Shown here: positions 1 through 64,000 of the stretch, piece after piece
How the letters are laid out: each line of letters opens with the position of its first letter
Numbering within the stretch: the first letter of the stretch is position 1
IMG/VR virus record: IMGVR_UViG_3300050821_002228
Origin: a virus
Direction: 5' to 3' (one strand)
Length of the DNA stretch: 64,000 bases
Notes under the pieces: model-generated
Told to the model about the DNA's origin: nothing
Databases searched by the model: none
Seen by the model: the letters and a program-made list of their open reading frames with translations, nothing else
Translations under genes and position numbers: made by a program

Positions 1-591
1 CCCGTATGGTGCCCGGCGTGTGCCGGTACCATCCGTACTGCGCTACGGTCCCTACCGACCGCCTACAGGGCCCTAGACGCTGTCCCGTACATGACGCCGC
101 GTGCCCCATCCGACGACCTCGCCACCCACGTGTCCGGCAGCCGCGAACGGCCATCCCCCGGACCCGGCGTTGACCTGCGACACGAGATGTCACGAACCAT
201 GTGTTCGTGGGAGGACGATTTGCGGCAGCATCTGCGGGTCCGGGCCGCCCATCTACCCGACGGGTCTGAACGGGCGTTACAGACCGCCGTACGGTTCCTG
301 AACGGCAATTGGGACGCCGCTATCAGCCGCCCCGAATGCTCCCGCGACTTCGGCGACGAAACCACTGGCCTATACCTGCGTGCGCTGCGGATGGTGAAGA
401 ACGACCGGCCACGCCGGAAACTGTCGATCCCCTGCCCGCGCTGCGACGTCCGCGCCCTGGTTCAACACGAGGGCTTCGCCAACGTCCCGTGGTACACCGA
501 ATGCCTCCCCGATCTGGGTGGCTGCGGCGTGTTGTACAGCGAGCAGGAGATGTCGTGGGCGGCTGAGGTGCGGGTGGCGGTCCGGACATGA
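1..591 (+). CDS. Zn-finger protein, 5'-truncated by the window edge; possible late transcription regulator
   Basis: Frame is open from base 1 (PVWCPACAG...YMTPR). CPAC, CPRC and GGCG Cys motifs. Overlaps the next small HTH gene, a layout common upstream of actinophage packaging genes. Confidence 0.55.
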   Translation, partial: PVWCPACAGTIRTALRSLPTAYRALDAVPYMTPRAPSDDLATHVSGSRERPSPGPGVDLRHEMSRTMCSWEDDLRQHLRVRAAHLPDGSERALQTAVRFLNGNWDAAISRPECSRDFGDETTGLYLRALRMVKNDRPRRKLSIPCPRCDVRALVQHEGFANVPWYTECLPDLGGCGVLYSEQEMSWAAEVRVAVRT

Positions 592-803
592 TGGTGACGA
601 TTGTGGAGGCTGCGCTGATGGCGCACCGCGACGAACGCACCGTGCGCCGCTGGATCACACAGGGGCTCCTCGTAGACCACCGGGATGTGACCGGCCGTCG
701 GGTGGTGGTGTTGCGTGAGGTGATGTTGGTGGAGGCGCATGTGCGGTCGGCGCCGCGTCGCCGTCAGGCTCAACGCCTTGCCGACCTGTTGAACGTTGAC
801 TAG
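588..803 (+). CDS. Small HTH DNA-binding protein (MerR/excisionase-like)
   Basis: TIVEAALMAHRDERTVRRWITQGLL helix-turn-helix pattern; ATGA overlap with upstream stop. Confidence 0.6.
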   Translation: MMVTIVEAALMAHRDERTVRRWITQGLLVDHRDVTGRRVVVLREVMLVEAHVRSAPRRRQAQRLADLLNVD

Positions 804-808
804 CGGAC

Positions 809-840
809 TTGACATCGTGCCGCTACTCTCGTGTTAGCTT
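809..840 (+). promoter_or_regulatory. Putative housekeeping-sigma promoter
   Basis: TTGACA at 809-814 and extended -10 TGtTAGCTT at 832-840. The 20-nt spacing is long, so this is tentative. Confidence 0.35.
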
Positions 841-920
841 TTCGACCACTGCGTTTAGACACAGAAACTCCGGCGGGTGCGCTAACACCCCCGGAGTATG
901 GCTGACTGATTGGAGTCAAC

Positions 921-1406
921 GTGGCCAGTGTAGTTGGTGCGCGATCATTGCCGGGCGACCGGAGCGTTACCCAAAATTTTGGATGTTCTGACCCTCGCTG
1001 TGATGGAACGCCGATACCGGGTTGTCCTATCCCGTTGTGTGTGGCTCACGTTGCCGAAGTGATGCGGTTTGCCAATGGGGCTGCGCGGGACGGTGTGGGC
1101 GCACGTTGGTCCGCATCGCCTGGGGGTTTGACCCGGGTCCCAGCTAAACAGCCGCGTGAGACGTACGGACTTGTGTATTTCATCCGTTTAGGCGGGTTGA
1201 TTAAGATTGGCAAGACGCAAGATTTGAATAAGCGCATTACTAGCTTTTCTCATCCTGACGTCGAGGTCTTGGCCACGGAACCGGGATACACGGTGTTGGA
1301 AAGTAAACTACATCGGCGGTTTGCAGACCATCAGGTCCGTGGCGAGTGGTTCCGACCGCACCCGGATCTGATGGGGTACATTGAAGAAGTGCGTTCGCGC
1401 ACGTAG
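921..1406 (+). CDS. T5orf172/GIY-YIG-superfamily endonuclease-like protein
   Basis: GLVYFIRLGGLIKIGKT...LESKLHRRF...RGEWF signature; GGAG RBS before GTG; more AT-rich than the flanks. Confidence 0.75.
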   Translation: MASVVGARSLPGDRSVTQNFGCSDPRCDGTPIPGCPIPLCVAHVAEVMRFANGAARDGVGARWSASPGGLTRVPAKQPRETYGLVYFIRLGGLIKIGKTQDLNKRITSFSHPDVEVLATEPGYTVLESKLHRRFADHQVRGEWFRPHPDLMGYIEEVRSRT

Positions 1407-1409
1407 CGT

Positions 1410-1484
1410 CGCGGGGTGGGGCAGTTCGGTCAGCCCGCTGGCCTCATAAGCCAGAATGCGCAGGTTCAAATCCTGCCCCCGCTA
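1410..1484 (+). tRNA. tRNA-Met(CAT), initiator-like; CCA not encoded
   Basis: CGCGGGG/CCCCGCT acceptor, GGGC/GCCC D-stem, CTGGC-CTCATAA-GCCAG anticodon arm, GCAGG-TTCAAAT-CCTGC T-arm. Confidence 0.9.
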
Positions 1485-1500
1485 CTATTCGGAGGTTGTC

Positions 1501-1992
1501 ATGGCCGCGCCGAAACCTGGCACGTACGCGTGTGTCCGTACCGGCGGGTTCTATGCCCGGCTGATCCGCTGGGGGACCCGGTCCACGTTCAATCACGCGT
1601 TCATCGTTGTTGATGATCAGGGCGGGATTATCGAGGCTGATCCGGGCGGTGCGCGCCGCAACAACATCTCGGCCTACGGCACGGACACGATGGTGTTCGA
1701 TGTGAACGAGCCTGTTACAGATGATGAGCGTGCGCGGATCATTGCGAAGGCTGAGACGTTGTTGGGGACGCCGTACGGGTGGACTGACATTGCCCGGCTG
1801 GCTCTTCGTTGCACTGGCCTCAGATGGGGTTGGCTGACGGCGGCTGCCGATAAGGAGCGGGCAATGATTTGTTCGCAGTTGGTTGCCATTTGTGGAGATA
1901 GCGCGGGTCTGGATTGGAATTGCGGCCGGGGTAATCCGGCTGCGGTGACGCCGGGTGATTTGGCGCGACGGCTGGTTACGTCGTCTACATAG
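1501..1992 (+). CDS. Permuted papain-like amidase (YiiX/YaeF, NlpC/P60 superfamily)
   Basis: NHAFIV...IEA (His) precedes ICSQLV (Cys), with GTPYGW between; GGAGG RBS before ATG 1501. Confidence 0.75.
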   Translation: MAAPKPGTYACVRTGGFYARLIRWGTRSTFNHAFIVVDDQGGIIEADPGGARRNNISAYGTDTMVFDVNEPVTDDERARIIAKAETLLGTPYGWTDIARLALRCTGLRWGWLTAAADKERAMICSQLVAICGDSAGLDWNCGRGNPAAVTPGDLARRLVTSST

Positions 1993-1998
1993 CGCATG

Positions 1999-2028
1999 GT
2001 GACAGTACATCGTTGCGTCCTGTACGAT
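1999..2028 (+). promoter_or_regulatory. Promoter overlapped by an inverted repeat; predicts a leaderless mRNA for 2036..2881
   Basis: GTGACA-18 nt-TACGAT; ATG lies 7 nt after the -10; arms GACAGTacATCGT/ACGATACTGTC. Confidence 0.55.
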
Positions 2029-2035
2029 ACTGTCC

Positions 2036-2881
2036 ATGCCTCCACAACGACAGCAAAGGGAACTCCTCAAAGCGGGACAAAAATTCACCCGCTGGACAGT
2101 CCTGGAAGACCAGGCAAACCCGTGGGTAACCCACGTCCGCTGCGAATGCGAATGCGGCACCAAACGCAAAGTCCACTGCGACAACCTGTTGCGCCAGGGA
2201 ACCCACTCCTGCGGCTGCCTCCGCGCCGACCGCGCTGCTGAAACCGCCGAGACCCGCGCCACCCACTTCGTCAAAAACGGCGAGGTCTACGGCCGCCTCA
2301 CCGTCACCAACGCCGACGACCGCAAAAACGTGCAGTGCCAATGCGAATGCGGCAACACCACCACCGTCCCCTCCGGCAGCCTCCGCACCGGCAACACCCG
2401 ATCCTGCGGCTGCCTGTCCTCGTCCCGCTGGTCCGCCACGTTGAAACGGCAACACGCCGAACGCGGCCACACCGGCATCAGCAAACACCCCGCCTACACC
2501 GGGTGGCGACGCATCTACAACAGCACCCAGCCCACCCACCACAGCTACGACCCCACGATTGTCCTCCACCCCGCCTGGTACGACGCCAACGTGTTCTGCG
2601 CTGACGTCACCGCCGAGATCGGGGAACGCCCCAACAAATCATGGCGCCTGCTGCGTCGCGACCCGAAGGGCGCGTTCGAACCCGGGAACGTGATGTGGGG
2701 TGACCAGTCCACCATCGGACGCCGCCGCGAACACGGCAAGTTCCCGCCGGACACCCGCCGGGAGATGGCGTCGATGGTCGTAGACCTCGGGTTCACACAG
2801 GTGGATGTGGCGAAGGCGTACGACGTCCTCCCCTCCTACATCAGCAACGTGGTAAAGGCGTACAAGACCGGCAAACTGTAG
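2036..2881 (+). CDS. AP2/HNH-associated protein with two CxCxCG...SCGC zinc-ribbon repeats
   Basis: RWTVL..CECECG..SCGCL and RLTV..CQCECG..SCGCL repeats, then a GAFEPGNVMW degenerate HNH-like segment and a C-terminal HTH. Confidence 0.65.
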   Translation: MPPQRQQRELLKAGQKFTRWTVLEDQANPWVTHVRCECECGTKRKVHCDNLLRQGTHSCGCLRADRAAETAETRATHFVKNGEVYGRLTVTNADDRKNVQCQCECGNTTTVPSGSLRTGNTRSCGCLSSSRWSATLKRQHAERGHTGISKHPAYTGWRRIYNSTQPTHHSYDPTIVLHPAWYDANVFCADVTAEIGERPNKSWRLLRRDPKGAFEPGNVMWGDQSTIGRRREHGKFPPDTRREMASMVVDLGFTQVDVAKAYDVLPSYISNVVKAYKTGKL

Positions 2882-2901
2882 ACCCGACGGGGGGACCGGA
2901 C

Positions 2902-3231
2902 ATGATCACCAGATCTGTTCTCGACACCGAATACCTCGCCTACCCCGAACAGGTCCTGGTGTCCGGTCTCCCCATCAACCCCATCGCCGACACGGTCCAA
3001 TTCGCGTTCATGCCCAACCCCGCCAACGCCAACCCCGCCTCTGGCGACTGGCACACCGGCAGTTGGTACACCACCGGGCAGGGCGGCACCAACGCCTACT
3101 TCGCCGAAATCCTCGTCGGACCCGGCACCGGCGGAATCCCGCTCACCGCAGGCCTGTACAACGTGTGGGTGAAAATCACTGACAGCCCGCAGGTACCCGT
3201 CCGTCTCGTGGACACCCTCCAAATCGTGTAG
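2902..3231 (+). CDS. Conserved phage beta-sandwich protein, possibly virion-associated
   Basis: GGGGG RBS; AGLYNVWVKITDSPQVPV C-terminus resembles BppU-N-like actinophage proteins. Confidence 0.4.
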   Translation: MITRSVLDTEYLAYPEQVLVSGLPINPIADTVQFAFMPNPANANPASGDWHTGSWYTTGQGGTNAYFAEILVGPGTGGIPLTAGLYNVWVKITDSPQVPVRLVDTLQIV

Positions 3232-3252
3232 CCCCCCGATATCATCCGGGGC

Positions 3253-3546
3253 ATGGCCAAACCACATTGGCAAGTCCTCGGGGAAAACGGCCCCCAAGGC
3301 TTCGGATGCCAACACGCAGACTGCCACCGCAGGGCCACCGTCCAGTGGCGACGCGCAGCCACCGACACGGAGGTGTACGCGGACGCCCGCCACACCGGCC
3401 CGTACGGCGCTGTCCACCGCAACCCGCAGGGCCCCCACTACACGTCAGTGTTCGCCTGCGACGACCACGCCCCCGCCCCGGACGACATGACCCGGCACCA
3501 CGCCCACAACTGCCCGGCCCCCGACCCCGGATGCGACTGCGAATGA
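3253..3546 (+). CDS. Cys/His-rich hypothetical protein
   Basis: CQHADC, FACDDH and HAHNC motifs; overlap-coupled to the next gene. Confidence 0.5.
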   Translation: MAKPHWQVLGENGPQGFGCQHADCHRRATVQWRRAATDTEVYADARHTGPYGAVHRNPQGPHYTSVFACDDHAPAPDDMTRHHAHNCPAPDPGCDCE

Positions 3547-3995
3547 TCATCAACCCGGAACCCAACATCCCCATCCACATCATCCACCGCACATGGCGGC
3601 ACGGCGTTGAGGACATCCACACCGTTGCCTGTACCCGCTGCGGCTTCGATGCAGACTCCCGCATCCACCCCGACTGGTACCACCGCACCATCACCCACCA
3701 GTGCGCGCCCGACAGCGCCCCACACGGGCCCGCAGCCGATAATGCACCAACCCTCGGCGCACAAGTCCACTACCGGTCATACGGCACCCCCGGCGGCGAA
3801 TACGCACCGGAATGCCGCGCAGCCATGATCACCGCCGTTGATGTCGGCCACGACGTCAGCCCCGACGCCGTCCAAACCCTAGGCGCCGACCCCGTAGCCC
3901 TCACCGTCTTCAACCCCGACGGCACCTTCCTCAAAAACCCCATCTACCACGACGAAAACCAGTCAGGCGGCACCTGGCACCACCCATGCCAGTAG
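3543..3995 (+). CDS. Hypothetical phage protein
   Basis: ATGA overlap at 3543; CTRC motif; VHYRSYGTPGGEY..CRAAMIT segment. Confidence 0.5.
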   Translation: MIINPEPNIPIHIIHRTWRHGVEDIHTVACTRCGFDADSRIHPDWYHRTITHQCAPDSAPHGPAADNAPTLGAQVHYRSYGTPGGEYAPECRAAMITAVDVGHDVSPDAVQTLGADPVALTVFNPDGTFLKNPIYHDENQSGGTWHHPCQ

Positions 3996-4282
3996 AAACC
4001 CTCTGGTACCACCGACACCCCCACCCCATCACCGTCGCCGTAGAAACAGACCACCACGGCTGGCCCATCGGGCACATCATCCGCTGCCCCCACTGCGGAT
4101 GGGCATGGCGCTACACCACCGACGAAACACAGTGGTCCGTCACCACCAGCCGCTACACCAACGCCACCATCCACACCGCAACCTGCCACCTATGCACCTG
4201 GCAGGTTGCAGACGTTAAGAACGTACGCGGCCTCATCGAAGATCACTACGACCGCGAACACCCACAAACTACCGGCGAGTAA
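3986..4282 (+). CDS. Zn-finger hypothetical protein
   Basis: CPHC and CHLC motifs; compact operon placement. Confidence 0.5.
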   Translation: MPVETLWYHRHPHPITVAVETDHHGWPIGHIIRCPHCGWAWRYTTDETQWSVTTSRYTNATIHTATCHLCTWQVADVKNVRGLIEDHYDREHPQTTGE

Positions 4283-4312
4283 CATGTCAACCAATACCGA
4301 TCGGCACACAAA

Positions 4313-4783
4313 ATGGGCGCATCACTAGCACAACGCGCAGCCACCGCCGACCGCCGACGCAAAGCAATCGCACTCCGCCTAGCAGGCGCACAATACGAAC
4401 AGATTGCAGAACAACTCGGCTACGCCGACCGAGGCGCCGCATACAACGACATCCGACGATCCCTGGAACAAAACCTCAAAGAAGGATCCGCCGACGGCGA
4501 AACCCTCCGCGAACTCAACCGACTCCGCATGGAACGGCTGATCGTCGCATCATGGAGCGCAGCCACCAACGGCGACCAGAAAGCCATCGAAACCACCCGG
4601 CGGCTCATCGAATCGTTGAACAAGATGTACGGCATCGGCACCACCATGCGCGTCGAACACATCACCATTGACGCGGTGGACGCGGAGATTGCCCGTCTGC
4701 AAGAGAAGCTGGCTGACAATGACCGACGACTTGGAAACGTACCGGTTGGAGAGGCTTCAACTCCTTCAAGAATTGAAGCGTAA
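4313..4783 (+). CDS. terS: Terminase small subunit
   Basis: N-terminal HTH (RRRKAIALRLAGAQYEQIAEQLGY), helical body; overlaps the terL start. Confidence 0.7.
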   Translation: MGASLAQRAATADRRRKAIALRLAGAQYEQIAEQLGYADRGAAYNDIRRSLEQNLKEGSADGETLRELNRLRMERLIVASWSAATNGDQKAIETTRRLIESLNKMYGIGTTMRVEHITIDAVDAEIARLQEKLADNDRRLGNVPVGEASTPSRIEA

Positions 4784-6332
4784 AGAAGCCGAACAAGAGG
4801 CAGCGAAGTATGCACGCATGGACGTGTTCGCTGTTCTCGGTTACGAACCAAACTGTACGGTCCGGGCCAGAGCACGGGACGCGGGCATGGCAGAAGACTG
4901 CCTGCCCGCCCCGTGCGGGATGTGCCCGCAGGAGCTGTTCCACGCCGCTACCGAATCCGATGTGCTGTACGGCGGCGCGGCTGGTGGCGGGAAGTCCGTG
5001 GCTATCGTCATGGAAGCGATGAAGAACGCGGTTCGGCATCCGGGGATCCGGATTCTGTTGCTGCGGCGGACGTTCGACGAGTTGGCGGAGTCGATCTTCC
5101 CTGTGCTTCGCCGCTACCGGTACGGCAACGCCCTGGGTGCCCGGTGGAATGGCACGGAGAAGGAGCTGCGCTGGCCGAACGGCAGTGTTTTGCGATGCCG
5201 GTATCTGGAGTCGGCGGAGGACGCGTCACGCCGTCAGGGCGGCGGGTATCAGCTTCTCCTTGTTGATGAGGCCACGTTGATGCCGCCGGGTGCGGTGGAC
5301 ATCATCAAGTTTGAGCGTCTGCGGTCGGGTGACGGGGTGCCGGTGATCGGTACCCGGATGACGTGCAACCCGGGTGGTCCGTCGCATGGTGAGGTGAAGA
5401 AGCGGTATATCGAGGCCACCGACTACGGCAAACACATCGTCCATGATGAGGGCGGCCTGACGCGGCGGTTCATTCAGGCGAAGGCCACGGACAACCCGCA
5501 CTTGGATGCGGGGTACAGGCACCGTCTGGATCAGATTCCGGACCCGGACCGTCGTGCGGCGATGCGTGACGGCGACTGGGACCGGTGGGCGGGGCAGATG
5601 TTCCCGGAGTTGTCGCGGGACAGGCATGTGGTGTTCCCGATGGAGTTGCCGTCGTCGTGGCGGCGCTATGCCGGGGTTGACTGGGGCTACACGGCGCCGT
5701 GGGCGGTGGTGTGGGGCGCGTTGGATGAGGACAAGCGTCTGTGGGTGTACAGGGAGCTGTATGCGACGCAGGTGGGCGAGAAGGACCAGGCGTTGCGGAT
5801 TAAGGCGGCGGAGGGTTCGGAGCGTCCACGGCGGTTCGCTGACGATGCGCTGTGGGCTACCCGTGGTGACGCTAAACCGATTGCGACTATCTACACGGAG
5901 AACGGGGTTCATCTGGAGGAGGCGGGGAAGGGTCCGGGGTCCCGGATTGCCGGGTGGCAGCGGATCCACTCGTTCCTCGCTGATGCGCCTGCGTGTCTGT
6001 TTCACCGGTCGCAGGGTCTTGAGGAATGCCCGATGATCCACATTTTTGATTCGTGTACTGAGTTGCTGCGGGAGTTGCGGGACCTTCCGCACGCGTCCAG
6101 CGGCAACATTGAGGACGCGGACACCAAGGCCAGTGATCACGCTGCGGACGCCCTGCGGTACATGGTGATCAACCTGGGTGTGGATCAGCGGTTCCACTGG
6201 CCGAAGGACAATCCGGCGGCGTCGCGGGAGATTGATCCTGGGGCGCGTGGGGAGTTCACACCGGCGTATGCGGGTCAGACTATCGGCGGTTTCCCGGTGC
6301 TGCACCCGTCAGGCAACCCGTGGGGCCTGTAG
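4719..6332 (+). CDS. terL: Terminase large subunit (537 aa)
   Basis: Walker A YGGAAGGGKS, Walker B LLLVDEA, TCNPGG coupling motif, nuclease GVDWG and DHAADALRY. Start taken at ATG 4719. Confidence 0.95.
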   Translation: MTDDLETYRLERLQLLQELKRKEAEQEAAKYARMDVFAVLGYEPNCTVRARARDAGMAEDCLPAPCGMCPQELFHAATESDVLYGGAAGGGKSVAIVMEAMKNAVRHPGIRILLLRRTFDELAESIFPVLRRYRYGNALGARWNGTEKELRWPNGSVLRCRYLESAEDASRRQGGGYQLLLVDEATLMPPGAVDIIKFERLRSGDGVPVIGTRMTCNPGGPSHGEVKKRYIEATDYGKHIVHDEGGLTRRFIQAKATDNPHLDAGYRHRLDQIPDPDRRAAMRDGDWDRWAGQMFPELSRDRHVVFPMELPSSWRRYAGVDWGYTAPWAVVWGALDEDKRLWVYRELYATQVGEKDQALRIKAAEGSERPRRFADDALWATRGDAKPIATIYTENGVHLEEAGKGPGSRIAGWQRIHSFLADAPACLFHRSQGLEECPMIHIFDSCTELLRELRDLPHASSGNIEDADTKASDHAADALRYMVINLGVDQRFHWPKDNPAASREIDPGARGEFTPAYAGQTIGGFPVLHPSGNPWGL

Positions 6333-6340
6333 ACACACGA

Positions 6341-6367
6341 ACACCCCCAGTCGGGTACTGGGGGTGT
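6341..6367. terminator. Hairpin between convergent terL and the minus-strand cassette
   Basis: ACACCCCCAGT-cgggt-ACTGGGGGTGT perfect 11-bp stem. Confidence 0.75.
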
Positions 6368-6398
6368 CGCGGGCCCTACAGGGCCGTGTACGGGGCTG

Positions 6399-6959
6399 TC
6401 AGACCGTCGGCGGGTTCTGCGGGCGGGATGCGGCGGCCAGCGCGTCCAGCGCATCCCGCAGACCCTGCGACGCAAACCCGGCCGTTATGCCACGGTCCGA
6501 CAGCGTGGACAGCGCAGGCAGTTCCGTCTGTGCGATACGGGCCCGCTCACCAGCCGCCCACGCCGCACCCGTCAGCGGCGTCTGACCGGTCAGGTACATG
6601 CGGACGGCGTACCGGTTGTACCGCGCCGACGCCGCCAGCTCCCTGCACGCCACACAGTCACCGTGGTCGCGGGTGCCGATGTCGAACCGGTGCTCGTTCA
6701 GCCGCGCCTGCCACTGGTTCGCGAACTCCTGGTGGTTCTTGATCTCGACCAGGTGGGGAACCTCGTCCGCCTGGATCTCGTCCCAGAAGTCGCTGATGCC
6801 CACGGTGTTGTGGAACCCGGCCGCCGATGCGGCGTCGCGGCACTGGTCCACGGCGGCGTGGATGACGTCGCTGTCCCTGTCGATGGTGCCGTTGGCCATT
6901 GCGGTGCGGATGGCGCGGGCGTGGATGGTGATGGTCCGGGCGTACGTGGCGTCGGTCAT
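6399..6959 (-). CDS. Hypothetical protein
   Basis: CCGGAGG RBS before ATG 6959; CVAC motif. Confidence 0.6.
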   Translation of the reverse strand: MTDATYARTITIHARAIRTAMANGTIDRDSDVIHAAVDQCRDAASAAGFHNTVGISDFWDEIQADEVPHLVEIKNHQEFANQWQARLNEHRFDIGTRDHGDCVACRELAASARYNRYAVRMYLTGQTPLTGAAWAAGERARIAQTELPALSTLSDRGITAGFASQGLRDALDALAAASRPQNPPTV

Positions 6960-7040
6960 GATCTTCCTCCGGTTCTTCACTGACGGCCATCGTCAGGGGC
7001 GGTCCAACCGCCCGACGCCTCCCGGCGTTTCGGCCTATGG

Positions 7041-7496
7041 TCAGTCGGCGATCGCGTACACGTAGTTGTGGAACTGCTCGCCGTTGCAGAACGCGCCGCC
7101 GGAGGAGATGCGGACGACGCGGCGGCCGTGGGCGTAGCGGCGGGCGGCAGCGGCGGCCTTGCGGCCGAAGTTCTTCGACGACAGCGCGGTGTTGGCGCGG
7201 AGGGTGATGTTCAGGATGTCGTCGCTGACGCGGTTGACGCCGACCTGAACGGCCTGCTCGCTGGTCAGGATCTCGATGGCGTAGTCAGCGATGGCGGCGA
7301 TGGATTCGCCGAGGTTCTTCGGGCGGGGCGCGGTGTGGCGGGCGTCGTCGCCGACGAAGACGGTGATGTCGGTGTTGGACAGGTACACGGTGACCGGCTG
7401 GCCGTCCACCAGGTAGGGGGTGGTGTCGGCGAGGGTGCGGGCGCCGGGGGTGTAGATGGTGATGAACCGGGCGGCGGGGGCGGTCGTGGTGGTCAT
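7041..7496 (-). CDS. Hypothetical protein (starts MTTTTTA)
   Basis: AGGAGG RBS and its own promoter at 7531-7560. Confidence 0.65.
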   Translation of the reverse strand: MTTTTAPAARFITIYTPGARTLADTTPYLVDGQPVTVYLSNTDITVFVGDDARHTAPRPKNLGESIAAIADYAIEILTSEQAVQVGVNRVSDDILNITLRANTALSSKNFGRKAAAAARRYAHGRRVVRISSGGAFCNGEQFHNYVYAIAD

Positions 7497-7530
7497 CGTG
7501 TCCTCCTGGTTGGCTTGTTCCGATAGGGAC

Positions 7531-7560
7531 ATCGTAGCCCCCAGACCTAAACGGCGTCAA
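7531..7560 (-). promoter_or_regulatory. Sigma70/HrdB-type promoter, copy 1 of a repeated phage promoter
   Basis: Minus strand TTGACG-18 nt-TACGAT. The -35 lies in a perfect 14-bp inverted repeat (7555-7568/7577-7590). Confidence 0.8.
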
Positions 7561-7600
7561 CCCCCGGGACAAGAAACCCGGGGGTTGACGCCCACAGCCC

Positions 7601-8134
7601 CTACCGGCCGTTGTCGATGACCTCCACCACCGTCTCCGACGTGATCGCCCGGTGCACCGGCACAATCGCCGGGTAGCACGACGCCGCACCGGCCAGCCCG
7701 GTCCCGCCGCCCACAATCTTCGTCATGCCCTCGACCCGGACCGACCCCACGTAGAAGCCCTTGCGGGCGTTGTTCCGACGCGCCGTCGCCTCGTTGCGGG
7801 CCTGCGACGGGTTGAAGAACCCGGTCTTGTCGCCGTTGGCGTCCAGCAGCATCCAGTACTCGCCGTACTGGCCCCAGCCGTGGACCGACGGGATCAGGTT
7901 GCCGTCCAGGTCGAAGAGACCCTGGATCTCGGTGGTGCCGCCGGTCTCGGCCAGTTGCGCCTTCAGCTCGTTCTCGCCGGACGTCATCTGGTGCGCCCAC
8001 TGGGACACGAAACCGTCGGTGTCGCAGCGGTCCCACGACTCGTTCCGCAGACGGTTGGCGGCGGCGGACTCTTCGCGCCACTCGGCGGCGGTCTTGCCCT
8101 GGTAGGTGCTGGTGGCGGTGGTGGTCGTGGTCAT
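7601..8134 (-). CDS. Hypothetical protein (starts MTTTTTA)
   Basis: GGAGG RBS and its own promoter; ESWDRCDTDGFVSQWA segment. Confidence 0.65.
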   Translation of the reverse strand: MTTTTTATSTYQGKTAAEWREESAAANRLRNESWDRCDTDGFVSQWAHQMTSGENELKAQLAETGGTTEIQGLFDLDGNLIPSVHGWGQYGEYWMLLDANGDKTGFFNPSQARNEATARRNNARKGFYVGSVRVEGMTKIVGGGTGLAGAASCYPAIVPVHRAITSETVVEVIDNGR

Positions 8135-8170
8135 TTGGATCATCCTCCAGGTTGTTGTTCCGACAGGAAC

Positions 8171-8200
8171 ACCGTACTGCCAGAACCTAAACGCCGTCAA
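8171..8200 (-). promoter_or_regulatory. Sigma70/HrdB-type promoter, copy 2
   Basis: TTGACG-18 nt-TACGGT; the surrounding ~55 bp closely matches 7516-7570. Confidence 0.8.
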
Positions 8201-8230
8201 CCCCGATCCGAGAAGAAACAGGAGGCCCGC

Positions 8231-9922
8231 ATGGGCGCAGGTTCCGCGCTGGCCCGACTGTTCCGGCCACAACCCATCGCCGAAACCGCACCCGTCGAAG
8301 AGGCGAAAACCCCACCGCCGCAGGCGATCATGCCCGAATACACGGCAGCACAGATCCGCCGCAAAGGCTTCGAATTCGGCGTCCCGCTGACGTCGGAAAT
8401 GCCATCCGCCCAAATGGCGGCGACAGCCGAGCGGCAACAGATGTTGCAGCACCTCCACGACGCCTTCAACACCTGCACGTGGATGAGCGCGGCCATCAAC
8501 GTCATCGCACGCACCGTCACCGCTGGCGGCCTGGAGATCGTGCCAGACGACGACATCCCCGAGGACGAGGTCCCGGAGGAACCGCCGGAGGTGAAACGGC
8601 TGCGGCGGCTGGTGAAGTTCACCAACCCCACCGAGGACATGATCCAACTGCTGCGGATGGTCATCATCGACCTGATGCTGTTCGGTGACTCATACCTGGA
8701 GGTCATCCGGCTGTTCGGGGAACCCGTCGCCCTGTACCTGCTCGATGCCACCACCATGACGGTGATCAGCGATCAGCACGGCGAGGTGACCGGGTACCGG
8801 CAGGACGTGGACGGGCTGCGTCAGGCGTCGTTCAACGTCGAGGACGTCATCCACATCAGCCTCGACGCCCCACGCGGCGGCCTGTACGGCACGTCACCGG
8901 CACAGTTGGCGCTGTTGCCGACCACCGCATGGATCTTCACCATGGCCACGATCCAGGAGACGTTCCGCAGGGGCGACCCGCCCCGTATTCACGTGGATCT
9001 GGCCCACTATGAGGACAACGATGTCCAACGCTGGCGCGAACAGCACCAGGTGTACAACATGGGCCCGAAGGCTGTGGGCAACCCGCTGATCACCACCGGC
9101 GGCGGTGTGATCACCGTGTTGGACAACCGGAAGGTCACGGACTATCTGGACGCTGCCCGGGACCTGCGGGATCAGATCATTGCCTCGTTCGGTGTGCCAC
9201 CGGCGAAGGTCGGGATCATCGAAACCGGCAACATCGGCGGCGGTTCGGGTGAGGCACAGAACAAGTCTTTCCAGGTCAACACCATCATCCCTATTGCCAA
9301 CCTGTTGTTGGAGAAGTTGAACTATCACCTGGTGATGTCCGGGTTCGGGATCACCGGGTGGCATCTGGAGTTCGCCGAGGTTGACTTCCGCGATTCACAA
9401 ACCGTTGAGAATGTGCGGGAGACACGGCTGAAGAACGGCGCCTACTCCGTCAACGACTGGCGGGCGGAGATTGGGAAGCCCCCGATCGATGGTGGTGACA
9501 TCAACATCATCGAGACCCGTCAGGGCATTGTGGCGTGGGACGACATGGAGGCCATGTCGAAGGCGTCTATCGGGAACAAGGCGGCACCGCTGACAGCGGC
9601 AGGTGTCAACGGCTACGTGCCGGGGTTGCCGGACGCCGAGGAACCGGAACCGCCACAGTTGCCGCCTATGGCCGCTGCGATGGCGTTGGCGGGCGGGAAA
9701 CCGGGTGTGGCGCCGGTTCCGGACATGAAACCGAATGCGCCGCGCAGTCCTGAGGATCAGCCGGGTCTGTCGGGTGACGCCACACAGGGCACGCCGCCGA
9801 AGGAAACGGCGTACGGGCGCGATACGCGGGCGTTGAGCGAGTCGTGGGAGCGGTCGTACCGGGCACGGCGGAAAGCGGCGCTGAAGGCGCTGCCGGGGCC
9901 GGGAAGGGGCCATCGTGTGTAG
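8231..9922 (+). CDS. Portal protein (HK97-like family, 563 aa)
   Basis: AGGAGG RBS before ATG 8231. LMLFGDSYLEV, EDVIHI, LYGTSP, IIASFGVPPAKVG and SVNDWRAEIGKPPIDGGD motifs. Follows terL in the virion gene order. Confidence 0.9.
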   Translation: MGAGSALARLFRPQPIAETAPVEEAKTPPPQAIMPEYTAAQIRRKGFEFGVPLTSEMPSAQMAATAERQQMLQHLHDAFNTCTWMSAAINVIARTVTAGGLEIVPDDDIPEDEVPEEPPEVKRLRRLVKFTNPTEDMIQLLRMVIIDLMLFGDSYLEVIRLFGEPVALYLLDATTMTVISDQHGEVTGYRQDVDGLRQASFNVEDVIHISLDAPRGGLYGTSPAQLALLPTTAWIFTMATIQETFRRGDPPRIHVDLAHYEDNDVQRWREQHQVYNMGPKAVGNPLITTGGGVITVLDNRKVTDYLDAARDLRDQIIASFGVPPAKVGIIETGNIGGGSGEAQNKSFQVNTIIPIANLLLEKLNYHLVMSGFGITGWHLEFAEVDFRDSQTVENVRETRLKNGAYSVNDWRAEIGKPPIDGGDINIIETRQGIVAWDDMEAMSKASIGNKAAPLTAAGVNGYVPGLPDAEEPEPPQLPPMAAAMALAGGKPGVAPVPDMKPNAPRSPEDQPGLSGDATQGTPPKETAYGRDTRALSESWERSYRARRKAALKALPGPGRGHRV

Positions 9923-10008
9923 TGGGCACGCGTTGCGGGCGGCGGATGTTCTGCCGCTCATTCCAAAGATCATTGCGTAGCCCTGCGGGGCAGTGAGGAG
10001 ACCCAACC

Positions 10009-10686
10009 ATGGGTCAGGCACAGACGCCGTATGCAGCGGCAACCAATGTCATTACCCCCGGCGTCCTCAACGTGGACAGCGTCAACTCCGGCGTGGCAGC
10101 CAACGTCAACCAGTTTGCCGGGCCGGTGTCGCTGCTGTCGGGCGGTACGAAGGCGTGGATGTACCAGTACCTTGAGCCGACGGGCACGAAGGCGTCGAGC
10201 ATTGACGGCCGTATGTCGGCAACGGGCACGTCCACGGTCGCGACCTCCGGCACCGTCGTGGCGTTCGCGATCCCGATCGAGGCCGGTCTGCTGATCTCCA
10301 ACATGACCCTGGTGTCTATTGCTGCTGAGGCGACGGGCACGCATGCGTGGGTGGGTATCGCCAACAGCGCCGGTACGGTCCTGGGTGTCAGCGCCGACAA
10401 CACCGGTGCGGCGTATTTCGCCGCTAACACCGTCACCACCACGGCTATCGCTACGCCGTTCACCACCACCTACACCGGCTTCTACTACGCCTTTGTGAAC
10501 GTGACGGCAACGACTGTTCCGACGTTCGCTGCTGCCCCGGCGTTGACGCATGCGGCTATCGCCACGGTGGCGCCTATCTACTGTGGTACGGCGTTGACTG
10601 GCCAGACGACGCCGGTTGCGGTGGGTTCGTCGTTGGGCACGATCACCCCGACGACGAACCACCAGATCTACACGTACCTGACGTAA
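10009..10686 (+). CDS. Probable minor virion protein (Thr/Ala-rich beta domain)
   Basis: GAGGAG RBS; visibly paralogous to the C-terminal domain of 13617..15416. Confidence 0.6.
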   Translation: MGQAQTPYAAATNVITPGVLNVDSVNSGVAANVNQFAGPVSLLSGGTKAWMYQYLEPTGTKASSIDGRMSATGTSTVATSGTVVAFAIPIEAGLLISNMTLVSIAAEATGTHAWVGIANSAGTVLGVSADNTGAAYFAANTVTTTAIATPFTTTYTGFYYAFVNVTATTVPTFAAAPALTHAAIATVAPIYCGTALTGQTTPVAVGSSLGTITPTTNHQIYTYLT

Positions 10687-10702
10687 GATCGGGAACGAAA
10701 AC

Positions 10703-10734
10703 GGCCCCTCGTCTGCGGCAACAGGCTAGGGGCC
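10703..10734 (+). promoter_or_regulatory. Leader hairpin or terminator upstream of the endonuclease VII gene
   Basis: GGCCCCT...AGGGGCC stem with a TGCGGCAACA apex, preceded by GAAAA. Confidence 0.5.
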
Positions 10735-10754
10735 AGCCGATCACCGAGGAGACG

Positions 10755-11228
10755 GTGTCCGACATGGCTAAGCCTACGTGTAATACCAAGGGGTGCCGTG
10801 CCCCGGCGTCTGTTGCTGGGTTGTGCTCGTATCACTTTCGTGAACAGTCGTTTGTTGATTCAGTACCGCAGTATCCGGCGTCCGATCCGGAACCGGACTG
10901 CGTTCCCCGGACCATCGCTAAGACAGCCCACGGCAAGTACGGGCTAACGGATGAAGCGTATAGCCGGTTGTGGTCAGAACAACGTGGCACGTGCGGTATC
11001 TGCCGCCGGGAGTTCACTGACGAACGCCGACCATGCATTGATCACAACCACCGTACGGGGCATGTGCGCGGGATCCTTTGCGTGGCGTGCAACACGGGTC
11101 TGGGGCATCTGGGGGATACAACCGCGCGGGTTCGGCGTGCGTACGAGTACCTGCGGGATGCTGACGAACGGAACCGCGTGGCACCCCCGAACCAGGTCAA
11201 GCCCCGCCGGAAGCGCACAAAGCGTTGA
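10755..11228 (+). CDS. Endonuclease VII-family (His-Me finger) endonuclease
   Basis: YGLT..Y..L..EQ.G.CGIC...IDHNH.TG.VRGILC..CN.GLG signature. Confidence 0.9.
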   Translation: MSDMAKPTCNTKGCRAPASVAGLCSYHFREQSFVDSVPQYPASDPEPDCVPRTIAKTAHGKYGLTDEAYSRLWSEQRGTCGICRREFTDERRPCIDHNHRTGHVRGILCVACNTGLGHLGDTTARVRRAYEYLRDADERNRVAPPNQVKPRRKRTKR

Positions 11229-11454
11229 AACGGACATCTTAGACACGCCCACCGGCCGGACAACACGTCCGCGCTACCAATACCGGGTCTGACGTCGCGT
11301 GAACGAGTGGGAGCATGCGCGCCAGCACCTTTTACACGTGGTTCCGGGTCGGTGTAGGCCATTCTCCGGCCCGGAACCACCACCACCCGGCCACAGCCCA
11401 ACGCTGTGACCTGCGACGACTTACACTCCCCCACCGTCCGGGAAGGACGCTGCT

Positions 11455-13257
11455 GTGACTGCCGCAGAGCCATATGTGGTTACCACCGAACGGTTCATCC
11501 CCGGACCGACGTACCTAGACCAGGTCACCGCCAACTCCATCAGCATCGGTGGCGCACCCGTCAACAACACCACCTACACCAACACCGCGCAGGTCGGTCA
11601 GGTCGGGGTAGCGAACACCGCCGCCGGATCCACCTACCAGTCCGTAGTCAACGCCGGGGCGTGGGTGTTCGACGTCCGCACCTTCGGCGCCGTCGGCGAC
11701 GGGCAGTGCGGCACCGATGGGCAGATCACGTCCGGCCACAACGTCCTCACATCCCCGTCCGGCCCGTTCAAACGGTCGGATGTGGGAAAGGCCATCCAGA
11801 TCAAGAACGCGCTGACGTCCGGCGCCACCACCCTCGTCACCACCATCACCGGCTACACGTCGGCAACCACGGTGACGATCGGCGCCAACGCCACCAACAC
11901 CATCGCGTCCGGCGGCCGGTTCCTCTGGGCCACCGACGACACCGCAGCGATTCAGGGATGTATCAACGAGGCGTTCTCGTACGCTCAGCAGTACGGCGTG
12001 GCCGTGATCTGGATCCCGCCTGCTGCCGGGTTGTTCTACGGCATTGCCGGTGCCCTGTCTGCTGGCGGCACGAACCAGGCCAACGGGCAGTTGACTATCC
12101 CGATTAACCCGCGTGTGGCGGGTAAGGCGGTGAACAACAAGGTTGTTTTGTGGTTCCTGGGTGCTACTGACGGCGGTACCACCCGGCATTGGGAACAGTT
12201 GGTTCCGCAGATGGGCGGTTCCACCCTCGTCAGCTTCGGCGTGTTCGCCAATGCCACGGCGCAGACCAACGCTCTCAACGCCAACGGGTCGGCGGCGGTG
12301 ATCAGCGGTCAGACGGGTGCGAACGGTTGGGGCGGGAGCACGTTGCAGTACAACAACGTGCTTGTCAGGTTCCAGAACATGCAGATCTACACCACGCATT
12401 CGGCGAACGGCTGGACGTACAGCGCGCTGAACCTGCATGGTGTGGCGGCTGCCGCTTTGGAGAATTTCGGGTACGGCACCACCGGTGTGTACGCCGATAA
12501 CGATTTCAACAACCCGAACGGGTTCTCCGCCGGGTTGAGTATCGGTGTTCTGCTGCCGTCCGCCGGGAACAACGACAACAATGTGATGAACAATGTGGTT
12601 TGTCACGGCGGCTATACGCGGGGGTTGTTTATGACTGAGCACACTGTCTGGAAGGGCGGTGTGATGCTGTATTGCTGGTCGGGTATCTGCCCGGTCGGTA
12701 ATTATGGCGACGGCGGTAGCGGTGTCGGCGCATCCCACGGTATGGATCTTGAGCAGATCTCGATTGAGGGCTGCAATCAGGACATGGAGATCATCGGTCC
12801 TGGGCAGTCGGGTATTGGTCCGATGCTGTCAGGGTCTTTCGACACTGAGGGTGCGTCGGTGATCCGGGACAACACGTCCGGGATGGTCGCCGCATGTGGC
12901 GTGGTGCATTTGAAGGGCAACGGCGGGACACCGCCGACGCTGGGCGCGGGCACCCCGCTGGATGTGATCTGTGATTTTCAGTTCCCGGGGCTGGCATCCT
13001 CACCGCCTGCCCTGACGATCAACACGGCGATCATGAACCCGTACGGCCGGTACGTGAACGTCACCCTAGCGGGCGGCACCGTCACCTCCATTCAGGTATC
13101 GGCGCTACGCGGCGGACCATCGGCACCGACGATGTCCACCGTCTACTCGCAGGCATCCGGCACGCTGGCGCCGCTGATGGTGCGTGTGGGGCCGCAGGCG
13201 TGGATTCAGATCAACGGCACCGTGACGCCGACGACCGCGACATGGTTTCTGGAGTAG
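11455..13257 (+). CDS. Beta-helix (pectate lyase-3-like) spike or depolymerase 1
   Basis: FDVRTFGAVGDG and TDDTAAIQGCI motifs; G/N/T-rich beta-helix repeats. Confidence 0.75.
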   Translation: MTAAEPYVVTTERFIPGPTYLDQVTANSISIGGAPVNNTTYTNTAQVGQVGVANTAAGSTYQSVVNAGAWVFDVRTFGAVGDGQCGTDGQITSGHNVLTSPSGPFKRSDVGKAIQIKNALTSGATTLVTTITGYTSATTVTIGANATNTIASGGRFLWATDDTAAIQGCINEAFSYAQQYGVAVIWIPPAAGLFYGIAGALSAGGTNQANGQLTIPINPRVAGKAVNNKVVLWFLGATDGGTTRHWEQLVPQMGGSTLVSFGVFANATAQTNALNANGSAAVISGQTGANGWGGSTLQYNNVLVRFQNMQIYTTHSANGWTYSALNLHGVAAAALENFGYGTTGVYADNDFNNPNGFSAGLSIGVLLPSAGNNDNNVMNNVVCHGGYTRGLFMTEHTVWKGGVMLYCWSGICPVGNYGDGGSGVGASHGMDLEQISIEGCNQDMEIIGPGQSGIGPMLSGSFDTEGASVIRDNTSGMVAACGVVHLKGNGGTPPTLGAGTPLDVICDFQFPGLASSPPALTINTAIMNPYGRYVNVTLAGGTVTSIQVSALRGGPSAPTMSTVYSQASGTLAPLMVRVGPQAWIQINGTVTPTTATWFLE

Positions 13258-13267
13258 GGGATGGTTC

Positions 13268-13603
13268 ATGCCGCTGCCGGGTGACCTGAACACGATCACG
13301 GTGACGGGCACGTTTAAGGACGTTCGGGGGAACGTGGCATCGGGTACGGTCACGTTCACCCCGTCCGTGGTGCCGTTGATCGACAACGTGGGGCATGTGG
13401 TCGTGGACGGCCCGACAGTGGCGACACTCAACGGCTCCGGTCAGATCTCAACGGTGTTGGCGTGCACCGACAACGCCAACCTGTCGGCGTTCACCTACAC
13501 CATCTCGCCCACCATCAACGGCGCACAGACGGCGTCGTACCCGGCTAAGTCCGTTCCGCATTCGCTGGGATCAACTGTGGATTTGACGGCCCTGTTGCCG
13601 TAG
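13268..13603 (+). CDS. Stand-alone copy of the spike N-terminal attachment module
   Basis: MPLPGDLNTITVTGT...PHSLGSTVDL aligns end to end with the first ~115 aa of 13617..15416. Confidence 0.7.
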   Translation: MPLPGDLNTITVTGTFKDVRGNVASGTVTFTPSVVPLIDNVGHVVVDGPTVATLNGSGQISTVLACTDNANLSAFTYTISPTINGAQTASYPAKSVPHSLGSTVDLTALLP

Positions 13604-13616
13604 GGAAGGACCGTCT

Positions 13617-15416
13617 ATGCCGCTGCCAGGCGATATCAACACCATCACGGTGACCGGTACATACCTGAACCCGTCGGGTACGGCTATGTCCGGGACGGTC
13701 ACGTTCGCGCCGTCTACCCCGATCCTGGTGGATACTGTCGGCGCGGTTCTGCTGGGCGGTATCGGGACCACGGTGGCGCTGAACGCCTCCGGCGCGTTCT
13801 CCGTGGTTCTGCCGTGTACCGGCCAGTTGACGCCGTCTAACTGGTCGTGGACGGTCACGGAGACCATCGCGGGTATGTCGCCCCGGTCGTACAGCATCAA
13901 CATCCCGCATTCGCTGGGTTCCACTGTTGATATTTCGACCCTGTCACCGATCGTGCCCGCCAGTATCACCGTGTCCTCTCCGGCGTGGCTGAACGTCATG
14001 TCGTACGGCGCTACCGGCAACGGCACCACCGATGACACGGCGGCGATCAAGAACGCTATGGCGGCGGTACCGGCGAACGGCGGCACCGTGTACTTCCCGC
14101 CCGGGTCGTACCTGATCTCCTCGACGCTGACAGTGTCCACGACCGGGACCACGTTCCAGGGTGACGGCTGGGGTTCACAGATCCGGTATGACGGCACAGT
14201 AGTGACCCCGGCTATCAACGCCTCAGCGAACATCCGTGTCAACGCCCGGTGGCTGCGTCTGTCACAGACCAACGCCACCACCACCGGCGTCGCTATCGAC
14301 GCATCCAACTTCAACATGTCGGTGTTGGAGATGCTGCTGATTGACGGCGGCGGCGCGTCGGGTGTGGCACCGAACACCGGTATTCTGATGAACGCCTCCA
14401 CCTGCCACTACAACCAGGTTCGTGCGTGCCGGATCAGCTACGGCGGGGCGTCATCGAAGGGCATCTCGATCACCGGCGGTTCGCATTCCAACAGCATCAT
14501 CGATTGCCGGATGCTGCCGCAGACAGACGACGCCGCATCGTCGGGTGTCTACATCACCAACTCGCATTCCACCAACATTGTTCATGCCGATGTTGAGGCT
14601 GGTTCCGGTAACGGCATCTTCCTCGACACGGCCGCGCATTCGACCACTATCACTGGCGGCTACGCGGACACGATGAACATCGGTTTGAAGATCTCGTCCG
14701 GTGTGATTGCCCCGATGATTGTGGGCGGTACCTGGCAGAACGGGTCCACGGCTAACGTTCAGAACAACGGGGCGGTTGCGCCGGTGTTCCAGAACATGTG
14801 GCCGAACAGCGGCACGACCACGTACAACCATGTGGAGATGCCGAACACCGACCTGTACACGGTCAACGGGGTGCAGGTGCCCGGCAACCACTACTTCGGT
14901 TCGGATCTCGGCCTGATCGCATGGACGTTCGATCCGGCGATAACGTCGGGTTCTGCGTCGGCGGTGTCGGGGACGGTGTTCCTGGCGCAGGTGGTGTTGC
15001 GGTACGCGCAGACGATCAACAAACTGTCGGTGGCTATCGCGACCGGCGCGGCGACGGTGACGGCGAACCAAAACTTCCTCGGCCTGTACACCGCCGCAGG
15101 GACCCGTGTGGCGGTCACGGCGGCTGGGGCTATCGATGCGGCGATTACGTCGGCTGGGAACCTGATGCAGGCTGTGGTGACGCCGTATGCAGCAGCGGCC
15201 GGGACGTATTGGGTGGCGTATCTGAACAACGCGACCACGGCGGCGTTGTTGCAGCGCGGGACCGGCGCTACCCTGTCGGTTTCGAACGTTGGTCTTACCG
15301 GGGCGTCGATGCGGTATGCGGTGAACGGCACTGCCCAAACCACCCTTCCGGCGTCGATTACCCCGGCGTCGAACTCGGCGACCAACGCGTTTCCGATGTG
15401 GGCTGCGGTCGGGTAG
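13617..15416 (+). CDS. Beta-helix (pectate lyase-3-like) spike or depolymerase 2
   Basis: LNVMSYGATGNGTTDDTAAIKNA..GGTVYFPPGSY glycanase-like motif, between N- and C-terminal modules shared with neighbouring genes. Confidence 0.8.
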   Translation: MPLPGDINTITVTGTYLNPSGTAMSGTVTFAPSTPILVDTVGAVLLGGIGTTVALNASGAFSVVLPCTGQLTPSNWSWTVTETIAGMSPRSYSINIPHSLGSTVDISTLSPIVPASITVSSPAWLNVMSYGATGNGTTDDTAAIKNAMAAVPANGGTVYFPPGSYLISSTLTVSTTGTTFQGDGWGSQIRYDGTVVTPAINASANIRVNARWLRLSQTNATTTGVAIDASNFNMSVLEMLLIDGGGASGVAPNTGILMNASTCHYNQVRACRISYGGASSKGISITGGSHSNSIIDCRMLPQTDDAASSGVYITNSHSTNIVHADVEAGSGNGIFLDTAAHSTTITGGYADTMNIGLKISSGVIAPMIVGGTWQNGSTANVQNNGAVAPVFQNMWPNSGTTTYNHVEMPNTDLYTVNGVQVPGNHYFGSDLGLIAWTFDPAITSGSASAVSGTVFLAQVVLRYAQTINKLSVAIATGAATVTANQNFLGLYTAAGTRVAVTAAGAIDAAITSAGNLMQAVVTPYAAAAGTYWVAYLNNATTAALLQRGTGATLSVSNVGLTGASMRYAVNGTAQTTLPASITPASNSATNAFPMWAAVG

Positions 15417-15425
15417 GGGGATGGT

Positions 15426-15716
15426 ATGACGTTGGTGAATGGTCAGCCGCCGGACGGCACGGTGTGGCTGGATGACGGCCACAATCACGGGTATGTGCCG
15501 GTGACGGCGCATGACCGGGATGAGGTGGTGGCGATCAACGAGTTTCACCGGGCTGGGGACGGCTGGTGTTACGGGTTTGTCGCGTTCCGTTCGTACAGTC
15601 CTGAACACGGCTGGGATGTGCTGTCCATGGATCCGTTGACTCTGTCGCCGTCGTTGCTGTGCCGGGCGTGTGGGAACCACGGGTTCATCCGTGACGGGGT
15701 GTGGGTGGCGGCGTAG
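15426..15716 (+). CDS. DUF6527-like protein
   Basis: C-terminal PLTLSPSLLCRACGNHGFIRDGVW matches the recalled family motif. Confidence 0.65.
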   Translation: MTLVNGQPPDGTVWLDDGHNHGYVPVTAHDRDEVVAINEFHRAGDGWCYGFVAFRSYSPEHGWDVLSMDPLTLSPSLLCRACGNHGFIRDGVWVAA

Positions 15717-15734
15717 TGGGTACCGTAGGGCTCT

Positions 15735-15944
15735 ATGGAGTACATGCAGGCACATGAGATCGCGACAATGAACAAGGTTCCGGTGCGGCGTACGTCGTGG
15801 CCGCAGGGGCATCATGCAGTGCATGTTGCGGAGAACCGGTGGCGGTTGCACACGGATCATCCGACGCCGCAGGATTGGGTGCCGTCGGAGGCTGATCAGA
15901 ACGCGAAGGACTGGGAGCAGCACGTTCCGCCGCATCAGGCGTAG
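15735..15944 (+). CDS. DUF2829/Tad2-like small protein (candidate immune-signal sponge)
   Basis: N-terminal A..I....VPVRRTSW and C-terminal WVPSEADQNAKDW match the family pattern R..W...WxPSxxDxxAxDW. Confidence 0.6.
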   Translation: MEYMQAHEIATMNKVPVRRTSWPQGHHAVHVAENRWRLHTDHPTPQDWVPSEADQNAKDWEQHVPPHQA

Positions 15945-15952
15945 GTCAAGGT

Positions 15953-15995
15953 GCGGATACCCGCCGGGCACGCGTCAGTGTCGGCGGGTATCCGC
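15953..15995 (+). terminator. Strong hairpin after the Tad2-like gene
   Basis: GCGGATACCCGCCG/CGGCGGGTATCCGC perfect 14-bp stem. Confidence 0.7.
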
Positions 15996-16049
15996 TAGGC
16001 GCCTGGAGTGGGGTCCTGCGCCTTGTGAGACTGTACCTGGAGGTGTGTG

Positions 16050-16220
16050 GTGTTTGCTGTGATCGCTGCGGTTCTGTTCGGTGTGGCGTTCGTCCTGAAC
16101 GGCGCCGGGTCGCATACCAACGTGTGGTTGTCGCCGATGTCGCTTCTGTTGCTGGGGTTGGCGTCGTTGGCGCTTCACATCGCCGGTGTGGGGTCTGGGG
16201 TACGCATCACTCGCGGCTGA
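16050..16220 (+). CDS. Small two-TM membrane protein (56 aa; not in the ORF track)
   Basis: GGAGG RBS, GTG start; MFAVIAAVLFGVAFVLNG...MSLLLLGLASLALHIAG. Confidence 0.65.
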   Translation: MFAVIAAVLFGVAFVLNGAGSHTNVWLSPMSLLLLGLASLALHIAGVGSGVRITRG

Positions 16221-16261
16221 GTTAGGATCACGCTAGTACTGCCCGTGATGGGCGGTTTCCT

Positions 16262-16621
16262 GTGATGGGAGCTGGCGTGATGCCGAAGGAACAGATCAAC
16301 TTTCCGCAGTGGCGGAAGCATGGGCATGGGCTGCCGGGGACGTCCGGTTCTGATGAGGACGCGACGGCTGAGATCGACGACGTGTTGGTTGTGCGGTGGC
16401 ACGACAACTCGTTGGTCGGGGGTTATGTGCAGATGGCGTTGGTGTCGCAGGAGCCGATGCCGTGGGCGGATTTTGAGGCGGCGGGTGTGGATGTGCATCC
16501 GGGTCCGGTGATGAACACGGAAACGGAACGGTTCATGCCGGTGTTGTCGCGGTCTGACATCAACCGTCTGATCAAGGTGTTGCGGCGGGCGCGGGACAGC
16601 GCATATGGACGTGACGAATAG
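16262..16621 (+). CDS. Hypothetical protein
   Basis: 119-aa ORF ending LSRSDINRLIKVLRRARDSAYGRDE, directly before the tRNA array. Confidence 0.6.
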   Translation: MMGAGVMPKEQINFPQWRKHGHGLPGTSGSDEDATAEIDDVLVVRWHDNSLVGGYVQMALVSQEPMPWADFEAAGVDVHPGPVMNTETERFMPVLSRSDINRLIKVLRRARDSAYGRDE

Positions 16622-16723
16622 CACCGTACAGGGTTAGCATTGCGGTACCGGAAAGGACAGGGTTCGATCCCCTGCCGGGCGCCTCGGCTCCTGGTGGTGT
16701 ACGGGATGCACGTTCCGGAGAAT

Positions 16724-16797
16724 GGGTCCGTAGCTCCAATTGGAAGAGCGGCTGTTTTGCAAACAGCAGGTTGTGGGTTCGAGTCCCACCGGTTCCA
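16724..16797 (+). tRNA. tRNA-Ala(TGC)
   Basis: Full cloverleaf; GCTGT-TTTGCAA-ACAGC; G3:U70 alanine identity pair; U4:U69 mismatch; no CCA. Confidence 0.9.
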
Positions 16798-16856
16798 CTG
16801 CCTGATAGGCGGTGTCTGGTACTTCACGGGCACATGCACCGTCTAGAGGGCAGCCA

Positions 16857-16930
16857 CGGCGTGTGGCCTAGTTGGTAAGGCACCTGATTTGGGATCAGGA
16901 GATGCGCAGGTTCGAGTCCTGCTACGCCGA
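16857..16930 (+). tRNA. tRNA-Pro(TGG)
   Basis: CGGCGTG/TACGCCG acceptor; CCTGA-TTTGGGA-TCAGG; canonical T-arm; A73. Confidence 0.95.
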
Positions 16931-16934
16931 CGTT

Positions 16935-17019
16935 GGAGAGGTGGCAGAGCGGTAATGCGACGCGTTGCTAGCGCGATGCCCGGGGCAACCCGGCCGGGGT
17001 TCGATCCCTCGTCTCTCCG
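16935..17019 (+). tRNA. tRNA-Ser(GCT)
   Basis: GGAGAGG/TCTCTCC acceptor, G73, loop TTGCTAG, long variable arm. Confidence 0.9.
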
Positions 17020-17070
17020 CGTCCCCGCTGTGTGATCTTTTCTAGTCCTGGGAAACCCGCAGTGGGGCAT

Positions 17071-17151
17071 GGTAGGTACGCCAATGGTGGCAAACGCTCT
17101 CGAAAGGCGTGGCGGGTAACACCGTAGCGGGTTCGATTCCTGCACCTACCG
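17071..17151 (+). tRNA. tRNA-Ser(CGA), atypical D-arm
   Basis: GGTAGGT/ACCTACC acceptor, G73, ACGCT-CTCGAAA-GGCGT, long variable arm; A8-C9 and a 6-nt D-loop. Confidence 0.85.
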
Positions 17152-17163
17152 CTCGGTGTCGTT

Positions 17164-17246
17164 GGTAGGTCCGGCATTGGTGCGCTAAGCGGTCTTGAAA
17201 GCCGTGGCGTCTGACGGCGTTGGGGGTTCGAATCCCTCACCTACCG
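17164..17246 (+). tRNA. tRNA-Ser(TGA), atypical D-arm
   Basis: GGTAGGT/ACCTACC acceptor, G73, GCGGT-CTTGAAA-GCCGT, long variable arm; C8-C9. Confidence 0.85.
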
Positions 17247-17250
17247 CGAT

Positions 17251-17336
17251 GGAAGGTCCGACATTTGGCGTGTCAAGCGCGTTGGAAGCGCGTGCCGGTT
17301 TAACACCCGGGGTCGGTTCGAATCCGGCACCTTCCG
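17251..17336 (+). tRNA. tRNA-Ser(GGA), atypical D-arm
   Basis: GGAAGGT/ACCTTCC acceptor, G73, GCGCG-TTGGAAG-CGCGT, long variable arm; C8-C9. Confidence 0.85.
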
Positions 17337-17338
17337 CC

Positions 17339-17743
17339 CTACGGCAACCAGTCAAGCCCTACGTAGAACCGGATGGCGTTCATATCCCGCTTATCCAACC
17401 CAACATGCGGATCGGTACCTACGAACAGGGCACGGCGGCCGGTCGCATGGACCCGGTCGGCTAGGTCCGGCATCGCCTGCCCGTGGAACATGTCGTCCAC
17501 CCACACCAGCGGCCGTGGCGCGCCGTACAGCGGCACCTGGTCCTTACTGACCACCGGCAGATCCGGCAGCCCCAGATCTGGGGACAGTTCAGTGTTGGCC
17601 TGGTAGCCCCATGACGTGGCCCATACGAGTTCGCAGGTGTCAGACAGTTCCCGTAGCCACACGCCGTGTTCCGGGTTGAGTTCGAAATCTCCCCGGAACG
17701 GCAACAGGACACCGTCCACGTCTAACGCAATGACTGGTTTCAC
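17339..17743 (-). CDS. HAD phosphatase of the Swiss-Army-Knife RNA-repair-like type
   Basis: IALDVDGVL motif I, VWATSW, LGLPDLPVV and RPLVWVDD motif IV. Confidence 0.75.
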   Translation of the reverse strand: MKPVIALDVDGVLLPFRGDFELNPEHGVWLRELSDTCELVWATSWGYQANTELSPDLGLPDLPVVSKDQVPLYGAPRPLVWVDDMFHGQAMPDLADRVHATGRRALFVGTDPHVGLDKRDMNAIRFYVGLDWLP

Positions 17744-17779
17744 AGTTCCTCCGTCAATGGCCGCCGTGGGCTGCCCCTG

Positions 17780-17977
17780 CTAGAGGCGGTAGCCGGGTGA
17801 GGTGGTGCGTGCGGCGTTTTCGAACGTGTCCAGCCGCCGCCGCAGTTCCCGGCATTCCTGGTACAGCCGGTGGAGTTCCCGTACAAGCGCCCGCATCGCC
17901 TCAACCGACATGTACATGCCCGGCTGCGCATTCTCCAACGCCGCCAGCAACGCCGGGAATTCGTCTTGGTTATCCAT
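17780..17977 (-). CDS. Small coiled-coil hypothetical protein
   Basis: 65-aa ORF upstream of the HAD gene; shares a divergent intergenic region with 18002. Confidence 0.45.
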   Translation of the reverse strand: MDNQDEFPALLAALENAQPGMYMSVEAMRALVRELHRLYQECRELRRRLDTFENAARTTSPGYRL

Positions 17978-18001
17978 GCCCTAATCGTAGGAGGTTGGTT
18001 C

Positions 18002-19489
18002 ATGGCTGATCAGCCAGACGTCAAAGACGGCGTGATGATTGCCCTGTATCCGTCGGCCACCGACACGGCCCGCTATGTCCTGATCGATGGGACACCGGCG
18101 GACGAGATGCACGTGACGATGGTGTACCTGGGGCACACGGACGAGGTCGATGCGGACGCGGTGAAACGTGCCGTCGGCGCGTTGGCGCCGCGTCCGGCGT
18201 TCACCGCCAACGTGTCCGGTCATGCCCGGTTCACCGGTGATGAACAGGACGTGATCGTTGCGTTGATCGACGCCCCGGAGATTGAGCAGCTACGGCGGGA
18301 CCTGATCGACGTGCTAGCCATCGAGGACATCGGCAACGCCTCCGACCACGGGTACACGCCGCATATGACGTTGATGTACGTCAACCCCGACGATCCGGCG
18401 CCGTTCCGGCGGCTGGACACCGACCCCATCGGGTTCGACACCGTGTGGGTGGTGTATGGGGAGGAGCGGACGGCGTTTCCGCTGTCAGACGACACTGCCG
18501 AATCCATCCGCCCGTACGCCCGCACCGCCTACGCGCAGGGCTGGGCCGCATCGGGCGGCCCGATGACTGATGAGGTCCGGGCGGGGTGTATCGCGGTCAT
18601 GGACCTGTGTGTGGAACACGCCCACGAACCGGATGTCCTGGAGGTCGCGCTTCACCTGGGGCATTTGGAGGGTGTGTGGGCGCAGGTGTTCGCACGCCGG
18701 GAGGCCCTGTACAGGGCGCATATTCATGCGGTGTTGAAGGCGTGGCGGGCTGCGTTGGACGGCGTGGACGTCGCCGGGGCCGTCCAGATCTTCCGCCAAC
18801 AGGTCGGCCTGTCTGAGGCGGTGGACCGGGAGGCGCTGCGTCGCATGAAGGAGGCGGCTAGAAACGCCGCTGTGCGCCTGTTGCAGTGGGTCCCGGGTAA
18901 GGCGGCGTGGCAGGGGCTGCGGGACGCTATGCGGGCTGTGGTGACGTCTGGGCGGGCTGAGGGGTATGCGTCGGCGTTGGCGGTTGCGGCGTCGAAACAG
19001 CAGATGATCGGCTTCGACTTCGACATTGCGTTCCAACACGCCTATGACGCCATGGAGAACCTGGGTGATGCGTGGGCGGCGGCTGATCCGTGGTTGGAGC
19101 GGATGGTGGGGCGGGCGGCGGACGAGTTCGGCCGGACACTAGGGGATCTCGCATCACAGGGCGCCGACTATGAACAGATGGTCGCGGCCGGGCTGGACGT
19201 GTTGCAGGACACCACGGCGGACAGGGACATTGTCGGGTTCATTGTGGACTGGGCGGCGTCTACCGGCATGTCTAGGGGCGCGTTGGACCTGTATGCGTCT
19301 GAGGGTGTGCAGCAGGTGTCTTGGCTGACCGCCGGTGACGGCCGTGTGTGTCCTGTGTGTGAGACCAACGGGCAGGAATCGCCGTTCCTGATCACCGACT
19401 TCCCGACGATGCCCGCGCATCCGCTGTGCCGGTGTGTGGCGTCAGCGGAGTTCACTCTTTCCCCCGACTACGGGGGTTTCTTCACGTAG
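18002..19489 (+). CDS. MuF/SPP1 gp7-like minor head protein with an N-terminal 2H phosphoesterase domain (495 aa)
   Basis: AGGAGG RBS. HVTMVYLG and PHMTL 2H motifs in the first ~160 aa. C-terminal WLTAGDGRVCPVC...HPLCRC MuF signature. Confidence 0.85.
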   Translation: MADQPDVKDGVMIALYPSATDTARYVLIDGTPADEMHVTMVYLGHTDEVDADAVKRAVGALAPRPAFTANVSGHARFTGDEQDVIVALIDAPEIEQLRRDLIDVLAIEDIGNASDHGYTPHMTLMYVNPDDPAPFRRLDTDPIGFDTVWVVYGEERTAFPLSDDTAESIRPYARTAYAQGWAASGGPMTDEVRAGCIAVMDLCVEHAHEPDVLEVALHLGHLEGVWAQVFARREALYRAHIHAVLKAWRAALDGVDVAGAVQIFRQQVGLSEAVDREALRRMKEAARNAAVRLLQWVPGKAAWQGLRDAMRAVVTSGRAEGYASALAVAASKQQMIGFDFDIAFQHAYDAMENLGDAWAAADPWLERMVGRAADEFGRTLGDLASQGADYEQMVAAGLDVLQDTTADRDIVGFIVDWAASTGMSRGALDLYASEGVQQVSWLTAGDGRVCPVCETNGQESPFLITDFPTMPAHPLCRCVASAEFTLSPDYGGFFT

Positions 19490-19498
19490 GAGCGGTTT

Positions 19499-19819
19499 AT
19501 GCCTGCCCCATTGTTCACGCCGTCCACGGACGGCGACACCACGGCCGTGGTTGCGTCCGGCACCACCGGCAACACGTTGATCAAGACGGGTCCTGGCACG
19601 TTAGGCCGTGTCCTGGTGACGTCCGCGAACGGCGCGGCAGCGATCAACATCTATGACGCGAACAGCCCGGCGTCCGGCGCGGCCACCGGAACGATCATCG
19701 GGGTGGTTCCGGCGTCGGCGACTGTCGGCAGCGTTTACACGCTGGGGATGCCGTTTGAGGCCGGGTGTTTGGTTGTTGGTGCCGCCACCAACGGCGCGTT
19801 GACTATCAGTTTCCATTAG
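19499..19819 (+). CDS. Small probable virion protein
   Basis: Thr/Gly/Ala-rich beta protein with AGGAG RBS inside the head operon. Confidence 0.55.
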   Translation: MPAPLFTPSTDGDTTAVVASGTTGNTLIKTGPGTLGRVLVTSANGAAAINIYDANSPASGAATGTIIGVVPASATVGSVYTLGMPFEAGCLVVGAATNGALTISFH

Positions 19820-19828
19820 GAGTCCACA

Positions 19829-21904
19829 GTGGGTGCTCTCGCCACTATCAGCGGCGTGGCGTTGGTGCCGGGGCTTTCCCGCAACAACCGCCTGTACACG
19901 CCGGAGATCATCGGTAAGGCCGCTAAGCGGATGCAGGAACGGCTGTCCGACCCGAACGGGCTGCCGATTGTGATGCGGACCCATCATGAGGCCGGGGACG
20001 ATTCGGCGCGGATCGTGGGCCGGGTGACGTCGGTGAAGGTCGATAACGATTCGGCGTTGCGGTATGACGCGGAACTGTTCGACACCAGCCACGGCCGCAC
20101 TATCGCGTCGTTGGTGAAACCAGGCGGTAAGCAGGCACCGGCGCTGCGGTCGGTGTCGATCCACGGGTACTGGATGGGGGATCCGCGCAGCGTCACGTAT
20201 CAGGGGGAGCATGCGACGACTGCCGACGATTTGGAGATTGACGCGATCGATTTCACGGCGTCGCCGGGGGTTGATCGGGCGTTGATCGACGCCGGTGGTA
20301 AGGCGCGGGAGTCGGTAGACGGTTTGCGGCGGGTACCGATCAGCGAATCCATGGAAGCCACTATCACCGTGGTTGAGGAAGGTTCGGGTTGGGCTGATAT
20401 CGGCCACACGGTGAAGGAAGGTGGTGTTTCTATGGCGTCGGAAAAGGAATTGCCGGACCGCTGGTGGATTTATGAGGCGAAGTATTCCGCCGACGATATG
20501 AAGTCGCTGTTGGCTAAGGGCCATGCGATGAAGAACGCGTCGGGGGAACCGTCGTACCCTATTGCGGATGTCTCGGACCTGAAGAAGGCTATTCGGGCGG
20601 TTGGCCGGGGTAAGGCTAGCCACGACGCGGTCCGTAAGCACATCATGAAGCGTGCAAAAGCTCTTGGTCAGGCAGCGTTGATCCCCGACAACTGGAATGC
20701 GGATGGTTCGATGAAAGAACATGAGGTCCGCATGGGCGACATCACCGAATACTTCGGTGGCGACGGCGGAGAGGCGTCGGGGTTCTGCCTGGACGCGTAC
20801 AGCGGCCCCCTGTCGGTGTCTATCCGGGGTTGTGTGTCGCCGGACCAGTTGCGGGCGGCGGCGCAGGCAGCGGCTAAGGCGGCTATGGACGCTATCAACG
20901 TGATGGACCCGGACAACGACGCCGACATTGATGTGATGGGCGAGGCGGGTGGGTCCAGCGCTGATGACGACATGACGGACGTGTATGGGGAGTCGTTTGC
21001 TACGGGCGGCCGGGTGCGGGGTCCGAGGGACGACCGGAACACCATCACGATCAATGTGAAGCCGGTGATGAACGAGGAGTCGTTCGATTTGATCCGGAAG
21101 CAGATGGAGCAGTTGACGGCCCGGTTTGGGATCCCGGCGCCTGCGGAGACGGCGGCGGCCGGTGATGCGGTTGCGGAGATGACGTTGCCGCCCGACGACC
21201 ACGGCCACACCCACGACGGGGCCGACCCGCACACCCATTCCCACACGCACATTCACGAGTCGGAGGGTGACGGGCCGCAGTACAGCCACGGTCACACCCA
21301 CACGCATGTGCATTCCAGTGGTGACGGCCCGGCGCATGAGCATGGCCACAACCACATCCACGTGACTTCTCCGGCGGCGACGGCGGAGACGGTTGAACAG
21401 GTTGACAACACTTTGGAGGAGTCCGCTGTGAGCGAGACCGAGAACACGACGGCCGCTGAGGCGGCTCCCACGAACCGCGCGTTCAGCGCCGAGGACATGA
21501 AGCTCCTCGGGGAGACCATCGGGGGTGTGATGGCTGAGGCCATCCGCGCTCTTGGTGAGACGCGGGAACCGAAGCACGCTGCTACCACGCAGGAGACGGC
21601 CGAGCCGGTTGTCCCTGTCCAGGCTGCCGAGAACGCCGCTAAGGCTGGCGTTGAGGAGAAGGCGCCGGTGGACATGGACACGTTGAAGGAGTCTTTGGCA
21701 CGGGAGCTGCGGAAGGAACTGCGCGACGAGTTGCGTGGCGAGTTCCTGAAGGAGAACGGGCTGCCGCCGCGTCGGGGCTACCGCCTGTCGGAAAACGACG
21801 AGGAGACGGTGGAGCTGACGGACGCGGAGCTGTTCGACAAGCACCGCGTTGACATGCTGCTGGGGATGTACGCGAAGGCCCCGGCGCCGGGCACGGCAGC
21901 CTAA
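19829..21904 (+). CDS. Capsid maturation protease/scaffold fusion with a His-rich insert
   Basis: SRNNRLY, THH, SVSIHG and IDFTASPGV protease motifs; PIADVSDLKKAI...IPDNW domain; acidic coiled-coil C-terminus; directly before the capsid gene. Confidence 0.8.
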   Translation: MGALATISGVALVPGLSRNNRLYTPEIIGKAAKRMQERLSDPNGLPIVMRTHHEAGDDSARIVGRVTSVKVDNDSALRYDAELFDTSHGRTIASLVKPGGKQAPALRSVSIHGYWMGDPRSVTYQGEHATTADDLEIDAIDFTASPGVDRALIDAGGKARESVDGLRRVPISESMEATITVVEEGSGWADIGHTVKEGGVSMASEKELPDRWWIYEAKYSADDMKSLLAKGHAMKNASGEPSYPIADVSDLKKAIRAVGRGKASHDAVRKHIMKRAKALGQAALIPDNWNADGSMKEHEVRMGDITEYFGGDGGEASGFCLDAYSGPLSVSIRGCVSPDQLRAAAQAAAKAAMDAINVMDPDNDADIDVMGEAGGSSADDDMTDVYGESFATGGRVRGPRDDRNTITINVKPVMNEESFDLIRKQMEQLTARFGIPAPAETAAAGDAVAEMTLPPDDHGHTHDGADPHTHSHTHIHESEGDGPQYSHGHTHTHVHSSGDGPAHEHGHNHIHVTSPAATAETVEQVDNTLEESAVSETENTTAAEAAPTNRAFSAEDMKLLGETIGGVMAEAIRALGETREPKHAATTQETAEPVVPVQAAENAAKAGVEEKAPVDMDTLKESLARELRKELRDELRGEFLKENGLPPRRGYRLSENDEETVELTDAELFDKHRVDMLLGMYAKAPAPGTAA

Positions 21905-21938
21905 CCCGAACATAGCCATAGAAAGGGCCGAATAAGAT

Positions 21939-23324
21939 ATGTCGAGCATGACCCTGTTGGAAGAGGCGGTGACGACCGCTGGTACGGTCACGCCCCTCAT
22001 CCCGAAGGCGATTGACCCCGTCCTTCTCGAATACCAGCGCCGGTACTCGCCGATGCTGGCAGCGATTCCCACGAAGCAGTGGAATTCCACGCAGTACTTC
22101 TTCAACCGTCGTGTGAACCGGCCGGACTCCGGTGCGGTTATCGACGGTGGCGCCCGGCCGATCAGCAACTCCACGTACGAGCAGTCGGTGTACAACATCC
22201 GTCTGTTCCAGGCGGTTGGTTCGGTCACCGGCTTCGCGCAGACCGTTACCCGCGACATTGTGGGTGACCTGCGGCAGTTGGAGTTGGACGGGACTGTCCA
22301 GTCCATGCTGTGGACTGTGGAGAACTCGTTCATCTGGGGCAACGACCCGGCGACGACCAACGGTGTGCAGCCGATGTGCTCCGGGCTGGACTACCTGGTG
22401 TCGAACTACACCGCCGGTACCGGCTCGAACGCGTTCGTGAACGCGCAGGACGTCAACGGCAGCATCACGCTGGCGAAGTTGGACGAGCTGATTGACCTGG
22501 TGGAGTCGAACGCGGCTATGCCGATCGACGGTTCGCCGTGGATGTTCCTGATGTCCGGGCGCATGGTGTCGGCTGTGTCGCAGTTGTTCGTGAACCAGCA
22601 GCGTTTCATGGCGCCGACCACGAACCTCGGCGGCGGTCTGAACGTGCCGTCGTACCGTGGTGTTCCGATGGTGAAGTCTTCGTTCCTGTCGCCGCGTTCG
22701 TTCCAGATGGGCGCTGTGACCACGGGGACGGCGACCACTGGCGGCACGCTGGCGGCGACGACGTACTACTACCAGGTGTCGGCGGTTGTGGCGCGGTTTG
22801 GTGAGATCGCCGCCTCGACGGAGGTTTCGCAGACCACGACGGGTTCCACGAGCACGGTGACGTTGTCGTTCGCTACCCCGACGGGGTTGCCGGACAACGC
22901 GGCGCCGATCCTGTACAAGGTGTACCGCTCGACCGCTACCACCACGGAGACGCTGGTGGGTGTGGTGGACGCGTTCGACACCACGGGTGTTGCGGTGACG
23001 TCGATCACGGACACCGGGACCAACCTGCTGACGAACTCGGCGGGCAACACGGGCCCGGCGGCGTATGTCGGTACGAACGCGGGTGCTAAGCCGCGTCCGG
23101 TTCCGGCGGCGAACACGTTCAACGCGTACGAGGACATCTACCTGTTGTCGATGGACCCGAACTTCCTGGTTCGTCCGTACACCCGCAACATGCAGATCCT
23201 GCCGTTGGCGCCGACGGTGACGGCGCCGGACACGCTGCCGTTCGCTGTTCTGACGGACACGACGTTGGCGTTGCGTGCGCCGAAGTACGCGGGCCGTTTG
23301 TCTCGGGTGGTTGCGAACATCTGA
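21939..23324 (+). CDS. Major capsid protein (HK97 fold) with an inserted Ig/Fn3-like domain
   Basis: Follows the protease; GSVTGFAQ, ENSFIWG and LAKLDELID capsid-like segments; followed by a strong terminator. Confidence 0.8.
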   Translation: MSSMTLLEEAVTTAGTVTPLIPKAIDPVLLEYQRRYSPMLAAIPTKQWNSTQYFFNRRVNRPDSGAVIDGGARPISNSTYEQSVYNIRLFQAVGSVTGFAQTVTRDIVGDLRQLELDGTVQSMLWTVENSFIWGNDPATTNGVQPMCSGLDYLVSNYTAGTGSNAFVNAQDVNGSITLAKLDELIDLVESNAAMPIDGSPWMFLMSGRMVSAVSQLFVNQQRFMAPTTNLGGGLNVPSYRGVPMVKSSFLSPRSFQMGAVTTGTATTGGTLAATTYYYQVSAVVARFGEIAASTEVSQTTTGSTSTVTLSFATPTGLPDNAAPILYKVYRSTATTTETLVGVVDAFDTTGVAVTSITDTGTNLLTNSAGNTGPAAYVGTNAGAKPRPVPAANTFNAYEDIYLLSMDPNFLVRPYTRNMQILPLAPTVTAPDTLPFAVLTDTTLALRAPKYAGRLSRVVANI

Positions 23325-23330
23325 TTCGTT

Positions 23331-23365
23331 CTACCGGCCGCCGGGGTCCATTCGGCGGCCGGTAG
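23331..23365 (+). terminator. Terminator after the capsid gene
   Basis: CTACCGGCCGCCG/CGGCGGCCGGTAG 13-bp stem. Confidence 0.8.
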
Positions 23366-23375
23366 TGTGGTGACG

Positions 23376-23543
23376 ATGGCTACCTGTGGATCTTGCAGCG
23401 GTAAAGGTAAGCACCCGTGCGAACACGGGGAGACTGATAGTCACCCCAACGGGACACAGCACGGTGTTCCGGTGTGGTGTTACGGGTGGTCGGTGTGTGC
23501 GTCGTGTCAGGGGACGGGTGAGACGCCACCCCCGAAGCAGTGA
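23376..23543 (+). CDS. Small DnaJ-type zinc-finger protein (55 aa; not in the ORF track)
   Basis: MATCGSCSGKG...CASCQGTG paired CxxCxGxG motifs. Confidence 0.55.
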   Translation: MATCGSCSGKGKHPCEHGETDSHPNGTQHGVPVWCYGWSVCASCQGTGETPPPKQ

Positions 23544-23549
23544 GTGATC

Positions 23550-23580
23550 AACCCCCCGGTCTAGTTGGCCGGGGGGTTGT
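23550..23580. terminator. Bidirectional terminator at the convergent junction
   Basis: AACCCCCCGGTC-tagtt-GGCCGGGGGGTT followed by GTTTG. Confidence 0.75.
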
Positions 23581-23595
23581 TTGTGCAGTGTGGGG

Positions 23596-23829
23596 TTACG
23601 CGGCGGGCAACATCACGACGGCCGAGATGCCTTTCGCGCGGTATGCGGTGTAGTGGACTTTGCCGAAAATTTCACGGCCGCCATTCGGCAGTTCGTTCTG
23701 TTCGAACAACGCCGTCATGACGTCGGTGACGTGGGCGTACTCGGTTTCGCCGTCCCGGCGGACCGGTGCGACCACCTGTGCGTTCATGTCCTCGTCGAGC
23801 AGGCGGTTGATGAGTTCGCGGACGGTCAT
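23596..23829 (-). CDS. Hypothetical protein
   Basis: CGGAGGAG RBS; MTVRELINRL start typical of small phage proteins. Confidence 0.55.
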   Translation of the reverse strand: MTVRELINRLLDEDMNAQVVAPVRRDGETEYAHVTDVMTALFEQNELPNGGREIFGKVHYTAYRAKGISAVVMLPAA

Positions 23830-24047
23830 GGCTCCTCCGTGGCGTTCCAGTGTTCGGCTAGCCATGCGAGCATGGCGGGGATGCGGTCGTTGTCGTAGAA
23901 CGGGTCCTCGTCGGTGCAGCGGATCCGGTCGGCGAGGTCGGGGCGGAGTAGAACGAGGACGTTGAACATGAACTGTCCCTGACGCTGTTCGGGTGGCCGG
24001 TTGGCGTTCATCTGACTGAGTGTCAGGTAGGTTTCGTAGCTGACCAT
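23826..24047 (-). CDS. Hypothetical protein
   Basis: 73 aa; RPDLADRIRCTDEDPFY; overlap-coupled. Confidence 0.55.
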   Translation of the reverse strand: MVSYETYLTLSQMNANRPPEQRQGQFMFNVLVLLRPDLADRIRCTDEDPFYDNDRIPAMLAWLAEHWNATEEP

Positions 24048-24051
24048 CAGG

Positions 24052-24633
24052 TCACGTGATCTCCAGTCGGGTGTTGATCTCGGTCAGGGTTGTCTCGTGA
24101 TCGGCGAGCCGGTCCAGCATCATCTGATCGACGGGGTACGCGCGGTACGCGCACGCCTCAGCGATCTCGATCACCGCACGGGCGATGTGGTACACGTCGC
24201 CGTCGGGGTTGTTGTCGTACAGCCACCACCCCGCCGCCTCCATCCGCGCCGGGGTACGGCCGGGGTGGGGGACGTTCCGCAGTTCCTCCACCGCCCGCCG
24301 GGTGTTGTAGTGGCCGCCGTGCAGCCGTTCCAACGCCGTCACAGCGGCCGTCAGGTACGCGGCGGCCCGGTTGCGGTACTGGGTGCGCCGATCGGCTGCG
24401 ACGTCGTCAGCGTTGCGGACAGCGGCGTTCCCGGCGCGGTTCCGCAGCCAGTGGCGGCCCTGCGACGTGATGTGCCCGACCCACCGGGCGTTTTCGATGT
24501 CGATGCGGGCGAGGTTGTAGTTGGACAGGACGCGCAGGGTGGCGATGGAGGCGCCGTCACCGATGGTAATACGGCCGTGTTCGGCCATGTGGAGCAACGC
24601 GTTCCGCTGTGGCCTGGTGAGTGTGATCATCAT
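24052..24633 (-). CDS. Hypothetical protein with a winged-helix-like N-terminus
   Basis: LTRPQRNALL...ATLRVLSNYNLA...ITSQGR; CCGGAGG RBS. Confidence 0.5.
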   Translation of the reverse strand: MMITLTRPQRNALLHMAEHGRITIGDGASIATLRVLSNYNLARIDIENARWVGHITSQGRHWLRNRAGNAAVRNADDVAADRRTQYRNRAAAYLTAAVTALERLHGGHYNTRRAVEELRNVPHPGRTPARMEAAGWWLYDNNPDGDVYHIARAVIEIAEACAYRAYPVDQMMLDRLADHETTLTEINTRLEIT

Positions 24634-24711
24634 CCCTCCGGTAGATGCTGGGGTCTGGTCGTACGTGGCGTCTACACGGGCCCCGTAGCCGCCGTGTAGC
24701 GCCACGCGCGG

Positions 24712-25197
24712 TCAGCTCCCCGGCCAGTACACAACCGGGCCCTGAACGGTCTGGTAATGGACGCCGCCGACCGACAGGTACTCGGTGGTCACGTTGTAGT
24801 AGCCGCGCGGCAGCCGCCAAAACCCCTGGGCGTCGCAGATGTGGCCGGACTCGATCGCCGGGGACGTCGCGGTGTATCCGCGCAGGGGGTAGGCGCGGCG
24901 GCCGATGACCCGGTTGAGTTGGACGGTGCAGGACTTCAGGACGCCGTGCCGGTTCCACACCAGCGCGTCCGCCTCGCCGCCGAACCGGCCCATGCCGTCG
25001 TAATAGCCGTCGCAGGCGTCGGACTGGACGCCGTGGTACGTGTACGGCTGGACGTGGCCGTACTGGCGGCACTGCCAGGTGGACGGGACGGACGGCTGTC
25101 CGGGGCCGTTGGACTGTCCGGCGTACGCGGCCGGGGTGACCGCGAGTGCGGCGATTACGGCGACGCCTATGGCGGCGACGCGGGTTCGGGCGTTCAT
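24712..25197 (-). CDS. Secreted protein with a signal peptide
   Basis: MNARTRVAAIGVAVIAALAVTPAAYA (basic n-region, hydrophobic core, AxA); four Cys. Confidence 0.65.
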   Translation of the reverse strand: MNARTRVAAIGVAVIAALAVTPAAYAGQSNGPGQPSVPSTWQCRQYGHVQPYTYHGVQSDACDGYYDGMGRFGGEADALVWNRHGVLKSCTVQLNRVIGRRAYPLRGYTATSPAIESGHICDAQGFWRLPRGYYNVTTEYLSVGGVHYQTVQGPVVYWPGS

Positions 25198-25295
25198 GGT
25201 GGTTCCTCCGTTTTTCTCGGGTGACGGTCGGTGTGGCCGCCTACAGACCCCGCCGGGTTCCGGGGGAAGAGAAACCCGGTTGGGTCTGGGGGCGA

Positions 25296-26315
25296 TCAGC
25301 TCCCGGTTGCCCCTTCCGTAGGGGGCTGGTTGCACTCGCAGTAGCCGCTACCGGGCAGCGCCGGGTTACGGCAGCCGATCGTCATGCACATGCCCAGCGG
25401 TTCCTTCAGCGCGTTGTATTCGCGGCGGAACCGCAGCTCCACGGCGAACAGGGCGTCTGACGCCTTGCTGTGGCGCATGTTTTCCATCGCGGCCCGCAGG
25501 TCCCGCTCGACGTCGTCCAGGGTTCGCGGGGTCGGGTTCTCCTCGCGGCACAGAACGCACGTCGGGATGTCCCTGCCGTGGGGTGCGCGGTGCATCCGGA
25601 CCTCGCGGGTGCTGCCGCACACGGCGCATTCCATTTGGGTTATGGCGGTTTCGGCGAGGCCGATCAGCGCCTCCAGCGTCTTCGCGTCCACCATGACGGT
25701 GACGTTCGACACCATGCTGATCAGGTTGTTAACGCCGAGGGCCCCGAGCCGGTCTGTGAACCCGTCGGTGATCTCGCGGCGGTTCGCGGACGATTCAGCG
25801 TCCCGCACGTCAGCCTGCTTCTGGGCGGCGATGTTGTGGATGCCGAGCTGGTTGATGGCGTTGGTGAGACGCGCCGACGCCACCTCGGCGGACATGCCCA
25901 CCGGTTCGGACAGGACCATCACGCCGTCGTCGTAGGGGCTGCCGATGGCGACGAACGGGATCGGGTGGTTGTGGCGCGCCGGGTCGGCGGGGATGGTGTC
26001 GGCGGATTCGGCCATCTCCTTCAACAGCCGCATGGCCTCGGCCGGGAGGGTGATCGTGCGTCCGATCTCCAGGCTCAGCCCGGCGATGTCGATCTCGATC
26101 GGGAGTTTCGCTTCGCTGGCCCGTTTGAAGTAGGACAGGACGCGGACCCACTGCTCCAGGTCTTCGGCGGCGTGGTGGTTGCGGTCGTCGTGGATGTCGG
26201 CGCTGGCCCGCAGCGATGCGGCGTAGTCGGTCATGACGGTGGACGCGTCGGCGATGACGTCTCTCCACTTGTCGTGGGTGCGGGTCTCGCCGTCGTCTTT
26301 CAGGTAGTACTTCAT
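25296..26315 (-). CDS. Hypothetical protein (339 aa) with C-terminal Zn-finger motifs
   Basis: CCGGAGG RBS and its own promoter; CAVC, CVLC and CxxxGC motifs. Confidence 0.6.
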   Translation of the reverse strand: MKYYLKDDGETRTHDKWRDVIADASTVMTDYAASLRASADIHDDRNHHAAEDLEQWVRVLSYFKRASEAKLPIEIDIAGLSLEIGRTITLPAEAMRLLKEMAESADTIPADPARHNHPIPFVAIGSPYDDGVMVLSEPVGMSAEVASARLTNAINQLGIHNIAAQKQADVRDAESSANRREITDGFTDRLGALGVNNLISMVSNVTVMVDAKTLEALIGLAETAITQMECAVCGSTREVRMHRAPHGRDIPTCVLCREENPTPRTLDDVERDLRAAMENMRHSKASDALFAVELRFRREYNALKEPLGMCMTIGCRNPALPGSGYCECNQPPTEGATGS

Positions 26316-26347
26316 AGTCCCTCCGGATCGGTTGATGTCGCACTGAC

Positions 26348-26377
26348 ATCGTAATGCCCAGACCTAGACGTTGTAAA
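26348..26377 (-). promoter_or_regulatory. Sigma70/HrdB-type promoter, copy 3
   Basis: TTTACA-18 nt-TACGAT; the spacer CGTCTAGGTCTGGG matches copies 1 and 2. Confidence 0.75.
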
Positions 26378-26655
26378 CCCCCCGGAGCGAGTCCGAGGGG
26401 CTTCCCACCAGCGTAAACCCGTTTACCGGAACATTACCGGCAGAACCGGGTTCCGCTGCGACGTCGCATGCCCCGTCGGATGCCACGACAGCATCCCCGG
26501 ATACATCTCCGACGCGCCCAGCTCCAACGGCACCGGCTGATGCTGCGGATGCCACGACGCCGTGTCGTCAGCGACGTCCGGCAGATCATGCGGCCCCGGC
26601 GGCGCACCGGGACGGCGCGACGGCGGCGGTGGAACGGGATACGGCAACGGCACGA

Positions 26656-26901
26656 TCATTCCTCCTTGATCTCGACCCCGTTCTGACGGTCTTCCCGCCG
26701 GTGGCGAACCCCATTCACGATCCCCGTAGCCAGTGACGTCGCGAAGAAGGCCCCGGCGCAGATAATGAGCACCACGGCAGTCCGCCACTCGCCCGGGTCC
26801 ACCTGGTTGTAATGCATGTACGCCGGTACGCCGACGGTCACCATCGCGGCTAGGGAACACAACCCGGCGGCGACTGCCGACCAGCACTCCAACCGGTCCA
26901 C
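26656..26901 (-). CDS. Two-TM membrane protein
   Basis: Two hydrophobic stretches; GGGAGG RBS. Confidence 0.55.
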   Translation of the reverse strand: MDRLECWSAVAAGLCSLAAMVTVGVPAYMHYNQVDPGEWRTAVVLIICAGAFFATSLATGIVNGVRHRREDRQNGVEIKEE

Positions 26902-26904
26902 AAG

Positions 26905-27441
26905 TTACCTCCCGGTAGCAAGCATGGGGATACGCGCCCGGATCCACACCCGCACCCGGCGCTTCGGACGCGGCCTGGTAGCCCGCCAATGCGCATAGAA
27001 CACGAACGTGATCGCGGCGGCGGCGAAGATCAGCGCCCAGCCGAGGAACGGCGGGATCCCATGGGACTGCTGGTACGCGCCAGACCCCAGTGACCCGATA
27101 GTGGCCAGCTCCAACACTGAGGCGGCGCAAATGACCACGTCGCATGCGGCGGCGATGGTTGCCCACCGGTGATCCACCACAACCTCGGTTTCGGCCGACC
27201 CGTCGGCCCCGGCGGTTTGGTGTGCCACCCGGCCGTGGGTGCCCGTGCCCATGCGGGACGTCAACAGCGCGGTGGCGACGATCATGGAGAACACGAAACA
27301 GACCGCCTCCATGATCGGGTTCTCGATGAACGTGGCCACGATCAGCACCAGACCGACCCACCCGATCCACCGGTGCGCCGGACGACACCAGCGGTGCGGG
27401 CACTGACGCGACGGCACAAACGGCTTCCTGGTATGTGTCAT
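26905..27441 (-). CDS. Multi-TM membrane protein
   Basis: Four hydrophobic stretches from MTHTRKPF. Confidence 0.55.
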   Translation of the reverse strand: MTHTRKPFVPSRQCPHRWCRPAHRWIGWVGLVLIVATFIENPIMEAVCFVFSMIVATALLTSRMGTGTHGRVAHQTAGADGSAETEVVVDHRWATIAAACDVVICAASVLELATIGSLGSGAYQQSHGIPPFLGWALIFAAAAITFVFYAHWRATRPRPKRRVRVWIRARIPMLATGR

Positions 27442-27803
27442 GACACGTACCTCGAAACCAGCCACCAACCCGGCTGGTTCTCGCCCGTCGGCGGTTCCAC
27501 GCAGTTGTCGGCAAGGAACGTGTCGAGCATCGCGGCCCACCACCGCCGGTTAGCCGCGTCGCTGGTGAAGACGTGACCGACGTCAACCGGTTTCGGGTTG
27601 AACTGTCCGGCGGTGGTGTCGGTGCCGATGATGTACACGAACGTGGCCTCGTGGCCGTCCACGCCGTACCAGCCGACCTCGCATTGGTTGTTGGCCTCGC
27701 GGACCAACGCCGACAGGTCATTGTTTTCGTGGTATTCGTCGAACGGGATTTCCTCCCGCCAGCAGTACCCGTAGAACAGGGTGCCGTCCACCGGCTCACC
27801 CAT
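27438..27803 (-). CDS. Hypothetical protein
   Basis: GGAGG RBS; ends GWWLVSRYVS. Confidence 0.6.
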   Translation of the reverse strand: MGEPVDGTLFYGYCWREEIPFDEYHENNDLSALVREANNQCEVGWYGVDGHEATFVYIIGTDTTAGQFNPKPVDVGHVFTSDAANRRWWAAMLDTFLADNCVEPPTGENQPGWWLVSRYVS

Positions 27804-27825
27804 TACGCATCCTCCCTAGTGTTGG

Positions 27826-28065
27826 TCACGCGTTCAGCACTTCCTCGGTGGTCATGGTCGTGACCTTCTTGACGCGCCACTGCTTGTCGGGGTGTCGGAT
27901 GCGGAGGGTCCGTAGCCGGTCCAACGCGGCGTCCTCGTCGTGGCGCATTTCGGAGATGGACCAGAACGGTCGATGCAGCGTCGCCATGTATTCCTCGATG
28001 TGCCACATGACGGACATGTGGGCGCCGCCGCCCGGGTCGGCGGCGCCAATCGCGGTCTTGGTCAT
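27826..28065 (-). CDS. Hypothetical protein
   Basis: Overlap-coupled small ORF. Confidence 0.45.
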   Translation of the reverse strand: MTKTAIGAADPGGGAHMSVMWHIEEYMATLHRPFWSISEMRHDEDAALDRLRTLRIRHPDKQWRVKKVTTMTTEEVLNA

Positions 28066-28325
28066 GACCGGAACAACTCCGGGAAATCAGCCGACCGGGA
28101 CCCGGCGGCCAGCACCATCCACGCCACGTACTCGTCACCCTTCAGCGTGTACAGGGTGATGTCCTCGGAGAACACCCCTTGCCGGTCGCTGCGCAGGTGC
28201 AGGGCGTTGATGATGTCGCCGACGCGGTCGTGGGTCTTGAACACCTTGCCCCGGCGGGACGGCACGTATGAGGCGTATTGGGGCCGGGGTGGCGCGGGCA
28301 TCCGGTAGGGGGCGGTTGGCATCAT
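28062..28325 (-). CDS. Hypothetical protein
   Basis: Overlap-coupled small ORF; GGAGG RBS. Confidence 0.5.
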   Translation of the reverse strand: MMPTAPYRMPAPPRPQYASYVPSRRGKVFKTHDRVGDIINALHLRSDRQGVFSEDITLYTLKGDEYVAWMVLAAGSRSADFPELFRS

Positions 28326-28804
28326 GCCTCCGGGTTGTAGTCGTACACGAACGTGATGACGGCGCGGCGGACCAGCGCGTCATAGACGAGCTTTTCCACG
28401 TACATCCAGTCGCCACCGGCGAGGCCGCAGCCGATGCGGGGCATGTGGATGGCGTACCCACCGGCTTGAGCGAATTTCCCCAGTTTGTTCAGGCATTCGC
28501 CCAACGCCGCATAGTTCAGAGGGCGCCGGTTGTCCCGGCCGATCAGCCCGTCTTGGGCGATCATGTTGGCGACGTACACGCCGGGGTCAACCGGCGTGAT
28601 CTGGATGTTGCCCAACTCCAAATCAGCCGGTTTCAACGTCCGGTACACCGTCTCCGCCCACGGGTACCGGGTGGACAGGGACCGGGTAAACCCGGCGCCC
28701 CACGCGCCCCGGTCGTTGCAGACATGCGCGATGATGTGGCCGCCACCCAACGTAGGGTCGCCGCTGCACGTGGTGGCGTCCCCGAACACGTACCTGATGT
28801 CCAC
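28322..28804 (-). CDS. Macrodomain ADP-ribose hydrolase (Poa1p/TARG-like class)
   Basis: GDAT, IIAHVCNDRGAWGAGF and IHMPRIGCGLAGGDW motifs; GTG start at 28804. Confidence 0.88.
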   Translation of the reverse strand: MDIRYVFGDATTCSGDPTLGGGHIIAHVCNDRGAWGAGFTRSLSTRYPWAETVYRTLKPADLELGNIQITPVDPGVYVANMIAQDGLIGRDNRRPLNYAALGECLNKLGKFAQAGGYAIHMPRIGCGLAGGDWMYVEKLVYDALVRRAVITFVYDYNPEA

Positions 28805-29019
28805 TAGTCGTCTGCCCCTCCGTGGTCGTCTTCCAAATGCCAGTTCCACAGCATGTGCCAGGCGTCACGGCGCCGCTTGAACACCTTCCGCCACCCGCAC
28901 TCACACCCGGCGATCCAGCGGTGACGACGCAGACACCAGCCGTTGCCGCACTCCTGCTTCAGGTCGGACAGGTGAACGCGGGTGACGTCGATGAACGGCC
29001 GGGGCTTAAAAGTCGCCAT
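28804..29019 (-). CDS. Small Cys-rich protein
   Basis: CGNGWC and CECGW motifs. Confidence 0.45.
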   Translation of the reverse strand: MATFKPRPFIDVTRVHLSDLKQECGNGWCLRRHRWIAGCECGWRKVFKRRRDAWHMLWNWHLEDDHGGADD

Positions 29020-29926
29020 AGTTCACCTGCCAGCACTCCAGACCCATCCGCCGCCACAGGGCCACAACCCGGTCCCGGTCGTCCAGCACGAACCGGACGT
29101 CGTACAGGTCGCGAACGTGGGCGTCGAACAGTTCGGCCTTCACGATGTCGTCGCCGCGCCGGTCGCCCTCGGCCCGCATCCACAGCTCGTCGTACACGAT
29201 GCCGTTATCGTCCAACCACCGCTCGGTGTGGGCCCGGTATTCGGACTGACGGCCGGACAGGAGGATGATGCGGTCCCGGATCCCGCCCCAGCCGCCGCTG
29301 TTGCGGCACAGGTCGAGGATCCGCCGAACCTCCGGGTTCACCAGGTCGGTTCCGACCTGTTCGAAGTCGTAGGGGCCGCGTCCGTTGTGGATCGCCAACG
29401 TTCCGTCGATGTCGCAGATGACCGCCGGGGGCAACGCGTCGTTGCGGCGGTACGGCTCCGGCGCCACCATATCGTTCATGGGGTGGCTGGCCAGTCGCCA
29501 CTTGCTGCGACGCATCCGCTCGTGCATGTCCTTGATGACCGCCGGGCCCACGGACCGTTCCCGTGCCTGGTCGCGGTCAATGCAGGTGTCCACGGGCACG
29601 TGGGTGAAGTCGTGGATGTGGAACGTTGCCCGGCCGCCGACGAGCCGCTTGTACCGGTTCGGCAGGCGCGCGACAAGGTGGGTGTTGTCAACGATGATGT
29701 CGAATCCGTCGTTGATGGCGCCGAGGATCGCGGCGTCCTGCACCTTCAGCACAGTGTCCTCGTTGGCGCCGGGGAACCGGCGGGACCCGTCGTTCAGGTC
29801 CATCATCATGCGGATGTCGTCGAGGTTGACGCGGCGGACACGGCCGTTGGATTCGGCAACGAGCTTGTTGGCGTAGGTGGTTTTCCCGGATGCGGGCAAA
29901 CCGGTGGTCAAATGGATGGTGGACAC
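29006..29926 (-). CDS. pnk: Polynucleotide 5'-kinase/3'-phosphatase (T4 PseT-like)
   Basis: TGLPASGKTT P-loop; RVNLDDIR; HAD motif CDIDGTLA; LSGR; VLDDRDRVV. Confidence 0.92.
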   Translation of the reverse strand: MSTIHLTTGLPASGKTTYANKLVAESNGRVRRVNLDDIRMMMDLNDGSRRFPGANEDTVLKVQDAAILGAINDGFDIIVDNTHLVARLPNRYKRLVGGRATFHIHDFTHVPVDTCIDRDQARERSVGPAVIKDMHERMRRSKWRLASHPMNDMVAPEPYRRNDALPPAVICDIDGTLAIHNGRGPYDFEQVGTDLVNPEVRRILDLCRNSGGWGGIRDRIILLSGRQSEYRAHTERWLDDNGIVYDELWMRAEGDRRGDDIVKAELFDAHVRDLYDVRFVLDDRDRVVALWRRMGLECWQVNYGDF

Positions 29927-29941
29927 GGTTTCCTCCGTTGT

Positions 29942-30451
29942 CTAGACCTTCTGCGGAATAACGGGATCGGGTGACGGTTCCCGCAGCCCCCGGCCGTCGT
30001 CGCCGTTGCACCAGGGGCACCACGGTTCCAACAGGTTGTGGACGCGCAGGGCCCACAGGAAGAACAGGAGCCCGGGTTGGAACACGGCCCACGCGATGGC
30101 GTAGGGCCACACACGCGGCAGCAGGTTCGGGACCGTCAACATCGCGACCAGGTAGACGAGCGCCCATGGGCTGATGCACCTGTGGAAGAACTTCAGCGTC
30201 CGGCTCTTACGCCGGGCTGCCCCCACGCCGTCGGCGGGTGTGGCGGCGGCGCAGTATTCGCAGAACCGCTTGCCGTGGTACAGGTTCAGGCACACCAGCG
30301 CGATCAGCGGCAGCACCGTGACCGTGTTGACGAGGCGTCCCCACCAGTTGTCAGGCAGCAGGATGGTGGGGGCGGTGAGGATGACGGCGGCGATGAGGAG
30401 CGGACCGGCGCGGTGGGTCCACTTTTCCACGTCGATATCTGGGGCGTTCAC
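29942..30451 (-). CDS. Four-TM membrane protein with CxxC motifs
   Basis: Hydrophobic helices; FCEYC and WCPWC. Confidence 0.6.
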   Translation of the reverse strand: MNAPDIDVEKWTHRAGPLLIAAVILTAPTILLPDNWWGRLVNTVTVLPLIALVCLNLYHGKRFCEYCAAATPADGVGAARRKSRTLKFFHRCISPWALVYLVAMLTVPNLLPRVWPYAIAWAVFQPGLLFFLWALRVHNLLEPWCPWCNGDDGRGLREPSPDPVIPQKV

Positions 30452-30454
30452 GGG

Positions 30455-31150
30455 CTAGTCCTCGGTGTCGTAGGTGTAGTGGTGGTTGCGGACGCGTAGG
30501 AGCCATTGTTCGGCGGTGTCGCGGTCGGGGTGGTCGGGCAGGGGTGTCCCATCCCCATCCATGATCATTTCGACGCCGTGGATGTAGTCGTGGCCCTGGA
30601 GCGGGTGGGCGAGTATCCAGTCGGCGAGGTCCCGGACCATGTCGGGGTCCTTCAGCCGGACCGTCAGTTGCCCGGTGGTGTACAGCTCCCGGCCCTGTTC
30701 GAGGAGCCGGATGATGTGCCGGGCGTGTTTGGCCGCGCGGCGTTCCGGGATGTCGGCGGCGAACGACCCGTTGCCGCGTGCGATCAGTTTCCCGAGCTGC
30801 TGCCGGGCGTACCCGATATAGGCGTCACGGACCTGACGGCCGCACAGGAACGCGTCCCGGATCCCGACGAGTTCGGCGCCGAGTTGGGTGATGAAGTCGT
30901 ACTGGTCGAGCCACAGCAGCTCGTTCACCGACGGGTTGCCGTTCAGGGCCAGCCGCACAAACTTCCCGGCCTCATGCATGGTGCTGTCGGGGTCGTGGGT
31001 GACCATCGACTCTTGGGGTTTCGTCAGCCCGTGGAACGCGATGGTGGGGGCTGCGAACACGCCCAGCGTGTCCACGTCGGACTCGGGGGTGTCGAGGCCG
31101 TAGGCGGTTGATCCGACAATGCCCTTCAACAGGGTGTTGACGGCGGTCAC
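30455..31150 (-). CDS. Pol-beta-superfamily nucleotidyltransferase (RlaP/Nuc-transf-like)
   Basis: GSTAYGLDTPESDVD (GS..DxD), KFVRLALNGNPSVNELLW, KHARHIIRLL; GGAGG RBS. Confidence 0.85.
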   Translation of the reverse strand: MTAVNTLLKGIVGSTAYGLDTPESDVDTLGVFAAPTIAFHGLTKPQESMVTHDPDSTMHEAGKFVRLALNGNPSVNELLWLDQYDFITQLGAELVGIRDAFLCGRQVRDAYIGYARQQLGKLIARGNGSFAADIPERRAAKHARHIIRLLEQGRELYTTGQLTVRLKDPDMVRDLADWILAHPLQGHDYIHGVEMIMDGDGTPLPDHPDRDTAEQWLLRVRNHHYTYDTED

Positions 31151-32406
31151 TACGCCTCCTCGTTGGTATCGGCGCGGAACGGGTCGGTGGCGGCGGGACG
31201 CAGGGACTTCCACACGTGCGGCCCGATGTCCCGATGGTCGTATTTGATGAACATCCCGGAACGGATCACCGGGTCCGTCGCCAGCTCCATCACATGCCGG
31301 GCGAACGTCTTCCGGCGCTCCGGCCCGTACTGGCGGCCCATCTCGTCCTCGGTCTTGGTCCGGGCGACGGCGACCAGGTCCGTGATCTGCTGCGTGATCG
31401 CGTAGAACTGCCGGTCCAGATCGGCCATGACGCCGCGAACCCACTGATCGAACTCGTCCGGGACGTCGTCGATCAGGGCGCCGATAGCGCCGCCGGGGAT
31501 CGCGGACATGCGGATGGCCTCGGAGAACGTGACACCGATGGTTTTCGACAGCTCGTGGGCGTCGATGGTGGCGAACCGGTCGGCGCCGTACGCCTGCCAG
31601 ACGTCGCGGGCGTTGATGCCTGTCAACACCTTGTGGAGACGCACATACTCCGCGAACTTGATCTTGGCGCGGATGCCGGACTGGTTGAACCGGATCACCC
31701 AGCCCTCGCTGTCCGACCCGCCGACCGGCTCACCGTTCAGGTCCTTGTTCCCGTCGGCCAACGCCATCAGCAGCGACATCGGGAACTTGTCGAACGCCAC
31801 CCACTGCCGCACCGGGTACCCGATCGGTTCCCAACCGTCCGCGACCTCATGCAACGGGATCTCCTGACCGTTGACCCCGTACGCGCCGATCAGGCACAGC
31901 CCGGTCAGGTTGTCGTCGTAGCGGACCACGATCCGGTTCTCGGGATAGATGATCTCGCACAGGTACGTGATCCCCGCCTCCAGCCGGGACGTGTCGCAGC
32001 CGTCCAACCGGCGCTGCGCCCACTGTGCCTGCTCAGACGTGAACGATCCCTTCGACGCCACGTGCCATTTGCCCTGGTACCAGAACATGATGCCCAACGA
32101 CCCGTCCACCTTCTCGAAGATCGAGAAGTCTTCCTTCGGCAGCGGCGGCGCGTAGTCCTGACCGCTGTCGTGCTCGGAGACGTTGAAGAACTTCGGGAAC
32201 GGCCACGCCACGACCGTCCCGGCGTCGTCGGCGATCAGGCCCCGGCAGCGCGTGGTGACGTTGTTCCAGTGCCGGTCATACTGGCAGTGCCGGGTGTACG
32301 TGTAGATGGTCAGGGGTTCGGTGGGGTGACGGCGCGTCTGGACGTATCCGGCGTCGATCTCCTCCGCGAGGGTGCCGGGCGCGAACAGGTCGGCGAGGCT
32401 GGTCAC
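31150..32406 (-). CDS. ATP-dependent RNA ligase (T4 Rnl1-like, 418 aa)
   Basis: CRGLI, PFPKFFN, motif I EKVDGSLG, TYLCEII, EGWV and KIKFAEY. Confidence 0.92.
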   Translation of the reverse strand: MTSLADLFAPGTLAEEIDAGYVQTRRHPTEPLTIYTYTRHCQYDRHWNNVTTRCRGLIADDAGTVVAWPFPKFFNVSEHDSGQDYAPPLPKEDFSIFEKVDGSLGIMFWYQGKWHVASKGSFTSEQAQWAQRRLDGCDTSRLEAGITYLCEIIYPENRIVVRYDDNLTGLCLIGAYGVNGQEIPLHEVADGWEPIGYPVRQWVAFDKFPMSLLMALADGNKDLNGEPVGGSDSEGWVIRFNQSGIRAKIKFAEYVRLHKVLTGINARDVWQAYGADRFATIDAHELSKTIGVTFSEAIRMSAIPGGAIGALIDDVPDEFDQWVRGVMADLDRQFYAITQQITDLVAVARTKTEDEMGRQYGPERRKTFARHVMELATDPVIRSGMFIKYDHRDIGPHVWKSLRPAATDPFRADTNEEA

Positions 32407-32816
32407 TGCTTCTCCTTTTGCACGGCCGTGGCCGCGTCGTATGCGTTCTTGAAAAACAGGTTGTTTTTCAGGTCGGGGCGGCTGGCGAGGAACGCGTGGA
32501 ACACGTAGGCGTCGTTCTGGAACATGCGTCCGATGTTGCTGGGTGTCAGCCACCGGCACACGTCGGCGTCGGTGAGGTTCCAGGTGACGGGGTCGGTGAC
32601 GCGGGTTCCGGAGTTGGGGCGGGCGGTGAGCATGCCCTTCCCCTCCATCAGCCGCAGTGCCTCCCGGAACGCGGTCCGGGACACGCCCAGTTCCGTCCGC
32701 AGCTTGTCCGGGTCGATCCGTTCCCCCGGCGTGTATTTGCCGTTGGCGATCCACTGGCCGATCCATTCGGCGCATTGCCACGTGCGTGTGGTGATGCGTG
32801 GCGTGTATTCGGTCAC
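32403..32816 (-). CDS. GntR-family HTH regulator (short)
   Basis: IANGKYTPGERI...LGVSRTAFREALRLMEGKGML..RPNSGTRV. Confidence 0.85.
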   Translation of the reverse strand: MTEYTPRITTRTWQCAEWIGQWIANGKYTPGERIDPDKLRTELGVSRTAFREALRLMEGKGMLTARPNSGTRVTDPVTWNLTDADVCRWLTPSNIGRMFQNDAYVFHAFLASRPDLKNNLFFKNAYDAATAVQKEKQ

Positions 32817-33958
32817 TCCTTGATCCTTTTCGTCAGCTTCGGGTCTGGTTCGAACGGCGGCAGCTTGATCTGTTGGGGCTGGGCGAAGTAGTCGGTGATC
32901 AACTGGCAGGCGACGCAGCGGCCCTCGAACAGTTCGAAGTGGTCGGGGTAGTGGGTGTAGCCGAGGACGTGGGGATGCGGCATGCCCCGGAATTCCAGGT
33001 GCCCATCTAGCCCCATGACGGGTGTGTGGTGCGGCGTGGCGGGGAGGATGATCGGCGGTTTCGCTTTGATCTCCTCGGCGTAGTCGTTGACCATGCTGCA
33101 CACGGCGCACCTACAGTCGGCGCTGTCGGTGTGGTCGGGGTAGGGGTACCACGCCTCGATCTTGATGTTGTTGCGGGCGTACCGGGCGTTCAACTCGTCG
33201 TACGCGGCCTGAATCTCAGCGTCGCTGTAGTCGCCGCCGTACGTCAGGTGCCCATCCACCGCGAACGGCTTCTGACGGCGGCTACGGGCGCAGTACAGGC
33301 CCCCGCCGCACATGCAGTTACGGTGATGGTCCCCGATGGCTGTGCGGGCGTCACGGACGCTGTTGCAGGCCGTGCAGCCGCAGTCGGTGGGGTGGCCGTT
33401 GGTGCACGACCGCAGGAACGACCAGCGGGCCACGCAGTCCGGGCACTTGCACGTGAACACGTAGCCCTGTTTGGTAGGGGCGGCTAGCGCGTTGCTTATG
33501 TCGCGCATCGCCGCATAGGCCTCCTGCGTGGTGATGCCGGTGTACGGCACGCTGACCCGGTTGGTTGCGGGTGGGGGTGCTGGGGGTTTCCAGTCGCCGA
33601 GCCATTCGACGCATTCGGGGTGGTTGGCGGTGCCCAATGATGCTTCCCGCTCGGGGTCGATGATCCCGCATACGAAACACTGACCCGGCTTCGGCGGGTA
33701 CGCGATCGGCTGGCGGCGGGGCGGTTCGATGGCGGCCGGTTGCGCGGTCCACGGGATGGGGACGGTGATCTCCTTGTGGGGGAACGCCATCCGGTAGATG
33801 TTGATCATGACGTACGCGGTGGCGGTGAGGCTACCGGCGATGAACACGGGGTTGCCGGATTCGATTGCGCACCCCGTGGTGATGATGGCCCCGGGCATGA
33901 ACGGCGCAACCGCGTTGGGGAACGTGGGGATCGGGATCCAGCGGATGCTCGGGCGCAT
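32813..33958 (-). CDS. Membrane-anchored Cys-rich protein
   Basis: N-terminal hydrophobic segments; repeated CxCxxC motifs; GAGGAGG RBS. Confidence 0.55.
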   Translation of the reverse strand: MRPSIRWIPIPTFPNAVAPFMPGAIITTGCAIESGNPVFIAGSLTATAYVMINIYRMAFPHKEITVPIPWTAQPAAIEPPRRQPIAYPPKPGQCFVCGIIDPEREASLGTANHPECVEWLGDWKPPAPPPATNRVSVPYTGITTQEAYAAMRDISNALAAPTKQGYVFTCKCPDCVARWSFLRSCTNGHPTDCGCTACNSVRDARTAIGDHHRNCMCGGGLYCARSRRQKPFAVDGHLTYGGDYSDAEIQAAYDELNARYARNNIKIEAWYPYPDHTDSADCRCAVCSMVNDYAEEIKAKPPIILPATPHHTPVMGLDGHLEFRGMPHPHVLGYTHYPDHFELFEGRCVACQLITDYFAQPQQIKLPPFEPDPKLTKRIKE

Positions 33959-34191
33959 CAGATTTCCTCCTCGAATCCGTATGCGCCGCATTCGGTCATT
34001 GACCAGTGGACGACGCAGACGTTGTCGGGCTCGTCGAATCCGTAGCGGTCCTCGATCTTTTTGCGGGCCCACCCGAACCAGTAGTCGGCGCCGTGGGTGA
34101 ACGTGACGTCCACCGTTTCGACCACGCTCTTCTTGCGCTTGACGTCCCGCCGGTCGTTAAATTCTAGGGTTAGGACGAGTAGGTTTTTCAT
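33958..34191 (-). CDS. Hypothetical protein
   Basis: Overlap-coupled small ORF. Confidence 0.45.
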   Translation of the reverse strand: MKNLLVLTLEFNDRRDVKRKKSVVETVDVTFTHGADYWFGWARKKIEDRYGFDEPDNVCVVHWSMTECGAYGFEEEI

Positions 34192-34487
34192 GCCGCGTCC
34201 CCGTGGAAGCAGGGGAAACACCACGCGTCGTAGCCGCCGGTCATCTGGTTGTACATGTTTCGGGTGTCGATGGTGGTTCCGCAGTTGATGCAGGCGTGGT
34301 CGAGGACGTGCCGCCACTGGGGCGGGAACGAATCGGGGTGGCCGTAGACGCGGCTGTCGGGTTGGGCGGTGACGCGGATTCCCCACACGTTGGCGAGGGG
34401 TCCGCTTTCCCGGACGGTGGCGGGGGTGACGGTGATCTCAGATTTGGCTAGCCGTGCGGCGTACCACTGTGCGGTTTCGTGATCCAT
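34188..34487 (-). CDS. Zn-finger hypothetical protein; first gene of the minus-strand cassette
   Basis: CCGGAGG RBS; CINC and CFPC motifs. Confidence 0.5.
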   Translation of the reverse strand: MDHETAQWYAARLAKSEITVTPATVRESGPLANVWGIRVTAQPDSRVYGHPDSFPPQWRHVLDHACINCGTTIDTRNMYNQMTGGYDAWCFPCFHGDAA

Positions 34488-34525
34488 GGGGCGTCCTCCG
34501 GTGCGCCGTGGGTCCGTGATTTCCA

Positions 34526-34536
34526 TACGATACCAC
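34526..34536. promoter_or_regulatory. TACGATACCAC motif (extended -10 GTGGTATCGT on minus; TACGAT on plus)
   Basis: Same motif at 59028-59038 and 63776-63786, each just upstream of a minus-strand RBS. Confidence 0.6.
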
Positions 34537-34567
34537 GTCGGTCAGGGACCGGGATGGGAAAAACATC

Positions 34568-34885
34568 ATGTTCCTACGGAAAGACCAGGCAGGTTCCGCA
34601 CCGGGCCACACCTGGGAAAACGCCGGTGACGTCATCGAGGTAGACGACGAACTCGCCTGGCAACTCCTCGCCATTCCCGGCGGAGGATTCGCAGAAGTCC
34701 CAGCCCCGGAACCCGCCCCCGTCGTTGACGAACCACCAGCCGACGAGGAACCGGAACCGGAGACGGACAGCGACGAGGAAGAGGCCCCGAAGCGCAAGGG
34801 CGGCCGTCCGCGTCTGCCGCGTGATGCCGAAGGAAAGATCATCCGCGAGGTCACCGAAGCCGACGGCGACGACGATACCGAATAG
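34568..34885 (+). CDS. Small acidic head-associated protein
   Basis: First gene of the neck operon; acidic/Pro tail and GGRPRLPRD motif. Confidence 0.6.
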   Translation: MFLRKDQAGSAPGHTWENAGDVIEVDDELAWQLLAIPGGGFAEVPAPEPAPVVDEPPADEEPEPETDSDEEEAPKRKGGRPRLPRDAEGKIIREVTEADGDDDTE

Positions 34886-34898
34886 TTAGGGGAGCGGT

Positions 34899-35561
34899 GT
34901 GGCCGCTGACAACCTCACGCCGCTGTGCACGTCCGCCCAACTTGAATCCGGCGCCTTCGCGGACCTCGTGCGGAACTTCAGCGGCCCAACGCTAGACCAC
35001 CTCATGCTCCGCGCCACCCGGCTATGCGAATCCGCTGTAGACCGCCGGTTGGCGCCGTTCACGAACATCACCGAAACCCAGCGGGCACAGGCCCTCGACG
35101 TAGACGACATCACCGAAATCCCCGGCCCTATGGAACCGTCGGCACAGATTGGTTTCTCCCGCGCGCAGTCGCTGGGGACATCCCAACTGGTCCGCCACTT
35201 CTGGGTCCGGGAATACCCGCCGCGTTACCAGGAGTATTGGGCCGGGAGTATCACCAGCATCGAACTGTTGCGGTCGTACTCCGGCACGCAGGCGGTGGTG
35301 CCGAACACCACACAGTACGAACCCGACACCGGACACTGCCGGTTCCAGTTGGGCACCTACGTGCCGACCGGAACCACCATCGTCGTGGTGTACAGCGGCG
35401 GATACTCCACCGTGCCGCTGGATCTGGAGCAGGCGTGTGAGTTTATGGCGGCGTCGCTGGTGTTGAAGCAGTTGGACCCGGCGCAGGCGATGCACGGCCA
35501 CGACCCTGACGCGCTGCGGATGGATGCCCTGGAGATTCTGACGGCCTACACCCGGAGGTAG
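34899..35561 (+). CDS. Head-to-tail adaptor
   Basis: ATRLCESAVDRRL and YSGGYSTVPLDLEQAC adaptor motifs; position in the operon. Confidence 0.75.
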   Translation: MAADNLTPLCTSAQLESGAFADLVRNFSGPTLDHLMLRATRLCESAVDRRLAPFTNITETQRAQALDVDDITEIPGPMEPSAQIGFSRAQSLGTSQLVRHFWVREYPPRYQEYWAGSITSIELLRSYSGTQAVVPNTTQYEPDTGHCRFQLGTYVPTGTTIVVVYSGGYSTVPLDLEQACEFMAASLVLKQLDPAQAMHGHDPDALRMDALEILTAYTRR

Positions 35562-35564
35562 CTG

Positions 35565-36410
35565 ATGGCCGGGGGCTGGGCGGCGTACAACAAGAAAAAC
35601 CCGGGCCACAACAAGGGCAAGCATCACAAGGGCCATCCGATGTCCGCTGCCGCGAAAGCGAAGCTGCGGGCGCGGATGAAGGGCAAGCATCACAAGATGA
35701 CCGCCGCGCAGAAGGCGAAGCTGCGGGCATCGATCAAGGCGCGCATGGCCAAAATGTCCAAGGCCCAGAAACACGCCTTGGCTATGAAGCGTGTGGCGTC
35801 GATGAAGAAGAAGCTGGCGGCGATGTCGGCTGCCCAGCGGGCCGCACGCAAAGCGAAGATGTCAGCGAAACGCAAAGCGACGTTGGCGAAGCTGACGCCT
35901 GCGCAGCGTGCGGCGCGTGCGGCGAAACGGAAAGCGTCGTTGCAGGCCCATTTGGCGCGGATGACGGTGGCGCAGAAAGCCGCCCGTAAAGCCAAGATGT
36001 CCGCTGCTATTAAACGGCGCAACGCCAATATGACTGCTGCCCAGCGGGCTATGCGCAAAGCGAAGATGAGTGCCGCTATCAAGCGGCATAACGCGAACAT
36101 GACGGCTGCGCAGAAGCTGGCCCGGAAGCAGAAGATGTCGGCGGCGATCAAGCGGGCTAACGCCAACATGACCGCCGCTCAGCGTGCCGCACGCAAAATC
36201 AAAATGTCGGCGGCGATCAAGGCCGCTAACGCACGGATGACCCCGGCGCAGAAGGCTGCGCGTAAGGCGAAGGCTGCGGCCACGCGGGCGTCCCATCCGG
36301 CGCATCACAAGGCGTCTACCCGGGCGAAGAAGGCATCCACGCGTTCCTCGTCCCGGCACAGCTCATCCCATCACACGCGGCGTAGGGCGGTCCGTCGGCG
36401 CCATCACTAG
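35565..36410 (+). CDS. Highly basic repeat protein (protamine/histone-like), no Asp or Glu
   Basis: GGAGG RBS; tandem 23-aa units MTAAQKAARKAKMSAAIKRxNAN; tightly packed between neck genes. Confidence 0.75.
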   Translation: MAGGWAAYNKKNPGHNKGKHHKGHPMSAAAKAKLRARMKGKHHKMTAAQKAKLRASIKARMAKMSKAQKHALAMKRVASMKKKLAAMSAAQRAARKAKMSAKRKATLAKLTPAQRAARAAKRKASLQAHLARMTVAQKAARKAKMSAAIKRRNANMTAAQRAMRKAKMSAAIKRHNANMTAAQKLARKQKMSAAIKRANANMTAAQRAARKIKMSAAIKAANARMTPAQKAARKAKAAATRASHPAHHKASTRAKKASTRSSSRHSSSHHTRRRAVRRRHH

Positions 36411-36418
36411 GAGGCACC

Positions 36419-36964
36419 GTGCCCGGAACGTTCATGACCTCTGCGGACGCCGTAGACCGTGAGGCGGGGTGGCTGGCGCTGCCCGGCACCACGCAGGACG
36501 GGTTGCCGTCGCTGCTGACGACGTACGGCGGTCCGTGGGACGTCGTGCAGGCGTATTCACCGCGTACCCCGGCGATGCGGAAGGCGCAGGTGTTCGTGAA
36601 CCGCACGGACACGCATGTGGAGCGGTTCGGGCATATTCGTTCGATCTTCGGTTACGAGTTCATGTTGCGGTTGACGTGGCCGTTGTCGAACCAGCAGGGA
36701 AACGCCGAGTCGGATCAGCGGGCGTTTGACGCCGCTATCCACCTGTTGTGTCTGCGGATCCGTGGGGTGGGTCCGAACCAGCCGGGCGGTGCGGACAAGA
36801 CGCATGGGGGTGCGTTTCTTCAGGTTGCTGAGGGTTCGGATGTCACGCGTACCGCGTCGGGGATTCATGTGCATTACGAGGATCCGGAAACCACCATGTC
36901 TAACGGTATTGATTTCCGGGCCACGATCTCGTATTCGGCGGATGACCGCGACTTCAACGATTAG
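36419..36964 (+). CDS. Tail terminator or neck protein
   Basis: Position before the tail tube gene; ends ATISYSADD. Confidence 0.55.
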   Translation: MPGTFMTSADAVDREAGWLALPGTTQDGLPSLLTTYGGPWDVVQAYSPRTPAMRKAQVFVNRTDTHVERFGHIRSIFGYEFMLRLTWPLSNQQGNAESDQRAFDAAIHLLCLRIRGVGPNQPGGADKTHGGAFLQVAEGSDVTRTASGIHVHYEDPETTMSNGIDFRATISYSADDRDFND

Positions 36965-36972
36965 AGGCATTT

Positions 36973-37203
36973 ATGTGGCAGCGCAATAAGAGCGGCTATG
37001 CGCAGGAGGTTTCGGCGTGGCCTACCGACGACGACCCGACGCGCGCCCCGTTCCGCGTCGGCGTTGACGAGGACATTGATTTCCCGGAACTGCTGGCGGG
37101 GTTCGTGCCGGTGGACAAACCAGCGGATGAACCGGCGCCGAAGGCGGCCCGGCGTAAGGACGCCGCTGCGGCGGCTGACACGAAGGAAGGTGAGCCGCAG
37201 TGA
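36973..37203 (+). CDS. Small hypothetical virion-operon protein
   Basis: GAGG RBS; GTGA overlap with the tail tube gene. Confidence 0.5.
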   Translation: MWQRNKSGYAQEVSAWPTDDDPTRAPFRVGVDEDIDFPELLAGFVPVDKPADEPAPKAARRKDAAAAADTKEGEPQ

Positions 37204-38381
37204 CGTCTCTTGCGAAGCTTGGGTATGTCGGGATTGCCAAGGAGGTGACTCAGGGCACGTATGTTGCCCCGTCGTTCTACATCCCGTGCACGAAGATCGA
37301 TGCTGAGGATGTGTTCGTTGAGTTGCGGGACGAGTCGTACCGCAACAACGACACCCTGTTGCAGGGCATGTACCAGGGCCCCGGTGACAGCACGTTTGCT
37401 ATCGACGTCATGGCGTACCCCGACGCTATCCCGTACCTGCTGCGGGGTCTGATCGGGCCGGACACGGTGACGACCACGGGCGTGTCTACGACGTTGGCGT
37501 CTAACGCGTCGGCTGGGGCAACGTCGTTGTCGTTGACTGCTTCGGTACCCAGCAACAGCACCATCCGTATTCAGGACGCGGGCGGCGCGAATACGGAGTA
37601 TGTCCAGGTCGGTACGGTTACCGGTACGGGCCCGTACACGGCGCCGGTGACGACGCCGACGACCGGCACCCTGTACGCGCACACGGCGGCCGGTGGTTCG
37701 GTTACCAGCCAGTCCACGCACACGTTCAAGCAGAACCCTACGGCCGCCCAGACGTCGTGGTCGTTGACGAAGTTTGATGTGGCCACGAACGGGTTGGGGA
37801 CGGCTACGCGCGGGTTCCCGGGTTGCAAGATCCAGGAAGTCGCGATCAAGATCGACCCGAAGGCTGTCATGACGTTCTCCGTCAAGTACGTGGGGTGGTT
37901 GTCGGCGGAGCAGACGCCGAACCCAACCCCAACGTTCTCGTCGGTGATCCCGGGCCTCGGCTGGCAGTGGACCATGACCAACGGCGGCGGCTCGTCTACG
38001 CGCGGTCTGACGTATGACCTGACGGTCAAGCGTCCGGCGGACGCTATCCACGCGTCCAACGGGTCGCAGGGGCCGCGTGAGGTCTTTCAGGGCGTGTTGG
38101 AGGCCGACGGCACGTACAAGGCGATCTTCGAGAACGACACGGACCTGAACCTGTACTTGCAGTACACGCAGCTCCCGGCGACGGCGACGATCACGCAGCC
38201 GGTCACGTCCGGCGGTTCTGTGATCACGCTGACGTCGTCGAAGTCGGGTTGGTACAAGGGCAAGGTGGACCTGTCCACCGTGTACGTGACGGCGGACTTC
38301 TCCCTGTCGGGTATCTACAACACGACCGACGGCGGCGCCGTGTCGGCGACGGTCACCAACTACGTGTCAACGGCGTACTAG
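37200..38381 (+). CDS. Major tail (tube) protein
   Basis: YVGIAKEVTQGTY N-terminus, THTF and GCKIQEVAI segments; followed by a terminator and the chaperone gene. Confidence 0.85.
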   Translation: MTSLAKLGYVGIAKEVTQGTYVAPSFYIPCTKIDAEDVFVELRDESYRNNDTLLQGMYQGPGDSTFAIDVMAYPDAIPYLLRGLIGPDTVTTTGVSTTLASNASAGATSLSLTASVPSNSTIRIQDAGGANTEYVQVGTVTGTGPYTAPVTTPTTGTLYAHTAAGGSVTSQSTHTFKQNPTAAQTSWSLTKFDVATNGLGTATRGFPGCKIQEVAIKIDPKAVMTFSVKYVGWLSAEQTPNPTPTFSSVIPGLGWQWTMTNGGGSSTRGLTYDLTVKRPADAIHASNGSQGPREVFQGVLEADGTYKAIFENDTDLNLYLQYTQLPATATITQPVTSGGSVITLTSSKSGWYKGKVDLSTVYVTADFSLSGIYNTTDGGAVSATVTNYVSTAY

Positions 38382-38389
38382 ACGCCACG

Positions 38390-38430
38390 GGCGGGTCTGC
38401 CACGGCGATACGTGGCGGACCCGCCTTCTT
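38390..38430 (+). terminator. Rho-independent terminator after the tail tube gene
   Basis: GGCGGGTCTGCCACG/CGTGGCGGACCCGCC stem followed by TTCTTT. Confidence 0.8.
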
Positions 38431-38485
38431 TACATCTACATTGCTTGTGTAGATCTAATGGCCACCGAGTGGGGAAAGAGACACC

Positions 38486-38869
38486 ATGGCGGGTTTGAAA
38501 AACCGGTTCATCACCATCACGTTCCCGGAAATGACGGAGGAGGGTGACGAGCCGCTGTACATCACGCTGCGGAACCCGAAACTCGTTCCCGTGGATTGGT
38601 TGCGGTCCCGTATCGCGTTGACGCCCAGCGGGGAGCCGGTGAACCCGGAGGCGGCGACGCAGGAGGGGTATGAGCGGCTGGCGCGGCTGATTACCGACAT
38701 CCGCATGTACGACGCCGAGGACGAGAGCCTTGATCAGGGGATGCTGACGATGCCGATGACGGCGGAGAAGGTGGCGCGTTTGCCGCTGCTGGTGAACGCC
38801 CGCATTGCGGATGAGTTGAACCGGGTCGGCGAAAACCCTACGACGACCCCGGATTCTCCGACGTCCTGA
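38486..38869 (+). CDS. Tail assembly chaperone (short form)
   Basis: Lies between tail tube and tape measure; ends near the slippery site. Confidence 0.8.
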   Translation: MAGLKNRFITITFPEMTEEGDEPLYITLRNPKLVPVDWLRSRIALTPSGEPVNPEAATQEGYERLARLITDIRMYDAEDESLDQGMLTMPMTAEKVARLPLLVNARIADELNRVGENPTTTPDSPTS

Positions 38870-39108
38870 TTGACGTCGAATCGATCCTTGACGGGACGTG
38901 GGGATCCGGGGCGGCTCCGGAGGAGTGGATGTGTTTTGAGCTGATGCGCGAGATGCATTGGACGTGGGCTGACTATGAGGCCACCCCGATTTTCGTGCGT
39001 CAGTTCTGTTGGGACTTCATCATGCGCCGCCGCCGTATCCACAACAGCGAATACGAAAAGCAGGCGGCGGCACAAAACGCTCCAGGTATTAGGCGGGTTA
39101 AGAGGTAA
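38486..39108 (+). CDS. Tail assembly chaperone long form via -1 frameshift at A-AAC-CCT (38833-38839)
   Basis: X-XXY-YYZ heptamer in frame. The -1 frame is open to TAA 39106-39108 and encodes ELMREMHWTWADYEATP, a typical pre-tape-measure segment. Confidence 0.75.
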
Positions 39109-39120
39109 GGGGGATCGGCC

Positions 39121-39591
39121 ATGGTGACGGAGGTTCGTCGGGGCACGTTCGCAAAGATCTTTGTGGAACTGGATGCCGAAACGAAGATCCGCGCCAAGGC
39201 CGCCCTTACCCAACTGGCGTTGGTTGTTGAGAAACAGGCAAAGATCAACGCCAGTACCGGCGCCCACAAGTATGGGACGCCGACCCCGGCACGGCCGGGG
39301 ACTGGCCCGGCGGTGATTTCCGGGACGCTGCGGCGGGCTATCACCCATACGCCGGTGAAGTTTGTGGGCGGCGAGTTTTCGTGCATGGTCGGTATGGGCA
39401 TTGGGTCGTTCCCGAAGTACGGCAGCCGGAAGACGCCAGCCAACAAGTATGCGATGTATTTGGAGAAGACCGGTTTGCGGAACGGTGCTAGGTATCCGTT
39501 TCTGATTCCGGCGTTCAAATTCGCTATGGGGGTTCCGGCCCGGCTTATTTACCAAGAGGCGTTCGGCTCCCGCTGGCGCGTTATTGCCTAG
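39121..39591 (+). CDS. HK97 gp10-like tail completion protein
   Basis: GPAVISGTLRRAI, YAMYLE.G and RYPFLIPA motifs. Confidence 0.7.
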   Translation: MVTEVRRGTFAKIFVELDAETKIRAKAALTQLALVVEKQAKINASTGAHKYGTPTPARPGTGPAVISGTLRRAITHTPVKFVGGEFSCMVGMGIGSFPKYGSRKTPANKYAMYLEKTGLRNGARYPFLIPAFKFAMGVPARLIYQEAFGSRWRVIA

Positions 39592-39600
39592 GAGGCGTCG

Positions 39601-42600
39601 GTGGCATCCGAGGTTGCGGACCTTTTTATCAAGCTGGGTTTGGTTTCGGCGGAATTCACTGACGGTCTGGAGAAGGCGGGCGCGGAAGCGGAGGGGTTCT
39701 CCGCTAAGACCGACAAGATCGGCGAAAGCATCGCCAAGATCGGCAAGATCATTGCGATCGCTGGTATCGGCGTAGCGGCCGTGTCGGTGAAGATGGCCGG
39801 TGACTGGCAGGCCAGCATGATCAAACTGGTGACGTCTGCTGGCGAAACCGGTTCGGTCGTCAACGGCAAGCTGGCGGGGCCGATCAAGCAGGTCTCCGAT
39901 GGTCTGCTGAACATGTCCGTGTCCACGGCCACGTCCACCAAGGCCCTCGCCGACGCCATGTACTACGTGGAATCGGCCGGGTTCCACGGCGCTGACGGCC
40001 TGAAGGTCATGAAGATCGCCGCCGAGGGTGCGCGGGCTGAGGGCGCGAACGCTACCACCGTGGCGGATGCCCTGACCACGGCCCTGCACGACATGGGCAA
40101 GGGCGCGGACTACTCGGTCCCGATGATGAACATGATCGTCCGTGCTGTCGCTGCGGGCAAGATGTCCATGGAGGACTTCTCCGGGTCGTTGAGTGCTGTC
40201 CTTCCACAGGCGGCAGCCGCCGGTATTTCGTTTGCCGATGTTGCTGCCGCGATGGCCACGGAGACGGTAGCCGGTAACACCGCCATCAACTCGGCTCAAA
40301 TGCTGGGCCACACCATCGCGTCGTTGCAGTCCCCGAACGCTGTTGCCGTCAAGGCCATGGCGACGTTCGGTCTGTCCACGATGGATCTGAAGGAACACCT
40401 GGGCGAGCGCGGCCTGTTGGGCACGATGGGCGTGGTTGACCAGGCGATTATGAACCACCTGGGGCCGGACAACACCTATTTGGCGAACACGTTCAACACG
40501 TCTAAGACGGCGTCGGCTGACATGAACCAGATGTTGTCCACGATGGCGCCGCAGGTTCGGCACCTCGCCGATGAGGTGATGAACGGCACCATCAATGCGA
40601 AGGACTACAGCCAGGCAATCAAACTGTTGTCACCGAACTTGCAGGCGCAGGGTTCGGAATTTGTGACGCTGTACAAGAACGCCAACAGCTTCAACCAGGC
40701 GTTGCGGAGCGGCCAGCCGGGCGCGGACACGTTCGCTGGTGCTCTGCGGAAGGTCTTGGGCGACACCGTGGACACCAACACGGCGTTGCAGATCGGCGGG
40801 GTGAACCTGGCGACGTTTGCGGCTAACGAGCAGAACATCTCGGAGGGCGCGAAGAACGCCGGGGACAACATTGAGACGTGGGGGGTCATCACCCAAGGTT
40901 TCAACTTCAAGATCGATCAGGCGCGGCAGTACATCGAAACCACCGCCATCAAGATCGGTACGGCGTTGTTGCCGAAGCTGATGGACCTGATGGACTACGT
41001 GCAGCGCACCGCCGGGCCGCTGCTGCATGACCTCGGCCGCGACATTCAGCAGGCGTTGGACAGCGACGTCCTCCACCAGGCCGAGTCCATCGTCATGCAG
41101 TTCCTCCAGAACTTCGGCAAGGCGATCAAGGACGCGTTCGTGGCGGTGTCGAACCTGTGGGGTGCCGTCCAGCCTCTCGCCGGTGTGCTGGCTGGGGCGT
41201 TCTTCCTGGGGCTGCAATCCGTCGGTGTGGTGTTGGCCAACGTGGTCGGTCCGGCGCTGATGGCGGTGACCGGGTTCCTGAAGGACAACTCGGGCACCAT
41301 CAAGATCCTCGCCGAGGTCATCCTCCCGGCGCTTCTGGGACGCCTGATCATTCTGAAGTCCCTGGACATCTTCACGTCCCTGATGGGCGGCATCAACAAC
41401 GTCCTTAACGGGTTTGTTGCGATGCGGAACACCATCGCGTCGGGGACGGCGTTGGACACGTTGAAGTTGAAGGCGATGTACGCCGCCGACTCGGTGAAGA
41501 CGCTGGGCAAGGAGGAGCTGACCCTACAGGAGGAGATGGCCGGGGCGACCGGCGCCACCGGCCTCGGCGGGTTCATGGGCAAGTTGGGCGCTGCTGTGCC
41601 GCTGGTGGGCGCGGCGGCGTTGGGTGTGACGCTGCTGTCTGGCGCGTTCTCTGACGACTCGGGGAAAGCGGCTGACGCGGCTGCCAGCGTGGACCAGTTC
41701 ACCACGGCGATGATCCGGTCTAAGAACAACACGTCGGATGCGTCGATGGCGTTTGGTCACGCCGCCGATGACCTGAAGGTGTTGAACGACGCCCTGACTG
41801 GGAAGTTGGCGGTGAACGCCAAGTTCGAGGGCACCGAGGTTGTTGACCTGAAGCGGTCGTTTGACTACCTGGCGGAATCGTCGATCGCGAACGTTGAACC
41901 GATGGCGCAGTTGGGTGCCGAGCTGGGCAAGGTCAACCAGGTGTCGGGGGAGGCGAAAAATTCGCTGGCGTCGTATGACGCGGGGTTGGCGAACCTGGCG
42001 CAGAACGGCCAGTTGTCCCGGGCTAAGGAGTTGATGGCCGAGATTACGTCGGTCACCGACAACCACGGCAAGGCGTTGATCAACACTGCGCGGGACTTCC
42101 CGCAGTACTTCGCCGCGTTGGACAAGATGCAGGCGGACCAGGCCCTCGGTATCGGTTCCACCAACGACACCACGCAGGCGTTGAACAACCAGACGACGGG
42201 GATCGACAGCACCGCCAACGCAATGACCGGCCTGTCCAACAGCATCTCCGACACCATGCAGCAGCAGCAGAACATGTCGGCTGGGCTGAACGCGGACCGG
42301 TCGTTGGACGATTTCCGCAAGTCGATCAAGGACACGACGACGGCGTTGCAGCAGAACGGCACCGCCATTACCGGCGATTCCGACGCGGCCATGGCCAACC
42401 GTGACGCTATCCGTGGCGCGGTGCAGGCGATGTTGGACAACTACAACGCCAACATCCAAAACAACATGTCCACGGACGACGCCACCGCAAAACTCAAGGC
42501 GCAGATCACCCAGTTTGAGAACCAGGCGACCACGTCCGACAAAACACGCTTGGCTATTAAGAACTACATCGACACGTTGGACATCATCCCTAAGGACGTC

Positions 42601-43032
42601 ACCACCAACATCAACGCCAACACCGCCGCCGCCTCAGCGAACGTGGACACGTTGAACGGCAAGTTGAAGCGGATGCTGGACCTGAGCAACGACACGTCGG
42701 GTGTTTCGACCACCACCCAGTCACAGACGACCGGCGCGGGCGGGCACCTGAAGGCGTACGCGCTGGGCGGGTTCGTGGACGGCCCTACAGGGACGCCACA
42801 GCTAGCTATCGTCCACGGCGGGGAGTACGTGGTGTCTGTGGACGAGCAGAAGGGTTACGGGGCGTCTCCGGGCGGCTCAGGGAATCTGATGCTCGGCGGC
42901 GGCGGACCAACCGTTGTGATCAACGTTCAGGGGTCAGTGATCGCGGAGCAGGGCGTCCGGGACATGGTGCAGACATTGATGTTGCAGTTGGGTGCGCGGT
43001 ACTCGACGTCGTACACCCCGTACAAGCGGTAA
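39601..43032 (+). CDS. Tape measure protein (1143 aa)
   Basis: Long Ala-rich helical protein with a TP901-type core and C-terminal YALGGFV.G...AIVHGGEYVV motif. Confidence 0.93.
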   Translation: MASEVADLFIKLGLVSAEFTDGLEKAGAEAEGFSAKTDKIGESIAKIGKIIAIAGIGVAAVSVKMAGDWQASMIKLVTSAGETGSVVNGKLAGPIKQVSDGLLNMSVSTATSTKALADAMYYVESAGFHGADGLKVMKIAAEGARAEGANATTVADALTTALHDMGKGADYSVPMMNMIVRAVAAGKMSMEDFSGSLSAVLPQAAAAGISFADVAAAMATETVAGNTAINSAQMLGHTIASLQSPNAVAVKAMATFGLSTMDLKEHLGERGLLGTMGVVDQAIMNHLGPDNTYLANTFNTSKTASADMNQMLSTMAPQVRHLADEVMNGTINAKDYSQAIKLLSPNLQAQGSEFVTLYKNANSFNQALRSGQPGADTFAGALRKVLGDTVDTNTALQIGGVNLATFAANEQNISEGAKNAGDNIETWGVITQGFNFKIDQARQYIETTAIKIGTALLPKLMDLMDYVQRTAGPLLHDLGRDIQQALDSDVLHQAESIVMQFLQNFGKAIKDAFVAVSNLWGAVQPLAGVLAGAFFLGLQSVGVVLANVVGPALMAVTGFLKDNSGTIKILAEVILPALLGRLIILKSLDIFTSLMGGINNVLNGFVAMRNTIASGTALDTLKLKAMYAADSVKTLGKEELTLQEEMAGATGATGLGGFMGKLGAAVPLVGAAALGVTLLSGAFSDDSGKAADAAASVDQFTTAMIRSKNNTSDASMAFGHAADDLKVLNDALTGKLAVNAKFEGTEVVDLKRSFDYLAESSIANVEPMAQLGAELGKVNQVSGEAKNSLASYDAGLANLAQNGQLSRAKELMAEITSVTDNHGKALINTARDFPQYFAALDKMQADQALGIGSTNDTTQALNNQTTGIDSTANAMTGLSNSISDTMQQQQNMSAGLNADRSLDDFRKSIKDTTTALQQNGTAITGDSDAAMANRDAIRGAVQAMLDNYNANIQNNMSTDDATAKLKAQITQFENQATTSDKTRLAIKNYIDTLDIIPKDVTTNINANTAAASANVDTLNGKLKRMLDLSNDTSGVSTTTQSQTTGAGGHLKAYALGGFVDGPTGTPQLAIVHGGEYVVSVDEQKGYGASPGGSGNLMLGGGGPTVVINVQGSVIAEQGVRDMVQTLMLQLGARYSTSYTPYKR

Positions 43033-43041
43033 GGAGGACCG

Positions 43042-45870
43042 GTGACCACCCCTAACCCCAACTGGCCGACGTTGTTTGCTGAGGCGTCGTTTGCGGTGAA
43101 CCCGTTCTACTCCACCGGTCAGGTTGTTTACACGGACCTGACGCCGCGTCTGTACAAGCAGTGGTCTGTGCGGCGCGGGAAGCAGTACGAGTTGGATCAG
43201 GTTCAGCCTGCCGAGTTCCGGGGCCAGTGGGTGAACACGGACGGGTTCGTGGACCCGTCCAACACGTCGTCACCGTTTTACCCGGACGTGGTGCCGTACC
43301 GGGGCTACCGGATGCGGGCGCAGTACCCGCCGTCGGTGAACGTGCTGACCAGGGACCAGGCAACCGGCGGTGAGGGAACGCCGGTTGCCCCTGGTTCTAT
43401 CCCGGCGTCGATGCAGTTCGTTACCGACGTGGGCGCCACGTTGACGATCGCGGCATCGGCGACGGCGTGGCAGGGGTCGCAGGTCATTCAGGCGGCAGTA
43501 CCGGCGTCGTCGCCGGTGCATTTCTACGCCGTTTACATTCAACAAATCCCGGTTCAGTCGCCGTCGGGATTCTCAACGCCCACGTACACGTGGTCCACGT
43601 ATCTGCGTTGCACCACGGCCAGCATCAACCCGACGGTGGCGTTGGCGTTGAAGTTCTTCGACATCAACGGCAACTTCATTGACGAGGAGGTTGGGGGGAA
43701 CGTCACCCTGACCGGTAGCGCCACGGCCGGGTGGACCCGTCTCACGCTGACGCGGTCTATGTCGTTTGCTGCGGGTGCGGCGTATGTGGACGCGGCTGTG
43801 GCGTTGGAGGGAACGCCACCGGCGTCGCCGTGGACGCTACAAATGGATGGTTCGCAGTTTGAGCAGAACACGGCGGCGTCGTCGTTCTCGGTGCCGGGTA
43901 TCGGCTATCCGATTATGTCTGGCGCTATTGAGCGGTATCCGCAGGCGTGGGATTACAACGGCACGTACGGTGTGGTGTCCCCTATCGGTGTTGACACTAT
44001 GGCCCTGTTGTCGCAGACGTTGTTGACTGACGCGTTTGTCAGTGAGGTGGTGGAGACGTCACCGGCCTGGTACTACCAGTTAAACGAGGCAGGCGGCGCT
44101 ACCGCCTTCGTCGAACAGGGCGGCCGGGCAGGCAACGCGGCCATCGTGACGGCCGGTACGGGGTCGTGTAGCCCCGGCAGCAGCATCACCGCTGCGACAC
44201 TGCCGGGGGGGAAGTTTCTGGGCGGCTCCGGCCCTGTGGTGACGTTCAACAACGGCACCAACTTTCAGGGCTCGTTCATCAACTTCACCAACGCCCTGTC
44301 AACGATCGGTCCGGTAAACGGTAGCGGCTGGACCCGGATGATTGCGTTCCGCACCAACTCCACCACGGTCAACACCATGGCGGCTATTACCGACGGCAGC
44401 AACTACGGGTTGAGCGGCGCCGGTACGCAGCCGCTGACCGCTATTCAGATCCAGATCAACGGCAGTTCCGGGGCTACGGTTCAGTTCACGAGCCCCGGCG
44501 GGGGCGGCGGCATTGGTGTTACCACGTCTACCCCGGTCAACGACAACAACTGGCATTTGTTGTTCATCTCGGTGGCGGCGGACCAGTCGTCTCTGACGTT
44601 GACCGTTGACACCACCACCGCTACCTCATCCGGTGGTGTTGCGGTGTACCCGGGGCAGTATCTCAACGACTCGGTGGGGGGCGCCTATTACAGCCTCAGC
44701 CAGTCGGGTGATATCCGGGGTTGGGTCGGCGACCTCGCGCATTATGCGAGCTGGAACACTGTTCTCAGCTCGGGTACTAAAACCGCTCTCTACAATGCGT
44801 GGAGGTCTGCTGGTCAGGGCGAAACCTCGGGGGCCCGGTATTCCCGGATCCTGCGGTACGCCAACTACCTGGGCGCGCAGAACATCGATACCGGTTCCAC
44901 CACCAACATGGGGCCGTGTAATGACATCAACGGGCAGGATGCGTTGACGTCGTTGCAAAATGTCGTGGATACCGAGTACGGGCGTCACTTTGTGGATGTC
45001 AACGGAACTATCACGTTCCAATCACGGTTCCGGGCGTTCACGACCACGACGCCCCTGTGGACGTTCGGGGAGAACCAGGCGGCCGGGGAAATCCCGTATG
45101 TCAACCTGGCATTCGACTACGACCCCACCCACATCTCCAACCTGATCCAGGTGACGCAGAACACCACCAGCAACGTATACACGTCTTTTGACACGACTAG
45201 CGAGCAGAGTTTCGGCGTCCGGAACCTGACCCGCAACAACCAGTCGGCGGACGCTACCGAAGTCCAGCAGCAGGCGTACTTCCTGGTGTCGCGGTACAAA
45301 AACCCGTACATGCGTGTGAACACGCTGACGATCGACGTGGCCGCGAACCCGGCCCTGTGGGCGTCGGTGTTGCAGTTCGAGTTGGGGCAGTACATCGCTA
45401 TCAACCGCCGGTCGGTGACCGGCGCGGCCGAGATCTCAATCAACGGGTTTATCGAACAGATCACCCACACCGGCGACGACCAGGGCAAGTGGCTGGTGGA
45501 TCTTCAGATCTCGCCTGTTCCCACTACCGCGTATGCCGTGTTCACGGCCCTGAAAACGACCCTGAACACTGGCGCGTCGTCCGGGGCCAACGTCATCACC
45601 ATCAACGCGTTGCCGGATGCCGCTACCAACCCGGTGCGGTCGGAACTGACCGGCGGCCAACAACTGATCATCGGGTCCGGCGCGAATCAGGAGACTGTGA
45701 CAATCGCGACCGGCGGCGTGCAGAACCAGGCAGCCGGTTACACCACGGCGCAGTTGACATTGACTGCCAACCTGGCCCATAACCATGTGACTGGTGAACA
45801 GGTCATTGAGGTCAATGGGGTTTCATATGACGCGTTGGGTGTTTTCGACACGTCGTTGTTCCCGTACTAG
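43042..45870 (+). CDS. Tail-tip hub protein with carbohydrate-binding and LamG-like domains
   Basis: Follows the tape measure; WYYQLNE and NDNNWH LamG motifs; GRHFVDVNGTITFQSR hub motif. Confidence 0.75.
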   Translation: MTTPNPNWPTLFAEASFAVNPFYSTGQVVYTDLTPRLYKQWSVRRGKQYELDQVQPAEFRGQWVNTDGFVDPSNTSSPFYPDVVPYRGYRMRAQYPPSVNVLTRDQATGGEGTPVAPGSIPASMQFVTDVGATLTIAASATAWQGSQVIQAAVPASSPVHFYAVYIQQIPVQSPSGFSTPTYTWSTYLRCTTASINPTVALALKFFDINGNFIDEEVGGNVTLTGSATAGWTRLTLTRSMSFAAGAAYVDAAVALEGTPPASPWTLQMDGSQFEQNTAASSFSVPGIGYPIMSGAIERYPQAWDYNGTYGVVSPIGVDTMALLSQTLLTDAFVSEVVETSPAWYYQLNEAGGATAFVEQGGRAGNAAIVTAGTGSCSPGSSITAATLPGGKFLGGSGPVVTFNNGTNFQGSFINFTNALSTIGPVNGSGWTRMIAFRTNSTTVNTMAAITDGSNYGLSGAGTQPLTAIQIQINGSSGATVQFTSPGGGGGIGVTTSTPVNDNNWHLLFISVAADQSSLTLTVDTTTATSSGGVAVYPGQYLNDSVGGAYYSLSQSGDIRGWVGDLAHYASWNTVLSSGTKTALYNAWRSAGQGETSGARYSRILRYANYLGAQNIDTGSTTNMGPCNDINGQDALTSLQNVVDTEYGRHFVDVNGTITFQSRFRAFTTTTPLWTFGENQAAGEIPYVNLAFDYDPTHISNLIQVTQNTTSNVYTSFDTTSEQSFGVRNLTRNNQSADATEVQQQAYFLVSRYKNPYMRVNTLTIDVAANPALWASVLQFELGQYIAINRRSVTGAAEISINGFIEQITHTGDDQGKWLVDLQISPVPTTAYAVFTALKTTLNTGASSGANVITINALPDAATNPVRSELTGGQQLIIGSGANQETVTIATGGVQNQAAGYTTAQLTLTANLAHNHVTGEQVIEVNGVSYDALGVFDTSLFPY

Positions 45871-45878
45871 GAGGGTGT

Positions 45879-46409
45879 ATGGCGCGAACAGTGCCGTCGG
45901 TTCCGATGGAACAGACCGGCAATCTGGTCACTGCCCAGTTGTGGAACAGCGGCGTTCAGGCGGTCAACAACTTCCTGTCGAACAAACCGAGTTTCAGGGC
46001 ATTGTCCAGCGCTGGCCAGTCGATCCCCAACAACACGTGGGGGGCTATTCAGTACGACACCGTCCTTCAGGATACCGATGCCGGGCATTCCGCGACGATC
46101 AACAACACCCGTTACACGTGCCAGGTCGCCGGGGTGTATTGGGTGAAGGGTTCTATCGTGTGGAACCCGAACTCGGCGGCTGCATCCCGAACTGATACGG
46201 CCATTGCCAAAAACGGGTCTACGTTCGCCGGGTCGGCCACGTTCATGTACCGGCTGGCTAGCGAATTCACGGCATATACCGCGTCCACCCTGATCCGGCT
46301 GAACGCCGGGGACTATGTCGAATTGTGGGCCCGGCAATTCAGTGGTGTCACGTTCTCACCGCCTGCCACGCCTCCTCCGGACTTCAACGTCCTTTGGGTT
46401 TCGAAGTAG
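45879..46409 (+). CDS. C1q/TNF-like tail-tip protein, paralog 1
   Basis: RYTCQVAGVYWV and LNAGDYVELW. Confidence 0.7.
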   Translation: MARTVPSVPMEQTGNLVTAQLWNSGVQAVNNFLSNKPSFRALSSAGQSIPNNTWGAIQYDTVLQDTDAGHSATINNTRYTCQVAGVYWVKGSIVWNPNSAAASRTDTAIAKNGSTFAGSATFMYRLASEFTAYTASTLIRLNAGDYVELWARQFSGVTFSPPATPPPDFNVLWVSK

Positions 46410-46418
46410 GGAGGAACG

Positions 46419-46949
46419 ATGGGTCGTACCATTCCGGCGACGGCAACGAAGGCGTCGGGGCAGTTGATCACTGGCGCGTTGTGGAACGCCGGGCCGTATG
46501 CGTTGAGTCAGTTCGCGCTGGCGCCCCCGGTGTTCAGGGCCCGTCAGGTCACGGCTGTGGCGTTCCCGTCCGGGTCCTGGGTGTCGGCGCAGTTCGACAA
46601 CATCGATATGGACTCTGAGACCGGGTGGACCAACGCCAACCTGTCCAACTACTACGCGCAGGTTCCCGGCTGGTATTGGGTCGAGGGGTATATGGCGTGG
46701 AGCAACGGCGGCGGGGCACAGGGCCGTTTCGAGGCGTCGATCACTAAGAACGGGTCGATCATTCAGGGCTCGGCGTCGTTCTCGTGGATGTACGCCGACC
46801 TGATGTCGATTGGCGCGGGCACGATGGTTCAGCTAGCCGTCAACGACTATGTACAAATCTTGGGACGTCAAAACACCGGCAATACCGTTAACACTTTCGG
46901 CGGTACTGACTTGTGCCCGTGCATGAATGTTTTTTGGGTGCATTCGTGA
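46419..46949 (+). CDS. C1q/TNF-like tail-tip protein, paralog 2
   Basis: YYAQVPGWYWVEG and LAVNDYVQI. Confidence 0.7.
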   Translation: MGRTIPATATKASGQLITGALWNAGPYALSQFALAPPVFRARQVTAVAFPSGSWVSAQFDNIDMDSETGWTNANLSNYYAQVPGWYWVEGYMAWSNGGGAQGRFEASITKNGSIIQGSASFSWMYADLMSIGAGTMVQLAVNDYVQILGRQNTGNTVNTFGGTDLCPCMNVFWVHS

Positions 46950-46958
46950 GGAGGGCAT

Positions 46959-47510
46959 GTGACGCGCGTTGTTCCTACTACGCCGTTTGAGACGTCCGGC
47001 AGTGTTGTTCAGTCTTCGCTGTGGAACAGCGGCCCGAAGGCGATGGGGGACTATTACCTGTCGCCGCCGATGTTCCGGGGCCACCAGTCCGCAGCGCAGG
47101 CTGTTGCCTCCAACACCTATGTGGCGATGTCGTTAGACGTTACGGATGTTGATACCGACAACGGCCATTCTAATGTCACCAATAACACGAGGTATACGTG
47201 TCAGGTCCCGGGCTGGTATTTGGCTGAGGGGTATGTGGCGTTGGTCAACAACACCGGCGCGCAGTCAATCCTGTTCGTGATGCTGGCGTTGAACAGCACG
47301 GGGGGCACCCCCAACACGGTGCCGGGTCTGCAACAGCGGCTCATCAAGGGCGCTAACAGCTTCACCGCCGCGTCCGGGTCCGGCATGTTGAAGATGGCGG
47401 CAGGCGACTATCTAGAAGTGTGGACGTGGCAGGACTCCGGTTCCAGCATCAACACCGCCCCCAATACCGACCTGTGCCCAGCGCTGAACCTGCTGTGGGT
47501 GCATTCCTGA
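46959..47510 (+). CDS. C1q/TNF-like tail-tip protein, paralog 3
   Basis: RYTCQVPGWYLAEG and MAAGDYLEVW. Confidence 0.7.
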   Translation: MTRVVPTTPFETSGSVVQSSLWNSGPKAMGDYYLSPPMFRGHQSAAQAVASNTYVAMSLDVTDVDTDNGHSNVTNNTRYTCQVPGWYLAEGYVALVNNTGAQSILFVMLALNSTGGTPNTVPGLQQRLIKGANSFTAASGSGMLKMAAGDYLEVWTWQDSGSSINTAPNTDLCPALNLLWVHS

Positions 47511-47520
47511 AAGGCCAGAC

Positions 47521-47967
47521 ATGACCGCAGCCCATGACCAGACGACGACGTTGCACATCATGGCGCATATCCCGGAGCATGCGCCGCGTGAGTCCGACCC
47601 GCATTACCACCTGTTTGAGGAGGCTAAGTCCCGGATTAAGCGGCAGGGACTTTGGAAATGCGCTATCGGTGATGACCTGTGCGGCGGCGGGTTGGAACTG
47701 CATCACACGCATGTGGAGTTCTCTCAGATCAACGCGGTTGATTCGGAGAAGGTTCAGCGGATCCTCGGTTTGCATTTTGCTGACGATGAGGAGTTCCAGA
47801 AGTGGGTCGAGTCGCCCGGCAATCTGGAAGTGTTGTGCGTCAACCATCACCGGACCCACTACGGGGTTCACGTCATTCCGTCCGCGCTTTGGGAGGCGCT
47901 GCGGTTCCACCGCGCAGGTACCGCCGCTGCCGCTGAGTTTGTGGCGGCTAAGGATCTGCCTAAATAG
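47521..47967 (+). CDS. HNH-like protein
   Basis: C...C...LELHH...NLEVLCVNHH...GVH. Confidence 0.55.
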   Translation: MTAAHDQTTTLHIMAHIPEHAPRESDPHYHLFEEAKSRIKRQGLWKCAIGDDLCGGGLELHHTHVEFSQINAVDSEKVQRILGLHFADDEEFQKWVESPGNLEVLCVNHHRTHYGVHVIPSALWEALRFHRAGTAAAAEFVAAKDLPK

Positions 47968-48471
47968 ATGAACAAGGAGTGGGGTATGGCTCTTTACCAG
48001 CATGTGCCGCATCCGCACATTCTGGATCGGCTGGAACACGGGCCGGTCAAGGTGGGGGATCAGCATCCGGCGGCGACACCGTTTCAGCGGTTCAACAAGT
48101 CGTTGGGTGTGAAGATCACCGCCGGTGTCGGCACGATGATGTGCGCGTACGCGTTCACGGTGTTGTCTCTGGTGTCGCTGCCGGGGGTGTTGAAGACCGG
48201 CGACACGGTGGTGATCGTCGCATGGATCACGCAAACACTCATCCAGCTGGTTCTGTTGCCGATCATCATTGTGGGGCAGAACGCGCAGGCAGAGGCGGCT
48301 GACAAGCGGTCAGAGCAGAACTTCAAAGACACCGAGGCGGTGTTGGAGATGACGAAGCAGACGCAGGAACATCTGACCGCGCAGGACACCGAGTTGCAGC
48401 GGCAGACGCAGGCGTTGTTGGCGATCCTGGCGAAGTACGGGCCGGTCGTGCCGCCGGGCCCCAGCTCGTGA
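47968..48471 (+). CDS. DUF1003-like membrane protein in the lysis cassette
   Basis: Two TM segments; QLVLLPIIIVGQN followed by a coiled coil. Confidence 0.65.
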   Translation: MNKEWGMALYQHVPHPHILDRLEHGPVKVGDQHPAATPFQRFNKSLGVKITAGVGTMMCAYAFTVLSLVSLPGVLKTGDTVVIVAWITQTLIQLVLLPIIIVGQNAQAEAADKRSEQNFKDTEAVLEMTKQTQEHLTAQDTELQRQTQALLAILAKYGPVVPPGPSS

Positions 48472-48637
48472 CGTGGCGTCGCCAGCGGGCTGTTAACGAA
48501 TCGGCCGGGTCGGGGTATGAGACGGATCACCGTTCCCGGGAGATCCTGGAACAGTCGGCGGCTGATCTCGATGCTGTCCACGCTGACATGTCGCGTGTGG
48601 TGCGCCGGTTGGAATCGGATGTTGAGGAGGCCGACCA

Positions 48638-49627
48638 GTGACGATCTTCGGACCTGACATCTCGTCGTATGAGCAGGGCGTGAACGTGGCTGCCCTGTCG
48701 GACCCGTTCGTGATCCTGAAGTGTACGGAGGGGACGTACTACACCGACGCGGATTACGCCGGGTGGCTAGCGCAGGCGAGGTCGGCGGGGAAGGTTGTTA
48801 TCCCGTACCACTTTGTCAAGACTGAGTCGTCGGCGCAGGCGCAGGCGGCGATGTTGGCGGCGCACATCGACGACATGACGTTGCCCGTGATGTTGGACGT
48901 GGAGACGGAGGGGGCGTCGGCGCCGAACCTGCCGTTTGTGTTGTCGGTCATCGACGCCATGCACGGGCGCGGCCTGAACGTCCGTCTCGTGTACCTGCCG
49001 CGTTGGTATTGGCAGCAGGTGGGTTCCCCGGACCTGACGCCGTTGTCCGGCCGTGGGGTCGGCGTGGTGTCGTCGGCGTACCCCCGTAGCGGGCCGCTGG
49101 CGCCTGCGCAGGGCTACGCGGCGGATGGTGGGGACGCGGGGCCCGGCTGGGCCGCGTACGGCGGTGTGACGCCGGTTCTGTGGCAGTTCACGGACGCTGG
49201 GACGGAACAGCAGAACGTGGACTTCAACGCGTTCCGTGGCACCGTTGATCAACTAAGGGCCCTGCTCGGTGGGGCGGCAGGAGGAGGAGACATGGGTTCG
49301 TACACGATGTCCGCCGGTTGGCAGACGGATTACCCGGATGTTGCTGCGCAGTTGCAGAAGCATATTCCGGTGGGGTCGGTCATCGACGACGGGAACGCGG
49401 CGGCGTTCGCTATGGTCCGGTCGTTTGTGGCGGCTGAGCGTGCGGCGGTGATCGAGCAGAAGTTGGATCAGTTGTTGGCGGTGAAGCCGCCGGTGGTGGA
49501 TGTGTCCGCGTTGGCTGCGCAGATTGTGGCGGCGATCGAGGGGCATTTGTCTACGGGGGTTGATGCGCAGGCGGTGGCGGCGGCGGTTCAGGCGCAGCTC
49601 GCGCAGGCGTTGGCGCGCACGGCGTAG
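48638..49627 (+). CDS. Endolysin, GH25 muramidase
   Basis: PDISSYEQ, KCTEG, LDVET, WQFTD and VDFN motifs; Ala-rich VDVSALAAQI C-terminus. Confidence 0.9.
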   Translation: MTIFGPDISSYEQGVNVAALSDPFVILKCTEGTYYTDADYAGWLAQARSAGKVVIPYHFVKTESSAQAQAAMLAAHIDDMTLPVMLDVETEGASAPNLPFVLSVIDAMHGRGLNVRLVYLPRWYWQQVGSPDLTPLSGRGVGVVSSAYPRSGPLAPAQGYAADGGDAGPGWAAYGGVTPVLWQFTDAGTEQQNVDFNAFRGTVDQLRALLGGAAGGGDMGSYTMSAGWQTDYPDVAAQLQKHIPVGSVIDDGNAAAFAMVRSFVAAERAAVIEQKLDQLLAVKPPVVDVSALAAQIVAAIEGHLSTGVDAQAVAAAVQAQLAQALARTA

Positions 49628-49629
49628 CC

Positions 49630-49875
49630 GTGGATTCGGCAGCACTTGCCCAGTACGGGGGGCTTGGCGCTGTTCTTTTGATTGCTATTGCTGCGGTCAA
49701 GGTGTTGTTCGACCGTGAGGTTAAGGCTCTTGAACGAGAGAAGGAGCGGGCCGACCGGTTGGAAACCGAACTACGGCAACTGAATGAGTTGGTCCGAACT
49801 CAATACGTTGAGAAGTTGGCCAACGCTACTCAGACGATTGGCGAGGCCCTGGCCGTGTTGCGGAGGTCGCCATGA
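49630..49875 (+). CDS. Putative holin or membrane lysis protein
   Basis: One N-terminal TM helix plus a coiled coil, directly after the endolysin. Confidence 0.6.
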   Translation: MDSAALAQYGGLGAVLLIAIAAVKVLFDREVKALEREKERADRLETELRQLNELVRTQYVEKLANATQTIGEALAVLRRSP

Positions 49876-50054
49876 TCCGGAAGTTTGATCGCAAAAAGAA
49901 CGGCCACGGCACCGAGGAACTGATCAAGGAGACGCGGCGGTTGAAGCGTCAACTGGAGGCGATGACGATCCGGTTGGACACGTTCTACCATCAGCTTCAG
50001 AAAGAGGTTGATCGTTTGCAGGTGATCGAGGACAACCGCACTGAGGGCGACTGA
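49872..50054 (+). CDS. Small coiled-coil protein
   Basis: ATGA overlap; heptad pattern. Confidence 0.5.
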   Translation: MIRKFDRKKNGHGTEELIKETRRLKRQLEAMTIRLDTFYHQLQKEVDRLQVIEDNRTEGD

Positions 50055-50070
50055 CGGCAGGGAGGACCGG

Positions 50071-50463
50071 ATGTCAGACACCCCGCACGAGCCGGACGGC
50101 GTGGATGAACTCGCTTCCGTCGCGGGCGAACTGAAGGGTTCGATCGACGCGTTAAGCAAAAGCTTTGACGTGCTGGCCGGGAAAACAAAGTTCAACCGGG
50201 TGATGGCGATACTGATGGCAATCACGATTGTGGTGTTGGGTGTTGTCATCAACAACGTTTCGAACACCAGCCATCGGCTACAGAACACCGTCCGGCAGAA
50301 CGCGGCGACGGAACAGGAATTGAGGGGTCTGCAAAGCAAAGCACTGTGCCCCCTCTATCTGATTTTCATCAATGCCATTGAGCATCCGGCCCCCACGTCG
50401 CGGATCACCCCCGATATCGCGAAGTCAATCAAGGACGGTTATGCCGCCCTGAAGTGCACATGA
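50071..50463 (+). CDS. Single-TM protein, last gene of the lysis cassette
   Basis: GGAGG RBS; central TM helix; two C-terminal Cys. Confidence 0.6.
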   Translation: MSDTPHEPDGVDELASVAGELKGSIDALSKSFDVLAGKTKFNRVMAILMAITIVVLGVVINNVSNTSHRLQNTVRQNAATEQELRGLQSKALCPLYLIFINAIEHPAPTSRITPDIAKSIKDGYAALKCT

Positions 50464-50493
50464 AATAGCCCCCGCCGAGGCGGGGGCTATTTT
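50463..50493. terminator. Bidirectional intrinsic terminator
   Basis: AAATAGCCCCCGCC-ga-GGCGGGGGCTATTTT. Confidence 0.9.
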
Positions 50494-50496
50494 GCG

Positions 50497-51339
50497 TTAC
50501 CGGATGGTCACCTGATCCAGATACGTTATGACCCACGAGATACGCTTTTCGTTCGTGCTGCCCTCGGCGGCACGCGGGTTGCAGTTCAGGCCGTACACCC
50601 GCGTCCAGTCGTCGGGGCCGTCGCCGCAGCGGATCTCATCCTCGTAGTACCAGTGCAGGTGGCCGTGGTACAGCCGACCGGGCCGCAGCGTCCGGACCGC
50701 CTGTTGCAGACGGTCCTGGTTGGGCCAGCACCCGGGGAGATCCTTGCGGTTCCATCCGGGCTGGGACGCGCGCGGTTTGTCGTGGGTCAGCATGACGTCC
50801 ACCAGCGGCGTCCCGGATGCGGTGATCTTGTCCAGGTGGCGGGTCATGTCCTCGTCGGTCATCTCCTCCTCCGGGAACCACAGCCACCCGGACCGGTCAG
50901 CGCCGTAGTACTCGCGGTCGTGCAGCTCCTGCGCCAGCCGCCACGCCTTGTCAACGCTGTACGCGCCGCCGAACGCCGCGAACGTGGTGGTTCCCCACTG
51001 CCAGGTGAGGCCGTCGGGGGCGTACATCAGGTTGTCCCGGCATATGTAGAACCCGTCCCATGTCTGGTGGTGCGCGTACAGCTCCTCCACCAGCGACGAC
51101 TTGTCGTGGTTGCCGCGCAGGAAATACACCATGATGTCGCGTTTCTTCGCGTGGCGGTTGACGTCGTCGAAGAATTCGCGGCCGTCGGCCATGTGTTCCC
51201 ACGCGCCGAAGTCACCGACAACGAACACCCGGGAACAGCCGTGTTTGCGGGCGTTGTCGAGCAGTGTGATCACGTGGGAACAATCGCCGTGGGTGTCACC
51301 GGCGATCATCAAACGGTCTGTCAAACGTCCTCCAGCCAT
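50497..51339 (-). CDS. Calcineurin-like metallophosphoesterase
   Basis: GDTHG, GDFG, GNHD, THD and HGHLH motifs. Confidence 0.9.
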   Translation of the reverse strand: MAGGRLTDRLMIAGDTHGDCSHVITLLDNARKHGCSRVFVVGDFGAWEHMADGREFFDDVNRHAKKRDIMVYFLRGNHDKSSLVEELYAHHQTWDGFYICRDNLMYAPDGLTWQWGTTTFAAFGGAYSVDKAWRLAQELHDREYYGADRSGWLWFPEEEMTDEDMTRHLDKITASGTPLVDVMLTHDKPRASQPGWNRKDLPGCWPNQDRLQQAVRTLRPGRLYHGHLHWYYEDEIRCGDGPDDWTRVYGLNCNPRAAEGSTNEKRISWVITYLDQVTIR

Positions 51340-52310
51340 GCGGTAGCAACGGCGAATGCCGCCTCACGGATCGTCCACGGTAGCGCGTGGCCGTCGGCCA
51401 TGTACGCGCGCCGGGCAGATCTGAGCCACTGCCGCGCAGCGTCGTGACGGCCCGCCAGCGCCGCTGTGTACGCCACCATGGCGCCGGGGGTCGGGTTGTC
51501 TGACACCGATGTCCACTGGGGCCACATGGTGTCGAACTCCTCCGGCCACAGGTCCAGCGTCACCAGCACCGGCCACATCTGGTCGGCGGCGTCCTGCCAG
51601 TGGGCCCAGTCGGATGAGGTGCCGCCGCCGTCGCGGTCCAACGCGGTCACGAACATGTCGTTGCTGTGGTCCCAGTATCGGCCGGTGATCTCCCGGCCTA
51701 GGTCGGTGGCTTTCTGCGCGTACTGCGGGGCATCGCACGTCTCCTCGGCGTACACGTTCGCGCACATCCACGCGACGTCGTTGAGTGCCTGGTACCGCTC
51801 GCAGTTGTTCGCCAGGAAATGAACGGCCCGATCGGGTCGGGCCCATGACAGGCCGGTGTCCTGAACGGTGGATTCCATGGCGCGGACCGCCGCCCACACC
51901 GCGTGCTTGTTCTGCCGCAGGAACGTTTTCTCGCCGCTGACCTCAACGTATTTGCGGCAGGCGGTCAGGAATGTGGCGGCTGTCGCATCGGTGGATTCGT
52001 AATACCGTTCCCCGAACGGCGACAGCAGCGGCGCCGTGTCGTAGGTGGCGACGTTGACGGTGTAGTCCGGGACGTATCCGGTTTCCGGGTCCATGTGGTC
52101 CATGTACCACTGCAACCAGGTCCGGGCGGCCGGGGCGTACTGCTGTCCGCCGTGCAGCACGCCCCACGCGGCCACGTTCGCCTCGTAGGGGTGGATGTAC
52201 CAGGAACCGGCAACGGAGACCGGGTGGAACCGGAAAGCGCCGGACGCGTCGCCGTACCCGGCGGGGATTTGCGTACCGACGATCCAGTTGGATTCGTTGC
52301 CGGACAGCAT
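51321..52310 (-). CDS. Six-hairpin (alpha/alpha) glycosidase-like protein
   Basis: Helical Trp/Tyr-rich pattern with STDATAATFL, FLANNCE.Y..L and DAADQMWP segments. Family assignment uncertain. Confidence 0.5.
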   Translation of the reverse strand: MLSGNESNWIVGTQIPAGYGDASGAFRFHPVSVAGSWYIHPYEANVAAWGVLHGGQQYAPAARTWLQWYMDHMDPETGYVPDYTVNVATYDTAPLLSPFGERYYESTDATAATFLTACRKYVEVSGEKTFLRQNKHAVWAAVRAMESTVQDTGLSWARPDRAVHFLANNCERYQALNDVAWMCANVYAEETCDAPQYAQKATDLGREITGRYWDHSNDMFVTALDRDGGGTSSDWAHWQDAADQMWPVLVTLDLWPEEFDTMWPQWTSVSDNPTPGAMVAYTAALAGRHDAARQWLRSARRAYMADGHALPWTIREAAFAVATAWLEDV

Positions 52311-52319
52311 TTACGACTC

Positions 52320-52712
52320 CTAGTGGTGAGCCAAACTCAACAGCTTCCGCAGAATGTTCGCCGGTGTCCCATTCTTTCCGGCCGGGGACTTCAGCCGGTC
52401 GATTTCGGCCATCAGGACACGAACATCTGTGACGCCCTTAACCAGGTTTTCGGCGTCTACGCTCGCTAGGAACGATTCCGCGCAGCCGCCGTCGGATGCC
52501 CGTTCGGCCTCTGGCTGTTCGTCGCAGTAGAACCCGTCCTTAACGGTGACTACGGCGGCGGTGTAGACCCGGCAGGACAGGCAGCGGCAGCCCTTTTCGC
52601 CGTGGCTGTGGGCGTCCACGGTGAACCCGGCGGCGTGGTTCGATTCGCTGCGGCGCCGGATCTCACGTAACACGTCGTCCGGCAGCGGTTCGGCGGTCAC
52701 GACTTGATCCAA
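52320..52712 (-). CDS. Hypothetical protein
   Basis: CRCLSC motif; DVRVLMAEIDRL tail. Confidence 0.5.
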   Translation of the reverse strand: MDQVVTAEPLPDDVLREIRRRSESNHAAGFTVDAHSHGEKGCRCLSCRVYTAAVVTVKDGFYCDEQPEAERASDGGCAESFLASVDAENLVKGVTDVRVLMAEIDRLKSPAGKNGTPANILRKLLSLAHH

Positions 52713-53494
52713 TACCGGGCAACGGGCTCGTCGAACACCGACGTGGACGGCACTAGCTGGGCCAGCAGATTATCCGGGTCGGCTTTGAAGTCCCACGCCG
52801 CCTCGGTCTCCCAGTGGTGCCGGGGTTCCGGCCATGACAGGGTGCGGCTGCCGTCGCCGTTGTCGGTGACCGTCCCCTGCCGGGGTGTCCACTCAACATG
52901 CCGGACCTGTTGGCCACGCTGGACTTGCGGCGGGTAGTCGTCGAAGTTGGTTCCGGCGTCGGCCATCATCTGTTTCATTCCGGTGATGTTGACGCCGTGC
53001 AGTTGTTGGTGGCTGAACATGGAGCGGGCGGCCATGGACACGGCGTTCCGTTTCGCGTCCTTCTGCCGCCACACAAAGTAGTTGACGGTTTCCACGGCGT
53101 CGGGCATGACGAACGCGCGGGCGTCGAACATGGGCCGGTCGCGGCGGTGCCAGGCGAGTTGGGTGGTGGCGACCGACGCGGCCACCGAGACAATCTTTTG
53201 GAGGCCGCCGCCGAACCACGGTTCGGTGTTCAGGCCGGGGTAGTCGCACACCAACAGGCTGATCTCGTCAGACTGGTGGTACGCGAACACGGCCCCGTCA
53301 ATGTCCTGGCACATGGCCGTGGCGACGGCGGACATCTGCTCGACAAACTCCATGTCGAACGGCTTCTCGGCGGCGCGGAGGTACCGGTGGAATCCCCGGC
53401 CGTCCACGCGGATGATCAGCGGGAGGCGCCGGGGGAACCGGTGTTGCCACACCTGTTCGTACTGTTTCATCCGGTCGCCTAGCGAGTCCTGCAT
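52697..53494 (-). CDS. thg1: tRNA(His) guanylyltransferase Thg1-like 3'-5' polymerase
   Basis: RMKQYE, RVDGRGFH, QSDEISL, QKIVS, FDARAF and WRQKDA.RN motifs. Confidence 0.92.
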   Translation of the reverse strand: MQDSLGDRMKQYEQVWQHRFPRRLPLIIRVDGRGFHRYLRAAEKPFDMEFVEQMSAVATAMCQDIDGAVFAYHQSDEISLLVCDYPGLNTEPWFGGGLQKIVSVAASVATTQLAWHRRDRPMFDARAFVMPDAVETVNYFVWRQKDAKRNAVSMAARSMFSHQQLHGVNITGMKQMMADAGTNFDDYPPQVQRGQQVRHVEWTPRQGTVTDNGDGSRTLSWPEPRHHWETEAAWDFKADPDNLLAQLVPSTSVFDEPVARYWIKS

Positions 53495-54120
53495 TACTCG
53501 ACCGCCGACGTACGGTCTTCGTCGGTGAACGAGTAGGAGCCGCCCTTGGACCCACGGGTGACGAGCCCGGACAGGGTCGTGAACGCGGAGCGGGTGTTGC
53601 CGGTGTCGTAGGTCATGGACCCGTCGCGGCTGATGCCGTAGGACGCGGCGACGGTGATGGCGTCCTGGTTGGCGCCGAGGTAGATGAACGTCCACCCCTT
53701 TGCGGTGCGCTTCTCGATCTTCTCCTTGATCGTTTCGGCGTTGAACTCCTTCGACGAGTTCTCGTGGCCGTCGGTGACGATGACCACGATGACGTCCGGC
53801 CGCTGGTCCTTCGCCACCGGCTTCCACTTGGCCTTGACGGCGTTGATGGTGCGTCCGATGGCGTCGAGGAGCGCGGTGCCGCCGCGCGGCGTCAGCTCGT
53901 ACAGCGGGACGTCGGCGATGTCCACGTTCTCGTACACCGGCTCGTACTCGGTGTCGAACTGGTACAGGGACGCAATGGTTCCGGTCGGGAACTCGTGGAA
54001 CTGGTCGGCGAGGAAGCCCTGGAGGCCCTGTTCGGTGTCCCGGCGGCATGACGCCATGGACCCGGAACGGTCCATGATGATCACGATGTGGCGGTTGACG
54101 GTCATCATGCTGTCGGGCAT
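53494..54120 (-). CDS. von Willebrand factor A domain protein
   Basis: MIDAS DRSGSM, PRGGTALLDAIG, VTDGHENSS. Confidence 0.9.
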   Translation of the reverse strand: MPDSMMTVNRHIVIIMDRSGSMASCRRDTEQGLQGFLADQFHEFPTGTIASLYQFDTEYEPVYENVDIADVPLYELTPRGGTALLDAIGRTINAVKAKWKPVAKDQRPDVIVVIVTDGHENSSKEFNAETIKEKIEKRTAKGWTFIYLGANQDAITVAASYGISRDGSMTYDTGNTRSAFTTLSGLVTRGSKGGSYSFTDEDRTSAVE

Positions 54121-54488
54121 GTTTCCTCCGGCTCTGGTTCACACAGCGTGCAGTACCACCCCTTGCAGACGGGGCAGTCTCCTAGCGGGACGTCTGCCGG
54201 GTGTGGGCAGTGTCCCCATTCGTGGCAGCGGGGTCCGAAGTGGCAGTGTTGGCCGCCGGGGCACCAGGGGCCCCATTCGGCCTGCATTTGCTCACATGCT
54301 TCGGTCCGCACCGGACCACGTCGGTATCGTACTGCAATCATGCCCATGAATGGAAATTGAATCTCCACCACATCGTTGCAGAATTCATCCCCGTGTTCAA
54401 AGAAGGAAATGCGGGGAATCCACGGCCGTGTTTGCTTCCACGGCGGCCGATACCAAGCACGATTACCGAAAGTCACCTGTGACAACAC
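54105..54488 (-). CDS. Cys/His-rich hypothetical protein
   Basis: Multiple C/H clusters in the C-terminal half. Confidence 0.45.
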   Translation of the reverse strand: MLSQVTFGNRAWYRPPWKQTRPWIPRISFFEHGDEFCNDVVEIQFPFMGMIAVRYRRGPVRTEACEQMQAEWGPWCPGGQHCHFGPRCHEWGHCPHPADVPLGDCPVCKGWYCTLCEPEPEETCPTA

Positions 54489-54841
54489 CCGGGATGCTCC
54501 ATCTTGTTGTTGCAGTCCTGCACATCACACCGCACAAAATGATGCGACGCCGCCGCCCGCTCATACCTCTGACCACACGCCGGACACGGACCCACCTTCG
54601 CCCGACGAAACCGCACCCCCGCAGGGGCGGCAACCCACGCCGTGAACTCGTACACGTACCGGTCGCCCTCCTGCTGAACCCCCGCAGGGACGTACACCGG
54701 CCGGTACATGGCCATCCTGTCCGCCTGCGGGTCCCATTCGCTGTGCCCCGTCGGCGGCTGCACATCCGGGACAGTCCGCGTCTGCCCGTCGAACGGACCC
54801 CCGGTCAGGCACAGGGCAAAGGGTTTACGGAGCGGCGGCAT
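54473..54841 (-). CDS. Hypothetical protein
   Basis: LTGGPFDGQ motif; CPAC. Confidence 0.5.
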   Translation of the reverse strand: MPPLRKPFALCLTGGPFDGQTRTVPDVQPPTGHSEWDPQADRMAMYRPVYVPAGVQQEGDRYVYEFTAWVAAPAGVRFRRAKVGPCPACGQRYERAAASHHFVRCDVQDCNNKMEHPGCCHR

Positions 54842-55572
54842 CAGAACCCTCCCAAATACCGGATCTTGTCCCGGACTGCGTCGGCGTCCTTTTCGATCGG
54901 GTCATACACCGCCGACGACAGCCCAGCCATCAACGCGTCAAACGCCCGCAGCGCGTCCGTAGCGGGCGGCGGCGGCACCAGGTCATCACAGACCATCCGG
55001 TCGTGTCCGTACGTCGTAGCGACGTTGTGGGCCATGCGGACGAACGCCGTTTCGAAGGTGGGGCCGCCGGTGTCCAACGCGTAGTCGTGGAACGTGACCT
55101 CCCCCACCGGATGGTCACCGTGCCGGGTGCCCGGCCACGGGTATTTGCCGCCCTCGATCCACACCTCGTCCATCGTGTTCAGGTGTTCGTCATCTTCGAT
55201 ACGGAGCGTTAGGGGGCTGACGCGGACGGCGTACAGACTGAAGCAGCGGCCCACGCCGCCGCTATCCTCCAAATACCGTTCGTGCAACCGCTGATCCCCG
55301 GCGAACGGCGCAAACATCCAGAACGCCGGGTGGGAGTCGAGGTACTGCCAGGCGTTGACGTAGTTGTGGGGGTCGGCCTCGTACCGGGCCACGATCTTCT
55401 CCCACTGGGCAATACGGTCCGTCTGCGCGGTAGACCACAGGAACACGTCGTCAGCGTCGATCACGGACGGCTGGCTGCCCTTGATGTCCCAGATGACATC
55501 CCGCATGTCCCCGTCGCAGGGGACGTCGGGGAGTTGCATCGGCCGGTACCTGATCAGTCGTGCCGGATCCAT
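54841..55572 (-). CDS. Hypothetical protein, paralog of 55784..56236
   Basis: WEKIVARYEADPHNYVNAWQYLDSHPAFW. Confidence 0.6.
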   Translation of the reverse strand: MDPARLIRYRPMQLPDVPCDGDMRDVIWDIKGSQPSVIDADDVFLWSTAQTDRIAQWEKIVARYEADPHNYVNAWQYLDSHPAFWMFAPFAGDQRLHERYLEDSGGVGRCFSLYAVRVSPLTLRIEDDEHLNTMDEVWIEGGKYPWPGTRHGDHPVGEVTFHDYALDTGGPTFETAFVRMAHNVATTYGHDRMVCDDLVPPPPATDALRAFDALMAGLSSAVYDPIEKDADAVRDKIRYLGGF

Positions 55573-55796
55573 CGCACACCCTCCACAACGAAATCGTCAG
55601 GATTCTTGTCGTACTTGCACGCCATGTAGTCGATAGCCCACGTCCGGACCTTCGACTTTTGTGGGGCCATCGTCACCCCGTGCCCGAGGATCTCAACCTC
55701 GTACGCGCGATGAACCCAATACGGCACCCCGAACACGCGGTGGACGCACCAATACGGCCACGCCCAAACCCTGATCCCGGTAGTCACCCGTACCAC
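55554..55796 (-). CDS. Hypothetical protein
   Basis: Fills the gap between coupled genes. Confidence 0.4.
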   Translation of the reverse strand: MVRVTTGIRVWAWPYWCVHRVFGVPYWVHRAYEVEILGHGVTMAPQKSKVRTWAIDYMACKYDKNPDDFVVEGVRWIRHD

Positions 55797-56236
55797 CGCT
55801 CATTGTCGCCGGTGATGTACTGCCGGTCGTTGCCGTACCGCTCGTGAACAATCCCGGCGCAGGCCACCACCGTCGAGGCGTGGTCTTTCCCTTCAAGGCT
55901 GAACCCAATGTCGTAGTTGTCGGGGTCGGTGGCCCACAACAGCGGGATCACATCCAACACGACAGTGGTGGCGTCGCCGTCACGCTCCAGGTTCAACTCC
56001 AAACATTCGGGCCGGTTCCATGCGGAGCTGAAGTCCAACACGGGCACGACGGTGCCGCCGGACTTGGTGACCTGCGTCCCCCAGAACAGCGGGTGGTGGC
56101 CGAGGTACAGCCACGCCGTATACAGGTCAGCCGGGTTGTCCTCGAAGTCACGGACGATCTGTTCCCATTCGGCCTTGGCCGCGTCAAACTGCGGGAACGC
56201 GTCGAGCGCGGGCCACCCAATCGGAATCTTGTTCAC
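55784..56236 (-). CDS. Hypothetical protein, paralog of 54841..55572
   Basis: WEQIVRDFEDNPADLYTAWLYLGHHPLFW; GTGA overlap start. Confidence 0.6.
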   Translation of the reverse strand: MNKIPIGWPALDAFPQFDAAKAEWEQIVRDFEDNPADLYTAWLYLGHHPLFWGTQVTKSGGTVVPVLDFSSAWNRPECLELNLERDGDATTVVLDVIPLLWATDPDNYDIGFSLEGKDHASTVVACAGIVHERYGNDRQYITGDNERWYG

Positions 56237-56775
56237 GTTTTCCACCATCCACGTTCGAAATGCAGGGTCAGGACAGCGGCGACGGTCCCGGCGCCGGTGG
56301 CAGGCAACGCAACCCACCATGGCAGCCCAAACGACGTCGCCGACGTCCAAATGATGAGGTTCCAGCCAGACAGCGCGACCATCCGCCACGCCTGCCACCG
56401 CCGCCGCGCCTTCGCAGTAATCGCGACGACCGACACCGGCTCCTCAGCCTCCGCCGTCAACAGGTTGCCAATAGCCATGTCCATGGACGACGTGTCCATG
56501 TCGTCGCTGACACCGACGCGGGGCATGCTGAAGTTCAGGACCAGCGCGCCAGCCTGCCCGGCCCATATATCAGCGTGCGGCATGTCGGTGTCCCGGAACA
56601 CCAGGGCGCCGTCAGCGCCGTACAGCTCGCCGGTGGTCGTTCCGGCCGGGACGTTGTGGGTGGCGACACACGCCACCACGAACCGCAGGACACCGTGTTG
56701 CAGCTCGACACGCTCCACCGGCCAGCGGTGCCCGGCGAAGTTCCACCAGCCGACGGCGGATGTCTTGTCACGCAC
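56233..56775 (-). CDS. Membrane protein with two C-terminal TM helices
   Basis: Hydrophobic C-terminus; overlap-coupled. Confidence 0.5.
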   Translation of the reverse strand: MRDKTSAVGWWNFAGHRWPVERVELQHGVLRFVVACVATHNVPAGTTTGELYGADGALVFRDTDMPHADIWAGQAGALVLNFSMPRVGVSDDMDTSSMDMAIGNLLTAEAEEPVSVVAITAKARRRWQAWRMVALSGWNLIIWTSATSFGLPWWVALPATGAGTVAAVLTLHFERGWWKT

Positions 56776-57214
56776 GGCGTCTTCCCTTCAATTGGAGAAC
56801 GAGCGTGCCGTTCCGGAATGCCTCGCCGACCAGGTGTGTACGGTTGACGGTTTTAGTTTTCTCCAGCATGCGACGCACGTGGGTCTTGACGGTGTCCTCG
56901 GCCACGCCGAGACGGACAGCGATTTCCTCGTTTTCCAGACCGGTCGCTATCAACAGGAGAACCTGCATTTGCCGCCGGGTCAGCGGGAACGGCGACGGCG
57001 CCAAATCCGGTTTGAACACGCCACGCTTATACATCAGCGTCACCGCGTATGTGATTCCCAGGTTCTTTGAACCGAGTTTCTTGGTGAGGCGGGCGCGGTG
57101 GGTACGGACGGTCGCGAATGCCAGCCCCGTGTTCTCGGCGGTTTCCCCGATGCCCATTCCGAGGGCCGCGTATTCGATGATCTGGATTTCGCGGGCAGTC
57201 AGTTCCGGATTCAT
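56768..57214 (-). CDS. Tandem two-domain LuxR/GerE HTH protein with no sensor domain
   Basis: LTAREIQII...TVRTH and LTRRQMQVL..IATGLENEEIA..L..AEDTVKTH. Confidence 0.88.
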   Translation of the reverse strand: MNPELTAREIQIIEYAALGMGIGETAENTGLAFATVRTHRARLTKKLGSKNLGITYAVTLMYKRGVFKPDLAPSPFPLTRRQMQVLLLIATGLENEEIAVRLGVAEDTVKTHVRRMLEKTKTVNRTHLVGEAFRNGTLVLQLKGRRRA

Positions 57215-58122
57215 TATGGCTTCCTACGGAGAACGAGGTTGCCGGTCTGGAACGACTGGTTAACCAGGTGGGCCCGGTTCTTAGCCCGCAGCGTCCGGCA
57301 CGTCACCGCCACGCACGTCTTCACCGACGACTCGGTCTCGCCGACACGGGCGGCGGTAGACGCGACCGTGTGGCCCCTGGCGATGTGTTCGATGATGTGG
57401 ATGGTGCGGCGGTCCAGCAGCGGCGTGGGCGGCCCTACGCGGTTGACGGTGAGGTACCCGTATTTGTAGGCGGCGGCGACGGCGTGGGCGGTGGTGCGGG
57501 TGTCGAACTTGGCGTTGATGTCGGAGATGACGCGCATGACCTTGCCGTGGGACATGTTCATCTCGGCGCCGATTTGGTCCCGGGCCTTCCCCGACGCCAC
57601 AGCCCGGATAACCGCGTACTCGATGTTCGTCAACTGGTTCATGTGCGGCTGCGGTTGGGGGGCTAGGGGCGTACCGTCGGGGGTGTACGGCATCAGCCGG
57701 GACATGTACGCCAGGTAGGTGAGGTGGGTGCGGTTGCGGGCCGCCCACAGCTTCAGCAGCGACCCGATTTTGCATTTGACGCTGTGTAGGCTGCGGCCGA
57801 GGTCTTCGGCGATTTCCTCGTTTCGCATGCCCTTTGACACCTTCTCCAGCACGTCCATGCCGTAGGCGTCCATGACGGGGACCACGCACGGGTCCTCGGA
57901 TAGGGGTTGCAGGATCCCCATCTCGAAGGCTTTCACCACCAACGCCGCGTCGTTGTCGTTGGGGACGTCTAGCGCGCGGCCCAGCCGGGTCCGGTGTGTT
58001 TTGACGGTGTTTATGGAGATGAACAGTTTGTTTGCAATCTCCTGTTTCGTCATTCCCTCGCCGGTCATGCACATGATCTGCAAGAGCCGCAGCGACATTG
58101 GTGGTGAGGCCTTCTTGGACAC
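57214..58122 (-). CDS. Four-domain LuxR/GerE HTH protein with no sensor domain
   Basis: Four ~70-aa units, each with a G....IA..L..S..TVK-like HTH and a terminal A(F/Y)..G.L helix. Confidence 0.85.
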   Translation of the reverse strand: MSKKASPPMSLRLLQIMCMTGEGMTKQEIANKLFISINTVKTHRTRLGRALDVPNDNDAALVVKAFEMGILQPLSEDPCVVPVMDAYGMDVLEKVSKGMRNEEIAEDLGRSLHSVKCKIGSLLKLWAARNRTHLTYLAYMSRLMPYTPDGTPLAPQPQPHMNQLTNIEYAVIRAVASGKARDQIGAEMNMSHGKVMRVISDINAKFDTRTTAHAVAAAYKYGYLTVNRVGPPTPLLDRRTIHIIEHIARGHTVASTAARVGETESSVKTCVAVTCRTLRAKNRAHLVNQSFQTGNLVLRRKP

Positions 58123-58126
58123 GTGC

Positions 58127-58552
58127 CTAGTCCTTGGTCAGGGTCTTTATGTTGTTGGCGACGAACGCGACCTCACCGGCGATGTCGATGGGGCTGTTGC
58201 TCACGTTCAACAAATCGTCGTAGTGGTTGTCCATGGCGTTCATGGCGCGTCGGGCCTTCTCCAGCACGGCGCGGCCCGCGTCGGTGATGGTGAGGGGGTT
58301 GACGCGGCCCATGCCGCGCTCGTGGCCGTTCGCGATGTACCCGGACGCGATCAGGTTGGCGATGCCGGTCCACCCGGTCTGGGGGGTGATGCCGCACGCC
58401 TTCGCGGCGCCGGTGCCGTGGATGTTGGGGTACCGGTCGATGGCGTCCAACAGCGTGTACTGGCAGAACGTCAGGCCGAGGGGGGCCAGCGTCTCGCCGA
58501 CGCGGCGGTTGGCGTCCAGCGCCAACGTGCGCAACGCAACCGTGATGTTCAT
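58127..58552 (-). CDS. MarR-family regulator
   Basis: LGLTFCQYTLL...LIASGYI...ITDAGR. Confidence 0.8.
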   Translation of the reverse strand: MNITVALRTLALDANRRVGETLAPLGLTFCQYTLLDAIDRYPNIHGTGAAKACGITPQTGWTGIANLIASGYIANGHERGMGRVNPLTITDAGRAVLEKARRAMNAMDNHYDDLLNVSNSPIDIAGEVAFVANNIKTLTKD

Positions 58553-58576
58553 GTTTTCCTCCGGTGGTGGTGCTGG

Positions 58577-58996
58577 TCAGGCGTGGATGTCGTACCAGTC
58601 GAGGAGTTTGGTGTGGGCGTCGGCGAGCCCGGTGATGGTGTCGGGGTTGATGAACCGGCGCAAGTGCTGTTCGGCGGCAGCCATGGCGCGGGTGCATTTG
58701 TCGAGGACTGTCAAGCCCTGTTGGGTGATCAGCAGGGGTTTGGCGACGCCCCGGCCCTCCTCGCGGATGATGTAGCCGCGTCCGCGCAGGGTGGCGACGG
58801 CGTGCATGACGCTGGCCTCGGCGGACCACATGTGACGGGCGACGCTGCTGGCGTGTATCGGGCCGTAGTCGCCGATGACGGACAGGGCCGTGTACTGCAT
58901 GGCGTTGAGTCCGTATTCGCCGACGGTGGCGGCGCACACGGCTTCGGCTTCGCGGGCCACGTTGCGCAGGTTGTGGTACAGGGTGAGTTGGGTCAC
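58577..58996 (-). CDS. MarR-family regulator
   Basis: YGLNAMQYTAL...LRGRGYIIR...ITQQG; CCGGAGG RBS. Confidence 0.8.
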   Translation of the reverse strand: MTQLTLYHNLRNVAREAEAVCAATVGEYGLNAMQYTALSVIGDYGPIHASSVARHMWSAEASVMHAVATLRGRGYIIREEGRGVAKPLLITQQGLTVLDKCTRAMAAAEQHLRRFINPDTITGLADAHTKLLDWYDIHA

Positions 58997-59027
58997 GGGT
59001 TTCCCTCCGGTCGTGATGTCGTTCCGA

Positions 59028-59038
59028 TACGATACCAC
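59028..59038 (-). promoter_or_regulatory. Extended -10 motif GTGGTATCGTA driving the MarR/LuxR block
   Basis: Identical to the 34526 motif; followed by TCGGAAC as in promoter copies 1 and 2. Confidence 0.6.
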
Positions 59039-59064
59039 GATCACGCATGAATACGTAATAGGGG

Positions 59065-59397
59065 TTAGTCCGCGTCCGCGCAACGCTCGTACCACACCCG
59101 GCCACACTGGGCGCATTCCCGCTCCAGGAACTCGGTATCGCCCTCCTTCATGTATTTGATATTGACCTGGCATGATTCGCATTTGGAGCAGAACGTTTTC
59201 GCGCCGCTGTACTTCGGCAGATACGAACGCACCCGGAACGCCGCATCCAACGCGTTCCGGATGTTCCTCCCCAACTGCTCCTCGCCATTGCGGGCATGAT
59301 GCGCGGCAATCTGCAACGCCACATGCCGGAAATGCTCAGGATCGCCCTTCGCCCACGCGGTCACCAGAATCATCGCCTGACCGCCGTCCGAGATCAC
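59065..59397 (-). CDS. Small protein: helical domain resembling the N-terminus of IetA-type AAA ATPases, plus a Zn ribbon
   Basis: KGDPEHFRHVALQIAAHHARNGEEQLGRNIR followed by CSKC and CAQC. Confidence 0.5.
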   Translation of the reverse strand: MISDGGQAMILVTAWAKGDPEHFRHVALQIAAHHARNGEEQLGRNIRNALDAAFRVRSYLPKYSGAKTFCSKCESCQVNIKYMKEGDTEFLERECAQCGRVWYERCADAD

Positions 59398-59740
59398 TCA
59401 CCGTCTCCTTCGGCTCGTAACACCGTTCATCCCATTCCCAATCGCACACGCCGCACCGGCGGTGCATCCGTTCCTGCCCGTACACGAACCGGCCGCCGGG
59501 CGACCCCCAGTGGTTGCAGCACGCGTTGGCAGCCATGTACGTCGTGTTGGCGCGGGTGCCGTTGCATTTGACGCAGCGGGGCCGGTCGGCGCTGAACGGC
59601 GGCAGTATCACACCGTCCAGGGGCGTGACGCGGGTCAGGACAACAGGTTTAGGATCTTCCCTCACGGCCGGTTCGTCGGCCGGGCCGGGTCCCTTCCTGC
59701 GGAACATTCGAATCCTCCGGGATGTCGAACAACGCCACAT
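59336..59740 (-). CDS. Zn-finger hypothetical protein
   Basis: CVKC and ERMHRRCGVCDWEW. Confidence 0.5.
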   Translation of the reverse strand: MWRCSTSRRIRMFRRKGPGPADEPAVREDPKPVVLTRVTPLDGVILPPFSADRPRCVKCNGTRANTTYMAANACCNHWGSPGGRFVYGQERMHRRCGVCDWEWDERCYEPKETVSDLGRRSGDDSGDRVGEGRS

Positions 59741-60077
59741 TGTCCTCGGCGACAGCGGCGGCGCGGGTCCGCGCGGCCTGCGCGCGGTGTTCGTCCTTGT
59801 CGTAGTTGAGGTGGCAGCGCTGACACATGGCCTTCAGGTTGTCTTCAGCACAGTCCTCGGGGGTGTGGTTCAGGTGCGCCACCGTCAACACCACCACAGA
59901 CCCGGTGAACGGGTGTGGGTGGCCGTGGACGGCGTCGCAGCGCCCCCGGGTGTGTGGGTTCGCCCCGCATTCCCCACGGCATTCACAGCGGCTGTCCGCC
60001 CGCTGAAAGCGGATACGGGCGGACAGCAACTCCCAATCAGTGGGGTATCGGCGGCGGTTCTCCGGTCGGATCGGCAC
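59649..60077 (-). CDS. HNH-like endonuclease
   Basis: RYPTDW, RCEC and VLTVAHLNHTPEDC..DNLKAMCQRCH. Confidence 0.8.
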   Translation of the reverse strand: MPIRPENRRRYPTDWELLSARIRFQRADSRCECRGECGANPHTRGRCDAVHGHPHPFTGSVVVLTVAHLNHTPEDCAEDNLKAMCQRCHLNYDKDEHRAQAARTRAAAVAEDNVALFDIPEDSNVPQEGTRPGRRTGREGRS

Positions 60078-60440
60078 CTACTGATTCTCGACCAGCGCCG
60101 CCACGACGTCTAGGAGCTTGTCCACCCGCTCCCGTTCCGCCGCGTATTCGTCGTGCCGGTCGGCGGCCGGTCCTGAAAGGTTGAACGGTTCCAGTTTGGC
60201 GCCGTCGCGTTTCATCACCCACCCCAGTAACGTCTGAATCAGCGGGTGGATCGTGTTGTCCGGCAGCGTAAACGACACGTCGCCACCGCCGGGGGACGAC
60301 ACCGGCACCCACCCCCACGTGTGCCCGTTGGTGTCCATCCGCAGCATCGTCTTCGACCCCCACTCGGGATGGGTGTCGAACACGGACACGTGGACCGAAC
60401 CACCCGCCTTGTGCGGCTTGATCTCGATTTGGATCGTCAT
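60078..60440 (-). CDS. Hypothetical protein
   Basis: Overlap-coupled 120-aa ORF. Confidence 0.5.
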   Translation of the reverse strand: MTIQIEIKPHKAGGSVHVSVFDTHPEWGSKTMLRMDTNGHTWGWVPVSSPGGGDVSFTLPDNTIHPLIQTLLGWVMKRDGAKLEPFNLSGPAADRHDEYAAERERVDKLLDVVAALVENQ

Positions 60441-60697
60441 TCGCGGGCCTTGGCCAACCGCCGGTCCAACTCGGCGTCCGCCGCCGTGTCCTCCGAACGG
60501 TTCGCGTAGCGCCCGGCGTTGGAGATCGCGGTCATCGCGGCAGCCAGCTGCGAAACGATCTCCCGGACCGCTTCGTCCTGCTGCCCGATCGATTCGTTGA
60601 CGCCGTGGGCGTGGTTGAACGCGGCCATGGTCGCCGTATGCGCGGCGTCGATGAGCGGCAGCATCTTCCCGGCCGGGCTGTACGTGCGGTCAGTCAT
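60437..60697 (-). CDS. Hypothetical helical protein
   Basis: ATG at 60697, just downstream of the previous gene's stop. Confidence 0.45.
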   Translation of the reverse strand: MTDRTYSPAGKMLPLIDAAHTATMAAFNHAHGVNESIGQQDEAVREIVSQLAAAMTAISNAGRYANRSEDTAADAELDRRLAKARE

Positions 60698-61358
60698 GTG
60701 AATACTCCTCGATCTCAAACTCGCCGCCGGTGGTGTCGCGGGTCCAGGTGATCCGGGCGTGGTCACCGAACTGCGCCAGGAGGACGTTCTCGAACTCGCC
60801 GCCCTCGATCGCCTGCGACAGTTCCCGGGCGATGGTCCACTTCTCGTACCGGTCGCCCTTGTACACGGCGTCGTCACGCCAGCCGTCCATGCCGCCCAAC
60901 GACGGGTGTTTCCCGTAGTGGTTGACCTCGTACTTGTAGTCGTCCTCGCCGTCGTCGTCATCGTCGGTGGACACGGCCCGTTCCGCTGCCTCGTCGATGC
61001 GGTCGGTGATGTGGATCTGTTGCCAGTCGTTGTCGGAGAACACCCCGGCGTCTAGGAGGGCGCGGACGTGGTCCGTCAGCTTCTCCCGGACCTCGTCGAT
61101 CGTCTGCGTCTTGTTCGCGGCCACGTCGTCGCGGGTTTTCACCCAGAACGTGTGAACCCCGAACTCGCACACGTCGCCGTCGTTGAAGTACGGGGTGTAC
61201 TGCGTCCAGCCGAACGCGACGAAGTACGGGTCGTCCAACACCCGCTGCATAATCGGCGCCAGATCCTCCACGGTCTTCTGCGGGGTGTGGCGGCGGGCGT
61301 CGTTGGGTTCGCCGGTGACCGGCACCCCTAGGAAGCTGAGGCGTGTCTGTTCGGTCAT
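60690..61358 (-). CDS. Conserved phage protein (WTQYTPYFNDGD motif)
   Basis: Recalled as a frequent neighbour of DUF6915 genes; CCGGAGG RBS. Confidence 0.6.
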   Translation of the reverse strand: MTEQTRLSFLGVPVTGEPNDARRHTPQKTVEDLAPIMQRVLDDPYFVAFGWTQYTPYFNDGDVCEFGVHTFWVKTRDDVAANKTQTIDEVREKLTDHVRALLDAGVFSDNDWQQIHITDRIDEAAERAVSTDDDDDGEDDYKYEVNHYGKHPSLGGMDGWRDDAVYKGDRYEKWTIARELSQAIEGGEFENVLLAQFGDHARITWTRDTTGGEFEIEEYSHD

Positions 61359-61735
61359 TGTTCCTCCGGAACCGTGAGAAGGAGTTGCGCTAGCGGGACC
61401 ACGCGGCGGCGGGCACCGGACATCCACGCATCAATGGGCATGCCCTTGACGTAGTCGGCCGGGGATGGTAGCCACCCGAGGTCTTCGATGATGTGGCGTT
61501 CCGCAATTTCCCGGACCGGGATCCGGCGGATGCCGTTTTCTAGTTGGATGTCAAGGGTTGGGCCGAAGATCCTCTGGCACAGGAAAACGCCCAACGTGTG
61601 GTGGTACACCGACCGGTGCCGGACGTCACCGATGACCTGTTTGGACGAGTCGATGAATTCCTCGATCGGCAGATAGTCCTCCGGTCGGCCGCCCCATTTG
61701 CGGGCGGCTGACCGGGCGTGGAACCAGCTATTCAC
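61355..61735 (-). CDS. DUF6915-like protein
   Basis: HARSAARKWGG.PEDY..I..FIDSSK...D.RHR...HHT.G...ERHIIED.G. Confidence 0.75.
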   Translation of the reverse strand: MNSWFHARSAARKWGGRPEDYLPIEEFIDSSKQVIGDVRHRSVYHHTLGVFLCQRIFGPTLDIQLENGIRRIPVREIAERHIIEDLGWLPSPADYVKGMPIDAWMSGARRRVVPLAQLLLTVPEEQ

Positions 61736-61979
61736 CGTCGCCGCCCTTCACGATGTTGTGCACGGTGTTGCACGGGTGTACCGGGCACATGAGCAGCGAG
61801 GTTCCGTGGCCGTGGTAGGTCATGTGCATGTCGTTGATGGCGTCGATCAGCGCGGCCATGTTGTGTTGGTGGTCGGCGCGCATGTTCTCCATCACCAGGT
61901 ACACGGTTCTGCTGGCCCCGGATGCGGCGATGTCGATGGCCTCGGTGACGATTTCCCGGTATTCGGTGTACGTCTTCAT
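61732..61979 (-). CDS. Hypothetical protein
   Basis: Overlap-coupled; CPVHPC motif. Confidence 0.4.
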
Positions 61980-62386
61980 CCGTCGTCCCTGCCGCAGGTG
62001 TCCAGGTATGCACCGGCCACCCGCAACGCCATGATCCACGCGAGGCCGTTGCCGCCGTTGTCCGGGGACGGTAGCGGCCCCTGCCGGATCGCGTCTAGAA
62101 GGTTCGCCACCGTCAGCGCCACACCCGGATGCCATGTGGTGATGTGCCGGGCGTCGCCGGGTTCCGGCCAATACTCCTCGTACTGCGGGCACTGGTGCCG
62201 TTTCGGGGCCTTCAGGATCTGCATCGTCGGCCAGTGCGGATCCGGTGCCGAATGCAGCCGCCAACACTGGTCGCTGTCGTCGCTGATCCACGGGCCCGGT
62301 GATGCGGCCTGCGCGTGCTGGCGCATCAGGGCAGCCGCCCGGCGGAGGGTTTCCGCCGGGTCGGCAGGCAACGGCCGGTCGGTCAC
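61976..62386 (-). CDS. Ead/Ea22-like small phage protein
   Basis: ASPGPW...DARHITTWHP pattern. Confidence 0.5.
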   Translation of the reverse strand: MTDRPLPADPAETLRRAAALMRQHAQAASPGPWISDDSDQCWRLHSAPDPHWPTMQILKAPKRHQCPQYEEYWPEPGDARHITTWHPGVALTVANLLDAIRQGPLPSPDNGGNGLAWIMALRVAGAYLDTCGRDDG

Positions 62387-63738
62387 TGGTAGTCCGTGGA
62401 ACGCGGCGGCTTGTTGAAGATCAGCAGGTGGGACCCGACGACCAACTGACGGTTCGGGGCCTTCGACTGCACGTACACCAGGTGCTTGTCAGACGCCGTC
62501 GGCTTCACCCGGACCTCGCGGTCATCGGCGAGCCCCAGCATCTTCCGGACAGCCGGGCCGAAGTACACGCGGCGGGTGTCCTTGTCCATGATGACAATGT
62601 GCTTGTCAGCCTGGATCCGTTCGGTCTTGCCCTCGACGAGCTGATAAAACGCCTGCCCGGCCTGGTAGTGGCTGTTGTTGACGTTCTGTACGAAGTCGTC
62701 GATGCGTCCGCCGTGGGCCTTCCACGGGGTGCGCGGGTGCTTCGTGTCCCAGTCGTCCGGCTTCACCAGACCGCGCAGCGGCGGGATCGGAACCAACGTG
62801 TAGTCGTCGTACGGCACCGGCTTCAGCTTCGCGGCGGCGATCGACTGGGCGTTGACAACCGAGGAGTCGATGACGAACAGGTTCTTGGATCCGCGCACGC
62901 CGGACGCCCGCCCGGACATGATCACGTCGGTGGCGACCTTGATCTTCTCGACCGCCTCCTCCAGCCCGCGCTTGCTGCTGGCGTCCCACACGGCGATGTT
63001 GTCGGCGGGGAACCCGAACTGCTTCGCCTCGAACTTGCCCTGCATGTTCGGGACCAGCGCGGCCACGGTCCAGTGGTCGGCGAGCTGGCTGATCTGCTCC
63101 TTCAGTTCCGGGGCTTTCCAGTTGTTGACGTTGTTGCCGCCGTCGGTCAGGACGAACACCACGAACGCGTGGTCCCCGTACTTCTCCGGGGTCATGGCGA
63201 GGTCGTTCAGCGCCAGGGCCGTCGCGTCGATCAGGGCGGTGGTGCCGCCGATCTTGTACAGGTTCAGCAGCGACGGCAGACGCAACACGTCCTTGTCGTA
63301 GATGACGCACTCAACCTCGTCGTCGAAGATGTAGACGGTGACGCGGGTTTCCTGGTCGAGTTCCCGGGACCGCTGCGCCAGGTGCGCAATCTGGGCGTCG
63401 GCGACCTTGATGACCTGGTCGGCGAGGTGGCCCATGGATCCGGACGCGTCGAGGACGAGCGCGACGTGTGTGATGTAGTTCTGCTTGTGCTTCGACACCT
63501 TCGCCGGGGGCGTGGGGTGCAGGGTGCTGCGGTACGGCACAGGGGGTTCCTTCCGGGGTTGTGACGGCGTCGTGGGGGTCGGGGTGGGGACTGATGCCCA
63601 CGTGTGCCGCTGGGGCCGTGGTGGGGCTGTGGGGATGGTCACGGCGATGCCCATGGCTCCGGCGTGGGCCCGCAACAATGCGATGTCGTTGGGGGTCCAG
63701 CCGAGGGCTTCCCATGCTGACCAGTCGGGTTGGGTCAT
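62383..63738 (-). CDS. vWA-domain protein with a C-terminal extension (alternative GTG start at 63540)
   Basis: LDASGSM, GGTTALIDA and LTDGGNN motifs. Confidence 0.85.
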   Translation of the reverse strand: MTQPDWSAWEALGWTPNDIALLRAHAGAMGIAVTIPTAPPRPQRHTWASVPTPTPTTPSQPRKEPPVPYRSTLHPTPPAKVSKHKQNYITHVALVLDASGSMGHLADQVIKVADAQIAHLAQRSRELDQETRVTVYIFDDEVECVIYDKDVLRLPSLLNLYKIGGTTALIDATALALNDLAMTPEKYGDHAFVVFVLTDGGNNVNNWKAPELKEQISQLADHWTVAALVPNMQGKFEAKQFGFPADNIAVWDASSKRGLEEAVEKIKVATDVIMSGRASGVRGSKNLFVIDSSVVNAQSIAAAKLKPVPYDDYTLVPIPPLRGLVKPDDWDTKHPRTPWKAHGGRIDDFVQNVNNSHYQAGQAFYQLVEGKTERIQADKHIVIMDKDTRRVYFGPAVRKMLGLADDREVRVKPTASDKHLVYVQSKAPNRQLVVGSHLLIFNKPPRSTDYQ

Positions 63739-63775
63739 GGTTGTCCGTCCTCCGGACGACGGGGTGTTGTGTCTT

Positions 63776-63786
63776 TACGATACCGC
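63776..63786 (-). promoter_or_regulatory. Extended -10 motif GCGGTATCGTA
   Basis: Third copy of the motif, upstream of the CCGGAGG RBS of 63738. Confidence 0.55.
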
Positions 63787-63819
63787 ACCCCGCCGACAGG
63801 AAACACTATTCAAAAATGA

Positions 63820-64000
63820 TCACACTGGTTTTCTTTGCGGCGGTGATGTAAACCGCAACTGCCAGCCACGCGACGTCGGCGACCAGGACAAGTACTTGTC
63901 CCCAGCCTGAACAACAACATCCGTGTCATCCGGCCGCAAACCATCAAGGACACCCTTCAGGCGCACTTCCTTCGCCTTCAAATCCTTGATCTGTTTCCGT
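63820..64000 (-). CDS. C-terminus of a gene running in from beyond the window
   Basis: Open frame RKQIKDLKAKEVRL...QRKPV* to TGA at 63822-63820. Confidence 0.5.
   Translation of the reverse strand, partial: RKQIKDLKAKEVRLKGVLDGLRPDDTDVVVQAGDKYLSWSPTSRGWQLRFTSPPQRKPV

Follow-up and report, generated by a model that had tools for sequence, protein, structure and literature searches.

A Phage-Borne tRNA-Ser Lineage with a Remodelled Core in the tRNA Mini-Array of a Soil Actinophage

Results

The tRNA Mini-Array

The DNA analysed here (the window) is a 64-kb stretch of the 103,965-bp (~104-kb) contig of a soil actinophage from the ENA assembly ERZ27253768. ARAGORN identified seven tRNA genes in it, all on the plus strand: one each for Met, Ala, and Pro and four for Ser. 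The genes for tRNA-Met(CAT) (1410..1484), tRNA-Ala(TGC) (16724..16797), and tRNA-Pro(TGG) (16857..16930) are canonical and were scored by the Rfam tRNA model RF00005 (gathering score, 29 bits) at 63.2, 57.9, and 66 bits, respectively. The tRNA-Met is syntenic with the lone tRNA-Met of the closest complete relative, G152 (MCP, 89%). A C1xU72 mismatch was noted in the window tRNA-Met.

The four tRNA-Ser genes (anticodons GCT, CGA, TGA, and GGA) follow one another at 16935-17336. ARAGORN thus confirmed the array proposed in the initial annotation, including its capacity to read all six Ser codons. A Streptomyces genome has the same four isoacceptors of tRNA-Ser, one for each of these anticodons. 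The first member, tRNA-Ser(GCT) (16935..17019), belongs to class II and is close to canonical: it has U8, only one nucleotide at position 26, and G73, and it reached 44.3 bits with RF00005. Between it and the second member lies a conserved spacer (17020..17070, plus strand) that folds into a hairpin of -22.1 kcal/mol; in the related contigs L002 and L033, the stem of this hairpin contains compensatory changes and the loop motif CTGGGAA(A)C is kept.

The three members reading the UCN codons come in two scaffold types. The tRNA-Ser(CGA) (17071..17151) is of type A: it has A8 and C9, the D-arm GCC-AATGGT-GGC (alternatively, 4 bp with a 4-nt loop), and two nucleotides, AA, as a linker between the D-stem and the anticodon stem. 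Its anticodon loop, CUCGAAA, is host-like, its variable arm contains four standard pairs, position 73 is G, and the gene is 98% identical to L002_CGA. The tRNA-Ser(TGA) (17164..17246) and tRNA-Ser(GGA) (17251..17336) are of type C, with C8 and C9, the same AA linker, and G73. The former has the D-arm GGC-ATTGGTGC-GCT and a host-like anticodon loop, CUUGAAA. In the latter, the D-arm is GACA-TTTGGCG-TGTC and the loop is UUGGAAG; this gene is only 76–77% identical to its L002 and L033 counterparts despite ~89% identical capsid proteins.

Directly upstream of the array lies a T-arm-like relic (16625..16681, plus strand), CAGGG-TTCGATC-CCCTG, which does not amount to a complete tRNA. This region gives a weak mascRNA-like match (16.6 bits), and no tRNA was called in it by ARAGORN even at 80% thresholds. 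A scan of 15300-18100 for promoters and terminators found none, a result that says little for an actinophage.

RNA Repair Genes in the Window

Convergent with the array lies a gene (17339..17743, minus strand) for a predicted HAD phosphatase of the 'Swiss-army-knife' (SAK) RNA-repair type (Pfam HAD_SAK_2, E = 7e-7, 30.1 bits at a cut-off of 27.5), which was present only in the window and L002 among the loci searched by tblastn. At 18002..19489 (plus strand), a 2H phosphoesterase (LigT-like) domain is fused with the C-terminus of a head protein (MuF-like), as indicated by Pfam 2_5_RNA_ligase2 (E = 4e-15) and PHROG matches. A functional tie of this gene to the array was considered and rejected, since tblastn found the same fusion in loci of relatives that have no tRNA.

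Further candidate repair genes are located on the minus strand. They encode a T4 Pnkp-type polynucleotide kinase-phosphatase (PNKP; 29006..29926; Pfam HAD_PNKP, 1.6e-49, and AAA_33, 1.1e-14), an RlaP-family nucleotidyltransferase of the RNA repair pathway (30455..31444; Pfam RlaP, 1e-16), a T4 Rnl1-type RNA ligase (31150..32781; Pfam RNA_lig_T4_1, 6.6e-16), which probably begins further downstream than its longest ORF does, and a Thg1-like 3'-5' nucleotidyltransferase of the tRNA 5'-end repair family (52697..54142; Pfam Thg1, 9.5e-24). By their domains, the predicted PNKP, Rnl1, RlaP, Thg1-like, and SAK-HAD proteins and the 2H domain constitute a T4-type tRNA repair set. In the T4 phage, Pnkp and Rnl1 reseal tRNA-Lys cut by the PrrC anticodon nuclease. 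The window likewise encodes a PNKP and an Rnl1-type ligase; however, these two genes lie 12–15 kb from the array, and the repair genes are also present in a complete relative without tRNA.

The UCN tRNAs Differ from Ordinary tRNA-Ser in Their Core

The acceptor stems of the UCN tRNAs are GGTAGGT/ACCTACC (CGA and TGA) and GGAAGGT/ACCTTCC (GGA). Reading of the sequences bore out the initial description of a shared acceptor type (GG(T/A)AGGT), G73, the absence of U8, and the AA linker. The D-stem of these three tRNAs has 3–4 bp and the D-loop 6–8 nt, and in all four tRNA-Ser of the window the variable arm is 16–18 nt long with a stem of 4–5 bp.

For comparison, 16 tRNA-Ser of actinomycetes were read, and all of them (16/16) have U8, a D-loop of 11–13 nt, a single linker nucleotide, and a 3-bp D-stem; C9 is common among them. 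The 3-bp D-stem and C9, which had been counted among the odd features, are therefore normal in actinobacterial tRNA-Ser. Three features alone are unusual, namely the lack of U8, the small D-loop, and the linker of 2 nt. A canonical core (U8, D-loop of at least 11 nt, single nucleotide 26) is found in none of the three UCN tRNAs, whereas tRNA-Ser(GCT) has both U8 and the single linker nucleotide. Apart from these features, the variable-arm stem of the phage tRNAs is 1–2 bp shorter than in the actinomycete class II tRNA-Ser. Both have Ser anticodons, a long variable arm flanked on either side by a single unpaired nucleotide, the discriminator G73, the pairs G1-C72 and G2-C71, a 7-bp acceptor stem and a 5-bp T stem, G18G19, and the GTTCRAnyC T-loop. 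The anticodon loops of the CGA and TGA tRNAs are identical to the Streptomyces loops.

The search with Rfam models agreed with this. Host-type tRNA-Ser score 52–57 bits with RF00005; among the tRNA-Ser of the window, only tRNA-Ser(GCT) passes the threshold and the three UCN tRNAs all fall below it, so that the non-canonical scaffold claimed for them is upheld by both the model and the comparison with the 16 actinomycete tRNAs. Their best Rfam match is tRNA-Sec (RF01852; gathering score, 47 bits), at the sub-threshold values of 42.2 (TGA), 33.1 (GGA), and 32.0 bits (CGA). The likeness to tRNA-Sec consists of the long variable arm, G73, the very small xYGG-type D-loop, and the lack of the U8-A14 core. 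Meanwhile, tRNA-Sec has the UCA anticodon, an 8/5 acceptor/T arrangement, and a 6-bp D-stem, whereas the phage tRNAs have Ser anticodons, a 7/5 arrangement, 3–4 bp in the D-stem, and a 5-bp anticodon stem preceded by the two linker nucleotides. Since the anticodons and stem geometry are wrong and the scores stay below 47 bits, we rejected the possibility that these are tRNA-Sec genes.

Recognition of tRNA-Ser by SerRS depends on the variable arm, on G73, and on the first pairs of the acceptor stem rather than on the anticodon, and tRNA-Sec, which is without the canonical core, is nevertheless serylated by this enzyme. The identity elements for SerRS, namely the long variable arm with host-like 1-nt junctions, G73, G1-C72, and G2-C71, are kept in the UCN tRNAs.

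A Phage-Only Family of tRNA-Ser

A covariance model, R1, was built on phage tRNAs, including the three UCN tRNAs of the window. We assigned to the lineage those tRNAs that score at least 70 bits with R1 (host tRNA-Ser reach at most 58) and in which the linker has 2 nt and the D-loop does not exceed 9 nt. The window tRNAs for CGA, TGA, and GGA all belong to it, with 96.4, 93.1, and 86.5 bits, respectively; tRNA-Ser(GCT) scores just 28.1 bits. The members from the window and IMG/VR range from 84 to 101 bits, and in 151 actinomycete genomes the top match has 58 bits. Thus, the C8/AA scaffold, which the initial annotation had allowed might be common in actinobacterial tRNA-Ser, is not. As the window trio helped to build R1, independent support comes from L088, L109, L154, L208, and the phage Zucker (72–91 bits).

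The family was seen in about ten viral contigs (L001, L002, L031, L033, L088, L109, L154, and L208 among them) and in Zucker. Across 12 family members, all 252 of 252 stem cells are paired, and compensatory (double) changes occur in 15 of the 21 stem pairs; this combination of stem conservation and double changes was reached in 0 of 500 shuffles. The pairs G1-C72 and G2-C71 are invariant (12/12), and the D-stem pair 11-24 varies among C-G, G-C, and A-U. Since all stem pairs are kept and most show compensatory changes, the UCN tRNAs are under selection and probably functional.

The array itself varies among relatives. The CGA tRNAs of close relatives occur in both scaffold subtypes, and tRNA-Ser(TGA) was found in other flanks in the soil run X2. 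In L002 and L033, a structured 85-nt non-tRNA spacer takes the place of tRNA-Ser(TGA). In L031, a gene resembling tRNA-Ser(GCT) has an anticodon 'loop' of 20 nt, and L033 contains an aberrant 88-nt tRNA-Ser(CGA).

No match to the array came up among 50,697 phage records searched by megablast, and an exact 29-mer from tRNA-Ser(TGA) was absent from IMG/VR. An exact 40-mer from the start of the window was likewise absent from JGI metagenome contigs. The 15-mer GGCGGGTAACACCGT and an 18-mer scaffold pattern had matches in IMG/VR that were mostly due to chance; judged by R1, the only real new members among them were L088, L109, L154, and L208. A search of IMG/VR for relatives through the 2H-MuF protein yielded none that could be confirmed, and relatives were found by the capsid protein instead. 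Literature searches found no description of the scaffold. ARAGORN missed some family members in relatives.

The cultured representative is the Arthrobacter phage Zucker, an unrelated 53-kb phage; the terminase shares at most 38% identity with those of Arthrobacter phages. Its tRNA-Ser(tga) (ON645346.1, 52384-52465) has the type A scaffold with A8 and C9, a D-stem of 3 bp enclosing AACGGT as its loop, and the AA linker, and scores 72 bits with R1 and 24 bits with RF00005. It adjoins a tRNA-Ser(gct), and these two Ser tRNAs are the entire tRNA set of Zucker. The GenBank label of the gene is plain tRNA-Ser, with no structural remark. The provirus G157 similarly has a tRNA complement of nearly nothing beyond a Ser pair.

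tRNA Repertoire and Codon Use

The initial annotation had counted only three other tRNAs beside the Ser array. This holds inside the window, but the contig is ~104 kb long, and T-arm matches are present beyond the window, at distances of 8.4 and 11.4 kb upstream from its start. On the same side, the gene map shows two stretches without genes (3.4 and 1.2 kb) next to a TROVE/Ro60 gene, in the region 5.3–8.7 kb upstream of the window, and the 3.4-kb stretch contains a 20-nt T-arm match. G152 has, besides its tRNA-Met, 19 further tRNAs for 15 amino acids, with Ser, Ala, and Pro missing. There is no TROVE gene upstream of this large array, and synteny with the region upstream of the window is therefore unusable. 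As the 19-tRNA array of G152 lacks exactly Ser, Ala, and Pro, the Ala-Pro-Ser mini-array of the window seems to complete a general tRNA repertoire; the earlier view of a replacement set for one amino-acid family is not borne out.

The same applies to the claim that the array does not serve codon-usage support. The tRNA-bearing clade has a GC content of 63% and a TCT share of 7–12%, while relatives in which no tRNA was found have 64.5–70% GC and 0–5.6% TCT, except for L018, a short contig with no tRNA found, 63.0% GC, and 10% TCT. With that exception, the use of TCT is 2–5 times higher in the tRNA-bearing clade.

Some observations speak against tRNA supply as the sole purpose. Supply alone leaves unexplained why the remodelled core is confined to the UCN tRNA-Ser (the tRNAs for Ala, Pro, Met, and Ser(GCT) being canonical) and why Zucker and G157 carry a near-exclusive Ser pair. 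The most widely kept member of the family, CGA, reads only UCG, a codon that is probably not scarce where the host is GC-rich; UCG also ranks first among the Ser codons of the phage itself (37%).

Discussion

The explanation we favour, although we hold it with no more than even confidence, is that these are real tRNA-Ser genes, that the UCN members come from a mobile phage lineage, that the mini-array completes a larger repertoire, and that the odd core is an inherited trait. The four tRNA-Ser would be transcribed together with tRNA-Ala and tRNA-Pro at the tail of a plus-strand late-region unit; host RNase P would then excise the tRNAs, a host enzyme would add CCA, and the host SerRS would charge them. 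The UCN trio would be members of a mobile, phage-borne lineage whose core has been altered by the loss of U8, a D-loop cut to 6–8 nt, and one nucleotide more than usual at position 26; in type A, the D-arm effectively consists of 4 bp capped by an xYGG loop of 4 nt, like that of tRNA-Sec. What SerRS, EF-Tu, and the ribosome need is kept, namely the long variable arm with Ser-type junctions, G73, G18G19, the T-loop, and acceptor and T stems in a 7/5 geometry. This lineage probably moves as single-gene cassettes with freely switching anticodons; such switching is possible because SerRS does not read the anticodon, and it is how one scaffold could have come to cover CGA, TGA, and GGA. The mini-array most likely completes a far larger tRNA repertoire elsewhere in the ~104-kb genome, and the two together would largely free the translation of this lower-GC phage from the host tRNA pool. 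The odd core would be a lineage trait tolerated by SerRS, as is the case with tRNA-Sec, and need not be an adaptation of this phage.

A plausible but less likely alternative is that the core has been remodelled so as to keep recognition by SerRS and yet be a poor substrate for host enzymes attacking tRNA-Ser. The main candidates are nucleotidyltransferases of the MenT/AbiEii type, whose docking site is the variable arm together with the core, followed by Ser-specific VapC-type anticodon nucleases; the phage would still decode all six Ser codons when the host tRNA-Ser is disabled. The restriction of the scaffold to phages and to UCN tRNA-Ser points in this direction, as do the presence in Zucker and G157 of a Ser pair or set with no, or almost no, other tRNA, the shorter variable-arm stems, and the heavy investment in tRNA repair (PNKP, Rnl1, RlaP, Thg1-like, and SAK-HAD), although the repair genes are found likewise in the complete tRNA-less relative and, judged by the nearest relative, the mini-array rounds off a general repertoire. 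Shortening of the D-loop lowers kcat from 0.96 to 0.43 per second (PMC11162799, PMC11541572), and genes of the AbiEii/MenT family are present in 43 of the 151 actinomycete genomes, including a Streptomyces with a related prophage. Against this, the variable arm joins the anticodon and T stems through 1-nt junctions like those of the host, and it is by these junctions that MenT3 tells Ser from Leu; as SerRS and MenT3 read the same element, losing one and keeping the other is not guaranteed. Changes of the anticodon loop in phage tRNAs have been proposed as nuclease evasion (van den Berg et al. 2023, PMC10264068). The lineage resembles those tRNAs in being phage copies of toxin-targeted tRNAs, and C33 replaces the near-universal U33 in L002_GGA, L031_CGA, L033_GGA, L033_CGA, and L088_CGA. 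In the window, however, the differences lie in the core: the CGA and TGA loops are those of the host and GGA differs at position 38 only (UUGGAAG vs. UUGGAAA), so loop-reading nucleases would not be evaded here. In some family members, C33 joins the missing U8, the mini D-loop, and the extra nucleotide 26. Mycobacteriophages are reported to avoid the Ser gga/tga/cga tRNAs since VapCs cut them (PMC10264068), and this lineage, unlike them, carries such tRNAs. The fuller proposal of a mobile tRNA-Ser family with a Sec-like core, still a SerRS substrate, that has evolved against MenT/AbiEii enzymes and Ser-specific VapCs as a toxin-proof means of decoding the six Ser codons seems to us rather doubtful.

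The remaining explanations have less in their favour. Relaxed constraint, with duplicated tRNA genes degenerating and contributing little or nothing, could account for the instability of the array in close relatives (the 20-nt 'loop' of L031, the 88-nt gene of L033), for the relic at 16625-16681, and for the scores below the Rfam tRNA threshold; it is nonetheless unlikely, because the helices are all intact in 12 of 12 members with many compensatory changes, the same odd features recur in distant phages (Zucker scores 72 bits in spite of terminase identities of at most 38%), and G18G19, the T-loop, G73, and the variable arm are retained. We find it quite unlikely that the RNAs have a non-translational role, either as decoys soaking up toxins or as substrates of the phage Thg1-like and RlaP enzymes. 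The SAK-HAD and 2H genes near the array, the Thg1-like and RlaP genes in the window, and the structured spacer at the position of tRNA-Ser(TGA) in L002 and L033 would fit such a role, but the anticodon stem-loops are intact and host-like and the Ser anticodons cover the codon box exactly, which decoding needs and a decoy does not. Highly improbable is tRNA-dependent lysogeny, a mechanism established in mycobacteriophages, where integration destroys a host tRNA gene and the phage brings the replacement (PMC10865867); here, the gene would be that of a tRNA-Ser. More distant relatives (MCP, 74–76%) are indeed Streptomyces prophages. However, one tRNA would suffice where four are present, the 10-kb vicinity of the capsid gene is free of tRNAs in the prophage relatives (as is one whole provirus record), the nearest complete relative has direct terminal repeats, and no integrase was found with Pfam in the 38 window ORFs scanned, a subset of all ORFs.

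The purpose of phage tRNAs is debated between codon supply and counter-defence. Here, a phage-only lineage of tRNA-Ser with a structure of its own is separated from host tRNA-Ser by a covariance model and is under clear purifying selection. Its cultured representative, Zucker, whose tRNAs are one Ser pair, makes the question of supply or counter-defence testable for a single amino acid. Because RF00005 and, in part, ARAGORN miss these genes, censuses of phage tRNAs under-count. Should toxin escape prove true, it would be the first case of remodelling of the tRNA core, rather than a change of the anticodon loop, as counter-defence. If the core is merely tolerated drift, the lineage would still mark the extent to which SerRS, EF-Tu, and the ribosome are able to dispense with the canonical tRNA core.

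The tRNA genes of the window

ARAGORN found seven tRNA genes in the window, namely a tRNA-Met at 1410 and a tight plus-strand array of tRNA-Ala(TGC) (16724), tRNA-Pro(TGG) (16857), tRNA-Ser(GCT) (16935-17019), tRNA-Ser(CGA) (17071-17151), tRNA-Ser(TGA) (17164-17246) and tRNA-Ser(GGA) (17251-17336). As the initial annotation had stated, the four serine anticodons together can read all six serine codons; they are the same four as in one Streptomyces genome. Its count of only three other tRNAs (Met, Ala and Pro) holds for the window, whose edge probably hides part of the repertoire.

Of the seven, just four (Met, Ala, Pro and Ser(GCT)) passed the curated Rfam thresholds as tRNA. In the Rfam scan of the window, none of the other three serine tRNAs (hereafter UCN tRNAs) reached the 29 bits of the tRNA family RF00005; their best family was tRNA-Sec (42, 33 and 32 bits), whose threshold of 47 was not reached either. 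A T-arm-like hairpin (CAGGG TTCGATC CCCTG) at 16625-16681, directly upstream of tRNA-Ala, is probably what is left of a tRNA gene since lost; no other part of a tRNA was detectable.

The remodelled core of the UCN tRNAs

The UCN tRNA structures were read by hand from the sequence. The acceptors are GGTAGGT or GGAAGGT, and all three genes have G73, T at position -1 and AA before the anticodon stem; none encodes CCA. Position 8 is A or C, followed by C9, the D-stem has 3-4 bp, the D-loop 6-8 nt and the variable-arm stem 4-5 bp, while the T-arm is normal. For comparison, 16 actinomycete tRNA-Ser were used: the four of Streptomyces olivoverticillatus, host of a related prophage, and the 12 best actinomycete matches to R1, our covariance model of these phage tRNAs. 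All 16 have U8, a 3-bp D-stem, a D-loop of 11-13 nt, a single nucleotide 26 and U33; position 9 is C in 14 and G in two. The 3-bp D-stem and C9, initially listed among the non-canonical features, are therefore ordinary, whereas the absence of U8 and the 2-nt linker are, together with the shrunken D-loop, truly unusual. The three UCN tRNAs of the window keep U33, and the CGA and TGA anticodon loops are identical to those of the host. An alternative drawing of the D-arm of type A, the A8 C9 subtype (window CGA, relatives L001 and L002, and the phage Zucker), gives a 4-bp stem capped by a 4-nt AYGG loop, which explains the resemblance to tRNA-Sec.

A family of structured RNAs

R1 was built from eight members, which it scores at 84-101 bits. 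Scores of the Streptomyces UCN tRNA-Ser are 40-42 bits, and the best match among 151 genomes, drawn from across the class of the prophage-bearing Streptomyces, reached 58 bits, the top matches all being normal tRNA-Ser(TGA). In this sample, the scaffold is thus absent from ordinary actinobacterial tRNA-Ser and marks a phage-only lineage; this conclusion is independent of the four unpublished genomes (G007, G030, G032 and G043), one of which, G032, supplied one of the 12 example sequences (L054). Further members outside the building set were found in L088 (a 132-kb provirus record), L109, L154 and L208, and the cultured Arthrobacter phage Zucker carries one scoring 72 bits. At the loci of the closest relatives, two family members that ARAGORN had missed were found by eye.

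In an alignment of 12 members, 252 of 252 stem cells are standard pairs and 15 of the 21 pairs changed on both sides. All 500 shuffles fell short of the observed pairing and covariation, and pairing in slid controls was 40-54%. Having been fitted to the model, the alignment is biased that way, but the signal far exceeds the bias. The intact stems and double-sided changes make decaying tRNA copies very unlikely, and the UCN-type family consists of selected, structured RNAs. The literature search found no paper describing this scaffold. The Streptomyces chromosome G001 (contig C3, 585577-585663) holds an 87-nt class II tRNA-like gene with G73, GGAGAGG as acceptor sequence and an unusual anticodon loop (AGCCAGU, G33), called Trp(cca) by ARAGORN and scoring only 33 bits with RF00005.

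The window belongs to a soil-metagenome phage whose terminase shares no more than 38% identity with Arthrobacter phage terminases, and a similar capsid protein was not found in any cultured phage. A related capsid protein occurs at 34 IMG/VR loci, only the four closest of which (89-94% identity) have tRNAs at the array position.

Variation among relatives

The window Ser(CGA) is 98% identical to that of L002; for Ser(GGA) and its counterparts the identity is only 76-77%, in phages with ~89% identical capsid proteins. Ser(TGA) recurs at 99% identity between different flanks in a second soil sample, and both scaffold subtypes occur among the CGA tRNAs of close relatives. C33 replaces the near-universal U33 in five tRNA-Ser of relatives with perfectly paired stems (L002 6027-6109; L031 3135-3217; L033 343-425 and 165-252; L088 5878-5961), the loops being CCGGAAA and CCCGAAA. 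In L033, Ser(CGA) is aberrant and 88 nt long. At L031 2740-2845 lies a gene resembling Ser(GCT) in which acceptor, D-arm, variable arm and T-arm are all normal but the anticodon loop spans 20 nt and includes a small palindrome; this may reflect a tiny intron or an insertion, or mark the gene as a pseudogene.

The spacer between Ser(GCT) and Ser(CGA) forms a hairpin (window 17020-17070; L002 5799-5855; L033 111-164) whose stem sequence varies per phage while the pairing (8-11 bp) and the loop motif CTGGGAA(A)C are kept; the hairpin may serve in processing or regulation. The slot of the window Ser(TGA) is occupied in L002 (5937-6026) and L033 (253-342) by a conserved structured RNA of ~85 nt, in which a terminal stem of 10 bp and an inner stem each show compensatory changes between the two phages; neither ARAGORN nor R1 called it a tRNA. 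L208 has three tRNA-Leu (cag, gag, caa; 10199-10352 and 10737-10813) of 74-77 nt without the long variable arm and a 79-nt tRNA-Tyr with the anticodon at position 30, indicating that reshaping in these actinophage arrays extends to further class II tRNAs.

Serine set or general repertoire

The initial annotation saw a replacement set for serine alone, rather than codon-usage support; both parts are weakened. The window covers 64 kb of a 103,965-bp contig, on which exact 20-22 nt matches to the Ser(TGA) and Ala T-arms lie at -8.4 kb (in a 3.4-kb gene-free gap) and -11.4 kb, so that further tRNAs outside the window are likely. A TROVE/Ro60-like protein of 538 aa and an additional RNA ligase (PF09414) are encoded in the region ~5.3-11.4 kb before window position 1, which also has a second gene-free gap of 1.2 kb; this region is probably a second tRNA region and perhaps encodes a Y-RNA too. 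Ro-like proteins adjoin tRNA genes in Streptomyces phage NootNoot.

The closest complete relative, G152 (102.9 kb with terminal repeats, capsid 89% identical), has a lone tRNA-Met syntenic with that of the window, a 19-tRNA array for 15 amino acids without Ser, Ala and Pro, and an Ala-Pro-Ser mini-array in its head module, which indicates that the mini-array completes a general repertoire. Among complete relatives whose capsid protein is ≤79% identical, tRNAs are absent or number just four. GC content is 63% in the tRNA-bearing clade versus 64.5-70% in relatives in which no tRNA was found, and TCT makes up 7-12% of serine codons in the clade versus 0-5.6%, the short contig L018 (63.0% and 10%) being the exception in both; the lower GC and more frequent TCT fit codon supply. 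Serine nevertheless stays special: the only two tRNAs of Zucker are Ser(tga) and Ser(gct), the cluster of provirus G157 is Met, Ser(cga) and Ser(gct), a UCN-type gene adjoins Ser(GCT), with at most a non-coding spacer between, in seven of nine elements, and the odd core is limited to UCN tRNAs.

RNA repair and possible escape from host toxins

PNKP, an Rnl1-type ligase, RlaP and a Thg1-like enzyme are encoded in the window, and genes for a SAK-type HAD and a 2H-MuF fusion lie next to the array. Together they form a tRNA repair kit like that of T4, which argues that the hosts attack tRNA. However, the complete relative G153 has PNKP and Rnl1 yet no tRNA, and 2H-MuF fusions also occur in relatives with tRNA-free loci, so the kit is not tied to the array. 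The window fusion (18002-19489) joins a 2H phosphoesterase to a MuF-like head-protein C-terminus; L002, L012, L015-L018 and L020-L022 have full-length fusions and L001, L031 and L033 the MuF part only, which marks the 2H domain as swappable N-terminal cargo. Consecutive genes for a Tet/JBP-type dioxygenase, P-loop nucleotide kinase 3 and an FAD oxidoreductase in G152 (79.1-81.4 kb, L210) suggest DNA base hypermodification.

We give about an even chance to the reading that these are functional, SerRS-charged tRNA-Ser genes of a mobile phage lineage that complete a large phage tRNA repertoire, their remodelled core being inherited and tolerated. That the remodelled tRNAs evade host toxins is a coherent proposal, which we hold to be rather unlikely. 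Shortening of the D-loop halves the kcat of MenT3 (PMC11162799, PMC11541572), AbiEii/MenT-family genes occur in 43 of the 151 sampled actinomycetes, and mycobacteriophages reportedly avoid Ser gga/tga/cga tRNAs because of VapC cleavage (PMC10264068). However, the host-like anticodon loops (CGA, TGA) and variable-arm junctions speak against the simplest versions of escape, and no result computed here demonstrates it. As the cultured phage Zucker carries the scaffold, escape from toxins is now testable.

Follow-up and report, generated by a model that had tools for sequence, protein, structure and literature searches.

An uncultured soil actinophage, represented by a stretch of viral DNA of 64,000 nt (the window), probably sends a 2H phosphoesterase into its host inside the capsid, as the enzyme is fused to the front of a MuF-type minor head protein. 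The fusion protein, P0001, has 495 aa and is read as one open frame from the plus strand (18002..19489). The fusion itself is real and common, since the same architecture of about 495 aa recurs in more than 100 clusters defined at 90% identity. On balance we lean to the view that the 2H domain is an optional counter-defence cargo, pre-loaded on MuF and acting on immune nucleotide signals.

The start of the gene is marked by an AGGAGG ribosome-binding site, read from the sequence (17989..17994, plus strand), which lies 7 nt 5' of the ATG at 18002, and homologues of P0001 begin at the same N-terminus, MADQPDYS. A start at the upstream GTG (17870), which would give a protein of 539 aa, is ruled out by these two observations.

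Residues 1–165 (18002..18496, plus strand) are assigned to a ThpR/LigT-like 2H phosphoesterase domain by PF13563, TIGR02258 and the predicted fold. PF13563 (2_5_RNA_ligase2) matches P0001 with an E-value of 4.3e-15 (56.5 bits, cut-off 27) and is found in 37/37 family members. The NCBIfam model for ThpR/LigT, TIGR02258, matches P0001 with an E-value of 7e-10 at 39.1 bits, which is under its equivalog cut-off of 65.7, and 36/37 relatives likewise match below the cut-off. The preliminary description had reported two intact HxT motifs in this part of the protein, and both are indeed present. The first, H37-V-T39 (18110..18118, plus strand), aligns to the HxT motif of PH0099. The second, H121-M-T123 (18362–18370), ends the segment H116-G-Y-T-P-H121-M-T123 (18347..18370, plus strand), in which it is preceded by a third histidine, H116. 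All three histidines are invariant in 54/54 fused relatives, T39 is kept in 53/54 of them and T/S123 in 54/54; the 2H domains of relatives matched by tblastn share about 39–51% identity with the window copy. An AF2 model (pLDDT 89.6) adopts the 2H fold with the two HxT motifs on strands E38–45 and E121–127, and both motifs line up with those that form the catalytic site in solved 2H enzymes, including PH0099. This bears indirectly on the shared active site that the preliminary description required of the His residues. Judged from these residues and the model, the domain is apparently active.

Superposition of the model on solved 2H enzymes gives Z scores of 15–17 over 147–158 residues, at 16–21% sequence identity to the structures of the ThpR/LigT type. 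The closest folds by VIA Z score are 5h7e (17.3), 1iuh (17.2), 1vdx (16.0) and LigT 5ldm (15.6), and the top matches in Foldseek are the same ThpR/LigT/CPDase structures. Lower values are obtained with human Usb1 (14.3), the BCSR5 phage PDE (12.2) and Acb1 of FBB1 (11.4). The Acb1 profile PF23474 matches P0001 at 19.7 bits (E 7.6e-4), under the Pfam cut-off of 27, and reaches an E-value of 0.01 or better in 20/37 family members (best 2.9e-6); Acb1 first appears at rank 39 when P0001 is compared with the structures in BFVD. By sequence and modelled fold, the domain is thus nearer to the ThpR/LigT cyclic phosphodiesterases than to Acb1. The protein had been described beforehand as a candidate anti-CBASS nuclease, with Acb1 as the known example, for which a structural comparison with Acb1 and LigT was proposed as a check. 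The 2H domain on a MuF head protein stands, but the specific Acb1 label is unsupported, because the profile match falls short of the cut-off and the predicted structure is closer to the LigT group than to Acb1. The alternative named in the same description, processing of 2',3'-cyclic RNA ends, is at least as compatible with the domain as an Acb1-type anti-CBASS role. Within the 2H superfamily the substrate is not predictable from the fold; the likeness to ThpR/LigT rather than to Acb1 nevertheless matters for the choice of substrates.

The remainder of P0001 (residues 166–495; 18497..19486, plus strand) corresponds to a MuF/SPP1 gp7-like minor head protein core, an assignment drawn from TIGR01641 in relatives, PHROG and BFVD. 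On P0001 itself, both family models stay below their thresholds (TIGR01641: E 0.0035, 17.7 bits vs 39.65; PF04233: E 0.16, 13.1 bits vs 29.6). Among the relatives, TIGR01641 is matched by 29/37 at E ≤ 0.01 (best 1.2e-9) and PF04233 by 9/37 (best 6.6e-6). Residues 413–484 of P0001 are hit by minor-head and head-morphogenesis families of PHROG, and BFVD models annotated as 'minor capsid protein' or 'head morphogenesis' align over about 270–340 columns with E-values of 1e-5 to 1e-4 and a high rmsd. Both PF04233 and TIGR01641 match over the Cys/His cluster C450-P-V-C453...H473-P-L-C476-R-C478 (19349..19435, plus strand), in which C450, C453, H473, C476 and C478 do not vary among 37 sequences. The MuF C-terminus with CPVC...HPLCRC that had been proposed at the outset is consequently weak for P0001 alone and supported at the family level, and we treat the core as a divergent MuF member, on an assignment that is weak for the single sequence and holds for the family. 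When the core was folded alone (pLDDT 71.9) and compared with 48,161 solved chains, no MuF-like structure was retrieved; the best hits (Z 6.7) were helical bundles and represent noise. Prediction of a complex between the portal (alignment A2) and the MuF core (A3) gave a median score of 0.29, against a mark of 0.32, and points neither way.

The core opens with a near-invariant PYARTAYAQGWAxSGGPMT segment. Homologues that consist of MuF only begin 5–6 residues before PYARTAY, just after the position of the 2H domain, and AYAQGWAxSGGPMT therefore represents the N-terminus of the MuF core. An interdomain linker or protease site at this segment is ruled out by the same starts.

The position of the gene in the head operon, which was also part of the preliminary description, is borne out by the surrounding genes. 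Further upstream lie the terminase (4668-6332) and the portal protein (8231..9922, plus strand; PHROG 12, E 8.5e-45; PF04860). P0001 is the first gene of the series MuF, 106 aa, 691 aa and major capsid protein. The 106-aa gene (g106; 19499..19819, plus strand) is conserved after MuF in relatives, and the 691-aa gene (g691; 19829..21904, plus strand), located between MuF and the capsid gene, is syntenic in almost all of them. Neither has a Pfam or PHROG match; by its position only, the 691-aa product may be a scaffold or a protease. The SU10_MCP-type major capsid protein follows (21939..23324, plus strand; PHROG 752, E 1.9e-28; PF17236). The portal-MuF-g106-g691-MCP module is conserved in relatives, and in most of 80 related loci the portal gene is directly upstream of the MuF gene. 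In the window phage, the two are split by a variable island of 8 kb. This island contains a Tad2-like gene, which is conserved in relatives and scores just under the Pfam cut-off (E 1.1e-4; 23 bits vs 25). Its presence suggests pressure from immunity systems that signal through nucleotides.

A megablast search with the P0001 gene against 50,697 phage records gave zero matches, and the capsid protein of the window matches Leptospira phages only, at 25% identity; hence, there is no cultured close relative from which data could be borrowed. The family also has prophage members, for instance in Streptomyces mirabilis and Streptacidiphilus griseoplanus. Comparison among the relatives shows that the 2H domain comes and goes. 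MuF-only proteins account for 30 of the 82 relatives scored. When the presence of 2H is mapped onto the tree of the MuF core, 15 changes (gains or losses) are counted, of which at least 13 are forced by well-supported branches. Five complete MuF-only genomes contain no PF13563 match anywhere, and five 2H-containing genomes contain exactly one each, the MuF fusion. Because the domain has changed state at least 13–15 times and is not kept elsewhere in the MuF-only genomes, it is a dispensable, fast-turning accessory cargo. Such turnover is as expected for a function in host interaction or counter-defence.

As the 2H domain is a separate unit placed in front of a MuF core that is sufficient by itself, the fusion could also serve nothing but co-expression. 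The 2H enzyme would then work at a late stage in the producing cell or within the procapsid, or would be cleaved off and lost, and would never be delivered. We consider this improbable. In the ten genomes searched, a free 2H gene is never seen and the domain occurs solely as a MuF fusion. Moreover, the same type of 2H domain is found in other actinophages within or beside three different capsid-internal proteins (portal, MuF and protease), a pattern that co-expression would not explain. Gordonia phage DalanDe encodes it as gp19 directly after the portal, Streptomyces phage Geonosis within a MuF protein of 1187 aa, and Microbacterium phage ValentiniPuff within gp7, annotated as 'capsid maturation protease'. 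BFVD additionally returns a 'putative structural protein' of Gordonia phage GMA2 and a 'capsid morphogenesis protein' of OneinaGillian. Related 2H head proteins are present in cultured phages of Gordonia, Arthrobacter, Microbacterium and Streptomyces.

As the 2H domain is fused N-terminally to a MuF-type protein in a late head operon, loading into the virion would naturally be expected. By analogy with SPP1 gp7, the MuF core would perform its usual job in the head, be present in few copies at the portal and leave together with the DNA. The first 165 residues would be carried along as cargo and, as motifs and model predict, form a 2H phosphoesterase of the ThpR/LigT type that is catalytically competent and needs no metal. 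Since its synthesis is late and it is attached to a protein of the capsid interior, the enzyme would be in the new cell ahead of all phage gene expression and may serve there as an optional and often exchanged counter-defence module. The substrates that we favour are immune nucleotide signals of the host, for example cyclic oligonucleotides or species with a 2'-5' linkage or a 2',3'-cyclic phosphate. We favour them because relatives devoid of RNA ligase or Pnkp carry the fusion on its own, so that the activity should be self-sufficient. RNA ends carrying 2',3'-cyclic phosphates are nearly as likely a substrate. Packaging, ejection, catalysis and substrate of the 2H–MuF protein are what we infer here; in the literature searched, there is no bench evidence for virion presence, ejection or activity of any 2H–MuF protein.

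The window phage itself contains genes that favour RNA ends over signals as the substrate. The divergent neighbour of P0001, situated 260 nt upstream on the opposite strand (17339..17743, minus strand), encodes a HAD_SAK_2 phosphatase-like protein of 134 aa (PF18143: E 7.1e-7, 30.1 bits vs a cut-off of 27.5), which may cooperate with the 2H domain. The phage also encodes Pnkp (PF25109; 1.6e-49), RlaP (1e-16), Rnl1 (6.6e-16) and a Thg1-like enzyme (9.5e-24), and six tRNAs, four of them tRNA-Ser, are located directly upstream of the P0001 gene. These genes together with the adjoining HAD_SAK_2 would fit an enzyme that opens 2',3'-cyclic phosphates left on tRNA or other RNA by metal-independent defence RNases of the host. 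HAD_SAK phosphatase, Pnkp, RlaP, Rnl1 and the Thg1-like enzyme would then finish the repair, and pre-loading in the capsid would provide a head start. The best sequence and fold matches, which are RNA 2',3'-cyclic phosphodiesterases (Z 15.6–17.3), agree with such end-healing, as does the 2H-SAK family of Pfam (PF22547), which is matched by 7/37 family members (P0001 itself: E 0.057). Further support comes from the sister pair L077 (2H-containing) and L008 (MuF-only), in which the stretch from the tRNA array to the MuF core contains either both HAD_SAK and 2H or neither of them.

The distribution of these genes among relatives argues against this explanation, which we regard as possible but less likely. 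Among the loci checked by tblastn, HAD_SAK adjoins the MuF gene, besides the window phage, only in L077; in the MuF-only locus L082, a homologue is found about 7 kb upstream of MuF, and the nearest 2H-containing relatives, L086, L087 and L088, have no HAD_SAK next to the gene. With the window proteins as queries, the 2H-containing genomes G001-G003 contain neither Rnl1 nor Pnkp, and one of five related genomes tested has a Pnkp-like phosphatase domain, namely the MuF-only G006. The Rnl1 query found no homologue in five related genomes and gave no positive anywhere, which makes this absence only suggestive; likewise, family searches of ten related genomes with PF09511 (Rnl1) and PF18143 (HAD_SAK_2) yielded zero matches, as did their controls, and are given no weight. 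T4-type Pnkp itself heals 2',3'-cyclic ends, so that a 2H enzyme would be redundant beside it, and a few packaged copies could not reseal RNA when no ligase is at hand. The MuF-type 2H domains surveyed by Iyer et al. 2017 have no linkage with RNA ligases (PMC5512222). The narrower proposal that the MuF-borne 2H domain performs the pre-loaded first step of an unusually complete tRNA-rescue kit, consisting of HAD_SAK, Pnkp, RlaP, Rnl1, the Thg1-like 3'-5' polymerase and a full set of phage tRNA-Ser, is unlikely. If it were true, damage by host anticodon nucleases would be undone before phage genes are expressed, and this would be the first RNA repair carried in a capsid.

Injection of an offensive RNase is the alternative favoured by Iyer et al. 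2017, by analogy with fusions between PBECR RNases and MuF (PMC5512222). The 2H domain would then work like Usb1, leaving 2',3'-cyclic ends, and damage RNAs of the host or of competitors, e.g., CRISPR RNAs. Human Usb1 does align with the model, but it scores below the ThpR/LigT group. Neither an immunity gene nor another hallmark of a toxin system was found beside P0001, and MuF toxins carry their cargo at the C-terminus, whereas that of P0001 is N-terminal. An offensive RNase is the least probable of the explanations considered. If the favoured pre-loaded anti-signalling enzyme is packaged and ejected, it would be a counter-defence that acts at time zero and does not depend on transcription of the phage. 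Such an idea was already published in 2017, and no bench test of it was found in the literature searched. The family offers a convenient test bed, with one enzyme on one MuF core and many natural MuF-only controls among close relatives.

Several known systems share single traits with P0001. In the 'Swiss Army Knife' RNA-repair proteins (PF18143 HAD_SAK_2, PF22547 2H-SAK), HAD and 2H modules are combined; they adjoin each other in the window phage as well, but on separate genes and opposite strands. The best sequence and fold matches of the 2H domain, the ThpR/LigT proteins (E. coli LigT 5ldm, D. radiodurans CPDase 5h7e and T. thermophilus TT0787 1iuh), are free cellular enzymes, whereas the domain in P0001 is joined to a capsid protein. 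Acb1 is made early as a free protein and not as a virion fusion. It is known from phages T4 and FBB1 (PDB 7t26/7t27; PF23474) and shares with P0001 the 2H fold, the two HxT motifs and a phage-encoded origin; as in Acb1, stand-alone enzymatic counter-defence would be possible for the 2H domain of P0001. The latter is larger, of the size of ThpR, remains below the cut-off of the Acb1 profile and aligns with Acb1 at a Z score of 11.4, compared to 17.3 for cyclic phosphodiesterases. A comparable enzyme tied to a capsid-internal protein is Alt of phage T4.

Closer in design are the fusions of MuF with VIP2 ADP-ribosyltransferases in the Microbacterium phages Percival, Goodman and Johann (PMC7302621). 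There, too, a protein of the capsid interior carries an enzyme, and close relatives differ in the cargo, with VIP2 present in Percival and absent from Floof (PMC7302621), which resembles the presence and absence of 2H among the relatives of P0001. The chemistry differs, and the VIP2 cargo is attached to the C-terminus of MuF rather than to the N-terminus as in P0001. The closest precedent is provided by the head-packaged 'polyvalent' effectors, in which MuF or portal domains share a polypeptide with 2H domains (Iyer, Burroughs, Anand, de Souza and Aravind 2017, PMC5512222; Iyer et al. 2022, PMC9503650). The same authors predicted that a packaged and injected 2H enzyme acts on nucleotide signals or RNA of the host (PMC5512222, PMC9503650). 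P0001 has the same pair of domains in one polypeptide and the same late head-gene context, and it is a further case of the published 2H–MuF fusion, whose design and predicted anti-defence role have been in print since 2017 and 2022. It differs from that class in its simple layout, with the 2H domain placed in front of a MuF core of about 330 aa instead of being part of a giant multi-domain protein, and in the additional presence in the window of genes for an Rnl1-type ligase, Pnkp, RlaP and a HAD_SAK phosphatase.

The window lies within a ~104-kb contig of an uncultured phage (G+C 62-68%). Its gene at 18002-19489 on the plus strand has an open frame that translates into P0001, a protein of 495 residues; the ATG at 18002 is preceded by AGGAGG at 17989-17994, and the N-terminus MADQPDYS is the shared start of the P0001 homologues. 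The motifs listed in the preliminary description are found in the translation at the same positions: H37-V-T39 (from nt 18110) and H121-M-T123 (from nt 18362) of the 2H domain, and C450-P-V-C453...H473-P-L-C476-R-C478 near the C-terminus. Profile matches and a predicted structure identify residues 1-165 as a bona fide 2H phosphoesterase domain. Pfam PF13563 matches P0001 over its cut-off (E 4.3e-15), and the NCBIfam model TIGR02258 ('RNA 2',3'-cyclic phosphodiesterase', the ThpR/LigT model) gives E 7e-10. An AlphaFold model of P0001, built from 37 homologues, has a pLDDT of 89.6 and resembles solved 2H enzymes at Z 15-17 across ~150 residues, i.e. D. radiodurans CPDase (Z 17.3), TT0787 (Z 17.2), PH0099 (Z 16.0) and E. 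coli LigT (Z 15.6). Lower values were obtained for Usb1 (Z 14.3) and rotavirus VP3 (Z 13.6), and the lowest for the BCSR5 phage PDE (Z 12.2) and Acb1 FBB1 (Z 11.4), although the gap between Acb1 and ThpR/LigT is partly an effect of the smaller Acb1.

P0001 had been proposed as an anti-CBASS nuclease related to Acb1. The 2H-MuF fusion in the head operon is upheld, but the Acb1 identity is not: the Pfam Acb1 model reaches only 19.7 bits (E 7.6e-4) against a cut-off of 27, and this score and the lower Z led to rejection of Acb1 family membership, even allowing for Acb1 size. In a BFVD structure search, actinophage head-module proteins rank top (E as low as 1.8e-12), and the highest-ranked Acb1 is number 39. 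Profiles and model thus characterize the P0001 2H domain as ThpR-like rather than Acb1-like; within the 2H superfamily, the fold gives no reading of the substrate.

The C-terminal 330 residues are assigned, at the level of the family, to a divergent MuF/SPP1-gp7 core. P0001 alone stays under the curated MuF cut-offs (PF04233, 13 bits; TIGR01641, 17.7 bits), while TIGR01641 matches 29 and PF04233 nine of 37 relatives. Residues 413-484 are matched by PHROG minor-head families, an alignment of ~300 columns is obtained with BFVD 'minor capsid protein' models, and the MuF gene is directly downstream of the portal gene in most relatives. MuF-only proteins, which lack the 2H domain, start 5-6 residues ahead of the near-invariant PYARTAYAQGWAxSGGPMT; the MuF core therefore begins with this segment, and the 2H domain is cleanly added in front of it. 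The first core helices (residues 166-205, window 18497-18616) have a pLDDT of ~90 in the full-length model and <50 in a fold of the core by itself; the latter fold used a shallower alignment, so that the drop may come from the depth of that alignment or from a true reliance of the helices on the 2H domain.

The ~495-aa 2H-MuF architecture is shared by well over 100 metagenomic protein clusters and is also present in Streptomyces and Streptacidiphilus genomes; its usual annotation is '2'-5' RNA ligase family protein'. Some relatives are proviruses (genomes G003 and G004), and ~330-aa relatives without the 2H domain exist. Comparison of 80 IMG/VR loci and four further contigs revealed a conserved module of portal, MuF with or without 2H, a 106-aa gene, a 691-aa gene and the major capsid gene. 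All 54 proteins with an N-terminal extension keep H37, H116 and H121 and have T or S at position 123. When presence or absence of 2H is mapped on a maximum-likelihood MuF-core tree (quick IQ-TREE, 83 rows), 15 changes are required, and well-supported branches force no fewer than 13 of these; the MuF-only locus L008, for example, is sister to the 2H-containing L077 with 98% support. PF13563 is absent genome-wide from five complete MuF-only genomes, and its single match in each of five 2H-containing genomes is the MuF fusion. Compared among the closest relatives, 2H has diverged furthest (40-51% identity), followed by the MuF core (59-68%) and the capsid protein (88-91%). The 2H domain is thus under catalytic constraint but can be dispensed with, and its gain and loss are frequent, which is the signature of a host-interaction accessory.

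Members of the SPP1 gp7 family are minor head proteins located inside the capsid. By analogy, the MuF core would place P0001 inside the capsid with the 2H domain as its predicted active cargo, and the enzyme would enter the host together with the phage DNA. Such a packaged, active and DNA-accompanying 2H cargo is the best-supported reading.

The head operon continues from 2H-MuF with the 106-aa gene (19499-19819), the 691-aa gene (19829-21904, plus strand) and an SU10-type major capsid gene (21939-23324, plus strand; PF17236). The 691-aa gene is syntenic in nearly all relatives, and its product, which has no match in Pfam or PHROG, contains a striking His-rich tract of HxH repeats (e.g. HGHTHDGADPHTHSHTHIH); a role as scaffold or protease is possible. 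Searched against 50,697 records of cultured phages, the major capsid protein matches only LE3 and LE4 of Leptospira (25% identity), pointing therefore to a ~100-kb actinophage lineage without cultured representative. Two VWA_2 (von Willebrand factor A) proteins (53494-54120, E 5.8e-6; 62383-63738, E 5.5e-5; both minus strand) sit among minus-strand non-structural genes.

Upstream, the terminase gene is located at 4668-6332 and the portal gene at 8231-9922. Portal and MuF, adjacent in most relatives, are here split by an 8-kb variable island (9923-18001), the contents of which vary among the closest relatives. It brings tail-type genes into the head module, namely two pectate-lyase-like genes for fibres or spikes (11455-13257 and 13617-15416). 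The island also contains a DUF6527/BubE-like and a Tad2-like gene, six tRNAs and, on the minus strand, two genes, of which one encodes a HAD_SAK_2 phosphatase and lies 260 nt from 2H-MuF. The DUF6527/BubE-like (96 aa, E 0.0016) and Tad2-like (69 aa; PF11195 E 1.1e-4, 23 bits, cut-off 25) genes form a pair at 15426-15944 on the plus strand, which is kept in the portal-MuF island of L077, L087 and L088, while L005 matches the Tad2-like gene only. The pair might serve as a sponge for Thoeris or cyclic-dinucleotide signals. The tRNA array (16724-17339, plus strand), with Ala(TGC), Pro(TGG) and four Ser tRNAs (GCT, CGA, TGA, GGA), lies immediately upstream of HAD_SAK and 2H-MuF; similar Ser-rich arrays occupy the same place in L004, L006, L008, L077 and L086-L088.

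The minus strand also encodes an RNA-repair set (29006-32781), consisting of Pnkp (AAA_33 + HAD_PNKP; 29006-29926, E 1.6e-49), RlaP (30455-31444, E 1e-16), an Rnl1-type RNA ligase within a 543-aa protein (31150-32781, PF09511 E 6.6e-16) and a 169-aa gene without a Pfam match. A Thg1-like domain (E 9.5e-24) lies apart from these, inside a 481-aa minus-strand ORF (52697-54142). No Rnl1 was detected in the five related genomes searched, and Pnkp is missing from the 2H-containing G001-G003; in the closest complete relative, G006, only the phosphatase domain of Pnkp is present, within a 379-aa ORF (L085). For the window phage, action of 2H on RNA ends is nearly as good a reading as action on immune nucleotide signals, considering the ThpR-like fold, the neighbouring tRNA array, and Pnkp, RlaP, Rnl1 and Thg1 in the same genome. 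The nearby HAD_SAK_2 gene also comes and goes with 2H in the L077/L008 sister pair, but L086, L087 and L088 carry 2H without HAD_SAK, and T4-type Pnkp already heals cyclic RNA ends. We lean slightly towards immune nucleotide signals as the substrate, because the fusion occurs in genomes without Rnl1, and in G001-G003 also without Pnkp, so that its activity should be self-sufficient, and because the conserved Tad2-like gene suggests pressure from signalling defences.

In cultured actinophages, tblastn detected the 2H domain alone (~23-35% identity) in 32 phage records, and in all three records inspected it is inside or beside annotated head-assembly genes: Gordonia DalanDe gp19 is directly downstream of the portal, Streptomyces Geonosis has 2H within a 1187-aa MuF-containing protein, and Microbacterium ValentiniPuff gp7, annotated as 'capsid maturation protease', carries it at the N-terminus. 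2H domains fused to MuF or portal have been proposed as injected RNases or degraders of defence nucleotides (Iyer et al. 2017, PMC5512222). Iyer et al. 2022 (PMC9503650) repeat that these fusions are packaged and injected, with CRISPR, SMODS and cyclic-mononucleotide signalling as the systems to be countered. Likewise, the cargo of MuF-VIP2 fusions in Microbacterium phages is present or absent between close relatives (PMC7302621). The window's 2H-MuF belongs to this published kind, whose role is a prediction. Our analysis adds the closer resemblance of the MuF-borne 2H to ThpR than to Acb1, a quantified cargo lability of at least 13 changes on the tree, and the confinement of 2H to the MuF-fused form in the window phage's group (five 2H-containing and five MuF-only genomes). 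In contrast to the class of Iyer et al. 2017 (PMC5512222), who did not see such a pairing, the window phage combines a MuF-borne 2H and a full RNA-repair kit in one genome.
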